Shown here in pieces: positions 1-32,000 of a stretch of DNA of 32,000 nt (positions are counted from its first letter, which is position 1; the number at the start of each line of letters is the position of its first letter). The stretch is taken from assembly GCA_963662715.1 (NCBI GenBank), contig OY759724.1, positions 1,470,001 through 1,502,000 on the forward strand, read 5' to 3'. The notes under the pieces are model-generated. The model worked only from the letters and a program-made list of their open reading frames with translations. It made no database searches and was not told the DNA's origin. Position numbers and translations under genes: made by a program. The DNA is from Candidatus Omnitrophota bacterium. Its GTDB lineage: Bacteria; Omnitrophota; Gorgyraeia; Zapsychrales; JANLHA01.

Positions 1-1
1 G

Positions 2-925
2 CACGAGAGGCCTATCAATTGGGATTTTCATTTTCAGCAGTCAGCCCCGTTAGATTTAGAGATCGGATTCGGTTTGGGCGAGTTTCTTTTGAGCGAGGCG
101 CAGAAGAACCCGGAACGTAATTTTGTGGGCATTGAACTTGACTGGCAAAGAATAAAAAAAACCTTAAGCAAAATCCGGGTGATCCGCCAATCCCCTGAAC
201 AGCATTATAACGCAGATAATATCCGGGTTTTGCAAGTTGAGGCCAAGGTGGCTTTGCTGCGTTTGTTTCAGCCTTTGAGCCTTCATCGTGTTTTTTGCCT
301 TTTCCCTTGCCCGTGGCCCAAGAAGGGGCACGTCAAATACCGGTTGTTTTCTCATTCTTTCTGCCGCCTGGTCAACAGCCGGCTGATTGAGGCCGGTACG
401 GTGCAGATAGTGACGGATTATGAGCCTCATTTCTTGTGGCTTAAGGAAGAAGTCGTTGATGCAGGTTTTTCGTGGGAAGAGAACATCATCTCTCCGAGAT
501 TCAATACAAAATTTGAACGAAAATGGCTGTCGGAAGGGCAGAAAGAGTTTTTTGAATTAACCTTGCATAAAGTCCAGCACATTGATATACCGATTCAGGA
601 GGATATACCCTTGACCGTGTATTTTATTGATCAATTCGATGCCGAAAAATTTCATTTTAATAATGTCTCCGGATGCCCGTCCGTGATTTTGAAGGACTTT
701 TTATATGATAGCGGCCGGAAAAAAGCCATGGTCCATCTGGTCGTCTCGGAAGAACATATTACTCAACATTTGTGGATTGTGATCGTTCATAGTAAGCGGG
801 GGTGGTGCGTTGCCCAGGCAGCCGGCCAAACGGTTTTGCCCACGCCGGGGGCGGCCCTGGCGATCCGCATGGTTGCGGACGCCGTACGCCAAAGCGCTGA
901 CCAGCCGGAGAAAAAGCATGCTTAA
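2..925 (+). CDS. trmB: tRNA (guanine46-N7)-methyltransferase, 5' end outside the window, with a C-terminal extension of about 110 aa
   Basis: The frame of ORF 74..925 stays open back to nt 2. The translation reads ...PLDLEIGFGLGEFLL..NFVGIE.., matching the TrmB SAM-binding region, followed by FPCPWPKK and FERKW motifs. The listed TTG at 74 is internal. Confidence 0.8.
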   Translation, partial: HERPINWDFHFQQSAPLDLEIGFGLGEFLLSEAQKNPERNFVGIELDWQRIKKTLSKIRVIRQSPEQHYNADNIRVLQVEAKVALLRLFQPLSLHRVFCLFPCPWPKKGHVKYRLFSHSFCRLVNSRLIEAGTVQIVTDYEPHFLWLKEEVVDAGFSWEENIISPRFNTKFERKWLSEGQKEFFELTLHKVQHIDIPIQEDIPLTVYFIDQFDAEKFHFNNVSGCPSVILKDFLYDSGRKKAMVHLVVSEEHITQHLWIVIVHSKRGWCVAQAAGQTVLPTPGAALAIRMVADAVRQSADQPEKKHA

Positions 926-1772
926 AAACTACAGGATATCTGCTCTTAGAAAATGGAAATTTTCCCGTCACCTGTGTCTTTATCTCATTGTTCTCCTCTG
1001 TTGCCCGGCGCCGGTTTTAGCAAAGAAGAAAAAGGGGGCGTACAGCGTAAGCGCGGAGGCGGCGATTTTTTCCAACAGCACGGAAGTTGTCCGTTATTAC
1101 GGGAAGAATGTCCATACACGCGTGCTTCCGGCCAGCACTGTGAAAGTTATGACAGCTTTGCTGGTGTTGGAACGATTGCCTTTAAATAAAGTTGTCAAGG
1201 TCAGTCCGCGGGCAACCTATCCGCAGCCGTCTAAAATTTATGTAAAACCCGGGGAGACCTTCAGGGTCAAAGACCTGCTTTATGCTATCATGCTGAAATC
1301 AGCCAACGATGCGAGCGTTGTTTTAGCCGAAGCCGTGGCTGGAAGCGAAGAGAAATTTGTGCGGCTGATGAACAAAAGGGCCAGGCAGCTGGGGGCCAAA
1401 CATACCCGTTTTGCCAATGCGCATGGTCTGCCCTCCAAGAAAAAACAATATACGACTCCTTATGATATGTATTTGATTTTCCGGGCTGCGCTGAAACATG
1501 ATTTTTTCCGGGAGCTCGTGGCGACCAAATACCGGACAATTTATTCACAGCAGGGCCGAAAAATTTCTCTGAAGACCCATAATAAAATTTTGTTTATGGA
1601 CTGGAAGAGAAAACTGTATGGTAAAACAGGTTATACAAAGGCGGCAAAAGCCTGTTTTGTGGGGTATCTTAAGAAAGGGGAGAGTATCTGTATTATCGCC
1701 ATTTTCGGCTGTTCCCGGAGGTGGACAGACATTAAGCATATTGTGGAGCGTTACGGGCACATTGATCTTTAA
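918..1772 (+). CDS. D-alanyl-D-alanine carboxypeptidase (peptidase S11, low-MW PBP)
   Basis: SxxK (ASTVKV), SxN (KSANDAS) and KTG (GKTGYT) motifs are present behind an N-terminal signal/anchor (LCLYLIVLLCCPAPVLA). ATG 918 overlaps the trmB stop by 8 nt. The ORF-track start at 810 lies inside trmB. Confidence 0.85.
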   Translation: MLKNYRISALRKWKFSRHLCLYLIVLLCCPAPVLAKKKKGAYSVSAEAAIFSNSTEVVRYYGKNVHTRVLPASTVKVMTALLVLERLPLNKVVKVSPRATYPQPSKIYVKPGETFRVKDLLYAIMLKSANDASVVLAEAVAGSEEKFVRLMNKRARQLGAKHTRFANAHGLPSKKKQYTTPYDMYLIFRAALKHDFFRELVATKYRTIYSQQGRKISLKTHNKILFMDWKRKLYGKTGYTKAAKACFVGYLKKGESICIIAIFGCSRRWTDIKHIVERYGHIDL

Positions 1773-1898
1773 GGTTTGTCCCGGAAGACAGCGGCCTCTT
1801 TGATTTAAATGTATTGCAAAATACAATTTTATAGAATAAAATTAAACAATTGTAAAGTTAAAGGACGAGAGAAAATCATTAAATTAAGAAAGGAAAGG

Positions 1899-2795
1899 AT
1901 GGATATGAATAACCGCACTTTTACCTTGCCGATTATTATTATAGCCGCTATCGCCGTTGGAGTGTTCCTTACTGTGCAGAGAGTTAACAGCCCGGTTATG
2001 TCACGTCTTGTCAGTCAACAGAACGAAATTCTTAAAATGACAAATGTTATTCAAACGCAGGTTGCACAGCTGCAAACAAAAAGGCCCGGCTCCGGGCCGG
2101 CCGGGGTCGTGGCTGGAAATGTCGCTAACCCGGGAGATCTGCAGCAGCGCGTGGAGGCCCTTGAAGCGAAAGTGGATTTTCTTACCAGGGCCTTGCAGCG
2201 GGGCGGCGCCATAGTCCCTGCTGCTCAGCAACAGCAGCGAGGCGCCCGGCCGCAGGAAGACATGGACACGGAATATCCGTTAAGCATCGGCCATTCTCCT
2301 GTTTTGGGAAACCCGGACGCACCTATTACCATTTATGAATTTGTTGATATTCAATGTCCGTATTGTTCCAGGTTTCATCCGGTTGTGAATGATGTTGTTG
2401 CTGCGTATCCGGACAAAGTGAATTATGTCATGAAGAATTTTCCTTTAAATTTCCATAGTATGGCGAAGCCGGCGGCAAAAGCTGCGTTGGCCGCAGGAGA
2501 GCAGGGAAAGTATTTTGAAATGTTGGATTTGTTGCTGGTACACAACCGGGAGCTCTCCGAAACAAAATTTAAAGAGCTGGCCGGTCAACTGAAGCTGGAT
2601 GTCGAGCAGTTTACCCGTGATTTAAAAGAGAAAGATTCCCAGTATGAAGCCTGGATTAAGGCTGACATGGATTTGGCCGTCCGGTCTAATGTGCGAGGAA
2701 CGCCGACTTTCTTCCTGCAGAAACGAAAAACAAATGCGCGTAATTTGGCTTCGTTTAAGCAGGAAATCGATGCTCTCTTGAAAAAAATGAAATAG
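1899..2795 (+). CDS. Membrane-anchored DsbA-family thiol:disulfide oxidoreductase
   Basis: CPYC active site (VDIQCPYCSRFHP), an N-terminal TM helix (LPIIIIAAIAVGVFLTV), a coiled/Gln-rich linker and a thioredoxin-like C-terminus (RGTPTFF). The start is ATG 1899 or 1905, after AGGAAAGG. Confidence 0.75.
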   Translation: MDMNNRTFTLPIIIIAAIAVGVFLTVQRVNSPVMSRLVSQQNEILKMTNVIQTQVAQLQTKRPGSGPAGVVAGNVANPGDLQQRVEALEAKVDFLTRALQRGGAIVPAAQQQQRGARPQEDMDTEYPLSIGHSPVLGNPDAPITIYEFVDIQCPYCSRFHPVVNDVVAAYPDKVNYVMKNFPLNFHSMAKPAAKAALAAGEQGKYFEMLDLLLVHNRELSETKFKELAGQLKLDVEQFTRDLKEKDSQYEAWIKADMDLAVRSNVRGTPTFFLQKRKTNARNLASFKQEIDALLKKMK

Positions 2796-2850
2796 CTTTT
2801 TGCTGTAACTGTTTGAATATACGCATATTAGGTTGCTGGAGAAAATTCTG

Positions 2851-2879
2851 TTTACAATTTTTCGGTTTTTTGTTACTAT
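2851..2879 (+). promoter_or_regulatory. Putative sigma70-type promoter upstream of rpmA
   Basis: TTTACA (2851-2856), a 17-nt spacer, then TACTAT (2874-2879). Confidence 0.3.
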
Positions 2880-2986
2880 AAATGTTTTAATTGCAGTTAT
2901 TAAGTAACAGGCGGCGAGGACCGTTTCATGAAGATCCTGAAATCCTTGTCACCTGAAATTTATTATTGTCAGAGGAGGCTTTGCAG

Positions 2987-3250
2987 ATGTCGAAAGTCGG
3001 CGGTTTAACAACAAAATTTTATCGGGAAACGCGTGGCGTTAAGGTATCCGGAGGTCAATTTGTCAAAGCCGGGGCTGTTTTAACCCGCCAGGGGTACAAA
3101 TGGAAGCCGGGGATTAATGTCATTGGAGACATGCACTTGAATGCATCGTGTGACGGGATTGTTTATTTCAGCAGAAAGAAAAATAAATATAAAAAGGCAA
3201 TGACATATATTAATGTCCGGCCCGTTGCCAAAGCAGAGCCACAGCCGTAA
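2987..3250 (+). CDS. rpmA: 50S ribosomal protein L27 with an atypical N-terminus
   Basis: The core GVKVSGGQFVKAGAVLTRQGYKWKPGINV...DGIVYF...INVRP aligns with the L27 consensus (GVK..GGQ.V.AG.I...QRGT...PG.NVG). AGGAGG at 2973-2978 lies 8 nt before ATG 2987. Confidence 0.8.
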   Translation: MSKVGGLTTKFYRETRGVKVSGGQFVKAGAVLTRQGYKWKPGINVIGDMHLNASCDGIVYFSRKKNKYKKAMTYINVRPVAKAEPQP

Positions 3251-3547
3251 AGTCTTCTTATCCCCTGGATTCAATATGTCCCTTGTTTTTTCGGCGGTTC
3301 TTTTGGCCCCCTGAGTTGTTGCTTGTGCCGGTGCGAGGCATCAACAACAGCTTTGGACCTGCCGATCCTTGGAAGATTGTGTTCACATTTAACATTTTCC
3401 TTAGAGACTTTATGGCTTGTGTCGGCCCCGGTATGGCCTGCGGGGCACCCGTATCCAGCAAGGAAAGACATGTCTTCGAATGCTCTACAGAGCATCACGA
3501 AGCGTTATGTCTGACGTTAACATCATCATATTAAGAGATAAGAGCCT

Positions 3548-5380
3548 ATGTGCGGTATTATCGGTTATGTCGGTAACCGGGAAGCAGAACCGCTTCTTAT
3601 AGAAGGATTGAAAAAATTGGAATACCGCGGATATGATTCCGCCGGTATCGGAATAATCCCGAAAGGGAAGCAGCATATTACGGTTCGGAAAACCCGGGGG
3701 AAAATCAGCGACCTTGTTCAAGAGCTGAAGACCAAGCCTCTTCCTTCCGGGGTGCTCGGCCTTTCTCATACCCGCTGGGCCACACACGGCGTTCCCAACC
3801 GCCGCAATGCCCACCCTCATTTCGACGCTGCACGTAAAATTCTTATTGTCCATAACGGTATTATTGAAAATTACGAGACATTAAAAAGTCAGCTATCCGC
3901 CCAAGGCCATTGTTTCCGTTCCGATACGGACACAGAAGTTATTGCCCACCTGATTGAAAGCTGTTTCTCCGGAGATATTTTTGACGCCGTGCGCAAAGCG
4001 ATCAAAGAATTGCGCGGGGCTTTTGCTTTGGGAGTCATTTCCTCCCACCAGCCTGACAGGATCATCGCGGCGCGGATAGGCTCTCCGCTGATTATCGGTG
4101 TCGGGCAGGGGGAGAATTTTATCGCCTCCGATGTCCCGGCTGTTTTGGAGTCGACGAACCGAGTTATCTATCTGCAGGACGGTCAAATGGCCTGCGTAAA
4201 GAAAGATAGCGTTGAAGTTTTTAGCTTTTCCGGCAAAAAAGTCGTGCCAGCCATTCATAAGGTTACGTTTAATATTGAGTCTGTGCAGAAGCAGGGATAT
4301 GCGCACTTTATGTTGAAAGAGATTCATGAGCAGCCGGATGTCCTGGAGCAGATGCTTCAGTTCCGTCTTAAAGGGCATAAGATTGTCCTCGACGGGATTC
4401 ATCTGACCAACAAGGAGTTGAGGAAAGTCAAACATATTTACATCGTGGCCTGCGGCACGGCGTATCACGCGGGTTTGGTGGGCCGGTATTGGATAGAGAA
4501 AATTACGCCCATTCCCGTGACGGTAGATGCTGCCAGTGAGTTCCGGTACCGGAACCCGATTATGGCCAAGAATACTTTGATTATTGCCATCAGCCAATCA
4601 GGGGAAACGGCAGATACCCTGGCAGCGGTTAAAGAAGCCAGGGCCCGCGGGGCCAAGTTGATTTCCATATGCAATGTCGTGGGGTCGTCTCTCGTCAGGG
4701 AATCTGACGGAATCCTTTATACGCATGCCGGACCGGAAATCGGGGTGGCTTCCACCAAAGCCTATGTGGCCCAGATTTGTATGCTGTATTTGTTGGGCCT
4801 GAAGCTCAGCCAGCTGTTTTCCAAGATATCCGAAAAACAGCGTCTGAAGTTTATAAAGGAGTTGAAAAGAACCCCCGACCTTTACCGGGACATCCTTCAC
4901 CGGAAAAAGGTGATTCACCAAATGGCCAAAAAGAATTCTCATTTCGGCTGCTTTTTATTCTTGGGCCGCAACATTAATTATCCGTCTGCTTTGGAAGGGG
5001 CTTTAAAACTGAAAGAGATTTCTTATATCCCTGCCGAAGGGTATCCGGCCGGGGAAATGAAGCACGGCCCGATTGCTTTAATCGACGAGTACCGGGCGGT
5101 TGTCTGTATTGCCCCGAAAACCGCTATTTATGAAAAAATGATATCGAATATTCAGGAGATCCGGGCCCGGAAGGGTAAGGTTATTGCCATTGCCACCGAG
5201 GGAGACCGGTCCATAAAAAAACACGCCCATCATGTGATATATGTTCCTGCGATACAGGAAGCCTTAACGCCTCTTTTAGTCGCCTTGCCGTTACAGCTTA
5301 TTGCTTATTATATTGCTGTTCAATTAGGATGTGATGTTGATCAGCCGCGTAATTTAGCCAAATCCGTTACAGTCGAGTAA
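3548..5380 (+). CDS. glmS: Glutamine--fructose-6-phosphate aminotransferase (isomerizing)
   Basis: MCGIIGYVG N-terminal nucleophile, two SIS domains and the canonical C-terminal ...KSVTVE, at full length (610 aa). Confidence 0.97.
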   Translation: MCGIIGYVGNREAEPLLIEGLKKLEYRGYDSAGIGIIPKGKQHITVRKTRGKISDLVQELKTKPLPSGVLGLSHTRWATHGVPNRRNAHPHFDAARKILIVHNGIIENYETLKSQLSAQGHCFRSDTDTEVIAHLIESCFSGDIFDAVRKAIKELRGAFALGVISSHQPDRIIAARIGSPLIIGVGQGENFIASDVPAVLESTNRVIYLQDGQMACVKKDSVEVFSFSGKKVVPAIHKVTFNIESVQKQGYAHFMLKEIHEQPDVLEQMLQFRLKGHKIVLDGIHLTNKELRKVKHIYIVACGTAYHAGLVGRYWIEKITPIPVTVDAASEFRYRNPIMAKNTLIIAISQSGETADTLAAVKEARARGAKLISICNVVGSSLVRESDGILYTHAGPEIGVASTKAYVAQICMLYLLGLKLSQLFSKISEKQRLKFIKELKRTPDLYRDILHRKKVIHQMAKKNSHFGCFLFLGRNINYPSALEGALKLKEISYIPAEGYPAGEMKHGPIALIDEYRAVVCIAPKTAIYEKMISNIQEIRARKGKVIAIATEGDRSIKKHAHHVIYVPAIQEALTPLLVALPLQLIAYYIAVQLGCDVDQPRNLAKSVTVE

Positions 5381-5509
5381 GAAGAAAAGAATCAGGAACC
5401 TTCCACCGGTGCGCCTATTTGATGTTCAGGATGCCTGATGCCGGTCAGGAAAGCATGGCGCGGATTTTCGAGGAAAAGCTGTTTTTCTAAGAGGGCTTTC
5501 AGAGAGATT

Positions 5510-6187
5510 ATGTTATATATTGTTTCTACGCCTATCGGCAACCTTAAAGATATAACGTTTAGAGCGGTGGAAACTCTGCAAGAGGTGGACCTTATTGCGG
5601 CGGAAGATACGCGTCACAGCCGCATTCTGCTCAATCATTATCATATCACGACCCCGGTGACGAGTTACTTTGAGCATAATAAATTTCAAAAAGGCGAATA
5701 TCTCCTGAGGATTTTACGTGAAGGCAGAAAAATCGCTTTAATTACCGACGCCGGCACTCCGGGGATCAGCGACCCCGGATATCATCTGATCCGTCTGGCC
5801 AAAGAGGATGGCATCGCGGTTACGGTTATCCCCGGCCCCTGCGCTTTGGTCGGGGCTCTTTCTCTGTCCGGCCTGCCGACGCATGCCTTTGTTTTTGCCG
5901 GTTTTCTCCCGGTTAAATCAGCAGCCCGCAGGAAAAAACTCCAGGAATATCAATCTGAAACCAGGACCGTCATATTATATGAATCACCGCACAGACTTGT
6001 TAAAACTCTGCAGGACATGAAGGATGTCTTAGGCAACCCCAATGTCGTGTGTGTGCGTGAACTTACTAAGAAGTTTGAAGAGGTCCGGCAGGATTCCTGT
6101 CAGTCCCTTGTCCGGCATTATTCAGAGGTAAAGCCCAAAGGGGAATTTGTATTATTGTTTAACGGGGACACTTCTGTCAGAACTTAA
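5510..6187 (+). CDS. rsmI: 16S rRNA (cytidine1402-2'-O)-methyltransferase
   Basis: MLYIVSTPIGNLKDITFRAVETLQEVDLIAAEDTRHS and TDAGTPGISDPG motifs. The start was moved to ATG 5510. Confidence 0.9.
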   Translation: MLYIVSTPIGNLKDITFRAVETLQEVDLIAAEDTRHSRILLNHYHITTPVTSYFEHNKFQKGEYLLRILREGRKIALITDAGTPGISDPGYHLIRLAKEDGIAVTVIPGPCALVGALSLSGLPTHAFVFAGFLPVKSAARRKKLQEYQSETRTVILYESPHRLVKTLQDMKDVLGNPNVVCVRELTKKFEEVRQDSCQSLVRHYSEVKPKGEFVLLFNGDTSVRT

Positions 6188-6230
6188 TGTTTTTTAAACA
6201 GTAAGAGGGACCCGGTCCTTGACAGCGCGC

Positions 6231-6259
6231 TTGACAGGACAGGTTTCAGGTGGTATATT
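6231..6259 (+). promoter_or_regulatory. sigma70-type promoter of the pyrR-pyrB-pyrC operon
   Basis: TTGACA (6231-6236), exactly 17 nt, then TATATT (6254-6259). A second TTGACA sits at 6219-6224. Confidence 0.6.
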
Positions 6260-6271
6260 TGACTAAACTTA

Positions 6272-6305
6272 TCCTTTAATCCGGTCCAGAGAGGCTGGCA
6301 AAGGT
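6272..6305 (+). promoter_or_regulatory. PyrR-binding (anti-antiterminator) hairpin
   Basis: CCTTTAATCCGGTCCAGAGAGGCTGGCAAAGG carries the conserved UCCAGAGAGGCU PyrR binding loop, closed by CCGG/CTGG and CCTTT/AAAGG stems. Confidence 0.75.
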
Positions 6306-6348
6306 ATCTCATGACTGATTATCATTTTATACAAACTGATGGTTGCAA

Positions 6349-6920
<572 letters not shown>

Positions 6921-6942
6921 TTTTAGAGGAGATTCAGCCATC

Positions 6943-7881
6943 ATGACAGAGTGGACCCGGCATCATTTATATGATTTGGAAGAGCTCACAAAAGAGGAAA
7001 TAGATCTTATCCTGGAAACAGCAAAATCTTTTAAGGAAGTTTCCACGAGAGACGTCAAAAAAGTCCCGGCTTTAAGAGGCAAGACCGTGGCCATGCTGTT
7101 TTTTGAGCCGTCAACCCGGACCCGGACCTCCTTTGAGCTCGCCGCCAAACGGCTTTCCGCTGACACGATTAATTTCTCCTCGGGAGGGAGCGCTTTGTCT
7201 AAAGGGGAATCCATTTTAGACACGGCGCTTAATATAGAGGCCATGAACGTGGACATGATTGTGGTCCGGCATAAATCTGCCGGGGTCCCGCATATTCTTG
7301 GCGGGGGCGTCAAGGCTTCCGTTGTTAATGCCGGTGACGGCTGTCATGCCCACCCCACCCAGGCTTTGCTGGATATATTTACGATGAAGGAAAAAAAGGG
7401 TCAGATCGCAGGATTGAAAGTCGGGATTGTCGGGGATATCCTGCATTCCCGTGTGGCCCGGTCAAACATTTGGGGGCTGACAAAACTCGGAGCTGCTGTC
7501 ACTCTTTGCGGCCCGTCAACGCTGATGCCCCCGGGGATAGAGCAATTGGGCGTGAACGTGACTTATGATCTGGATTGTGTCCTCCGGGACAGCGACGTCC
7601 TTATGCTGCTGCGCCTGCAGAAAGAACGGCAGCAGGATAAATTTCTTCCGTCCATTAGAGAATACGCCCGGGTTTTCGGCATTAATAAAGAGAAATTAAA
7701 AAAAGCGAAAAAAGATGTGCTTATCATGCATCCCGGCCCGACGAACCGCGGCGTGGAATTAACGGCGGACGTTGCTGACGGAGAATATTCCGTGATTCTT
7801 GAACAGGTGACAAACGGGGTCGCTGTGCGGATGGCTGTTATGTACCTTATGTCCGGTAAAAGGAATGTCGAGGGAGAGTAA
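6943..7881 (+). CDS. pyrB: Aspartate carbamoyltransferase catalytic subunit
   Basis: FEPSTRTRTSFE, HPTQALLD and HPGP motifs. AGAGGAG RBS precedes ATG 6943. Confidence 0.95.
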   Translation: MTEWTRHHLYDLEELTKEEIDLILETAKSFKEVSTRDVKKVPALRGKTVAMLFFEPSTRTRTSFELAAKRLSADTINFSSGGSALSKGESILDTALNIEAMNVDMIVVRHKSAGVPHILGGGVKASVVNAGDGCHAHPTQALLDIFTMKEKKGQIAGLKVGIVGDILHSRVARSNIWGLTKLGAAVTLCGPSTLMPPGIEQLGVNVTYDLDCVLRDSDVLMLLRLQKERQQDKFLPSIREYARVFGINKEKLKKAKKDVLIMHPGPTNRGVELTADVADGEYSVILEQVTNGVAVRMAVMYLMSGKRNVEGE

Positions 7882-7924
7882 AGATGATTTATGAAAGCAG
7901 CCCAGAAAGAGGAGCGGAAGATTT

Positions 7925-9208
7925 ATGGCTTTATTGATTAAAAATGCCATTATTGTTCATCCTGACCGTATTGAAACAAAACCGCAGGACATTTTGCTTG
8001 AGAAAGGCAGGGTGGCCAAGATTGCCCCCCGTCTGGAAGAGCCGCATGTCAAAGTGATTGATGCCGCCGGAAAATATGTTCTGCCGGGGCTCATCGACCT
8101 GCATGTTCATTTCCGGCAGCCGGGACGGGAAGATAAGGAAACGATTGAGACAGGATCGAAAGCGGCTGTTAAAGGCGGTTTTACGACAGTTGTCTGCATG
8201 CCCAACACAAATCCGGTTATCGACAATGCCATGATGGTTGAGGCTGTGGTAAAGGAAGCCCGGAGGGTCGGGTTGTTAAACGTGATCCCGGCCGGCTCGA
8301 TTACAAAAGGCCAAAAAGGTGAAGAGCTGACGGACATGTTTGAGCTTAAGGATGCCGGGTGCCTGGCATTGACAGATGACGGCCGGGCTGTGGCCAGCAG
8401 CCAAACATTGCGTTTGGCCCTGGATTACGCCCGGATGGCCGGCCTGCTTTTGATGGAGCACTGTCAGGATTTGTCCTTGACGAGCGGCGGGGTTATGAAT
8501 GAAAGTTATACCTCAACCTTGCTTGGGATAAAGAGCGATCCTTCCATATCGGAGACCGTGATCGTGGCCAGGGATATCGAGATCGTCCATTATTTGAAGA
8601 CAAGAATTCATTTTCAGCATATGAGTGCCCGGAGATCGGTTGAGCTTATCCGCTGGGCTAAAACGCAGGGGATTGCGGTGACGGCAGAGGTGACGCCGCA
8701 TCATTTCAGCCTGACGGATGAAGCCGTGAAGTCCTTTAACCCCAACACCAAGGTTAATCCCCCGCTGAGAACCCAGGATGACGTTGCCGCTCTTCATGAG
8801 GGACTCAAAGACGGGACCGTTGACTGTATTGCCTCTGATCACGCCCCGCATACCGTTGAAGATAAAGAGGTGGGGTTTGACCATGCTCCTTTTGGGATGA
8901 CGGGACTGGAAACATCTTTCTCTTTGGGGATAACAGAACTGGTTGCGAAAAATGTGCTGAATTTACCGCAGCTTGTTGATAAAATGTCTGCGACTCCGGC
9001 GCGCCTTCTCGGCCTGGAGCTTAAGGGCAGGGTGCAGGAGGGGAAGGACGCGGATTTGACTCTTGTTGATGCCGATGAGGAATGGATTGTCCGGGCAGAG
9101 GATTTTGCTTCCAAGTCAACGAATTCTCCTTTTATCGGAAGATCGTTGAAGGGACGAGTCAAAGCAACGATTTACGGGGGGAAAATCGTTTATCAGGATG
9201 GGGCGTAG
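7925..9208 (+). CDS. pyrC: Dihydroorotase
   Basis: GLIDLHVHFRQPG and ASDHAPH metal-ligand motifs, 427 aa. Confidence 0.95.
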   Translation: MALLIKNAIIVHPDRIETKPQDILLEKGRVAKIAPRLEEPHVKVIDAAGKYVLPGLIDLHVHFRQPGREDKETIETGSKAAVKGGFTTVVCMPNTNPVIDNAMMVEAVVKEARRVGLLNVIPAGSITKGQKGEELTDMFELKDAGCLALTDDGRAVASSQTLRLALDYARMAGLLLMEHCQDLSLTSGGVMNESYTSTLLGIKSDPSISETVIVARDIEIVHYLKTRIHFQHMSARRSVELIRWAKTQGIAVTAEVTPHHFSLTDEAVKSFNPNTKVNPPLRTQDDVAALHEGLKDGTVDCIASDHAPHTVEDKEVGFDHAPFGMTGLETSFSLGITELVAKNVLNLPQLVDKMSATPARLLGLELKGRVQEGKDADLTLVDADEEWIVRAEDFASKSTNSPFIGRSLKGRVKATIYGGKIVYQDGA

Positions 9209-9262
9209 GGAGGTTGTCCTTGATCCGGAATTTTCAGGAATTTTTTTCTCCGATGAAACCTT

Positions 9263-9290
9263 TTGACTTTTAGTGCGTTATATCTATAAT
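9263..9290 (+). promoter_or_regulatory. sigma70-type promoter for tRNA-Arg
   Basis: TTGACT (9263-9268), a 16-nt spacer, then TATAAT (9285-9290), about 25 nt upstream of the tRNA. Confidence 0.55.
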
Positions 9291-9314
9291 CATATCTTAG
9301 TGCTGTTCATTTCA

Positions 9315-9386
9315 GGGCCCATAGCTTAATGGATAGAGTCCAGGATTCCGGTTCCTGTGGTACGGGTTCGACTCCCGTTGGGCCCT
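9315..9386 (+). tRNA. tRNA-Arg (anticodon CCG), no encoded CCA
   Basis: Hand-folded cloverleaf. Acceptor is GGGCCCA/TGGGCCC and the D stem is GCTT/GAGT. The anticodon stem CAGGA/TCCTG closes the loop TTCCGGT. The T arm is ACGGG-TTCGACT-CCCGT. Confidence 0.9.
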
Positions 9387-9469
9387 TTTTTAAAATCTAA
9401 ATATGGTAGTTATTAACAGTTTTTGCCCAAGATGTGGAAAACGAATAATGTCTTCTTCGGGAGGAAGAT

Positions 9470-9940
9470 ATGTCTTGTCAAAAGATTACCGTCTCCGTAG
9501 TCGGAAGCCATGATTACAATGTCAAAATGGAGGGTTTGATTTATGAAGTTGGCAAAATAATTGCGGATGTGGGGTGCGTGCTCGTTTGTGGCGGCCTTGG
9601 TGGAGTGATGGAGGTTGCTGCAAAAGGGGCGAAAGAAGCCGGAGGCCTGACAATAGGCCTGCTGCCGGGAACGGATAAAGCAGACGCTAACCCATTCATT
9701 GACATAGCCTTACCGACATCAATAGGATATGCCCGGAATGCCATGGTCGCTTGTTCCGCAGATATTATTGTCGCCCTGCCCGGAAGTTACGGAACGGAAT
9801 CGGAAATTTGTTATGGTTTGGTTTATAAGCGTCCGGTCATAGATATGGGAAACTGGAATATTCCCGGTATGATACAAGTTAAAGATCCGCAGGATTTTAA
9901 AAATCAGCTTCAGGATATTATCAAAGGGCTTCGTGCATAA
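9470..9940 (+). CDS. TIGR00725 / LOG-like Rossmann-fold nucleotide-binding protein
   Basis: VCGGLGGVMEVAAKGA and ALPGSYGTESE (LOG-type PGGxGTxxE-like) motifs, 156 aa. GGGAGGAAG RBS. Confidence 0.7.
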   Translation: MSCQKITVSVVGSHDYNVKMEGLIYEVGKIIADVGCVLVCGGLGGVMEVAAKGAKEAGGLTIGLLPGTDKADANPFIDIALPTSIGYARNAMVACSADIIVALPGSYGTESEICYGLVYKRPVIDMGNWNIPGMIQVKDPQDFKNQLQDIIKGLRA

Positions 9941-10013
9941 AGAATATCCTTGTGACAGCGGTCATGTAAAGCCTTGACTTGTTATAAAAATAGATGAAGC
10001 CTTTAGCCTTATA

Positions 10014-11816
10014 ATGAAATCTTTTCAGCCATCCAGTCCCCGGTCCCGTTATCCGCTCCGCTCTTTACTCATGCTGTTTTATTTGACCGTTTTTGGCCTG
10101 TCTTTATATGGTGTGGTTCTTAACGGGGAATTTATCGGCGATGACTATATTTTTTTAGCTTATAATACCGCTATTAGACATTTCCCTGACGTGACCCCTG
10201 TCTGGAAGGCTTTCCCCACGCGCTTTCTCGTGTTTTCCTCTTTTGCCGTAAACTACTGGCTGCATGGTTTTCGTGTCTTTGGTTTTCATTTGGTCAATAT
10301 CTTGATTCATATCCTGAACAGTTTCCTGACCTTTCAGTTCGTGCTTCTTCTGGGAGAAACTCCTGCCGGACAAAAATTAACCGCAAGGCCTTTTTCTGCC
10401 GTTTCCTTCTGGGCTGCGCTCATCTTTTTGTGCCATCCCCTGCAGACTCAGGGCGTATCCTATATTTTTCAAAGAGCGGTTTCTATGGCCACCTTTTTTT
10501 ATTTGTTAACAATTGTTTTTTATCTGCAGGCGCGTCTGAAGCACAGCCGTATTAAGACTATTTTTGCCTTGGGGAGTTATGTCTGTGCCATTTTCTGCAA
10601 GGAAATGGTCGTCACCCTGCCGGCGGCTTTGCTGCTTTGTGAAGTTTTTTTCTTTGAACCCCGGAGAAGAGAGTGGAAAGAAATAACCTTAAGAATTTTT
10701 CCTTTTATTCTGATCTCCGGTTTGTTGGTGACTATTTTTCTCAATATAAAAAACGAGGAAGCGGGGCTGAGTCTTAATCAACAGGTTGCCGCTTCAAGCT
10801 TTCATTGGAATTTTTTCCTCACCGAGATGAATGTCCTCGTGACATATATCCGTTTGATGTTTCTCCCTGTTGTGCAAAGATTTGATTATGATTATCCTGT
10901 TGTCTTGAGCCTGGGGGATGTAAGGCCCTGGCTGTCTCTGGGCCTTCTTTCAGCCCTTTTGGGCCTGGCGGTATGCTTCTTCCGGAAGAAGCGGCTTATG
11001 AGTTTTTGTGTTTTTTGGTTTTTCCTCACAACATCCGTTGAGTTGATTGTTGTCAGCGTGGTTCACCGGGCCCTGCTTTTTGAACATTGGCTGTATTTGC
11101 CGATGGTCGGATTTTCCATATTCCTGGCGTGTCTTTTATTCGACGTAGCCAAAGACGAGGCGCATTATAAACGGCTGGGGTTCATCATTATTTTCTGTTT
11201 GAGCCTGATGACACTCATGAGGAATCAGATCTGGCGCAATGAACTTATCTTCTGGGAATATGAAACCAGGCTTTCCCCCGGGAAAGCGTCGGTCTTTTAC
11301 GCAGCCGGAGTTGCTTATGACCGGAGGAATATGAAGGACAGCGCTTTGCTCCATTACCTGAAAGCTGTTGAGCTTGATGAACGGAGAAATGCCAGGCTGA
11401 AACTAGACCGGGAATCTTTAGCAAAGATTTATAACAACATCGGCATCATTTACGCCCGGCGCGCGGAACCCGCAAAAGCCCTGGAGAACTTTCAGAAAGC
11501 CCTGAGTTTGAACCCCCTGCAGGGGATGGTCGAAAACAACATCGGGACATTTTATTATTATCAGGGAGATTACGGGAAGGCCGTTGATTATCTGAGCCGG
11601 TCTTTGGAGGTGCAGCCGGACAACCCGGAAACGCTGGAATATCTGGGCCGAAGCCTGCTGGTGCAGGACCGCGCCGGCCAAGCGAGAGAGGTGTTGATGA
11701 AATCCCGGGAATTGTTCCTTGCTCAAGACAAGGCGGGGGAGGCCGGAGACATTGACGAAGTTTTAGACTCAATGAATGAGAATGAAAGCAAGGGAGACCC
11801 GGGACACAACAGGTGA
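10014..11816 (+). CDS. Polytopic membrane protein with a C-terminal TPR domain (TMTC / PMT-like putative glycosyltransferase)
   Basis: About 400 aa of multiple TM helices (VFGFHLVNILIHILNSFLTF is typical of TMTC/DUF1736-type proteins), then TPR repeats (AKIYNNIGIIYARRAEPAKALENFQKALSLNP..). Confidence 0.65.
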   Translation: MKSFQPSSPRSRYPLRSLLMLFYLTVFGLSLYGVVLNGEFIGDDYIFLAYNTAIRHFPDVTPVWKAFPTRFLVFSSFAVNYWLHGFRVFGFHLVNILIHILNSFLTFQFVLLLGETPAGQKLTARPFSAVSFWAALIFLCHPLQTQGVSYIFQRAVSMATFFYLLTIVFYLQARLKHSRIKTIFALGSYVCAIFCKEMVVTLPAALLLCEVFFFEPRRREWKEITLRIFPFILISGLLVTIFLNIKNEEAGLSLNQQVAASSFHWNFFLTEMNVLVTYIRLMFLPVVQRFDYDYPVVLSLGDVRPWLSLGLLSALLGLAVCFFRKKRLMSFCVFWFFLTTSVELIVVSVVHRALLFEHWLYLPMVGFSIFLACLLFDVAKDEAHYKRLGFIIIFCLSLMTLMRNQIWRNELIFWEYETRLSPGKASVFYAAGVAYDRRNMKDSALLHYLKAVELDERRNARLKLDRESLAKIYNNIGIIYARRAEPAKALENFQKALSLNPLQGMVENNIGTFYYYQGDYGKAVDYLSRSLEVQPDNPETLEYLGRSLLVQDRAGQAREVLMKSRELFLAQDKAGEAGDIDEVLDSMNENESKGDPGHNR

Positions 11817-11822
11817 TCAGAT

Positions 11823-12641
11823 ATGCCGGAATTGCCGGAGGTGGAAACCATATTAAGGGATTTACAGCGGAAGATCGTTTCTCTGCGCATCGAAGATGTG
11901 ATTGTCGTTGACGGGCGGGTTATCCGGAATTTGTCCGCAAAACATTTTGTCGGCCGATTGAAAGGTCAACGGGTCGCATCGATCACCCGAAGAGGCAAGG
12001 CGCTTATTCTGCAGCTTCATCCCGGAAAGGATTATTTCGTCGTTCAGCTGATGATGACCGGCCAGTTAATTGTTTCCTCCGACAGTCAGGGAGGCCGGCA
12101 GACTAAAATTATTTTCAAACTTTCCAATGCCAGGTATTTGCACTATAATGATCAGCGATTATTCGGCCGACTCACCGTGGTCCGTGATCTGAATGCGATC
12201 CCTTATTTGACTATTCTTGGTCCGGAGCCTTTCAGCCGGCAATTTTCCCGCGCGTATCTTGAAGAAACTCTGCGGTACAGAAAGGGGCCCATCAAAACAT
12301 TATTGTTGGACCACAGGGTTGTGGCGGGTATAGGCAATATCTACGCGTCTGAAATTTTATATGATTGCAGGATTAATCCCTGTTCTCCGGCGAACAAATT
12401 AGGTGAAGAGGCCCGGGCCGCATTAAGAGCCTCAACACGCAAAATCCTCCGTTGTGCTATCAAGGCCCGGGGAACGTCAATGAACACGTACCGGGACGCG
12501 GAAGGACGGCAGGGAGGTTTTATCAAAAAATTGAAAGTTTACGGCCGGGAACAACAGGGCTGTTTTCGATGCGGGGACAGCATTCGTAAAATTGTTTTAA
12601 GCGGCCGGAGCACATTCTTCTGCCCGGCATGTCAAAAGTGA
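11823..12641 (+). CDS. mutM: Formamidopyrimidine-DNA glycosylase
   Basis: MPELPEVET N-terminus, an H2TH region and a C-terminal zinc finger CFRCG...FFCPACQ. Confidence 0.93.
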   Translation: MPELPEVETILRDLQRKIVSLRIEDVIVVDGRVIRNLSAKHFVGRLKGQRVASITRRGKALILQLHPGKDYFVVQLMMTGQLIVSSDSQGGRQTKIIFKLSNARYLHYNDQRLFGRLTVVRDLNAIPYLTILGPEPFSRQFSRAYLEETLRYRKGPIKTLLLDHRVVAGIGNIYASEILYDCRINPCSPANKLGEEARAALRASTRKILRCAIKARGTSMNTYRDAEGRQGGFIKKLKVYGREQQGCFRCGDSIRKIVLSGRSTFFCPACQK

Positions 12642-12647
12642 GATCAA

Positions 12648-13322
12648 ATGAAAAAACGTATAAAAGTCGATAGCGGTATTCTTTCTCTTGTGATCCTGTT
12701 CACGGGGTTTTTGTATCAATTCCCGCACATCTATCCGTCCAGCCGCCTGTGGGATAATATCCTGGACTGGCTGGGTCTGATCATTGTTCTGAAAGGGACG
12801 TATATCCGTATGGCGGCCCGCGGGGTCAAAAAGGCTCATTCCCGGCAGGGAGAGGGCCTAGTGAAAAAAGGACTGTATTCCGCCGTCCGCAATCCGATGT
12901 ATCTGGGCAGTTTTATGATAGGGATGGGGTTTGTCCTCATTGTCTGGCCGTTCTGGATTTTCCCGGCCTTTGCCTGGCTTTTTTATCTGCGCTTCATCCG
13001 GCAGATTTCCCGGGAAGAGAAGTGGCTCAAGAAGAATTTCGGCGCGGAGTATGAAGCCTACTGCCGGACCGTCCCGCAGCTTTTTCCGAGATGGGATAAG
13101 TTGTGGACGATGAAAGCTTCGACGCTGTTTCCCTGGGAGAAGACGTGGAGCACGAAAGAAGTCAGGGGCTTGATCACCTGGCCGTTACTGGCTGTTGTCT
13201 TGGAGACTTTGCAGGAATGGCGGGTGTTCGGGACCACCCATTTCCTGCATACGGTCATGATATTTTCGGCGGCCGTCGCAACTTTTTTTATCGCAATGTG
13301 GATCCGCTACCAGGAGAAATAA
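12648..13322 (+). CDS. Isoprenylcysteine carboxyl methyltransferase (ICMT) family membrane methyltransferase
   Basis: Several TM helices and GLYSAVRNPMYLGSF plus EEKWLKKNFGAEYEAY motifs typical of the ICMT/PEMT family. Confidence 0.65.
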   Translation: MKKRIKVDSGILSLVILFTGFLYQFPHIYPSSRLWDNILDWLGLIIVLKGTYIRMAARGVKKAHSRQGEGLVKKGLYSAVRNPMYLGSFMIGMGFVLIVWPFWIFPAFAWLFYLRFIRQISREEKWLKKNFGAEYEAYCRTVPQLFPRWDKLWTMKASTLFPWEKTWSTKEVRGLITWPLLAVVLETLQEWRVFGTTHFLHTVMIFSAAVATFFIAMWIRYQEK

Positions 13323-13327
13323 ACGCG

Positions 13328-14098
13328 ATGCATAAAATTCAGCAGACATATACGGTTCTGTCCAACAAGAAAGTTTGCCCGCGGTATTATCATCTTTCTC
13401 TTGACGGCGGAAAACTCCCTCAGAATATTTATCCGGGACAGTTTGTTCATATCCGCGTGAGGGAAGGCCTGGAACCTTTTTTCCGCCGGCCTTTTAGTGT
13501 TTTCCGCGCCCGGAAAACGGTTGATATCCTTTATGACGTTGTCGGGCAGGGAACGGAAATATTAAGCTCCAAGGGCAAAGGGGACCGGCTGGATGTCTTG
13601 GGGCCGCTGGGCAATCATTTTGCCTTGCCGGACAAGAATATCAGGCAGGTCGTCATGATCGCCGGCGGTATCGGTGTGGCCCCGTTTTTAATTTTTTCGG
13701 ATTATTTGAAATCCCATAAAGCCGAAAAGACATTGTTATACGGCGGCCGGACGAAAGCACATGTTTTTGACTTTAAGCCGTTTGTCCGGAACGGCTGTGA
13801 CGTCCATGTCGCCACAGAAGACGGGGGGGCCGGGATTAAAGGCCGGGTGAGCCGGCTTTTTTCCAAAATCCGGAAGGACCCGGAGTCGACCGTGATCTAT
13901 ACCTGCGGCCCGAAACCGATGATGGCCGCGGTGCAGGACTTTGCGCGAAAGCATCGCCTGCCGGGACAAGCCTCCTGCGAGGAAGTTATGGCCTGCGGAT
14001 TAGGGGCGTGTCTCGGCTGCTCTACGAAAACGCACTCCGGGTACAAGACGGTGTGCTATGACGGTCCGGTGTTTGATCTGCAGGAAATATGCTTTTAG
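13328..14098 (+). CDS. pyrK: Dihydroorotate dehydrogenase B electron-transfer (FAD/2Fe-2S) subunit
   Basis: RPFSV FAD motif, GGIGVAP and the cluster motif CEEVMACGLGACLGCS. The start is ATG 13328; the ORF-track start at 13103 overlaps the preceding gene. Confidence 0.9.
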   Translation: MHKIQQTYTVLSNKKVCPRYYHLSLDGGKLPQNIYPGQFVHIRVREGLEPFFRRPFSVFRARKTVDILYDVVGQGTEILSSKGKGDRLDVLGPLGNHFALPDKNIRQVVMIAGGIGVAPFLIFSDYLKSHKAEKTLLYGGRTKAHVFDFKPFVRNGCDVHVATEDGGAGIKGRVSRLFSKIRKDPESTVIYTCGPKPMMAAVQDFARKHRLPGQASCEEVMACGLGACLGCSTKTHSGYKTVCYDGPVFDLQEICF

Positions 14099-14178
14099 GG
14101 AAGGCGGAGCTCGCCGGGGAACAGGTCCTGCGGTTCTGAGGGGTGTCAAGAGGGGGAAACGGGGCCAATGGAAATATT

Positions 14179-14538
14179 ATGAATTATTTTTTATACATTC
14201 TTATCGGACTGGTTGCCGGTACTTTCAGCGGTTTTTTCGGGGTAGGCGGGGCGACGATGTTGATCCCGATTTTCGTTCTGATGTTCGGCATGACGCAGCA
14301 TCAGGCGCAGGGGACGACTCTGGCTGTCCTGCTTCCGCCGGTATTTTTATTCGCGGTATTGAAATATTATCAATACGGGCATGTGAAAGTCAAGATGGCC
14401 CTTATGATCTCGTTGGCGTTTTTTGCCGGCGCTTATTTAGGAGCCTGTGCCGTGCAGGGGGTGGAAGATACGGCTTTAAAGAAAGCGTTTGGCGTCTTGT
14501 TGATTCTCATGGGGCTGCGTATGCTGGTGTTTAAATGA
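14179..14538 (+). CDS. Half-size TauE/SafE-family (sulfite exporter-like) membrane protein
   Basis: MNYFLYILIGLVAGTFSGFFGVGGATMLIP is the typical TauE N-terminus. The product is 119 aa with about 4 TM helices. Confidence 0.65.
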   Translation: MNYFLYILIGLVAGTFSGFFGVGGATMLIPIFVLMFGMTQHQAQGTTLAVLLPPVFLFAVLKYYQYGHVKVKMALMISLAFFAGAYLGACAVQGVEDTALKKAFGVLLILMGLRMLVFK

Positions 14539-14602
14539 CGATAAACGTCAGGGAAAGCGACCCCGCGGGCAGATGGAGTAAAATTCATACCAGGAAAAGG
14601 AC

Positions 14603-15511
14603 ATGAACCTTTCAGTAAAAATCGGGACAGCGGTTTTTCCTAATCCCGTCACGGTTGCGTCCGGGACCTTCGGGCACGCCGAGAAGTATTACCGTTTGGA
14701 GGAAGTCAAAAAGCTGGGGGCTTTGATTCCCAAGACCGTCACGCTTCATGCCCAGGAAGGCAACCCGCCGCCGCGTATCGTAGAGACTCCCGCCGGAATG
14801 CTTAATGCCATCGGCATTGAGAATCCCGGCATTGATGTTTTTATCCGGCAGAAATTATCCTTGTTGCAGAATATTAACGTTCCGCTTATCATCAGCATCC
14901 TCGGGCATTCGGATGACCAGTTCCTCAAGCTTACGGAAAAGTTAAACAAGGCCGAGGGAGTCCAGGCTTTGGAACTGAACCTTTCCTGTCCGAATCTGCA
15001 GAAAAAAGTCCTGGTCGCCCAGGACCCCCGGGCGACGTCCCGGCTTGTCCAGAAGGTCAAAAAGGTTTCCCGTTACCCGGTTGTCGCGAAGCTGTCTCCC
15101 AATGTTACGGATATCACGGTTATCGCCCGGGCCGCGGCAGAGGCCGGGGCCGACGGGGTAAGCTTGATCAACACATTGACAGGCATGCAGATTGATACAA
15201 AATCCCGGCGGCCGGTTCTCGGCAATATCACCGGAGGATTAAGCGGGCCGGCGATCCGGCCGGTGGCTTTGAACATGGTTTATCAGGTCGCGCAGCGCAT
15301 CAAGATCCCGATCATCGCCATGGGCGGTATCATGAACGCTGACGATGCCCTGCAGTTTATCATGGCCGGAGCCGCGATGGTTGCCGTAGGGACCTTTAAC
15401 TTTGTCAATCCGCGCGCGCCTCTGGACGTGCTGCAGGGGATTAAGGCGTATATGAAGAAACAGAAGATTCAGGATATTCATCAACTTTGCGGGAGCGTGA
15501 TAGCGCCATGA
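14603..15511 (+). CDS. pyrD: Dihydroorotate dehydrogenase, class 1B catalytic subunit
   Basis: LELNLSCPN active-site Cys region and GGLSGPAIRP. It lies one gene (the TauE-like ORF) downstream of pyrK. Confidence 0.95.
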   Translation: MNLSVKIGTAVFPNPVTVASGTFGHAEKYYRLEEVKKLGALIPKTVTLHAQEGNPPPRIVETPAGMLNAIGIENPGIDVFIRQKLSLLQNINVPLIISILGHSDDQFLKLTEKLNKAEGVQALELNLSCPNLQKKVLVAQDPRATSRLVQKVKKVSRYPVVAKLSPNVTDITVIARAAAEAGADGVSLINTLTGMQIDTKSRRPVLGNITGGLSGPAIRPVALNMVYQVAQRIKIPIIAMGGIMNADDALQFIMAGAAMVAVGTFNFVNPRAPLDVLQGIKAYMKKQKIQDIHQLCGSVIAP

Positions 15512-16266
15512 GTGAAAAGAAACAAAAAGCCCAGGTTATTGTCGCCCTGGATGTTAATACTTTGGAAGAGGTCCGTTCCCTGGTGGTGCAGCTGGACGAC
15601 TATATTGACTGCTTTAAAGTCGGCAGCCAGCTGTTTACGTCCTGCGGCCCGGCTGCGGTTCGGTTTATCGAAGCAAGAGGGAAACGCGTTTTTCTGGATT
15701 TAAAATTTCATGATATCCCTCATACCGTTGCGCGCGCCGTTGAAGCCGCTGCGCACCTGAATGTCGCCATCGAGCGGAGTATGAGCGCTTATAAAAAGGA
15801 GCCTCCCAGGCATAAAGGATTGTTTATGTATACCCTGCATACATCCGGAGGGCCGGAGATGCTGAAAGCGGCTGTTGAAGCAGGAACGAAAGCCGCCCTG
15901 GAGATTGATGTTCCGAAACCTTTGGCGATCGGCGTAACTGTCTTGACAAGTGAACAAAAAACGGATAGTATACTCACTCAAGTTTTGCAGAAAGCTGAGT
16001 GTGCCAGGAAGGCCGGGTGTGACGGGGTGGTGGCGTCCTGCCATGAAGCCCCGGTCATTCGCCGCGAGTTCGGCCCGGACTTCATTATTGTGACGCCGGG
16101 TATCCGGCCGGCCGGCGGAGATGTTCAGGATCAGAAGAGGACCGCGACACCGCAGGAAGCGATAAAAAGCGGCAGCAGTTTCCTTGTGATCGGAAGGCCG
16201 ATCATCCGGGCGGCAGATCCCCGGCAGGCAGCGAAGCAGATATTACAGGACATCCAGGCCGTGTGA
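15508..16266 (+). CDS. pyrF: Orotidine 5'-phosphate decarboxylase
   Basis: VALDV...DLKFHDIPHTV motifs. ATG 15508 forms an ATGA overlap with the pyrD stop. Confidence 0.93.
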   Translation: MSEKKQKAQVIVALDVNTLEEVRSLVVQLDDYIDCFKVGSQLFTSCGPAAVRFIEARGKRVFLDLKFHDIPHTVARAVEAAAHLNVAIERSMSAYKKEPPRHKGLFMYTLHTSGGPEMLKAAVEAGTKAALEIDVPKPLAIGVTVLTSEQKTDSILTQVLQKAECARKAGCDGVVASCHEAPVIRREFGPDFIIVTPGIRPAGGDVQDQKRTATPQEAIKSGSSFLVIGRPIIRAADPRQAAKQILQDIQAV

Positions 16267-16445
16267 GTCATTATTTATTAATTACATAGTTAAAAAGCGG
16301 AGGGGGGAAACAACCTTATTCATGCTTAGAAAACATGACGGGGCAGGTTTCCCTTTCTTTATTAAACAGGGATTGATCAGCTTGTCTTTGAATAATTAGA
16401 GGAAGGTTTTATATTATTTATTAAAAATTACACCGGAGAAAAGAG

Positions 16446-17069
16446 ATGACAGAACGTGTTCAGGAACTGATAGACAAAATTAAAACTGAGGGCATTCAGG
16501 CTGCTGAAACGCAGGCCAAGGACATTCAGTCTCAGGCGGTTAAAAAATCCGAGGATATTATTGCTCAGGCCAAAAAGGAAGCCGAGAGTATTATGGCCGA
16601 AGCCGAAACGGACCGGCAGAAAATCGAGGAAGCAACCCGGGCCGTGTTAAAGCAAGCCTCCCGGGACATGTTGCTGCGGTTGCGGAAAGACATGCTCAGA
16701 ATGCTGGACGGGCTCGTGACCCGGAGTTTGGGGGAAGCTCTTACTCCGGAAGAACTTTCCTCCCTTATCCAGAAAGTGGCGAGCGCTTATGTTCAAGGCG
16801 ATAAGGGCGCGGATATCACTGCGACTTTAAGTGAAGAAGACCTGAATAAACTGAAGGATGGATTCTTGAAAAAATTGCAGCAGGCTTTAAAACAGCCGCT
16901 TGTTTTAAAGTCCGCGCAGAATATTCGCAAAGGCTTTACGATCAGTTTTGACCAGGGAAAGTCGTGTTTTGATTTTACGGACAAGAGCCTGGCGGAATTT
17001 CTTGGCCAGTATTTAAATGAGCAGGTGGCGCAGATTCTGCAGGAATCATTAGAAAAACAGGATGTGTAA
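16446..17069 (+). CDS. ntpE: V-type ATPase subunit E
   Basis: Charged coiled-coil N-terminus (AAETQAKDIQSQAVKKSEDIIAQAKKEAESIMAEAE) and first position in the V-ATPase operon. Confidence 0.75.
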   Translation: MTERVQELIDKIKTEGIQAAETQAKDIQSQAVKKSEDIIAQAKKEAESIMAEAETDRQKIEEATRAVLKQASRDMLLRLRKDMLRMLDGLVTRSLGEALTPEELSSLIQKVASAYVQGDKGADITATLSEEDLNKLKDGFLKKLQQALKQPLVLKSAQNIRKGFTISFDQGKSCFDFTDKSLAEFLGQYLNEQVAQILQESLEKQDV

Positions 17070-17071
17070 AG

Positions 17072-17608
17072 ATGTATTATTATTTTGCGGCCAGCCTGCC
17101 TTTTCTGGAATTCGGGGTGAAATGCCCGACTTGCCTGGAAAATTTTTTGGAGCAGAGTGAAAGACTGCTGCCGGAGCGGGACCGGAGGCTTATTGAACAG
17201 GCCCTGCTGATCGAAAAAGGGCAGGACATCAAAGCGGAGCACCGGGTCATTGCGGAATGGCAGAATTTTATGCAGGATCTCCGTAACCAATGGGTTTTGG
17301 TCAGGGCCGGTGTGCTCAAAAAAGATCCGTTGTCCTATATGCGGGGAAGCCGGACCGGCCAGGCGGCGGTTGTTGAGGTCATCAACCAGGCCCAGAAAGC
17401 GGAGGACCCGTTGTCCGGAGAAAAATTGATCGACCAGCTGCGGTGGGATAAGCTGGAAGATATCGGGCAGGGACATTTTTTTGATTTGGATTTTTTGCTG
17501 GTCTATGCTTTGAAGCTGCAGATTCTAAAACGGCTGGAGCGCATAGATTCTGTGCACGGGGAACATACCTTTCAAGAATACTGTACAACCGCATCGCGGT
17601 TGAGATAA
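17072..17608 (+). CDS. DUF2764-like V-ATPase accessory protein (subunit C-like position)
   Basis: MYYYFAASLPFLEF start and a position between E and A, as in Bacteroidetes/Chlamydia-type V-ATPase operons. Confidence 0.55.
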   Translation: MYYYFAASLPFLEFGVKCPTCLENFLEQSERLLPERDRRLIEQALLIEKGQDIKAEHRVIAEWQNFMQDLRNQWVLVRAGVLKKDPLSYMRGSRTGQAAVVEVINQAQKAEDPLSGEKLIDQLRWDKLEDIGQGHFFDLDFLLVYALKLQILKRLERIDSVHGEHTFQEYCTTASRLR

Positions 17609-17660
17609 TGGCTGGGATTCGCGGCAGGCAGACTCAGTCATAAGAAACGGAGGATGAAGC

Positions 17661-19418
17661 GTGAGTCGATCAAGAACCGGACAGGTGATAGGGGTCAACG
17701 GGAATATGGTGGCGGTTGCCTTTGCGGACCGGGTTATGCAGAACGAAGTGGCCTATGTCGTGGCAGGGCAGGAGCGTTTGAAGGCGGAGGTTATTCGTGT
17801 TAAGGGTAAACGCGCGGACCTGCAGGTCTTTGAAGACACCCAGGGGATCCGTATTCAGGATACGGTGGAGTTCACCGGGGAACTGCTGAGCGTTGAGCTG
17901 GGGCCGGGGTTGTTGACCCAGGTCTATGACGGGTTGCAGAATCCTCTCCCGGATTTAGCCGAGCAGTATGGTTTTTTTCTGAAACGGGGAGCCTATTTAA
18001 CCGCGCTTGACGATGATTCGACGTGGGAGTTCACCCCGGAGGCCAAAGCCGGGGATAAAGTCCTGGCCGGAGAAAAGCTCGGCGTTGTTCCGGAAAAGGT
18101 TTTCCAGCACTGGATCATGGTCCCTTTCCATCTCCAGGGAGAACTTGAGGTGACAGAGATTGTCGGCAAAGGCACGTATAAAGTCAAGGACACGATCGCC
18201 CGCGTGAAAGACGGACAGGGACAGGTTCATGCCGTAACCATGAAACAGACGTGGCCGGTCAAAGTTCCCATCACGGCGTATGCCCATAAAATCAAACCGA
18301 CACAGCCGCTGGTCACGAAGATCCGCATTATCGATACTCTGGTCCCGGTCGCGGTCGGAGGAACGTTCTGCACTCCGGGGCCTTTCGGCGCCGGCAAAAC
18401 AGTTTTGCAGCATTTGATCAGCCGTCATGCGGACGTGGACATCGTGATCGTCGCGGCCTGCGGGGAACGGGCCGGCGAAGTCGTTGAGCTCCTTAAAGAA
18501 TTCCCGGAACTCAAAGATCCGAAGACCGGGCAGACGCTGATGGACCGCACGATTATTATCTGTAATACCAGTTCCATGCCGGTGGCGGCCCGGGAGTCGA
18601 GCGTATATACAGCCGTGACATTAGCGGAATATTACCGGCAGATGGGAATGAATGTCTTATTGCTGGCGGATTCCACGTCCCGGTGGGCGCAGGCCATGCG
18701 GGAAATGTCCGGACGTCTGGAAGAGATCCCCGGGGAAGAAGCGTTTCCGGCCTACCTGGAAACCCGCATCGCTTCGTTTTATGAGCGCGCGGGCCTGGTT
18801 CAGCTTCATGACGGAAGTATGGGGTCCGTGACGATCGGCGGGTCGGTCTCTCCGGCCGGCGGAAATTTTGAAGAGCCGGTGACCCAGGCGACGCTGAAAG
18901 TCGTCGGCGCGTTTCACGGTTTGTCCCGCGACCGCGCGAACGCCCGCAGGTATCCCTCCATCGACCCTTTGGACAGTTGGAGCAAATACGACAGCTTTAT
19001 TGACGGCGCGAAGGTGCAGAAAGGCGTGGCGATCCTCCGCAAAGCCAGCCATGTCTCCCAGATGATGAAAGTCATCGGGGAGGAAGGGACAACGACGGAA
19101 GAGTTTATCGAGTATTTGAAAGGGGAGTTTTTTGATGCCGTGTATCTGCAGCAGAATGCTTTTGACGAGGTCGACGAAGCGACGCCGGACGAGCGGCAGA
19201 GATATATTTATGATCTGCTCGAGCAGATCATTGACCAGAAATTCAAATTTTCAGACAAAACAACGGCCCGCAGATTCTTTCAGGAACTGAGGCAGAAATT
19301 CATCAACTGGAATTCTGCCGCCTTCCAAAGCGATGAATTCCAGTCCATAGAGAAAAATATCCGGGAACAGTTAACCGCGGATACAAAGACTTTGAACAAA
19401 GAACCAGTCAGAGGTTAA
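17661..19418 (+). CDS. ntpA: V-type ATPase catalytic subunit A
   Basis: GTG start after GGAGGA. Walker [10 protein letters not shown], Walker B LLLADS and the non-homologous insert typical of A subunits. Confidence 0.95.
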
Positions 19419-19422
19419 TACG

Positions 19423-20730
19423 ATGCAAAAAGTTTACAGCCAGATTTTACAGATTGCCGGTGATGTCATTACCGTGGAAGCCGAAGACATCGCCTATGGA
19501 GAGCTTGCCGAAATCCAGACCCGCATGGGAATGTCCCTCGCCCAGGTCATCCGTTTGGACGGGAACAAGGTTTCCCTGCAGGTTTTGGCCGGCAGCCGCG
19601 GCATTTCCACGGACGATAAAGTGCGGTTTTTAAAACATCCGATGCAGGTGTCGTTTTCCGATAACCTGTTAGGCCGGATCTTTAACGGGAGCGGCGTGCC
19701 CCGGGACGGCGGCCCGTCCCTGGACGAGAACATGATCAATATCGGCGGCCCGTCCGTGAACCCTTCCAAACGCATCGTGCCCCGCAATATGATCCGGACC
19801 GGAATCCCGATGATCGATATTTTTAATTCCCTGGTGGAATCGCAGAAACTGCCGATTTTTTCCGTGGCCGGGGAGCCGTATAACCCGCTTCTGGCGAGGA
19901 TCGCTTTGCAGGCGGAAGTGGACATGATTATCCTCGGGGGGATGGGCCTGAAATATGACGACTTCCTTTTTTTCAAGGAGACGCTTGAGCAACACGGGTC
20001 CCTTTCCCGGTCCGTGATGTTCATCCATACGGCGGCCGATCCGACGGTCGAATGCCTGCTTGTCCCGGACATGAGCCTGGCTGTCGCGGAGCAGTTTGCT
20101 TTGACGGGGAAACGGGTGCTGGTGCTCCTGACCGACATGACGAATTTTGCCGACGCCTTGAAAGAGGTGGCCATCACCATGGAGCAGATCCCGTCCAACC
20201 GCGGATATCCGGGGGATTTGTACAGCCAGCTGGCCGCGCGTTATGAAAAAGCCGTGGACTTTGATACGGCCGGCTCCATCACGGTTCTGGCGGTCACGAC
20301 CATGCCGGGAGACGATGTTACCCACCCGGTGCCGGATAATACCGGATACATCACCGAGGGGCAGTTTTATTTGACCGGCGGACGCATTGAGCCTTTCGGA
20401 AGCTTAAGCCGTCTGAAGCAGCAGGTCAACGGCAAGACAAGGGCTGATCACCGGACGATTATGGACCGGATGATCCAGCTGTTTGCCGATTACCGTTCAA
20501 CGCTGGAAAAGAAATCCATGGGATTTGAAATGAGCCCCTGGGATGAAAAGCTGCTGACGTACGGACACCGTTTCGAGAATGAACTTATGGATTTGAGCGT
20601 TAACATTCCGCTGGAAGGGGCTTTGGACCTGGGGTGGCGTATCCTGGCGGATATCTTTGAGCCGGCTGAGACCGGGATAAAAGAATCTTTGCTCAAGGAG
20701 TTCTGGCCCAAAAAAGAGGCCAGTGTTTGA
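19423..20730 (+). CDS. ntpB: V-type ATPase subunit B
   Basis: Alpha/beta-family fold without a P-loop. Motifs include [18 protein letters not shown] and [12 protein letters not shown]. Confidence 0.95.
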
Positions 20731-20861
20731 TCCCCGGGCTCGCCAGGAGGAAAACGCCCGGCTGCGGAACCTGCGGTGAAGCCCTGCTGCCTTCCCGGCA
20801 GGGGAGGCGTTATAAGATAGGATGCACAGGTGTCGTTTAATACCAAATAGATATTTTAGCC

Positions 20862-21500
20862 ATGGGAAAAGTTAAATTAACAAAAGGCGAACTGAAACGC
20901 CAGCGCGACAGCTTGAAGCAGTTCCGGCACTATCTCCCGACGCTGCAGCTTAAGAAACAACAGCTGCAGATGAAAATCCTGGAGATCCGTAAGCTGCTTA
21001 AGGAGAAGGAAGCTTCCCTGGCCAGGCAGAAAGAGGAGATCGGCCGCTGGGTGGGCCTGCTTTCCGATTCTTTGCTGCCGGAGACGGTGGACCTCCGGTC
21101 ATGGCTTATCCCGGATCATCAGGATGTTCTGATCGGCACAATGAATATTGCCGGTGCCGATGTCCCGGTCTTAAAAGAGATTAAGTTTAAGGTCCCGGAT
21201 TATGATTTGTTCGTTGTGCCGTTTTGGGTGGACCGCGGGCTTGCGGATTTAAAGAACTACCTGCACGATTTTATCGAGATAGGGATTATTAAAGAGCAAA
21301 TTCATGTCCTGCAGAAGGAATTGCGGGTGACAACCCAGCGGGTCAACTTATTTGAAAAAGTCAAAATCCCCGAGTGCCTGGAACATATCCGGGTGATCCG
21401 TATTTACCTGGGGGATCAGCAGTCGAACGCCGTCGGGATCAGTAAAGTCGCAAAGAAGAAAATCGAGGCGGCAGCCGAATTGGAAGCCGCCGCGGCGTAA
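20862..21500 (+). CDS. ntpD: V-type ATPase subunit D
   Basis: LTKGELKRQRDSLKQFRHYLPTLQLKKQQLQ coiled-coil N-terminus and operon position. Confidence 0.85.
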   Translation: MGKVKLTKGELKRQRDSLKQFRHYLPTLQLKKQQLQMKILEIRKLLKEKEASLARQKEEIGRWVGLLSDSLLPETVDLRSWLIPDHQDVLIGTMNIAGADVPVLKEIKFKVPDYDLFVVPFWVDRGLADLKNYLHDFIEIGIIKEQIHVLQKELRVTTQRVNLFEKVKIPECLEHIRVIRIYLGDQQSNAVGISKVAKKKIEAAAELEAAAA

Positions 21501-21516
21501 AAGGATAGAGGCCAGA

Positions 21517-23262
21517 ATGATTGTTCCGATGAAAAAAGTTTTTCTGATTGTTCAGAACCGGGATGTTGAGCCTGCGCTCAAACGTTTGCGTGAGCTGGGT
21601 GTCCTGCACGTGGCTCATTTGCGCCTCCCCAAGAGCAGCGGGATTAACCAGCTGAAAGACGATATTAAGCTTTTAGAGCAGGCGGTTAACTATTTGACGC
21701 ATGAACATAAAAACCCTCAGCAAGTCGAGGCGCCGGACTGGAAGGAAACGGCTGATGTTGTTCTCGGCCTGGCGGCGCTGATGGACCGTGACCGGGAAGG
21801 AATTGCCAAGCGCCAGGTGCAGATTGAACAGTGGGAGCCCTGGGGGGATTTCAGCCTGGAAGATATCGAACAGCTGCGCGCCAAAGGACTGAAAGTCGAA
21901 CTTGTGGAAGTCCCGGAGAAAGACGTCTCTTCTGCGCCCGAGGGAGTCATCCTTGCGCCGGTCTTTGTCAAACACAAAATCGCCCGGTGTATGGCCTTGT
22001 CTTATAAAGACGGGGATATCCCCTATAAAATCCTGCCGCTTCCCCATCAGCGGCTGCGTCGGATTAAAGAAGAACAGGGGCGGCTGCGGAAGCGGATCAA
22101 AAAGGCTCATCAGCAGATGTTTGACAACAGCAGGTATCTCGACCATTTGAAAAAAGTTTTGGCCCGGCTGAAAGACGATCTTGACTTTAAAACGGTTTTG
22201 GAAGGGCGGGGCGGGGACAAACAGCTGAGTGTTATCCAGGGGTTTTGTCCGCAGGATTTGACCCCGCAGCTGGAATCATCGGCCAGGACAGAACAATGGG
22301 GTGTTCTGTTTGAAGACCCGAAGGAAGAAGACCAGGTGCCGACTTTGTTGAGAAATCCCAAATGGGTGGAGACGGTGAACCCCTTGTTTGATTTGACAAA
22401 CATCATCCCCGGATACCGGGAGCTGGATGTCAGCCCGTTCTTCCTGGTGTTTTTTTCTTTGTTCGTCGGGATTTTAATCGGCGATGCCGGGTACGGCACG
22501 CTGATATTGCTGGCGGCGGTTTTTTTCCGGCATAAACTCAGGAAAAAGAATCAGGAGACAGACAAGGTGAAGCTGGCTTTCCGGCTGGGGTTTTTGCTGT
22601 GCGGGTGTGTGATCGCGTGGGGCGTGTTGACCGGCACGTATTTCGGGCAAGCCTGGCTGACCGGAAAGATTAAACCTTTGATTCCCTGGTTAACAAATGA
22701 AAAGAATGTTCAGCTTGTATGCTTTATCATCGGAGGCGTGCACCTGAGCATCGCGCACGGCTGGCGTGCCGTTTTAAAAATGCCCCGGCTACACTTTCTT
22801 TCCGATGTCGGATGGATATTATTCATATGGGGGATGTTTTTCTGGGTTAAGTTTTTTGTGCTTGGCAGCAGCCTGCCTTCTTTTGCTAACTGGCTGGCAG
22901 GGGCGGGCATGGTGCTGGTTTTATTCATGACTTGTCCTAACAGGAATCCGTTGATTTCTTTGCGGGATCTCGGTGTGAACATCGTATTTGATTTTATCAG
23001 TACTTTTACAGATATTATTTCTTATATACGCCTTTTTGCTGTGGGACTGGCGACGGTGGCGGTGGCAGACGCCGCCAATTCCATGGGGCCTGTATGGATT
23101 ATTATTTTATACACCGTGAATATCATTTTGGCTGTTCTGGCTTTGGTGGTGCACGGCATACGGTTAAATACATTAGAGTTTTCCACGCATTTGGGATTGC
23201 AGTGGGCCGGGTTTGAATACAGCCCTTTTAAAAAGAAAAATTTTTTGAAAAAGTCCGTTTAA
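21517..23262 (+). CDS. ntpI: V-type ATPase subunit I (a-subunit, stator/ion channel)
   Basis: About 300 aa soluble N-terminal half, then multiple TM helices including the conserved R in ISYIRLFAVGLA. Confidence 0.85.
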   Translation: MIVPMKKVFLIVQNRDVEPALKRLRELGVLHVAHLRLPKSSGINQLKDDIKLLEQAVNYLTHEHKNPQQVEAPDWKETADVVLGLAALMDRDREGIAKRQVQIEQWEPWGDFSLEDIEQLRAKGLKVELVEVPEKDVSSAPEGVILAPVFVKHKIARCMALSYKDGDIPYKILPLPHQRLRRIKEEQGRLRKRIKKAHQQMFDNSRYLDHLKKVLARLKDDLDFKTVLEGRGGDKQLSVIQGFCPQDLTPQLESSARTEQWGVLFEDPKEEDQVPTLLRNPKWVETVNPLFDLTNIIPGYRELDVSPFFLVFFSLFVGILIGDAGYGTLILLAAVFFRHKLRKKNQETDKVKLAFRLGFLLCGCVIAWGVLTGTYFGQAWLTGKIKPLIPWLTNEKNVQLVCFIIGGVHLSIAHGWRAVLKMPRLHFLSDVGWILFIWGMFFWVKFFVLGSSLPSFANWLAGAGMVLVLFMTCPNRNPLISLRDLGVNIVFDFISTFTDIISYIRLFAVGLATVAVADAANSMGPVWIIILYTVNIILAVLALVVHGIRLNTLEFSTHLGLQWAGFEYSPFKKKNFLKKSV

Positions 23263-23275
23263 TAAGGAGAAGAAA

Positions 23276-23722
23276 ATGGAACAAACTTTTTTGACGCAAT
23301 TAAGTGACCTGGGTGTGGCAGCAGCGGTGTCCATGGCGGCCATGGGGTCTGCTTTGGGGACCGGGGTCGCGGGGATGTCGGCTGTGGGGGCCTGGAAAAA
23401 ATGTTTTGCGCAAAGTAAAACTGCTCCGTTTATGCTGGTGGCTTTTGTCGGCGCGCCTTTGTCACAAACGATTTACGGTATGATCCTTATGGGCAAAATC
23501 GCCACAGCCGCGCAAGCCGGACAGTATTATTGGAGTATCGGCCTCTTGGGCGGCGCGGCCATGGGAATGTCGGCCTGGATGCAGGGGAAGGCAGGAGCGG
23601 GTGCGGCAGACGCTTTAGCTGAGACAGGTAAAGGGTTCACGAATTATATGATGGTTCTGGGGATCATCGAAACCGTGGCCCTGTTTGTCATGGTCTTTTT
23701 GCTGGGGAAGGTCGGAGCGTAA
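23276..23722 (+). CDS. ntpK: V-type ATPase proteolipid subunit K (double-hairpin c subunit)
   Basis: 148 aa with four Gly/Ala-rich TM helices and a single carboxylate in helix 4 (GIIETVALF). Confidence 0.85.
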   Translation: MEQTFLTQLSDLGVAAAVSMAAMGSALGTGVAGMSAVGAWKKCFAQSKTAPFMLVAFVGAPLSQTIYGMILMGKIATAAQAGQYYWSIGLLGGAAMGMSAWMQGKAGAGAADALAETGKGFTNYMMVLGIIETVALFVMVFLLGKVGA

Positions 23723-23751
23723 GACCTTTTGAAAGAAGACAATAAGCTTTA

Positions 23752-23780
23752 TTGACAGATTGTTTGCCATGTTGTATTAT
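23752..23780 (+). promoter_or_regulatory. sigma70-type promoter for the tRNA-Val/tRNA-Asp pair
   Basis: TTGACA (23752-23757), 17 nt, then TATTAT (23775-23780), 13 nt before the tRNA. Confidence 0.55.
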
Positions 23781-23793
23781 GACAGCACTTTAG

Positions 23794-23870
23794 GGGCGAT
23801 TAGCTCAGCTGGTTAGAGCGTCTGACTTACATTCAGGAGGTCGAGGGTTCGATCCCTTCATCGCCCACCA
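23794..23870 (+). tRNA. tRNA-Val (anticodon UAC), CCA encoded
   Basis: Acceptor GGGCGAT/ATCGCCC and D arm GCTC..GAGC. The anticodon stem TCTGA/TCAGG closes the loop CTTACAT. The T arm is GAGGG-TTCGATC-CCTTC, followed by ACCA. Confidence 0.92.
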
Positions 23871-23932
23871 AAATTTTGCTTTACAAAAAACTTATTACAT
23901 AATAAACTTATACTTTCCCAAAAGAATATTTT

Positions 23933-24010
23933 GGGCCCGTGGTGTAGCTTGGTTAACATATCTGACTGTCGATCAGAAGACCGCGAGTTCAAATCTCGTC
24001 GGGCCCGCCA
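23933..24010 (+). tRNA. tRNA-Asp (anticodon GUC), CCA encoded
   Basis: Acceptor GGGCCCG/CGGGCCC and D stem GTGT/ACAT. The anticodon stem TCTGA/TCAGA closes the loop CTGTCGA. The T arm is GCGAG-TTCAAAT-CTCGT, followed by GCCA. Confidence 0.92.
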
Positions 24011-24016
24011 AATAGC

Positions 24017-24050
24017 AAAAAGGACTTCCCCAGAAGGGGAAGTCCTTTTT
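24017..24050. terminator. Bidirectional intrinsic terminator
   Basis: AAAA-AGGACTTCCCC-agaa-GGGGAAGTCCT-TTTT: a perfect 11-bp stem flanked by an A-run and a T-run. Confidence 0.8.
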
Positions 24051-24059
24051 GCATGTAAG

Positions 24060-24361
24060 CCGTGCTTGACAGTTTGAACTCGTATCCTGCGAAGCAGGAC
24101 GGGTTCGATTACGGGTTACCTTAAATAATAATTTAGGGAAAGCCGGAATCCAGGATGCCGCGAAGCGGCACCGCCAATCGAGTCGGGGACCTTATCTGAC
24201 AGGTCCACAGTTTGATTTGCCAGCGAAGCTACGGGTTTGATTGCGGCTTGCCGCAACACATAAGGTGCAGGGTTGATCCATAGCATACCGAAGCACCTTG
24301 TTTCAATATGATCCCCCGTAATCAATATCCCTCCTTTTACCACGAGGCAGGAGGGCTTTTT
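24060..24361 (+). ncRNA. Candidate structured non-coding RNA or repeat-hairpin element of unknown class
   Basis: No credible ORF. There are at least 7 hairpins, including three GCGAAGC-centred ones (24089, 24160, 24223) and a CUUG-loop hairpin (24240-24255). It ends in CCCTCCT..AGGAGGG plus CTTTTT (24329-24361). Strand and ends are uncertain. Confidence 0.35.
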
Positions 24362-24502
24362 CTTGTCCCTTCATTTGTCCCCAATACCCCTTTTTGCGCC
24401 ACGAAAATCCACGCTCTGGCACGGGAACATTTCAAGAGCGCTTGTAATGCAAAAAAATCGTATTTATGTGAAAAAAGGTCAGTTTTTGGGCGTATCGGGC
24501 TA

Positions 24503-24531
24503 TTGACAGAGCGAAAAAGAAGGATGATACT
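24503..24531 (+). promoter_or_regulatory. Possible sigma70 promoter at the core/island boundary
   Basis: TTGACA (24503-24508), 17 nt, then GATACT (24526-24531). Confidence 0.3.
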
Positions 24532-24685
24532 GTGTAGATGATGTCTTATAGTTATAAAGTGTCGATGTGATAATAAAAAATGTAGAAAGAAAAGATAAAA
24601 TTAAAACCTAACAACTACAGCGGCGTCTTTCGCCACCTTCGACAGGCTACGCGTATCCCCGAGTCCTGTTGCGTTAGATAAAACA

Positions 24686-24781
24686 ATGGTAGAAAAAATT
24701 ATATTTACATTATTAAGTACCGTCATTGCATTATTAGCTACAACTATAATACAATATATACATAAACAGCTAACAACTTAA
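24686..24781 (+). CDS. Hypothetical 31-aa hydrophobic peptide (MVEKIIFTLLSTVIALLATTIIQYIHKQLTT)
   Basis: An ATG..TAA ORF read by hand, below the ORF-track cutoff. It has one predicted TM helix, no clear SD, and follows a GC-rich hairpin patch at 24616-24678. Confidence 0.2.
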   Translation: MVEKIIFTLLSTVIALLATTIIQYIHKQLTT

Positions 24782-24882
24782 TTCATCTTAAGGAATCATA
24801 TCCTCAAAGACAGATTGAAGATTTTTCGGTGATAATTGACCTAATATTTTATTAATCGTTACTTACAGTTTAGCGAGGTGTT

Positions 24883-27582
24883 ATGCCAATAAATGATTCA
24901 TTACTAAACCGGCTTTATTCATCAGCAGCTTTGAATACGGATGATTTTAAGCTTTTAAGAAAGCCCAACAATCATCCTTATGCAGCCATTTTTCGACAGA
25001 ATTTTTTTAGTCCAGATTCATGGCGTCAGTCAATTCTGCGAAAATTGAAGGATCGAATTCAATTCTCTAAGGGCGGTGCTTTCTTGGTTAGTGGTTATCG
25101 GGGCACAGGGAAAAGTACCTTTTTGAATTATTTGCTTTATGAGTTGGAACCTAATGATAATAATCCGTCTGATCAGGAAAAGGGAAAGGAAACAATAAAA
25201 TTCATTTCAGCAACCATCAACTTAAGTAGTTTTTCTTTTGAAAATTTAAAGTACGATCTTATTAATTTGATTGCTATTCAATTAGAAGACATGTGGCCAG
25301 AGGGGCAAGATAGAAGGTCGTTAAAATCCCTTCAAGAAGCACTTTTTTTTGCGCAGAGTAAAAGTGATACTAGAAAAGAGCTCAATCGACTGAATATAAC
25401 GCCGAATCTAGAGTTCCTTTCTTTGAAAGTTGGTGGAGAAGTTGAAAGAGAAAAGGTCTCGGAAGCTGTATTGGTTTCTTCGTTAAAGGATAATTTGTAT
25501 TACGTTGAAAAATTGCTTAAGGAGGCTTTGAAAGACTTAAGTTTGGCCAATAAAAGGCTGATTTTTGTTTTGGACGAATTAGACAAACTCCCTCTTTTTA
25601 CTCGTGAATCTGAAATGGTTCGTTCAGGGGATTCGGCGGTAAAGGATGAACAACCCCGCTACACGGATTATATGGATCCAAGAAATATACGATCATTACT
25701 CGAGATGCTTTCGAATTTGAAGAATATATTTTTTGAAAGTGGTGTTATTTTTATCCTTGTCGTTAATAAGAATGTTTTTGATGTCCTAAAATCTAATTCA
25801 AGTCATGAAGATCTTCTGATTCATTTAATAACTGATGCCGTCTATATCCCATGCTACAGGAAAAATGAAATGAGGCTTTCTACTCTTTTTCCAGTTAAAG
25901 TACTTACTTCTAATAGGCATGAACATAAGAGCATATTAGAAAACTTTGAACTTTGTCTCTATTATGAATGCTCTGGGAATTTGCGTGTCTTTTTCCAGAT
26001 TCTCGCTAAGAAAATTAAAGATAAGGAATTAGTTATCACAGCTAATGAAGCGCATTATTTGAAGCAAAAGGTAAAGATATATGAGTTGAATGAACTTATT
26101 TATAACTATGTGTACGATGATGACCCGTCCGCATTCTCCCGCCTTTATGAATTTTTCACAAGAATATATAATTGGATGTTGTCTCGCCCAGAGAATAATG
26201 CTGCTATAACCGAAGAATCTTTCGGTTGGGAGGACGGGTGCCGTTGGGGGAAAATAATTTCTAGCTATTGTCGAGGCTTTGATAATAAACAAGATGAAGT
26301 TACCCGAAATTTAGAAGGATTTTGGCAAGAAGGAGTTGCGTTTAATAACTTTGAAGCTTTATTTACAATACTCAAAGAGAACGATCTTCTTGATAATTTT
26401 CCTGCAACAAATTATCTGATTCGTCGTCTTACTGATTTTAGCAAAATTATTGATGAAAAACGCTTTTTAACTATTGAGCGAGTTGTTCGCAACATGGATT
26501 TTCAAGAGTTTGAGTTTTCTGACACAATTGGCCGGTATCTTATTTATGTGTTGATTCCTTTAAATATAGCAATTCTTTACAACAATGGTGTGTTGGATAT
26601 AAAAAATAATTATCTCCAGTACACATATAGTCATACGCCGCGCCTACCGGAGTATCATTCTGGTTACGAATATGAACTTAAAGGTGACCTTCGGGGCGCC
26701 TTTGATCTGTACACAAAATATATTGCAGATAACCCTACTGATCTGGAGGCGCATAGGAAAAAGTTAACTGCTCTCTATTACATGTTAAAGTTTGGATTTT
26801 ATGACCCAGGAATTGATATTTTCTTGCACTGGGGTGATAGTGTTCAAAAGATGCTTCAAAATAATGTTTTGAATAGTCGCAGGGAAAAACCTTATTTAAG
26901 TTGCATTTTGTTTTTTCAATATCTTCTAAATCAATTTCAGAGATGGGAAAAAGAGACCAATAAAGACAATAAAAATAAAAGTTTTGAAAAAGATAATTTT
27001 GATGTGTTAGAAAAAATGGAGATGTGTTCTGCTGATTTAGGGGCAAGAGTCGAACCTAAAATATGGCATTTTTTCTTTTTGTATTGGACGAGAAATTATT
27101 TTGCTGCCTTTAATGTATTGAATAATGTTGTACGTGAGCAAAGAGACCCATTTCTATTTCTTTTAAATGGATTTATTTTAACACAGATAGGTTTTTATGA
27201 ACGAGCTTGGGAAAATATAAGAAAAGGCATGGAATGTCCCGGGAATTGGTTTATTCAAACACTGACACTGGTCGGGTTGTGGTCCTTAATTTGTAATTTA
27301 CGTGACAATACTGAGGCTCATAATTTTTTGCTTCATCTTAGAGGAGATCCTTGCATTGAAAATTTTGTCCGAAACATCGGCCGACCAGAGAAGCCTCTTT
27401 TAACTGAGTGCAGAGCTATGGCAGATATCTTGATTTTTTTGAATAAGCCTAAAGATGAAGTTCAATATTTCATCGGTCAACAAGAAATGATTCAAAGAAA
27501 ATTTCAGGGTTCTGCAAAATATGCGCAATTTGAGAGAATATATCAACACTTCCTTGCCCGAGTTGTAGGGCGGCTTGGATGA
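24883..27582 (+). CDS. Large P-loop (AAA+/STAND-like) NTPase with a helical, TPR-like C-terminal region and no recognisable effector domain
   Basis: 899-aa ORF in AT-rich DNA with a GAGG RBS. Walker A GYRGTGKST (aa 71-79), Walker B LIFVLDELD (aa 226-234), ILVVNKN, and a sensor-2-like CSGNLRVFF. TPR-like segment YELKGDLRGAFDLYTKYIADNPTDLEAH. Confidence 0.8.
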   Translation: MPINDSLLNRLYSSAALNTDDFKLLRKPNNHPYAAIFRQNFFSPDSWRQSILRKLKDRIQFSKGGAFLVSGYRGTGKSTFLNYLLYELEPNDNNPSDQEKGKETIKFISATINLSSFSFENLKYDLINLIAIQLEDMWPEGQDRRSLKSLQEALFFAQSKSDTRKELNRLNITPNLEFLSLKVGGEVEREKVSEAVLVSSLKDNLYYVEKLLKEALKDLSLANKRLIFVLDELDKLPLFTRESEMVRSGDSAVKDEQPRYTDYMDPRNIRSLLEMLSNLKNIFFESGVIFILVVNKNVFDVLKSNSSHEDLLIHLITDAVYIPCYRKNEMRLSTLFPVKVLTSNRHEHKSILENFELCLYYECSGNLRVFFQILAKKIKDKELVITANEAHYLKQKVKIYELNELIYNYVYDDDPSAFSRLYEFFTRIYNWMLSRPENNAAITEESFGWEDGCRWGKIISSYCRGFDNKQDEVTRNLEGFWQEGVAFNNFEALFTILKENDLLDNFPATNYLIRRLTDFSKIIDEKRFLTIERVVRNMDFQEFEFSDTIGRYLIYVLIPLNIAILYNNGVLDIKNNYLQYTYSHTPRLPEYHSGYEYELKGDLRGAFDLYTKYIADNPTDLEAHRKKLTALYYMLKFGFYDPGIDIFLHWGDSVQKMLQNNVLNSRREKPYLSCILFFQYLLNQFQRWEKETNKDNKNKSFEKDNFDVLEKMEMCSADLGARVEPKIWHFFFLYWTRNYFAAFNVLNNVVREQRDPFLFLLNGFILTQIGFYERAWENIRKGMECPGNWFIQTLTLVGLWSLICNLRDNTEAHNFLLHLRGDPCIENFVRNIGRPEKPLLTECRAMADILIFLNKPKDEVQYFIGQQEMIQRKFQGSAKYAQFERIYQHFLARVVGRLG

Positions 27583-27601
27583 GAGGAGGAAATTAATTGA
27601 T

Positions 27602-29569
27602 ATGCGTGAACGTCGGCTAAAATCGTTAGAGGAATTCATTGCAACAAAAAATGCTTTAATTTGTCTGTATTATGGAGAAAGCAATCAAGGAAAATCAGCT
27701 TTTGTCCGAGACTTTCTTCTTGAGAAAAGAAACGTTTATCAAGTGTGTGAAATTTGTGCAAGCCATGACCAACCCAACATGGTTATTGAACATTTAAGTA
27801 GCATCTTGAATCTTTTGCTTAACAAATCAGACTTAGAAGATTTTGGTAAATATAAAAACCATGTGGATAATTTAAATTTTATAATTCTCGATATAAGAAG
27901 GCTGTTTTACCAAGGAAGCTTAAAGAAAAAGATAGTTTTTTTGATTGATAACGCAGAAACGATTTTTTCGCTTCATCATTGCTTGGGTTCTGACTCTTGG
28001 CAACAGCATGTCATGGAACAGTGGGAGGTTTTTCTCCAGAAACTGACAGAGTTAAATTGTGAAGAATTCGATGTGAGAATTGTTCTCATCGCGAATAAAG
28101 ATATTTTGGAACTTACTCGTTTAAGACCGTATTTGGTTAGAGTCGAGCATTCTAAAGAAAAAATTAGTGATGAATCGAGGAAAGTAGTAATACGTCTTCA
28201 TGAAATCCAAGAAGCCTCTGATAAAGGCGAAAAAATTAATTGTGATGATGGCGATAAAGATCGTCTTGTAAAAAGCGGAAATGCCGAAGTTGTCTTAAGA
28301 TTGACCCCTGATATAAAAGAATTTATGGCAAAGAAGAAAAACGAGTTGATCGAAAATATTAAAAATATTGCAAGTATGAAAGAACAAGAAATAACAACTG
28401 ATGATAATTTGGAATTTATACGAGGAACCTATGAATTTTTTCATTTTATACAAGTGTTAGAGAAGATGAGCTCAGAAGAAAGATACAAAAAAGTCGTTCC
28501 TGATTGTTATGATTGTCTTTGCGAAATCCTGTGTACACCGAAAACAGAGTCGCATTGTTCAGACATCGGAGATACTTTACGGCAGTACGGTTATGGCAAG
28601 CTGTTGTTGAGTATGATTTGTGGCTGTCAACAATATGTTAAGAAATCGCCGAACAACAAAAACAATCGGATGAGGTTAAAAATTTTAGAGGGAAATGTGC
28701 TTTATTATGAGAATGATTATGTTAAAGCCTTAAAGTGTTATTCTGCTGTGACGTCAAATACTAAAATGGGCTTTTTGGCTAAATACGAAATTGTTCGGAC
28801 CCTGCATCAGTTAAATGAACAACGATGGTGGGATGTTTTGTCTGAACAAGAAATAATTTCCCTGCAAGAGATACTTGAGAAATTAAACAAAAAATATAAC
28901 GGCGATTCTAATCAGGAAAAATTCTTTTTGCTTTATAATAATAAATTTGATGATTCCCAAAAAGCTGCATTACTTTTGCCGTTAATGAAGAAAATGATAA
29001 GCCAAATGAAGGAGAAATCTGATTTGAAAAATATTATTTCTCAAGAGAGGATCGATGCAGCTAAAACGATATATTTAAAGAGTGAAAACAAATTGGAAGA
29101 AATAAAAAGCGTTTGTGAAGATTTTCAATTGTTTAAGGACTACAAAAATTCTTATTGGCGAGACTATATTTTTTTTCACCAGATTGACTTGTTTTGTAAT
29201 CTTTTTGAAAAGCAACAAGAAGAAATTTTTGGTTGGTGCAAAAAAATTCGGAATAATCAAAGTAATCAAGAAAAATTATGGGAGTCTCTTTTAAAAAAGG
29301 TGAAAATCTTGATAGAAAAGACTGAAAAGGATTCACAAGCCGGGCTAGGTGATAAAATTTGGCGTGATGCTAAATATGGTGATTTGTATAGTAGGATATC
29401 CTTGATTAAATGGAAGAAAGAAGCGGAATTGGATAAGGCTGAATTGCCCCAAGTTATAAAAAAGGCTGAAGAATCCGCAGCTAAATATCGTGTTTTAGGT
29501 CATAATCAAAAAGCTGAACGGGTCCTTAATCAAATAAGTCAATTAATGCAAGTTCAAGCAACTTTGTAA
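27602..29569 (+). CDS. Second P-loop (AAA+/STAND-like) NTPase with a Lys/Glu-rich helical, TPR-like C-terminus
   Basis: Walker A GESNQGKS (aa 25-32 from ATG 27602), Walker B IVFLIDNAE and IVLIANKD. TPR-like LEGNVLYYENDYVKALKCYSAV. GAGGAGG at 27583-27589 spans the upstream stop. The alternative TTG start at 27575 would overlap ORF1 by 8 nt. Confidence 0.78.
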   Translation: MRERRLKSLEEFIATKNALICLYYGESNQGKSAFVRDFLLEKRNVYQVCEICASHDQPNMVIEHLSSILNLLLNKSDLEDFGKYKNHVDNLNFIILDIRRLFYQGSLKKKIVFLIDNAETIFSLHHCLGSDSWQQHVMEQWEVFLQKLTELNCEEFDVRIVLIANKDILELTRLRPYLVRVEHSKEKISDESRKVVIRLHEIQEASDKGEKINCDDGDKDRLVKSGNAEVVLRLTPDIKEFMAKKKNELIENIKNIASMKEQEITTDDNLEFIRGTYEFFHFIQVLEKMSSEERYKKVVPDCYDCLCEILCTPKTESHCSDIGDTLRQYGYGKLLLSMICGCQQYVKKSPNNKNNRMRLKILEGNVLYYENDYVKALKCYSAVTSNTKMGFLAKYEIVRTLHQLNEQRWWDVLSEQEIISLQEILEKLNKKYNGDSNQEKFFLLYNNKFDDSQKAALLLPLMKKMISQMKEKSDLKNIISQERIDAAKTIYLKSENKLEEIKSVCEDFQLFKDYKNSYWRDYIFFHQIDLFCNLFEKQQEEIFGWCKKIRNNQSNQEKLWESLLKKVKILIEKTEKDSQAGLGDKIWRDAKYGDLYSRISLIKWKKEAELDKAELPQVIKKAEESAAKYRVLGHNQKAERVLNQISQLMQVQATL

Positions 29570-29633
29570 AAACATTTGTTCTTTCGGTGTATTTTCCAGT
29601 TATATCTGTTTATAAAATATTCGTGAAAAATTT

Positions 29634-29661
29634 AGCAATATGTCAAAAAGAGTCAGCTGAT
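29634..29661. repeat. Copy 1 of the AGCAATATGTCAA(N5)GTCAGCTGAT motif, with a partial third copy AGCAATTGTCAG at 29671-29682
   Basis: 13-nt exact plus 9/10-nt match to 31672-31694. Confidence 0.7.
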
Positions 29662-30037
29662 AACAAGTTAAGCAATTGTCAGAAATTTAATTTGTGATAC
29701 TATAAAATTCTAGCTTACATTTATTCTGTCATTCATGGTTTATTAAATAAAATTTTTAAGAAACTGTTTAATATTTTTTTGTTTATTTTGTTTGTTTCCC
29801 CTAATATAAATCCTTCCATAGGGGCAACTGATGACTTTGCTGTTGTGACTTTATAGTTCAGTATATTAGAAAGCATATCAGACCAAGGCAGGGGAAATGT
29901 TGAATTAATTATATGCGAACGTCGAGCAAAAGATAAACAAAATTATAAAGAAGGTTTAAAAATTTTAAAAGAATGTGAGAGGTCCAGTGGCATAATATGT
30001 AAGATTAAAAAAAGTAAAAATTTTTATTATCGCGAAA

Positions 30038-30061
30038 AAACCACGGCCATGAGGCCGTGGA
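30038..30061 (+). repeat. IS200 left-end hairpin
   Basis: AAACCACGGCC-atga-GGCCGTGGA, perfect 8-bp stem. Confidence 0.8.
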
Positions 30062-30105
30062 TGAAGCGTTTCCGAGGTCTTGGTTGCGTATGATACAATG
30101 GGTGC

Positions 30106-30534
30106 ATGAGATATTTGAAGCAAGGACACACAGTTTACTATGCCAGATACCATATTGTCATTTGTACAAGATATAGGCGAAAGATATTGCGATGGGGTTC
30201 GGCGGAGTATGTCAAAAGATGCGTTTTGGGAGTGATGAGACGGTATCCTGAGATCATCATTGAAAAAGTAAATACAGATTTAGATCATATGCATCTTTTG
30301 GCATCAATTCCGCCGAAGATGGCTGTAAGTCATGCAGTAAATCTGATTAAGAGTAACACAGCAAAGCTGATGAGGCGGCGATATAAGTTTTTAGACAAGA
30401 TGTATGTGAAAAAGGCAGGGATATGGTCAGCAGGGTATTTTGTGTCAACGGTTGGAGCCGACGAAGAATCGATAAAGCGATACATCGAATATCAAGGCCG
30501 GGAAGACCGAGGACAAACGCAGATAGAATTTTAG
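30106..30534 (+). CDS. tnpA: IS200/IS605-family Y1 (HUH) transposase TnpA
   Basis: YHIVICTRYRRKIL, HUH motif LDHMHLL and a catalytic Tyr region ESIKRYIEYQ, 142 aa. Confidence 0.9.
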   Translation: MRYLKQGHTVYYARYHIVICTRYRRKILRWGSAEYVKRCVLGVMRRYPEIIIEKVNTDLDHMHLLASIPPKMAVSHAVNLIKSNTAKLMRRRYKFLDKMYVKKAGIWSAGYFVSTVGADEESIKRYIEYQGREDRGQTQIEF

Positions 30535-30562
30535 CTGCGTTTGCACAGTCAAAATAGTTAAG

Positions 30563-30586
30563 AAACCACGGCCGTGAGGCCGTGGA
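30563..30586 (+). repeat. IS200 right-end hairpin
   Basis: AAACCACGGCC-gtga-GGCCGTGGA, 23/24 identical to the left-end copy. Confidence 0.8.
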
Positions 30587-30667
30587 GTTTCATTCAACTC
30601 GTATTAGATCCCAATATTATTGTTCGCAGGCAAATTGTGTTTTTAAATAACTAAAAATGGAGGAATT

Positions 30668-31432
30668 ATGAAAATATATTTCTATCTTTCTTTAACTCCT
30701 GAATCTTTTATCGCTTCTATGCTACCGCCCATGGATTTTGGTTCTTATTTAGCCGTCGGAACACAAAAACGTGCCAGTGGCCAGGTTATATTTTTTGAGA
30801 TAGAAGAACCAACGAATGATTCAAGTTTCAACTTGGATAATATTAAGAGCCGCTGTATTAATCATTCAAACGGAGAACCAAAACATTCGGTATATGGATC
30901 ATGTTATCGTGTCCTTGAAAAAATACCTTTGAGTGACATTAAAGATCTTTATCTAGTTACTCGAGATGGAAAACCTTTGTGTCTTCAGCAAAGCGAGATA
31001 CTTCCTGAAGTTTCTCAGAATTATTATTTATATCAAGAAATTTGTCCCGTGCATCCAAGTGTTGTTAGCACTTTAAATCCTTTGGAATTCAGTAAATATC
31101 TTACTGACGGGAGTCAAAATATTTATTTTCCTAAGATTTGTTTTGTTGATTTGCACCTTGGTGAGTTGCGTGAAGACCCAAAATTTGGAGAAGTACGTAA
31201 TCTGCCATATCAAAATGTAGAACATCTGCGAGATTGTCTCATTCAGCTTAAAAATAATCCAAAGAAATCCACTACAACAGTTGATCGTATTAGTTCACAG
31301 TCATTTCCATTTCGCACTATAGAGAACGGAATTTTTCTCGGGAGCAAGGAAAATCTCCTGTTCTATCCTTTTCCATCCAAAAAAGATCTTCAGGGCAAGT
31401 ATTATGATTGGTGGCGCTCTGCCTCTATGTGA
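30668..31432 (+). CDS. Hypothetical protein, 254 aa, no recognised domain
   Basis: TGGAGGA RBS 4 nt before the ATG. A long ORF in stop-codon-rich AT-rich DNA, with soluble-looking composition (MKIYFYLSLTPESFIASMLPPMDFGSYLAVG...YYDWWRSASM). Confidence 0.7.
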   Translation: MKIYFYLSLTPESFIASMLPPMDFGSYLAVGTQKRASGQVIFFEIEEPTNDSSFNLDNIKSRCINHSNGEPKHSVYGSCYRVLEKIPLSDIKDLYLVTRDGKPLCLQQSEILPEVSQNYYLYQEICPVHPSVVSTLNPLEFSKYLTDGSQNIYFPKICFVDLHLGELREDPKFGEVRNLPYQNVEHLRDCLIQLKNNPKKSTTTVDRISSQSFPFRTIENGIFLGSKENLLFYPFPSKKDLQGKYYDWWRSASM

Positions 31433-31671
31433 GGGAGAAGAAGACAAGGGAGTATCTCCCGAAAAATAGTACCAGTTGAAAGTTGGTATTGAGTGTACTA
31501 TTCTCCCCGGTTATTAAAAAATTTTCCTTTCAGAATATTCAAAAACACACCCTAATTCAAGGACATATCTCTTTTACCCTACTTTTTGTGACGCTAAATG
31601 TTATTTAAAAATTTTTAAGGACAAATTAGGTTGCTTTGAAAAATTTTTTTGCATGCATAACAAAAAGTGTC

Positions 31672-31694
31672 AGCAATATGTCAAGTCAGCCGAT
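31672..31694. repeat. Copy 2 of the AGCAATATGTCAA-GTCAGCCGAT motif
   Basis: Matches copy 1 at 29634-29661 and contains TGTCA pentamers 11 nt apart (31668 and 31679). Confidence 0.7.
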
Positions 31695-31968
31695 TGTAAT
31701 ATTTCGTAAATAATGGATAATACAACCATGCTTTGAAAATAATAGCGTAATCAAGATCTGTTTTGATGGAGGAAATATTTTTTGTGTTTTCGCATGAATT
31801 TTTTAAGGTTTAGGCAAATGACCTATCTATTTTCTTGTTTTGTTCAATAAAAATTGACTTTTAAGACGTATTTTTGCAAAATTTCATCAAATTACTTTAC
31901 CAGCTTTATTTCTTTGAGTTGTTTTAAATATTAAATAAATTACCTAATTACAACAGGGGAGTCATGGA

Positions 31969-32000
31969 ATGATGAAGAAAAGGCCGTTTTTTTATGCAAC
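31969..32000 (+). CDS. Start of an unidentified gene (MMKKRPFFYA...), truncated by the window end
   Basis: GGGGAG lies 7 nt upstream of ATG 31969, and the frame is open to the window end. Only 10 codons are visible. Confidence 0.3.
   Translation, partial: MMKKRPFFYA

Follow-up and report, generated by a model that had tools for sequence, protein, structure and literature searches.

A candidate lineage-specific structured small RNA in the variable region 3' of a tRNA-Val/tRNA-Asp operon of an Omnitrophota bacterium

In the 32-kb stretch of Omnitrophota DNA analysed here (the window), we resolve a hairpin-dense element of about 300 nt in the variable region 3' of a tRNA-Val/tRNA-Asp operon, and our preferred explanation, held tentatively and with somewhat less than even confidence, is that it encodes a lineage-specific structured small RNA on the + strand. 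The element is non-coding and has an exceptional, well-defined folding potential that is better on the + strand, together with an internal duplication, a terminator-like 3' hairpin and no membership in a described RNA family. We infer its transcription, its transcript ends and a binding partner. A structured small RNA is favoured because the + strand has the better fold, the U-tract and the CUUG tetraloop. The observations that we count for it are the folding z-score, the pair probabilities, the cluster of GCGAAGC words, the co-varying stems of the GAA hairpins, a 46-nt repeat, the GAUURCGG/CCGKAAUC pairs, the U-tract and CUUG loop on the + strand, the lack of a coding signal and a core-like G+C content. 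Those that we count against it are the lack of a sigma-70-like promoter, a closing helix that begins 8 nt past a terminator, the lack of a homologue, unrelated DNA at the syntenic site in four relatives, the moderate strength of the terminator, the G-U counts and the GNA triloops, which belong more typically to stable hairpins of DNA than to RNA.

Folded as + strand RNA, the element has a predicted minimum free energy of -113.7 kcal/mol (z = -5.25) with a structure identical to the centroid, and the helices of this fold have pair probabilities of 0.85-1.0; the z-score of the minus strand is -2.6. Among 212 tiles of 300 nt covering both strands of the whole window, the element tile ranks second (z = -5.15), the tile of the tRNA pair having a value of -5.19. 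The third most negative z-score, -4.8, belongs to positions 18960-19259 of the minus strand, antisense to V-ATPase genes, and may be inflated by a small standard deviation of the shuffles. The predicted layout consists of a first domain organised around a 5-way junction, a second domain and a 3' hairpin followed by U5 (Table 1). Shuffles and folding z-scores concur in bearing out the hairpin-dense, non-random structure that the first-pass annotation had described, and every hairpin that it listed is present, displaced by at most 1 nt.

Table 1. Features of the element, its surroundings and the homologous NTPase-module loci (positions refer to the window, except for L097 and L100, which have their own numbering)
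Feature	Position	Strand	Description
V-ATPase operon	ends 23722		5' of tRNA pair
tRNA-Val	23794-23870		ARAGORN and Rfam
tRNA-Asp	23933-24010		ARAGORN and Rfam
tRNA-Asp terminator	24015-24052	+	perfect 17-bp hairpin with A-tract and T-tract flanks; left boundary of the element
Hairpin-dense element	24060-24361	+	non-coding, about 300 nt, 3' of the tRNA-Asp terminator
P1 5' strand	24060-24067	+	CCGUGCUU; predicted to pair with 24226-24234 (probability about 0.9), closing the 5-way junction
H1	24076-24106	+	GAACUCG/CGGGUUC outer stem with UCCUGC-GAA-GCAGGA; -16.1 kcal/mol, z -4.7
GAA-triloop hairpin	24085-24099	+	TCCTGC-GAA-GCAGGA, 6-bp stem
Direct repeat copy 1	24086-24131	+	CCTGCGAAGCAGGACGGGTTCGATTACGGGTTACCTTAAATAATAA
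H2	24107-24150	+	base GAUUACGG...CCGGAAUC around CCUUAAAU-AAUA-AUUUAGGG hairpin (24119-24138)
Hairpin within H2	24119-24138	+	CCTTAAAT/ATTTAGGG
H3	24153-24172	+	GG-A-UGCCGC-GAA-GCGGCA-CC; -10.9 kcal/mol, z -3.8
GAA-triloop hairpin	24156-24170	+	TGCCGC-GAA-GCGGCA, 6-bp stem
H4	24173-24220	+	AAUCGAG/UUUGAUU (two G-U pairs) with GGACCU/AGGUCC hairpin
Hairpin within H4	24187-24206	+	GGACCT/AGGTCC
Direct repeat copy 2	24220-24263	+	CCAGCGAAGCTACGGGTTTGATTGCGGCTTGCCGCAACACATAA
AGC-GAA-GCT	24222-24230	+	3-bp stem
Third GCGAAGC with UACGG	24223-24234	+	P1 3' strand in the global fold
Domain 2	24237-24325	+	P5 enclosing H6; -28.1 kcal/mol, z -3.5
P5	24237-24246 with 24316-24325	+	UUGAUUGCGG with CCGUAAUCAA
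CUUG hairpin	24241-24256	+	TTGCGG-CTTG-CCGCAA (UUGCGG-CUUG-CCGCAA as RNA); local hairpin competing with the domain 2 fold
H6	24260-24301	+	AUAAGGUGC...GCACCUUGU; contains CCGAAGC
Hairpin within H6	24262-24299	+	AAGGTGC/GCACCTT
CCGAAGC	24288-24294	+
3' hairpin	24329-24361	+	CCCTCCT/AGGAGGG with CTTTTT (CCCUCCU/AGGAGGG with CUUUUU as RNA); probable intrinsic terminator of moderate strength
KAP-type NTPase gene	24883-27582		low-G+C island; 899 aa
Partner gene	27575-29569		low-G+C island; overlaps the NTPase gene; 664 aa
IS200-family Y1 transposase gene	30106-30534		low-G+C island; 6 kb from the element
NTPase-module locus L097	6001-11131		module proteins of 962 and 751 aa
NTPase-module locus L100	5401-10772		module proteins of 840 and 950 aa

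Neither strand of the 32 kb has a GAA-triloop hairpin with a 6-bp stem besides the two in the element, the background rate of GAA hairpins with stems of at least 5 bp being 0.043 per kb-strand (4.9 Mb of strand sequence). These two lie in H1 and H3, which share the loop and the closing pairs and differ at two stem positions, each changed on both sides so that pairing is kept. The word GCGAAGC occurs six times in the window against 4.7 expected and is thus not enriched window-wide; the first-pass annotation had counted a single occurrence outside the element, where there are in fact three (2463, 15086 and 16231). The remaining three lie on one strand within 141 nt. At least three within 150 nt appeared in 0 of 1000 dinucleotide shuffles, and the probability of such a cluster for six random points is p = 0.0013. 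The spacings of 71, 63 and 65 nt between successive motifs are correct as first measured. What had been taken for a third mini-hairpin stands as a word, but its stem is worth a negligible -0.4 kcal/mol as RNA, and in the modelled fold the word is probably better read as the 3' strand of the closing helix P1 than as a hairpin.

The element also contains a 46-nt internal direct repeat with a local alignment score of 38, a score reached in 1 of 2000 shuffles and in 0 of 118 adjacent-block controls. The repeat is made up of GCGAAGC, 1-3 nt, ACGGGTTYGATTRCGG and then further aligned sequence. The motif GAUURCGG occurs twice, each time with a CCGKAAUC partner downstream, and one such pairing makes up the base of H2, the other helix P5. 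Because of the repeat and these paired motifs, the element has the appearance of two tandem modules that have diverged, with a single terminator after them. Tandem Repeats Finder detected no tandem repeats in the element, and we rejected a CRISPR array on this ground, the unit common to H1 and H3 being 17 nt at 76% identity; the lone Rfam CRISPR-repeat match lies outside the element, at 24730, and scores 20 bits against a threshold of 47. A type III toxin-antitoxin RNA (ToxI-like) was likewise rejected, there being no tandem array and the downstream ORF lying 520 nt away, as was the 13-nt ACRGKTTYGAWYT as a protein-binding iteron, which has only two copies, both inside the 46-nt repeat, and shows no enrichment.

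At its 3' end, the closing terminator that had been proposed is present as a hairpin with a U-tract, but it is modest (7 bp, 13-nt loop, -11.7 kcal/mol) and is not called in that form by a consensus terminator scan. Its pair probability is 0.98, and the predicted ensemble contains no strong competitor. The U-tract and the CUUG tetraloop, a loop of the stable type, are found on the + strand only, and the count of G-U pairs (6 on the + strand, 8 on the minus strand) does not separate the strands. At the other end, the hairpin of the tRNA-Asp terminator is very strong (-31.8 kcal/mol, z = -9.5) and, with an A-tract on one flank and a T-tract on the other, bidirectional; P1 starts 8 nt past it, leaving no room for a promoter. 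Our promoter scan covered the sigma-70-type consensus, other promoter types lying outside its coverage, and detected none 5' of the element on the + strand, the nearest being the tRNA promoter at 23752; a TTGACA at 24067 has no -10 partner. The element thus has the 3' intrinsic terminator expected of an independent small RNA gene and, as far as the sigma-70-type scan extends, no promoter of its own. Downstream, a perfect -24 element of the sigma-54 type at 24417-24435 (CTGGCACG) lacks a -12 TTGC at the right spacing and is probably due to chance.

The earlier judgement that the region holds no plausible ORF agrees with our six-frame analysis, in which the longest ORFs (75 aa on the minus strand and 77 aa on the + strand) have no Pfam match and no homologue beyond repetitive-protein noise; there is no coding signal, and we rejected a coding remnant for want of any Pfam match or homologue to the six-frame ORFs. 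The Rfam scan that had been recommended found no family in the element: none of the 4227 covariance models of Rfam 15 matches at gathering thresholds, and at E<=10 on 1.2 kb and on 331 nt there are only three matches, of about 12-13 bits. Resemblances to RNase P CR-I/P4, to the cobalamin core 'AGGGAA..GCCGG..AAUCC', to T-box and glycine riboswitches and to SRP RNA, tmRNA and 6S RNA were noted and rejected, since the corresponding covariance models are silent on the 331 nt with lax filters. A tRNA, tmRNA or tRNA pseudogene was rejected as well: ARAGORN reports only the tRNA-Val and tRNA-Asp genes upstream, and the GGGTTCGAT words in the element have no complementary T-stem 3' strand. That Rfam models work in this genome is indicated by the PyrR binding-site leader detected elsewhere in the window (6269-6379, RF00515, 57 bits), 5' of pyrimidine genes.

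Two related modules before a single terminator raise the question of a cis-regulatory leader. Tandem-aptamer riboswitches, such as the glycine riboswitch, and two-hairpin riboswitches, such as guanidine-II/mini-ykkC, resemble the element in having two related modules, or hairpins with the same loop and co-varying stems, ahead of one terminator; unlike them, the element has no Rfam match and no regulated ORF, and its loops and spacing differ. We regard it as very improbable that the element is an orphaned leader of this kind, a tandem-module riboswitch or protein-binding attenuator cut from its gene by insertion of the neighbouring island. The 3' strand of the terminator is an SD-like AGGAGGG, GAUURCGG and CCGKAAUC could form alternative pairings as each is present twice, the island starts about 180 nt downstream, and a normal leader, the PyrR site, is found by Rfam in the same window. 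However, no + strand ORF follows for 520 nt, and the next one of at least 50 aa outside the element is the KAP-type NTPase gene of the foreign island. There is also no antiterminator that clearly competes with the terminator in the predicted ensemble, no promoter in the sigma-70-type scan, no Rfam riboswitch or leader at E<=10 on 331 nt, and no examined relative in which the element stands 5' of any gene. With no ORF for 520 nt and no strong antiterminator, we did not classify the element as a riboswitch or attenuator leader.

When compared to its relatives, the locus is conserved up to the tRNA-Asp terminator and variable thereafter. The source is a singleton Omnitrophota lineage in the protein collection: its nearest V-ATPase subunit I homologues share 65, 63, 63 and 61% identity, and each of the protein clusters has a single member. 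Through this subunit we located four relatives, all of which keep V-ATPase-K, tRNA-Val, tRNA-Asp and the terminator. The DNA right after differs in each, being a serine-recombinase island in L001, a converging oxidoreductase gene in L002, fur in L083 and an ANTAR regulator in L084, so that the position is a hypervariable hotspot and the element lies outside the conserved tRNA locus. In L001, the closest relative, a large serine recombinase gene (Resolvase/Recombinase/Zn_ribbon_recom) and a DUF2924 gene occupy 12880-14800, and recombinase genes at the tRNA-Asp 3' flank mark the site as an integration hotspot. In our window, no att-site repeat of the tRNA-Asp 3' end was found. By blastn, nhmmer and covariance model R1, the element is absent from all four relatives, which answers in the negative the suggestion that it might always accompany the tRNA pair.

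At such a position, the element could be a non-functional remnant of past insertions and excisions at the tRNA-Asp hotspot, with a local duplication among these events, in which case its hairpins would be historical and unselected; we hold this to be rather unlikely. No homologue of the element, a singleton, is detectable, nothing is conserved at the syntenic site, the position is hypervariable, an internal duplication is present, and the sigma-70-type scan detects no promoter, all of which suit a remnant. Its folding z-score, however, is extreme, on a par with the tRNA genes, with a well-defined ensemble, and the GAA hairpins keep their pairing despite two changes on both sides. Moreover, the equivalent spacer of L002, which is of similar length, shows no excess structure (z = +0.26).

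Wider searches extend the absence of relatives. No homologue was found over about 2.5 Mb in 341 loci, blastn against phage and plasmid collections returned no match to the element, and a second copy of the hairpin unit occurs neither in the 32-kb window nor in 154 kb of Omnitrophota DNA. A genome scan with the pattern GCGAAGC-N(1-6)-ACGGGTTYGATT gave 79 matches, all in unrelated taxa and with a likeness to the element limited to the pattern itself, and a metagenome scan with a stricter 23-nt motif gave none. Looser two-hairpin and three-loop patterns gave at least 120 matches, chance-like among the matches listed; blastn, nhmmer, a hairpin filter and model R1 identified no credible homologue among these, the best of those listed scoring 18 bits at a viral locus with tandem hairpins. 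With no homologue there is no between-species covariation. The conservation or covariation of helices in relatives whose lack was to refute a structured RNA was not found, which formally speaks against the small RNA, but weakly; with the nearest relatives at only 61-65% protein identity, absence does not distinguish between a relic and an RNA that is functional but young.

Some of the pattern matches merit description in their own right. Among the matches listed, the viral contigs L334, L297 and L306 carry three near-identical GCGAAGC-hairpin modules at 62-130-nt spacing. In L334, CAAAATTCAAAATCGCGAAGCGATTTTTAATTTTT is present three times in the first 200 nt of the minus strand, at the contig end, and the viral modules (L334; L297 6080-6300; L306) include CCCGGCGAAGCCGGG followed by GCACAACCTAnAGTTGTAT. 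By analogy, these modules resemble hairpin promoters or terminators of the phage N4 type in repeated form; the arrays were picked up solely through the selectivity of the scan pattern for such modules. On metagenome contig L102, a 72-nt unit is present twice (2470-2600), each copy with the GCGAAGC hairpins TTCGGCGAAGCCGAA and GAACGCGAAGCGTTT.

The C-GAA-G hairpins also have counterparts in single-stranded DNA. Mini-hairpins of the d(GCGAAGC) type are exceptionally stable in DNA (PMC13037366), they occur in G4-type complementary-strand origins and in RSF1010 ssiA (PMC13037366), and the hairpin promoters of phage N4 have a 5-bp stem with a GGA or GAA loop (PMC13037366). By the measure of a GNA or GNNA mini-hairpin with a stem of at least 5 bp for a single-stranded initiation or hairpin-promoter feature (PMC13037366), the element contains two, its C-GAA-G hairpins with 6-bp stems. 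A reading in which the element acts as DNA, or is what remains of mobile DNA that once acted so, is reasonable but in our view unlikely; possible roles would be a priming or single-strand initiation signal or a hairpin promoter formed by the C-GAA-G hairpins in single-stranded DNA, or transposon-end or REP-like hairpins left at the tRNA-Asp integration hotspot. Besides the known occurrence of such stable hairpins in origins, ssiA and N4 promoters, this reading draws on the folding with DNA parameters (z = -5.56 for the + strand, -3.49 for the minus strand), in which the + strand is again exceptional, so that thermodynamics is undecided between RNA and single-stranded DNA. It draws further on the hotspot itself (four relatives that differ after tRNA-Asp, L001 with a serine-recombinase island), on the adjoining foreign low-G+C island with its IS200-family Y1 transposase, on the lack of an RNA promoter in the sigma-70-type scan and on the viral arrays of three GCGAAGC-hairpin modules.

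When compared to the DNA mini-hairpin systems (d(GCGAAGC)/d(GCGAAAGC) in G4-type origins, RSF1010 ssiA and phage N4; PMC13037366), the element shares the C-GAA-G loop with its closing pair, stems of 5-7 bp and the occurrence of several hairpins in a few hundred bases (PMC13037366). It differs in having no cognate primase, replicon or virion RNA polymerase nearby, and, in contrast to the viral arrays, its hairpins do not have flanks that recur in near-identical modules. The 8 kb downstream contain no gene for replication, a primase, a relaxase, an integrase or a virion RNA polymerase, the composition of the element is unlike that of the island, and the reliance of the predicted fold on long-range helices and G-U pairs is more in keeping with RNA than with local hairpins in DNA. 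REP/BIME sequences and PATE/MITE elements derived from IS200/IS605 share with it the extragenic, directly oriented hairpin units, and a Y1 transposase gene is near. Unlike these, the element occurs once in the 32-kb window and nowhere in 154 kb of DNA from relatives, neither a target nor a cleavage motif can be assigned in it, and the end hairpins of the local IS200 copy (CCACGGCC-NTGA-GGCCGTGG) are unrelated to the GCGAAGC hairpins. The transposase gene is flanked by direct-repeat hairpins of the form AAACCACGGCC(A/G)TGAGGCCGTGGA at 30035-30061 and 30560-30586, presumably the left and right ends of the IS200 element.

The element has a G+C content of about 50%, as in the core genome, and from about 24540 this drops to the 30-37% of the NTPase island. 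The first-pass annotation had suggested a functional link between the element and the adjacent NTPase genes. The NTPase and its partner are a conserved two-gene module with homologues of both at L097 and L100 (partner protein matches of E = 9e-29 and 4e-23, respectively). The upstream spacers of the module there are 127 and 103 nt long and contain no GAA hairpin, and model R1 has no match anywhere in either locus. The element thus does not consistently accompany the NTPase pair and, as it is missing from both homologous loci and has a G+C content unlike that of the island, the link is unsupported. The tempting idea that the RNA belongs to adjacent candidate defence genes is thereby removed.

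The island has features of its own. The P-loop NTPase module (24883-29569) recurs in two other genomes in unrelated contexts, NTPase homologues number only four in 5.8 billion clusters, the 664-aa partner begins with a P-loop-like GESNQGKS, and PADLOC gives only a weak mad8 match; from its sequence, the module may be an undescribed defence-type module. At the island edge, a sigma-70-type promoter with a good match (TTGACA-17-GATACT, 24503-24531) lies 5' of a strongly hydrophobic ORF of 31 aa (24686-24781, MVEKIIFTLLSTVIALLATTIIQYIHKQLTT) in front of which no SD sequence is evident, and an opposite-strand promoter with a 10/12 match (24726-24698) lies within this ORF. In sequence, the layout of 24503-24781 is reminiscent of a type I toxin-antitoxin pair or of a small membrane peptide.

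For the structured small RNA that we favour, transcription would run from left to right, by read-through from the tRNA operon or from a promoter type outside the consensus scan, and the transcript would fold into two modules. In the first, P1 would enclose the 5-way junction with two arms capped by identical C-GAA-G triloops; in the second, helix P5 would enclose a long hairpin; and transcription would end at the CCCUCCU/AGGAGGG hairpin and U5. The likeliest contacts for a protein or RNA partner would be the repeated GCGAAGC-ACGGGUUYGAUURCGG segments and the GAA loops, and with such contacts the RNA would act in trans. The closest counterparts are generic orphan lineage-specific small RNAs, which the element resembles in being intergenic, non-coding, about 300 nt long, composed of several stem-loops with a 3' hairpin and U-tract, lineage-restricted and located beside a tRNA/island hotspot. 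It differs from generic small RNAs in having no recognisable promoter and no family and in being a predicted transcript, and it exceeds typical base-pairing small RNAs in size and branching. A bolder reading, which we judge quite improbable, is that the element represents, as its first known member, a class of structured non-coding RNA in Omnitrophota that has yet to be described, and that it would bind a specific protein or ligand. The architecture of that class would be two tandem modules, one with a 5-way junction and paired C-GAA-G triloop arms and one formed by the second domain, followed by a terminator, and the element would then be an orphan only because no close relative of the lineage has been sequenced.

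The structure of the element is real and statistically unusual, and the sequence evidence for it is as strong as for the neighbouring tRNAs. This makes the element a well-documented candidate for expression mapping rather than, as yet, a discovery. If it is transcribed and has a function, it would give a little-studied phylum, whose bacteria are very small and may depend on a host, a new structured RNA, and its identical pair of GAA-triloop hairpins would provide a handle for finding the binding partner.

Follow-up and report, generated by a model that had tools for sequence, protein, structure and literature searches.

The last 7.5 kb of the window (the whole 32,000-nucleotide stretch of DNA analyzed here) is foreign in composition and codon usage. 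This AT-rich block, which runs from ~24.45–24.54 kb to at least 32.0 kb, was probably acquired horizontally at a variable locus on the 3' side of a tRNA pair. The label 'island' rests on one observed border, the left. We regard the block as an ordinary kind of genomic island with moderately interesting cargo.

The composition break and the tRNA side of the junction

GC content in 1-kb windows was 0.44–0.58 up to position 24500 and 0.30–0.39 across 24501–32000. A single-change-point likelihood fit placed the switch at 24442 (GC 0.499 to the left, 0.343 to the right; log-likelihood ratio 287), and in 100-bp bins the drop was visible from 24501. GC3 was 0.39–0.71, mostly 0.5–0.7, in the 22 upstream ORFs scored, and 0.31, 0.31, 0.27 and 0.43 in the block genes A, B, C and tnpA, respectively. 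RSCU in one half of the native gene set correlated at 0.88 with that in the other, whereas native genes against A+B+C gave –0.02; the tetranucleotide correlation was 0.87–0.94 among native 7.5-kb segments and 0.66–0.71 between these and the AT-rich block. The K+N+I+F+Y content of the encoded proteins was 0.29–0.33, against 0.17–0.28 for native genes, and the spacers of the block measured 342 bp (24541–24882), 536 bp (29570–30105, including the left end of an IS200 element) and 532 bp (31433–31964). Since GC was still 0.33 at the window end (31433–32000), the block continues past 32000. An earlier note, made from the sequence alone, had described an abrupt switch to AT-rich, differently coded DNA ~500 bp past a tRNA pair, with Lys/Asn/Ile/Phe-rich proteins and A/T-rich spacers of 340–570 bp, and these measurements bore it out; the sliding-window GC and tetranucleotide profiling that it proposed gave a clear shift. 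The features at the left edge are as follows.

23794–23870, + strand: tRNA-Val, anticodon TAC (ARAGORN; Rfam tRNA 68.3 bits); syntenic with the relative L001
23933–24010, + strand: tRNA-Asp, anticodon GTC (ARAGORN, Rfam); last feature collinear with L001
24015–24052, + strand: 17-bp perfect inverted repeat with a 4-nt loop, then a T run (repeat search, terminator scan)
24055–24345, + strand: GC-normal (~0.50), non-coding, strongly structured stretch (RNA fold z-score)
24442–24540: composition break, left edge of the AT-rich DNA (maximum-likelihood change point and 100-bp profile)
24503–24531: promoter-like site TTGACA-N17-GATACT, pointing to gene A (promoter scan, 10/12 matches)

The genes upstream are housekeeping genes (pyrD, pyrF and a V/A-type ATPase operon), as the earlier note had said of the DNA up to ~24540, and the tRNA-Val/tRNA-Asp pair closes this conserved pyrimidine-biosynthesis and V/A-ATPase gene block. 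The inverted repeat behind tRNA-Asp is likely the terminator of the tRNA transcript. Promoter-like sites were no more numerous in the region than expected by chance. Within the structured stretch (z = –4.81 on the + strand, –2.06 on the – strand) are two hairpins with perfect 6-bp stems and GAA triloops (24085–24099 and 24156–24170). The stretch matched no Rfam family at E ≤ 1, its short ORFs had no Pfam match, and it could not be aligned with the corresponding part of L001, for which z was 0.03. Possible identities for it are a small RNA specific to this lineage, an element of the REP type, or the left end, normal in GC, of the acquired segment.

Synteny was compared with one relative, L001, a distant Planctomycetales MAG (63% amino-acid identity in V-ATPase subunit I). 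Collinearity by blastn spanned window positions 12014–24020 and ended ten bases past tRNA-Asp, a gene that by eye is identical in the two. Downstream of the collinear part, tblastx in either direction found nothing common to the window and L001, in which tRNA-Asp is followed by ordinary, unrelated genes of normal GC. The end of collinearity on the 3' side of tRNA-Asp supports a variable, acquired locus. The comparison with relatives that the earlier note suggested thus found the AT-rich segment absent after tRNA-Asp in L001, although with a single distant relative presence/absence polymorphism is weakly tested. Rearrangement since divergence from L001 could account for the synteny break without recent insertion.

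Between tRNA-Asp and the block lie 430–530 bp of GC-normal DNA. Because 24020–24440 has native-like GC, the AT-rich DNA starts at a distance from the tRNA, and because the same segment is nevertheless absent from L001, the true left junction is ambiguous by ~500 bp. In a rival reading, the block is a classical tRNA-targeted island: a tyrosine or serine integrase would have acted on the 3' end of tRNA-Asp, 24020–24540 would be the GC-normal left end of the element, and the integrase and attR would lie past 32000. Loss of collinearity so close to tRNA-Asp, the absence of 24020–24540 itself from L001, foreign composition up to the window end and the presence of a mobile element all fit this reading. 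However, in most tRNA islands the integrase lies at the tRNA-proximal end, and none was found there; domain and repeat searches of the window, in agreement with the earlier note, gave no integrase, recombinase, att-like repeat or tRNA-derived direct repeat. The 3' ends of tRNA-Asp and tRNA-Val have no second copy in the window even with 3 mismatches allowed, and no repeat of at least 12 nt connects the junction with other parts of the block. Together with the settings of the A and B genes elsewhere (see below), this makes integrase-mediated integration into the tRNA gene unlikely. We favor arrival by insertion or recombination into a tRNA-flanking hotspot, given a window without integrase or att-like repeats and AT-rich DNA that does not abut the tRNA. 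The genomic island postulated earlier is thus partly supported, by foreign composition, the synteny break with L001, the complete IS200 and the mobile behavior of A+B elsewhere; an integrase, a tRNA repeat and direct contact with the tRNA were missing.

Genes A and B

The block contains the following features.

24883–27582, + strand: gene A, 899 aa, KAP/AAA_16/STAND-like P-loop NTPase (Pfam KAP_NTPase 6.1e-7)
27575–29569, + strand: gene B, 664 aa, TTG start at 27575 (homology to the gene following A homologues)
29634–29662, + strand: common spacer motif AGCAATATGTCAA-N5-GTCAGCTGAT (repeat comparison, direct reading)
30035–30586, + strand: complete minimal IS200 (Y1_Tnp 1.6e-28; NF033573 2.6e-32; PHROG transposase 7.5e-33)
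30041–30060 and 30566–30585: near-identical subterminal hairpins in the same orientation (27-nt direct repeat D4, 93% identity)
30106–30534, + strand: tnpA, 142 aa, HUH motif HMH, C-terminal Tyr (Y1_Tnp profile)
30668–31432, + strand: gene C, 254 aa, conserved family (836 homologues at E ≤ 1e-3)
31672–31695: second copy of the spacer motif, within the spacer 31433–31964
31969–32000, + strand: further ORF, ATG at 31969, MMKKRPFFYA..., running off the window (direct reading)

Judged by its sequence, the product of gene A is a KAP/STAND-like NTPase that is catalytically intact and ends in a TPR-like array. With 29.4 bits over residues 62–236 it cleared the Pfam KAP_NTPase cut-off of 20, and it also matched AAA_16; its homologues P0129, P0132 and P0133 carry the same KAP match in precomputed Pfam annotation. 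Walker A (GYRGTGKS, 71–78), Walker B (VLDELDK, 229–235) and the GNxR motif (GN(L/P)R, 365–368), which is followed by helical domains and then the TPR-like array, are invariant across 10 family representatives of ~30% identity. A profile search of the PDB retrieved TPR proteins (4e-10), and RdrA was the sole non-TPR sequence match (1.6e-4, Walker A only). Because A was modeled with low confidence (pLDDT 57.9), the fold matches found by Foldseek (RdrA, SAMD9, ORC/Cdc6, NLRP9 and TPR proteins) had low TM-scores (0.11–0.23). Full-length representatives number ~10 among 1.84 billion proteins; beyond these, E-values were 1e-24 and worse, and matches covered the TPR part or the NTPase part only. The nearest relatives of the NTPase domain are fused to Ser/Thr kinase and FHA signaling domains.

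For gene B, the database call P0007 (655 aa) implies an ATG start at 27602. At its N terminus the protein has a P-loop-like domain (GESNQGKS and IDNAE); its C-terminal part is helical and includes a TPR-like motif. Its Pfam matches were weak (AAA_22, ATPase_2, TPR_2), hhalign against A gave E = 3.6e-4 with a probability of 37% over the P-loop domain, and the Pfam search found no deaminase or other catalytic domain and no known effector domain. Across seven loci Walker A of B is intact in three, degenerate in two and deleted in two, a pattern that marks the P-loop as decaying. The earlier note's statement that every ORF except TnpA lacks a recognizable function does not hold for A, with its KAP_NTPase match and TPR repeats, and fails as well for the P-loop-like domain of B and the large conserved family of C; its description of the cargo as uncharacterized was overstated for A and missed the family of C.

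A B homologue lies directly downstream of the A homologue in 7/7 loci examined (spacing –14 to +15 nt), and the surrounding genes are unrelated in every locus. Flanks long enough for a comparison were available in six loci. In four of these A+B was much more AT-rich than the flanks (GC of A+B/flanks: window 0.344/0.499; L015 0.272/0.462; L011 0.389/0.527; L005 0.543/0.623), and in L002 (0.42) and L013 (0.33) it equaled them. In L011 it forms a sharply bounded AT-rich islet, and in L013 it lies among transposases (one Y1, one DDE) and toxins of the HigB and PemK types. Recurrence in unrelated contexts in several different genomes, mostly as an islet far more AT-rich than the host, argues that the pair moves horizontally, and A+B looks like a rare, self-contained two-gene mobile cassette. 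No tRNA was found near A+B in the other six loci within the 5.8–18.6 kb retrieved (L014 left out), and no called gene of these loci matched an integrase Pfam family; the cassette would thus be independent of the tRNA-integrase route, which counts against a classical tRNA island here.

The same loci bear on an assembly chimera, in which a planctomycete of ~50% GC would have been joined to an organism of ~34% GC near 24.4–24.5 kb. The switch is abrupt and native GC is not regained in 7.5 kb; the closest C and A+B homologues lie on low-GC contigs (L007 0.38, L013 0.33, L002 0.42); and false joins can start at tRNA genes, given how conserved these are, as the identity of tRNA-Asp with that of L001 illustrates. 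A false join is nonetheless very improbable. The switch occurs well past the tRNA rather than at it, at a junction without a repeat, the contig is a single 3.36-Mb sequence, and GC skew has the same sign on both sides of the junction. Moreover, A+B islets are bounded on both sides inside the higher-GC contigs L011 and L015, so finding the pair AT-rich in a host of 50% GC is to be expected.

By analogy with STAND NTPases, A may sense a ligand through its TPR-like array, then bind or hydrolyze NTP and oligomerize, and would act via or together with B, a putative non-catalytic adaptor or effector. The likely setting would be a conflict system, for example anti-phage or anti-mobile-element defense. 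PADLOC returned nothing significant for A+B (best mad8, 1.5e-4, P-loop only), and searches against PHROG, plasmid, phage and IMG/VR sequences gave no match. We consider a defense role a tentative possibility, and the kinase/FHA fusions of the NTPase-domain relatives of A mean that a regulatory role fits just as well.

The IS200 element and gene C

The IS200 element announced by the earlier note is present, in the spacer between B and C; we infer its exact ends. Its tnpA shares 41–47% identity with the best-listed annotated IS200/IS1541 tnpA genes, which are on plasmids. We read the complete element as a later insertion.

Gene C belongs to a family of at least 836 members, of which the best-listed homologues (50–65% identity) come from Spirochaetes and Planctomycetota MAGs and Anaerohalosphaera. 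It had no match in Pfam, NCBIfam, PADLOC or PHROG, and its AlphaFold model, although confident (pLDDT 91.7), gave no fold match in the PDB or BFVD. The neighbors of C homologues are not conserved, the genes following B in L011 and L013 are unrelated to C, and at other loci C lies outside the A+B cassette. The closest homologue among the matches listed (65%) is on a contig of ~38% GC. Homologues elsewhere equal or exceed their neighbors in GC (0.43 vs 0.38 in L007; 0.57 vs 0.52 in L008), whereas C here (GC 0.36, GC3 0.27) is 14 points under native GC; C therefore looks acquired, and is most likely a xenologue, an AT-rich copy of a widespread gene that entered together with the block.

The distribution of C can also be turned toward a native ancestral region, in which A+B and C would be old residents, A+B a cellular signaling NTPase pair, and AT-richness the outcome of local mutation or selection through low expression, silencing or DNA structure. 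The C family is common in Planctomycetota, the proteins most closely related to A in the NTPase domain are kinase/FHA signaling proteins, and IS200 is the sole mobility gene present. Against this, the homologues annotated as Spirochaetes resemble C more (57–58%) than the named Planctomycetota ones do (51–53%); the 16-point GC drop, the ~30-point GC3 drop and the uncorrelated RSCU far exceed the expression-linked variation of the native genes scored; and A+B is absent from the L001 locus, has ~10 representatives worldwide in unrelated contexts, and deviates from host GC in four loci. We regard long native residence as very improbable, and horizontal acquisition as the preferred explanation.

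Comparison with known systems

The block resembles tRNA-associated genomic islands in its deviant GC and codon usage, the synteny break on the tRNA side, an IS element and accessory cargo absent from a relative. It differs in that the 8 kb seen hold no integrase or tRNA-derived direct repeat, that GC-normal DNA of 430–530 bp intervenes, and that one border is observed. Within it, the ~0.55-kb insertion element suits a minimal IS200 and is in no way unusual: like the IS200 group of the IS200/IS605 family it has tnpA only, for a HUH/Y1 transposase of 142 aa, and same-orientation subterminal hairpins at both ends without terminal inverted repeats.

A hallmark of KAP family P-loop NTPases is transmembrane helices inserted in the P-loop domain. 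Gene A scores above the gathering threshold of this family (PF07693), but has no transmembrane helices in its P-loop domain: its only borderline hydrophobic segment (553–571) is outside the NTPase domain, and two inserts in that domain are hydrophilic and predicted to be disordered.

RdrA is not known to have a TPR array. RADAR (RdrA ATPase plus RdrB adenosine deaminase; PDB 8hr8; PMC9994260) is likewise a two-gene system led by a large ATPase, and RdrA was the best Foldseek match of the low-confidence A model (E = 2.1e-4; TM-scores 0.17–0.23); B, in contrast, has no deaminase or other catalytic domain.

Antiviral STAND NTPases (Avs/AVAST) and other STAND/NLR-like sensors of prokaryotes (PMC13581612, PMC12931631) differ from A, which matches no PADLOC Avs model, in that A has a conserved ~60-aa helical stretch in place of a recognizable N-terminal effector domain and comes with a second large protein, B, in every locus examined. 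A shares with them the P-loop NOD-like module, in which Walker A is invariant, together with the extended acidic form of Walker B (DELD), GNxR in the helical domain that comes next and a TPR-like array at the C terminus; like them it is rare, patchy, apparently mobile horizontally, and AT-rich relative to its hosts.

Composition and synteny downstream of the tRNA pair

GC content measured in 1-kb windows is 0.44–0.58 over positions 1–24500 and 0.30–0.39 over 24501–32000. A single-change-point likelihood fit (log-likelihood ratio 287) placed the change at 24442, with GC falling there from 0.499 to 0.343, and 100-bp bins gave 0.47–0.52 across 24001–24400 and then 0.24–0.45 from 24501, so that the composition break of the AT-rich block was placed at 24442–24540. 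The tRNA pair, the junction and the genes of the block are arranged as follows.

23794–23870, tRNA-Val(TAC), found by ARAGORN and Rfam
23933–24010, tRNA-Asp(GTC), found by ARAGORN and Rfam
24015–24052, perfect 17-bp hairpin terminator directly 3' of tRNA-Asp
24055–24345, + strand, GC-normal non-coding structured stretch of ~290 nt, from RNA folding against shuffles
24883–27582, + strand, gene A, KAP/STAND-like P-loop NTPase with TPR
27575–29569, + strand, gene B, partner of A
30106–30534, tnpA, IS200 transposase gene
30668–31432, + strand, gene C, member of a conserved family
31969, start of a further ORF at the window end, in AT-rich DNA

Codon usage changes together with base composition. 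The 22 scored upstream ORFs have GC3 values of 0.39–0.71 (mostly 0.5–0.7), compared with 0.31, 0.31 and 0.27 for A, B and C, respectively, and 0.43 for tnpA. When the native gene set, that is, the genes upstream of the block, was split in two, RSCU correlated strongly between the halves (r = 0.88), but native and AT-rich genes showed no correlation (r = –0.02). Composition-normalised tetranucleotide usage correlated at r = 0.87–0.94 among native 7.5-kb segments and at 0.66–0.71 between these and the AT-rich block. An earlier note made from the sequence alone had described an abrupt switch to AT-rich, differently coded DNA, and this is confirmed: GC, GC3, RSCU and tetranucleotide usage all shift, and the GC and tetranucleotide profiles that the note had proposed as a check both deviate from the native genes. 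That the block is of native origin is hardly credible, since the codon-usage shift is too large for it and the distribution of the A and B genes (see below) contradicts it. AT-rich DNA reaches position 32000, and the right border lies outside the window, whose contig is recorded as 3,360,633 bp; only one border was seen.

The genes upstream of the block are housekeeping genes, as had been noted before: pyrD, pyrF and an operon for a V/A-type ATPase (subunits A, B, D, I and K). An ordinary, native PyrR-binding RNA element lies 5' of the pyrimidine-biosynthesis genes (6269–6379, + strand; Rfam RF00515, 57.1 bits). The genome collection yielded a single match to this locus, a contig of an uncultured Planctomycetales MAG (L001), which shares 63% amino-acid identity in V-ATPase subunit I and is hence a distant relative. 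In blastn comparison, window 12014–24020 is collinear with L001 534–12500 at 67–75% identity, and the collinearity stops at 24020, ten bases beyond tRNA-Asp. L001 has the same tRNA-Val/tRNA-Asp pair, 3' of which it carries ordinary genes with a GC content of 0.45–0.52, coding for a pyridine-nucleotide-disulfide oxidoreductase, a TPR protein, a response regulator, a GNAT acetyltransferase and a radical-SAM enzyme. No common sequence was detected by tblastx between the regions downstream of the pair in the window and in L001. Because collinearity stops after tRNA-Asp and the genes beyond are unrelated, synteny breaks at the tRNA pair. The AT-rich block is absent from L001, the single and distant relative retrieved. 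A closer locus with downstream sequence was not found in the metagenome collection, which yielded only a 39% relative and a 1-kb fragment of 82% identity that stops within the ATPase gene.

The synteny break (24020) and the composition break (24442–24540) do not coincide. Between them lie 430–530 bp of GC-normal DNA, in agreement with the distance of about 500 bp after the tRNA pair given in the earlier note. Within this interval, the stretch 24055–24345 folds far more stably on the + strand than shuffled controls do (z = –4.81, 0/200 shuffles as good; z = –2.06 for the – strand), and it contains two perfect 6-bp hairpins with GAA triloops (24085–24099 and 24156–24170). Two more CGAAG/GAAG hairpin-like sites occur in it. 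It could not be aligned with L001, where the corresponding stretch shows no structure (z = 0.03), and it matched no Rfam family at E ≤ 1; assignment to a known RNA family was rejected on these grounds. The spacers upstream of A are only ~100–130 bp in L002 and L005, two other loci that carry homologues of A and B, which places the structured element outside the unit formed by these genes. The stretch 24055–24345 may be a native or lineage-specific small RNA gene, a REP-like element, or the left end of the insert, of normal GC content; if it is native, the tRNA is not the insertion site of the AT-rich DNA. Exactly on the composition boundary sits a near-consensus sigma-70-like promoter (TTGACA-N17-GATACT, 24503–24531, + strand), facing A and ~350 nt 5' of its start, in a region where the count of promoter-like sites is not above chance.

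The earlier note had proposed a genomic island at a tRNA pair, a classic integration hotspot, while reporting that neither an integrase nor a tRNA-derived direct repeat was visible. Domain scans and repeat searches agree with that report. Among ORFs of at least 40 aa in 24011–32000, searches of Pfam, NCBIfam and PHROG detected no integrase or recombinase other than the Y1 transposase of the IS200 element. Short ORFs in the junction and the spacers had no Pfam match, and integrase remnants sought there were not found. Even when up to 3 mismatches are allowed, the last 24–25 nt of tRNA-Asp and tRNA-Val have no second copy in the window; exact words common to 23790–24600 and 24600–32000 do not exceed 11 nt, and other junction-derived repeats are also absent in the window. 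The defining features of an integrase-type island, an integrase and a repeat of the tRNA 3' end, are thus absent in the available sequence, and we consider this origin unlikely. A phage or plasmid origin of the block was similarly not supported: 24011–32000 had no blastn match to plasmids or phages, A had no tblastn match to plasmids, A and C had no relatives on IMG/VR contigs, and tnpA was the only PHROG match among the cargo. A 39-nt pattern at the 3' end of C, sought in order to extend the contig rightwards, had no exact match in IMG/VR.

A paired and probably mobile A+B cassette

A is a rare gene. A word-indexed search of 5.8 billion proteins yielded only three homologues (31–34% identity), and an exhaustive profile search of 1.84 billion representatives yielded ~10 full-length members, beyond which matches had E-values of 1e-24 and worse and covered the TPR part only or the NTPase part only. 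Most of the relatives that share only the NTPase part have an AAA_16 domain joined to Ser/Thr kinase and FHA domains. For B (664 aa), the word index yielded no homologue but itself. Nonetheless consistent pairing was seen by position: the gene next after A is a large unannotated B homologue in 7/7 loci (the window and L002, L005, L011, L013, L014 and L015), with every pairwise E ≤ 5.5e-9 among the B homologues and an A–B spacing of –14 to +15 nt. Since B is always next to A while the flanking genes differ in each locus, we conclude that A+B is a self-contained cassette.

GC content of the A+B cassette and of its flanks (L014 was left out, its flank being only 460 bp)
Locus, cassette GC, flank GC
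Window, 0.344, 0.499
L015, 0.272, 0.462
L011, 0.389, 0.527
L005, 0.543, 0.623
L002, 0.417, 0.422
L013, 0.33, 0.33

Sharply bounded AT-rich islets were found at L011 6400–13600, L015 8001–13112 and L005 5401–10772, and the cassette of L011 is an islet bounded on both sides. As these islets are AT-rich relative to the host in all three loci, AT-richness is a recurrent property of the cassette. An AT deviation repeated across hosts of different GC content is the mark of horizontal transfer of the cassette out of low-GC donors. The islets also bear on whether the window is an assembly chimera, in which the composition break would be an artefactual join: the same cassette makes AT-rich islets within higher-GC contigs elsewhere, the switch lies off the conserved tRNA, and the junction is without a repeat, which together make a chimera very improbable. 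In L013, the cassette is found amid genes for a Y1 transposase, a DDE transposase, HigB/HTH, PemK and TerB (2096–5550, 18437–18622). This region, dense in mobile and toxin-antitoxin genes, is a typical defence-island context. The IS200 element of L013 was considered as kin of the window tnpA and found to be unrelated beyond the family level.

The A protein (899 aa) matches Pfam KAP_NTPase above threshold (residues 62–236, 29.4 bits against a cut-off of 20), with AAA_16 and AAA_22 below the Pfam threshold and nSTAND_NTPase5 at only 0.087. Ten representatives at ~30% identity share an invariant Walker A (G71–K77), Walker B (D231–K235) and GN(P/L)R motif (N366, R368); a DELD motif is conserved, as are the N-terminal 60 aa. 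No transmembrane helices were found within the P-loop domain; a single borderline Kyte-Doolittle window (1.69, residues 553–571; V-ATPase K scored 2.6 as a control) lies outside the NTPase domain. The L002 homologue from Omnitrophica (P0002, 8001–10889) has an N-terminal extension of ~70 aa with a strongly hydrophobic, transmembrane-like segment, which window A and the other homologues do not have. Searched against the PDB, the A-family profile matched TPR proteins at 4e-10 (profile positions ~690–776), and RdrA via Walker A alone. The AlphaFold model of A is weak (pLDDT 57.9, 4 sequences) and too poor for domain-fold assignment; its best Foldseek matches, all at low TM-scores, were RdrA of RADAR (2.1e-4), SAMD9, ORC/Cdc6 and TPR scaffolds, the TPR matches including the APC/C and BBSome TPR subunits. 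These predictions fit a helical repeat array preceded by a STAND- or ORC-like NTPase.

In the B family, Walker A is intact in 3/7 members (window, L002, L005), degenerate in 2/7 (L011, L014) and deleted in 2/7 (L013, L015); the motifs NMVIE, QW, LCxP, GY, RxKxLxGNxxYY...AL and WRxA are invariant. We infer that A is the active NTPase and that B, a partner of P-loop ancestry, is non-catalytic. Comparison of the two families by hhalign gave E = 3.6e-4 and a probability of 37%, confined to the P-loop domain, and BLASTP was unconvincing; clear paralogy of A and B was therefore rejected. Neither protein has an effector domain (nuclease, protease, TIR, SIR2 etc.) detectable by Pfam, NCBIfam, PADLOC or PDB profile searches, and no B-family member matched an RdrB-type adenosine deaminase. 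PADLOC gave nothing significant for A or B (best mad8, 1.5e-4, P-loop only), and no PHROG, plasmid, phage or IMG/VR relative was found for either.

The IS200 element, gene C and a spacer motif

The IS200 element noticed earlier in the AT-rich block was confirmed by its Y1 transposase and subterminal hairpins. tnpA encodes a full-length IS200 Y1 transposase (PF01797 at 1.6e-28; NF033573 equivalog, 111.7 bits against a cut-off of 55), with the HUH motif and the C-terminal tyrosine readable in the sequence. Near-identical hairpins in the same orientation (30041–30060 and 30566–30585) lie in a 27-nt direct repeat of 93% identity, and there are no terminal inverted repeats. With a full-length tnpA and hairpins on both sides, the element is complete, at ~0.55 kb. 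It breaks up the spacer between B and C.

At E ≤ 1e-3, 836 homologues of C (254 aa) were found, of which the best-listed have 50–65% identity; among them are Spirochaetes-annotated MAGs (57–58%), Phycisphaerae, Brocadiia and other Planctomycetota (51–53%), and Anaerohalosphaera lusitana. The family has no Pfam or NCBIfam assignment. The description of the cargo as uncharacterised goes too far for A, which matches KAP_NTPase and TPR, and overlooks that C is no orphan. The AlphaFold model of C is confident (pLDDT 91.7, pTM 0.90, from a 50-sequence alignment); neither the PDB (best E = 0.35) nor BFVD yielded a match to it, and a PDB sequence-profile search was also empty. Weak, non-significant similarity to the ADP-ribosyltransferase-type toxins TreX and PltA was noted (probability ≤ 0.3). 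Homologues of C elsewhere occupy unrelated chromosomal contexts, with GC slightly above that of their neighbours, and C in the window lies 14 points under native GC. We read C as a likely xenologous copy that arrived with the AT-rich DNA. A three-gene A+B+C module was rejected, because the genes that come after B in L011 and L013 are related neither to C nor to one another; in L002 and L005, too, other genes occupy this position.

A motif, AGCAATATGTCAA followed by GTCAGC(T/C)GAT, occurs in two copies on the + strand (29634–29662, with a 5-nt insertion, and 31672–31695), one per long AT-rich spacer: 5' of C, before the IS200 element, and 5' of the ORF starting at 31969. None of the 13 comparison loci scanned contains it. 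The acquired genes may share the motif as an operator or promoter.

Origin of the block and comparison with known systems

On balance, the AT-rich DNA of the window was probably acquired horizontally, at a variable locus flanking the tRNA genes. The block would have been assembled around the mobile A+B cassette, and the IS200 element would have inserted afterwards, into the B–C spacer. As a genomic island the block is routine, one more compositionally foreign block at a tRNA-flanking locus. The cassette is of greater interest: rare, strictly paired and of STAND-like architecture without an effector, A+B is a small, defined candidate defence or conflict module that can be tested directly by cloning two genes. 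Judged from architecture, rarity, mobility and AT-richness, we put the chance of such a role at somewhat below even. Still more tentative is the fuller proposal that A+B is an undescribed two-protein STAND-type conflict system, with an intact NTPase-TPR sensor A obligately coupled to B, and that C possibly has a fold new to the PDB. If this were true, B, which is without a known effector domain and whose nucleotide site is being lost, would point to an effector or adaptor mechanism of a new kind, and A+B would travel between distant phyla as a very AT-rich unit. The C family, large and conserved (at least 836 members, found among Planctomycetota, Spirochaetota and other groups), with a confident model and no structural relative, is a target for structural and functional work.

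The block resembles an integrase-type tRNA island in its deviant composition and codon usage, but in the window it is without an integrase or tRNA-derived repeat. Its insertion element is alike to the IS200 group of the IS200/IS605 family in the Y1 HUH transposase and the same-orientation subterminal hairpins. A resembles the KAP family (PF07693) in its above-threshold profile match, Walker A and Walker B, but it lacks the inserted transmembrane helices. A STAND NOD module has a P-loop with an extended acidic Walker B and then a helical domain with a GxP-type motif; A conserves Walker A, DELD and GN(P/L)R, scores low against Pfam nSTAND_NTPase5 and falls below threshold for AAA_16, so that a NOD module in A is tentative. 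Like the STAND/Avs sensors, A has a C-terminal repeat array (TPR), but unlike them no fused effector domain. RADAR provides the best Foldseek match to the A model, RdrA, whereas B, without a deaminase, is unlike RdrB. As a two-protein conflict system, A+B would be loosely comparable to sensor/helper NLR pairs.

Follow-up and report, generated by a model that had tools for sequence, protein, structure and literature searches.

A rare, conserved gene pair joining a KAP-family NTPase to a probable pseudo-NTPase partner in an Omnitrophota bacterium

Introduction

What might two large, adjacent proteins do when each opens with a P-loop module, each continues into a long helical region and neither carries a recognisable effector? 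This question is raised by a locus of an Omnitrophota bacterium, which we analysed within a window of 32,000 nucleotides (the whole stretch of DNA under study). The original prediction, made from the letters of this DNA, described the locus as a tandem pair of NTPases linked to repeat sensors and proposed a defence-like system of no named type.

An anti-phage function of KAP-family NTPases was validated only recently; members fused to unknown regions give protection that depends on the Walker B motif (PMC13552941). In RADAR, an AAA+ protein with a helical C-terminus is paired with a large partner (PMC9994260), and inactive STAND partners have been found in predicted conflict systems (PMC7159879).

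Two genes that form one unit

Both open reading frames were found as first described, with lengths of 899 and 655 aa and an intergenic gap of 19 nt (Table 1). ORF2 is listed from a TTG at 27575; the ATG at 27602 is the start that is in register with all of its homologs. The GAGGAGG site, which was said to span the stop codon of ORF1, actually lies right after it.

Table 1. Features of the locus, in window coordinates
Feature	Position	Strand	Remarks
tRNA-Val(TAC)	23794-23870	+	ARAGORN, Rfam; upstream of GC drop
tRNA-Asp(GTC)	23933-24010	+	ARAGORN, Rfam; immediately 5' of GC drop
ORF1, 899 aa, ATG start	24883..27582	+	Assigned by sequence as KAP-family P-loop NTPase, with helical lid, predicted winged-helix-like domain and TPR array
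ORF1 Walker A GYRGTGKST (aa 71-79)	25093..25119	+	
ORF1 Walker B LIFVLDELDK (aa 226-235)	25558..25587	+	
ORF1 strand FESGVIFILVVNKN (aa 284-297)	25732..25773	+	Includes ILVVNKN (291-297)
ORF1 lid motif CSGNLRVFFQ (aa 363-372)	25969..25998	+	Helical region after P-loop core
ORF1 predicted winged-helix-like domain (aa ~485-580)	26335..26622	+	
ORF1 invariant motif NFPATNYLIRRLTDF	26395-26439	+	Inside winged-helix-like domain
ORF1 TPR array (aa ~589-830)	26647..27370	+	Helix-pair pattern in model
ORF1 stop TGA	27580-27582	+	
GAGGAGG Shine-Dalgarno-like site for ORF2	27583-27589	+	Directly 3' of ORF1 stop; 12 nt before ATG 27602
ORF2, 655 aa from ATG	27602..29569	+	Putative decayed P-loop domain at N-terminus (aa ~1-185), then predicted all-helical TPR-like region
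ORF2 Walker-A-like GESNQGKS (aa 25-32)	27674..27697	+	Canonical in window copy
ORF2 Walker-B-like IVFLIDNAE (aa 111-119)	27932..27958	+	Asp then Asn
ORF2 conserved TPR-like motif RLKILEGNVLYYENDYVKALKCY (aa 358-380)	28673..28741	+	
ORF2 conserved C-terminal motif IWRDAKYGDL (aa 586-595)	29357..29386	+	
IS200-type element, downstream of pair	30041..30585	+	Pfam and hairpins
IS200 Y1 transposase	30106-30534	+	Pfam Y1_Tnp 1.6e-28
IS200 hairpins	30041-30060 and 30566-30585		CCACGGCC-N4-GGCCGTGG

Adjacency of the pair is indeed conserved in other genomes. In all nine divergent loci for which a contig was available, the window included, the ORF1 homolog lies directly upstream of the ORF2 homolog, with junctions of -14 to +28 nt. 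The nine loci have no other gene in common, and the neighbourhood differs at every locus. Homologs of both proteins, at 21-34% identity, occur at eight other loci, so these are not chance ORFs. The pairwise identities of the two proteins co-vary (r=0.86, Mantel p about 2e-4) around means of 35% for ORF1 and 25.5% for ORF2; divergence of ORF2 tracks that of ORF1 and is the faster of the two. ORF1 and ORF2 are a real, conserved and tightly coupled two-gene unit, and we infer that they are co-translated and that their products form a hetero-oligomer.

ORF1, a KAP-family NTPase with a TPR array

The Pfam KAP_NTPase model matches residues 62-236 of ORF1 with 29.4 bits (cut-off 20) and is matched by 9 of the 10 ORF1 homologs, at best with 3.3e-13. 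Judged by its sequence, ORF1 is a KAP-family P-loop NTPase (PF07693, which includes PifA of the F plasmid), a soluble member of the KAP clade, and of the two proteins it is the conserved one with intact catalytic motifs. Transmembrane helices inserted into the NTPase domain are typical of many, though not all, KAP proteins. The window ORF1 departs from this hallmark, as no hydrophobic segment usable as a signal or transmembrane helix was found in either window protein; the ORF1 ortholog at one locus (L012) does carry two such segments, which interrupt the stretch from Walker A to Walker B as they do in classic KAP proteins.

All the motifs quoted for ORF1 in the original prediction are present, with LIFVLDELD at aa 226-234, CSGNLRVFF at aa 363-371 and the others as listed, and their key residues are conserved. 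Invariant positions include G71, Y72, R73, G74, G76 and K77 of Walker A (9 full-length homologs) and D231, E232, L233, D234 and K235 of Walker B (10/10 sequences). In the following strand region (predicted strand at 289-294), E285, S286, V293, V294, N295 and K296 do not vary, and N295 would occupy a sensor-1-like position by analogy with Cdc6 and RdrA (PMC9994260). The lid motif has four invariant residues, N366, R368, F371 and Q372, of which R368 may take a sensor-2-like position.

The region that follows probably forms a winged-helix-like domain, an assignment suggested by its predicted topology (an H-E-H-H-hairpin pattern, pLDDT 60-71 in the AF2 model) and by structural matches to ORC, Cdc6 and RdrA; N505, P507, N510, Y511, R514, R515 and D518 are invariant in it. 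For the TPR array, a profile search against the PDB returned an engineered TPR protein (4.1e-10) and APC7 (1.9e-7), and TPR families of Pfam match 3-6 of 10 ORF1 homologs. The AF2 model of the whole protein is of moderate quality (pLDDT 58). Its best Foldseek match is RdrA (2e-4, 703 columns, TM 0.17-0.23), followed by SAMD9, ORC/Cdc6 and NLRP9. RdrA is also the best PDB match by sequence (5e-5), a weak one that spans some 40 residues at the P-loop and no more.

The modelled order of NTPase, helical region, winged-helix-like domain and repeat array resembles that of STAND/NLR proteins (Avs, bNACHT, SAMD9), two of which, SAMD9 and NLRP9, were matched by structure. An NTPase joined to a repeat region, as proposed, fits the predicted layout of ORF1, but profile searches do not place it in the STAND families: ORF1 falls below the cut-offs of NACHT (E 0.2, 11.9 versus 26.7 bits) and nSTAND_NTPase5 (E 0.087, 13.1 versus 34 bits). 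The pair also differs from immune STANDs in having no N- or C-terminal effector and in having an NTPase of the KAP clade.

ORF2, a fast-evolving partner

[quoted passage not shown] Only 4/9 members have the GxxxxGK[ST] pattern and 7/9 the Lys, and the motif is missing from one homolog (L009). The Walker B Asp is present in 8/9, and the position after it holds N or H in every member, never an acidic residue. The IVLIANKD motif was found at aa 160-167. Of the two tandem NTPases that had been proposed, then, ORF1 holds up as a KAP-family NTPase with intact motifs, whereas ORF2 is, on these motifs, better called a pseudo-NTPase partner. Weak matches to ATPase_2/AAA_22, at 1e-3, are confined to the window copy alone in its family.

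The origin of this N-terminal domain was addressed by profile comparison. With the family restricted to members in which the Walker A Lys is retained, hhalign aligned the ORF2 N-terminal domain to the ORF1 NTPase with 82% probability (E 1e-5); with all nine members against the ORF1 family, the probability was 1-7% (1% at full length). The ORF2 N-terminus may thus be a decayed copy of an ORF1-type NTPase, a claim in which we have only moderate confidence because the 82% is limited to the N-terminal domain of the Lys-keeping members.

Beyond the P-loop domain, ORF2 is predicted, from a model of low confidence, to be all-helical and repeat-like. Within its TPR-like motif, R358, L362, G364, N365, Y369, A376 and Y380 are invariant among the nine sequences, as are W587, R588 and A590 of the C-terminal motif; the Pfam TPR_2 match is weak (0.022). 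A single-sequence AF2 model was poor (pLDDT 42) and gave only weak TPR matches in Foldseek, and it was treated as uninformative. ORF2 matched no family in Pfam, PADLOC, NCBIfam or the PDB. Outside the P-loop, N59, E63, D321, R358, N365, R483 and R588 are invariant polar residues; the alignment of nine has no invariant His or Cys.

Searches for an effector and for known systems

No effector could be read in either protein, as had been predicted, and the Pfam, PADLOC and NCBIfam searches and the hydrophobicity analysis agree on this. No nuclease, TIR, SIR2, protease, HTH or transmembrane effector was recognised in the window ORF1 or ORF2, nor any effector or EAD/Death-like family, and no HTH or GerE/LuxR domain was matched by either protein or any homolog.

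Named defence systems fared similarly. PADLOC gave only weak, P-loop-limited matches for ORF1 and none for ORF2, and no named system fits. The PifA, MADS mad8 and PDC-M16A models matched ORF1 with best E values of 1e-5 to 1e-4, none at full length; the match runs from Walker A to the middle of the NTPase domain (for example, positions 22-101 of 314 in mad8). The pair thus corresponds to no named system, as proposed, but ORF1 itself can be classified, as a KAP_NTPase. By description, EF_KAP-type proteins likewise join an NTPase to a long effector-less region (PMC13552941). Each of the anti-phage KAP proteins described is encoded by one gene, whereas ORF1 is invariably accompanied, and perhaps needs to be, by a second large gene, its putative decayed paralog. 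ORF1 also extends into a predicted winged-helix-like domain and TPRs.

RADAR is the other close comparison. Among solved proteins, RdrA is the nearest to ORF1 in structure and in sequence, although the match is weak. In both systems a large partner gene follows an ATPase gene whose product, about 900 aa long, is Cdc6-like and helical in its C-terminal half. It is conceivable that the pair is a RADAR-like defence in which ORF2 is the effector, a cryptic enzyme or toxin of new fold gated by an ORF1 ring. The gene arrangement (PMC9994260) would fit, and the invariant polar residues of ORF2 outside the P-loop could form an active site. However, ORF2 and its eight homologs match no deaminase in Pfam, PADLOC or the PDB (RdrB of RADAR is an adenosine deaminase), ORF2 matches no other enzyme family in these databases or NCBIfam, no His or Cys is invariant, and the conserved motifs read as TPR-like helices. 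On the side of ORF1, the sequence match to RdrA is confined to the P-loop, the C-terminal half appears to be built of true TPRs, unlike the helical lobe specific to RdrA, and no match to the PADLOC RADAR/RdrA model was reported. We consider an enzymatic ORF2 of this kind quite unlikely.

The combination of an intact NTPase and a P-loop-decayed partner also recalls the iSTAND components of conflict systems (PMC7159879), although no MoxR-vWA genes lie near the pair at the loci inspected.

Distribution and genomic setting

The pair is exceedingly scarce. Three ORF1 homologs were found among 5.8 billion clusters, and eight ORF2 relatives among 1.84 billion representatives by exhaustive phmmer. Word-indexed searches with ORF2, alone or as a 3-sequence profile, returned only the query, and its homologs were recovered through synteny and exhaustive phmmer; they lie exclusively beside ORF1 homologs. 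The carriers span about ten lineages, all uncultured, and the window host and at least one other carrier are Omnitrophota. Searches of phage, plasmid and viral-contig collections yielded no homologs of the pair.

In the window, the predicted AT-rich island beside tRNA genes and an insertion sequence was recovered in full. The chromosome has about 50% GC and the island that holds the pair 34%; the drop (from about 0.50 to 0.34) comes near 24.4 kb, next to tRNA-Val and tRNA-Asp, with an IS200-type element on the far side of the pair. GC content of the pair is also below that of its flanks in five of the seven loci with usable flanks. The best reading of these data is that the pair is a very rare, patchily distributed and horizontally mobile cassette.

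A mobile cassette could serve the element that carries it rather than the host. ORF1 might then be an initiator of the ORC/Cdc6 type, with AAA+ and winged-helix domains, or a partition-like DNA-binding ATPase, and ORF2 an inactive paralogous subunit. ORF1 has in common with these initiators the order of AAA+-like core, lid and winged helix, the last as predicted; ORC2, ORC4 and Cdc6 are among its best structural matches (Foldseek probability 1.0, with modest E values of 1e-3 to 2e-3). Pairing of active and inactive AAA+ subunits is typical of ORC, and an AT-rich island that carries an insertion sequence beside tRNA genes would suit such a role. Nevertheless, the NCBIfam orc1/cdc6 model gave an E value of 0.1, and ORF1 has a KAP-type P-loop and a long TPR array, which is unusual for initiators. 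There is no replication context either: integrase, replication and partition genes are not conserved beside the pair in the nine loci, plasmid and phage copies were absent from the collections searched, and within the window the 3' end of tRNA-Asp does not recur as an att-like repeat. Maintenance of a mobile element is thus a very unlikely function.

The genomic context had been taken to favour a defence role, and this argument was not borne out. PADLOC matched nothing among ten flank proteins from six loci, and the neighbours are mostly housekeeping or metabolic genes; hence, the usual defence-island signal is absent from this small sample, and no phage or plasmid copies were found. Such flanks, and the missing effector, would suit a cellular, non-immune regulator or scaffold driven by NTP, in which ORF1 would be MalT/LAL- or Kidins220-like, its TPRs would bind a cellular ligand or protein and ORF2 would be an adaptor. 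The presence of the pair in two or more Omnitrophota is compatible with this, and the role could then be tied to the host-attached lifestyle of that phylum. An NTPase followed by TPRs is also the layout of MalT-type regulators. MalT/LAL regulators end in a LuxR/GerE HTH, though, and neither this nor any other output domain occurs in ORF1 or ORF2; neither window protein has the hydrophobic segments of a membrane or exported protein. The extreme rarity and patchiness are unexpected for a lineage-wide cellular function; moreover, the neighbourhood changes at each locus and the base composition looks foreign in five of the seven loci compared. We regard a cellular regulator as unlikely.

A two-subunit switch with a possible role in conflict

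Our results suggest, tentatively and with somewhat less than even confidence, that the pair is a self-contained, horizontally mobile cassette for an NTP-driven two-subunit switch, most likely with a role in conflict. ORF1 would be the ATP-hydrolysing motor and assembly platform. ORF2 would be a non-hydrolysing partner that gives specificity, as a sensor or adaptor, or that provides an output of unrecognised kind. Comparable arrangements occur in RADAR, where the RdrA ring docks on RdrB, in sensor/helper pairs of NLRs and among iSTAND partners.

Conflict, in the form of anti-phage or anti-mobile-element immunity, would be the likeliest role, to judge by the family to which ORF1 belongs, by a distribution that is patchy and by a base composition that looks foreign. 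Since no enzyme effector is visible, the output may be an NTP-dependent assembly that sequesters or remodels its target. In orthologs with transmembrane helices in ORF1, this output could act at the membrane.

Pairing of an intact with a decayed NTPase recalls paired sensor/helper NLRs. A more specific and speculative form of the switch would make the cassette a bacterial, KAP-clade counterpart of such pairs: ORF2 would recognise the invader and license oligomerisation of ORF1, and immunity would follow by NTP-driven sequestration or remodelling, with no enzyme effector; failing this, ORF2 would be a new-fold enzyme gated by the ORF1 ring. We think it unlikely that either of these detailed versions is correct.

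Whatever its role, the cassette offers a clean, minimal case, in which an apparently intact KAP/Cdc6-like motor with a TPR array is locked to a co-evolving, decayed putative paralog, predicted to be dead for hydrolysis, and no effector is visible. If it is immune, the pairing of active and decayed NTPases known from plant NLR pairs and ORC would extend to bacterial KAP systems, and the question would arise of how immunity proceeds without an enzyme. For Omnitrophota, in which mobile and defence genes are poorly charted, the pair adds a candidate accessory system.

Other features of the loci

The RNA-like stretch upstream of the pair matched no family in Rfam scans. A 254-aa ORF of the window was rejected as a third cassette gene, since it is not shared among the loci and is unrelated to the ORFs downstream of the pair elsewhere. 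Downstream ORFs of 214-296 aa are present at three of these loci (L009, L013 and L015) and are unrelated to each other as well as to the 254-aa ORF. A DDE transposase gene lies close to the L009 copy of the pair.

Linkage of ORF1 and ORF2

The two large adjacent ORFs of the original prediction were recovered, with all of the motifs quoted for each at the expected positions. The KAP-type NTPase gene ORF1 and its partner ORF2 are separated by 19 nt, from the ORF1 stop to the ORF2 ATG (see table). A GAGGAGG site is present between them but does not span the stop of ORF1, as had been proposed; it begins immediately after the TGA.

Positions of features in the window and, where prefixed with a locus name, in loci carrying homologs of the pair
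Feature	Position	Strand	Details
ORF1	24883-27582	same as ORF2	899 aa
ORF1 stop codon TGA	27580-27582		
GAGGAGG	27583-27589		directly 3' of ORF1 stop, before ORF2 ATG
ORF2	27602-29569	same as ORF1	655 aa; preferred start ATG 27602
IS200-type element	30041-30585		Y1 transposase 30106-30534, no TnpB; 0.5 kb downstream of ORF2
IS200 flanking hairpins	30041-30060 and 30566-30585		near-identical, CCACGGCC-N4-GGCCGTGG
254-aa ORF	30668-31432	+	just 3' of IS200; singleton cluster
PyrR-binding leader	6269-6379	+	Rfam RF00515, 57.1 bits (gathering score 54)
Segment of strong AT skew	10001-11000		AT skew -0.33
TPR protein ORF	10014-11816		600 aa
V-type ATPase operon	15487-23722		ends ~1.1 kb upstream of pair
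Candidate structured RNA	24050-24375	+	~300 nt; terminal hairpin and T-run 24346-24375
ORF1 ortholog, L012	L012:169-3138		
ORF1 ortholog P0002, L001	L001:10001-12889		
HSP70-like/TerB/M48 genes and DDE transposase, L009	L009:121-3545 and 6048-7550		upstream of pair
V-type ATPase operon, L015	L015:15125-15834		starts ~9 kb downstream of pair

A word-indexed search of 5.8 billion clusters returned only three ORF1 homologs (31-34% identity) and no homolog of ORF2. The gene immediately downstream of each of these three was an ORF2 homolog (BLASTP 1e-28, 3e-23 and 2e-16). When 1.84 billion representatives were searched exhaustively with phmmer, ORF2 had only eight relatives. Five of these had not been located by synteny, and on all five contigs a KAP-type ORF1 homolog lies directly upstream. 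The predicted adjacency is therefore kept in nine distinct loci, with identical gene order and junctions that vary between an overlap of 14 nt and a gap of 28 nt. ORF1 and ORF2 were the only genes common to these loci in an all-against-all BLAST, and their pairwise identities co-vary (r=0.86, Mantel p ~2e-4), with ORF1 the more conserved (mean identity of 35% versus 25.5% for ORF2). Constant order, short junctions, sole shared content and co-varying identity together indicate, at the level of sequence, that the pair is a co-inherited two-gene cassette, which is probably translationally coupled. ORF2 founds its own orphan family, which numbers about nine.

A third conserved gene was considered and rejected. 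Pfam, PADLOC and NCBIfam gave no match for the 254-aa ORF of the window, which has no counterpart next to the pair at the other loci; this ORF and the small downstream ORFs of those loci are mutually unrelated.

ORF1 as a KAP-family NTPase

Residues 62-236 of ORF1 match the Pfam KAP_NTPase profile (29.4 bits against a curated cut-off of 20), a match found in 9 of 10 members of the ORF1 family (best 3.3e-13). The family has four invariant motifs, namely Walker A (SGYRGxGK[TS]), Walker B (LDELDK), a VVNK strand at the sensor-1 position and a lid motif, GNPRxxFQ, at the sensor-2 position. Profile and motifs thus assign ORF1 to the KAP family. A classic feature of this family is the insertion of helices between Walker A and Walker B. 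Two strongly hydrophobic TM-like helices occupy this position in the L012 ortholog, whereas the window ORF1 has no such insertion. The start called for the L001 ortholog gives it an extra TM-like helix at the N-terminus. Neither type of helix was found in the window ORF1 or the other orthologs and hence predicted membrane anchoring is variable within the family.

In the AF2 model of ORF1, which is of moderate quality (pLDDT 58), an alpha/beta core with the P-loop leads into a helical lid; next come a helix-strand-helix-helix-hairpin unit carrying an invariant NYxIRRLTDF and, after it, helix pairs. In this model, the unit after the lid resembles a winged helix. True TPRs make up the C-terminal array, which matches an engineered TPR at 4e-10 and APC7 at 2e-7. 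The top PDB match by Foldseek was the RdrA ring of RADAR (2e-4, 703 columns), followed by SAMD9, ORC/Cdc6, NLRP9 and the TPR proteins of APC and the BBSome. By sequence, too, RdrA ranked first for a profile built on the first 580 residues (5e-5), across the P-loop only. By analogy, ORF1 may work like a STAND/Cdc6-type switch.

In RADAR, RdrA rings dock on the RdrB deaminase and the helical C-terminal half of RdrA is the presumed sensor (PMC9994260). The pair is not RADAR, as ORF2 is no deaminase, nor is it Avs, PifA, MADS or another PADLOC system. Indeed, the absence of a match to a named system held up: PADLOC gave only weak, P-loop-limited matches for ORF1 (mad8, PifA and PDC-M16A) and none for ORF2, and NCBIfam gave nothing useful for ORF1. 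The cassette is a KAP/STAND-like NTPase module and not a new category.

ORF2 as a probable pseudo-NTPase

ORF2 and its eight homologs had no Pfam, PADLOC, NCBIfam or PDB family match, save for ATPase_2/AAA_22 at 1e-3 in the window copy alone. The N-terminus is P-loop-like but decaying: in the nine-sequence alignment four members have a canonical GxxxxGK[ST], four have an altered version (GKSDTRKS, GKQNTQKS, APKNSDKS and APMNKKIS), and the ninth has none. In all nine, Asn or His comes after the Walker-B-like Asp, which thus lacks an acidic neighbour. A profile of the six members retaining the Lys and first Gly matched the ORF1 NTPase with 82% probability (E 1e-5) over a helix, strand, P-loop, helix, strand and the next NMVIE/NLKFE helix; the probability dropped to 7% when all nine members were used. 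This combination of decay and similarity to ORF1 means that ORF2 is best read as a paralog-derived pseudo-NTPase; of the two NTPases originally proposed, only ORF1 has motifs that stay intact across its family.

The remainder of ORF2 is predicted to be all-helical, and its single-sequence AF2 model was too poor to use. Conserved TPR-like motifs (RLKILxGNxxYYxxxxxYxxALxCY and TWRxAR...GD) were detected, as were polar residues invariant in the nine sequences (N59, E63, D321, R358, N365, R483 and R588). A form of the conflict role with ORF2 as a cryptic effector seems decidedly unlikely.

Genomic context and possible function

The GC content of the window is ~0.50 across 24 kb that hold housekeeping genes (GlmS, the pyr operon with its PyrR leader, Fpg and the V-type ATPase operon) and ~0.34 from ~24.4 kb to the window end, falling just 3' of tRNA-Val and tRNA-Asp. 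The host belongs to the Omnitrophota: every named member of the 90%-identity cluster that contains its V-ATPase B subunit comes from Candidatus Omnitrophota. Of the seven loci whose flanks were usable, five had a lower GC content in the pair than beside it (window, 0.34 versus 0.50; L013, 0.39 versus 0.51; L016, 0.27 versus 0.44-0.49; L004, 0.54 versus 0.62; L015, 0.36 versus 0.47); in the other two, L001 and L009, the contents were equal. Neighbourhoods differ at each locus and are chiefly metabolic. Mobile or addiction-type neighbours are occasional only: the IS200 element in the window, a DDE transposase in L009, and HicB with PDDEXK_3 in L015. The exact sequence of the IS200 transposase was absent from a collection of 15 billion proteins. 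PADLOC had no match for any of ten uncharacterised proteins from the flanks. No homologs of the pair were found in phage, plasmid or viral-contig collections. On this evidence, the cassette looks horizontally acquired but is not demonstrably a member of defence islands. The original interpretation is partly supported: the pair is a linked unit, but the neighbourhoods lend no support to defence. We consider a role in mobile-element maintenance highly improbable. The cassette hosts are all uncultured.

We propose that ORF1 and ORF2 would form a hetero-oligomeric, NTP-driven switch, with ORF1 as motor and assembly platform and ORF2 as the source of specificity, or of an output so far unrecognised. 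The sequences provide the basis: an apparently intact KAP/Cdc6-like NTPase with a TPR array, obligately linked to a faster-evolving partner with a seemingly dead NTPase copy. The two genes are tightly coupled, and the cassette is foreign in base composition and extremely rare. In paired plant NLRs, the P-loop of the sensor is dispensable. Inactive STAND components are present in predicted conflict systems (PMC7159879), and KAP NTPases fused to unknown regions have recently been found to give Walker B-dependent phage protection (PMC13552941). Given these features and the RADAR, STAND, NLR and KAP precedents, a conflict or defence role is our best single guess, held tentatively. A non-immune cellular switch is unlikely. 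As a two-gene unit the cassette is well defined and very rare, and its combination of an active with a decayed NTPase is instructive; its function is inferred only.

Other features of the loci

Upstream of the pair in L009, genes for an HSP70-like ATPase, a TerB-domain protein and an M48 peptidase lie in a row, followed by the DDE transposase. These three genes may form a stress or conflict module of their own; the one product scanned, the TerB-domain protein, had no PADLOC match. V-type ATPase operons lie near the pair in both L015 and the window. This may be coincidence, as no sequence-level synteny was detected.

Between tRNA-Asp and the AT-rich island of the window is a segment of host-like GC content with a minimum free energy of -117.4 kcal/mol versus -95.4 ± 4.8 kcal/mol for shuffled sequences (z = -4.6, 0 of 100 shuffles) and three GCGAAGC hairpin loops. 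No Rfam family matched it at gathering score or E<=1, and the segment may encode a structured small RNA that lacks annotation. The PyrR-binding leader precedes the aspartate carbamoyltransferase and dihydroorotase genes of the pyrimidine operon. Finally, the segment of strongly negative AT skew, where GC skew is opposite to that of the remaining window, lies in an ORF for a TPR protein with a T-rich N-terminal half and solid TPR matches in its C-terminal part.
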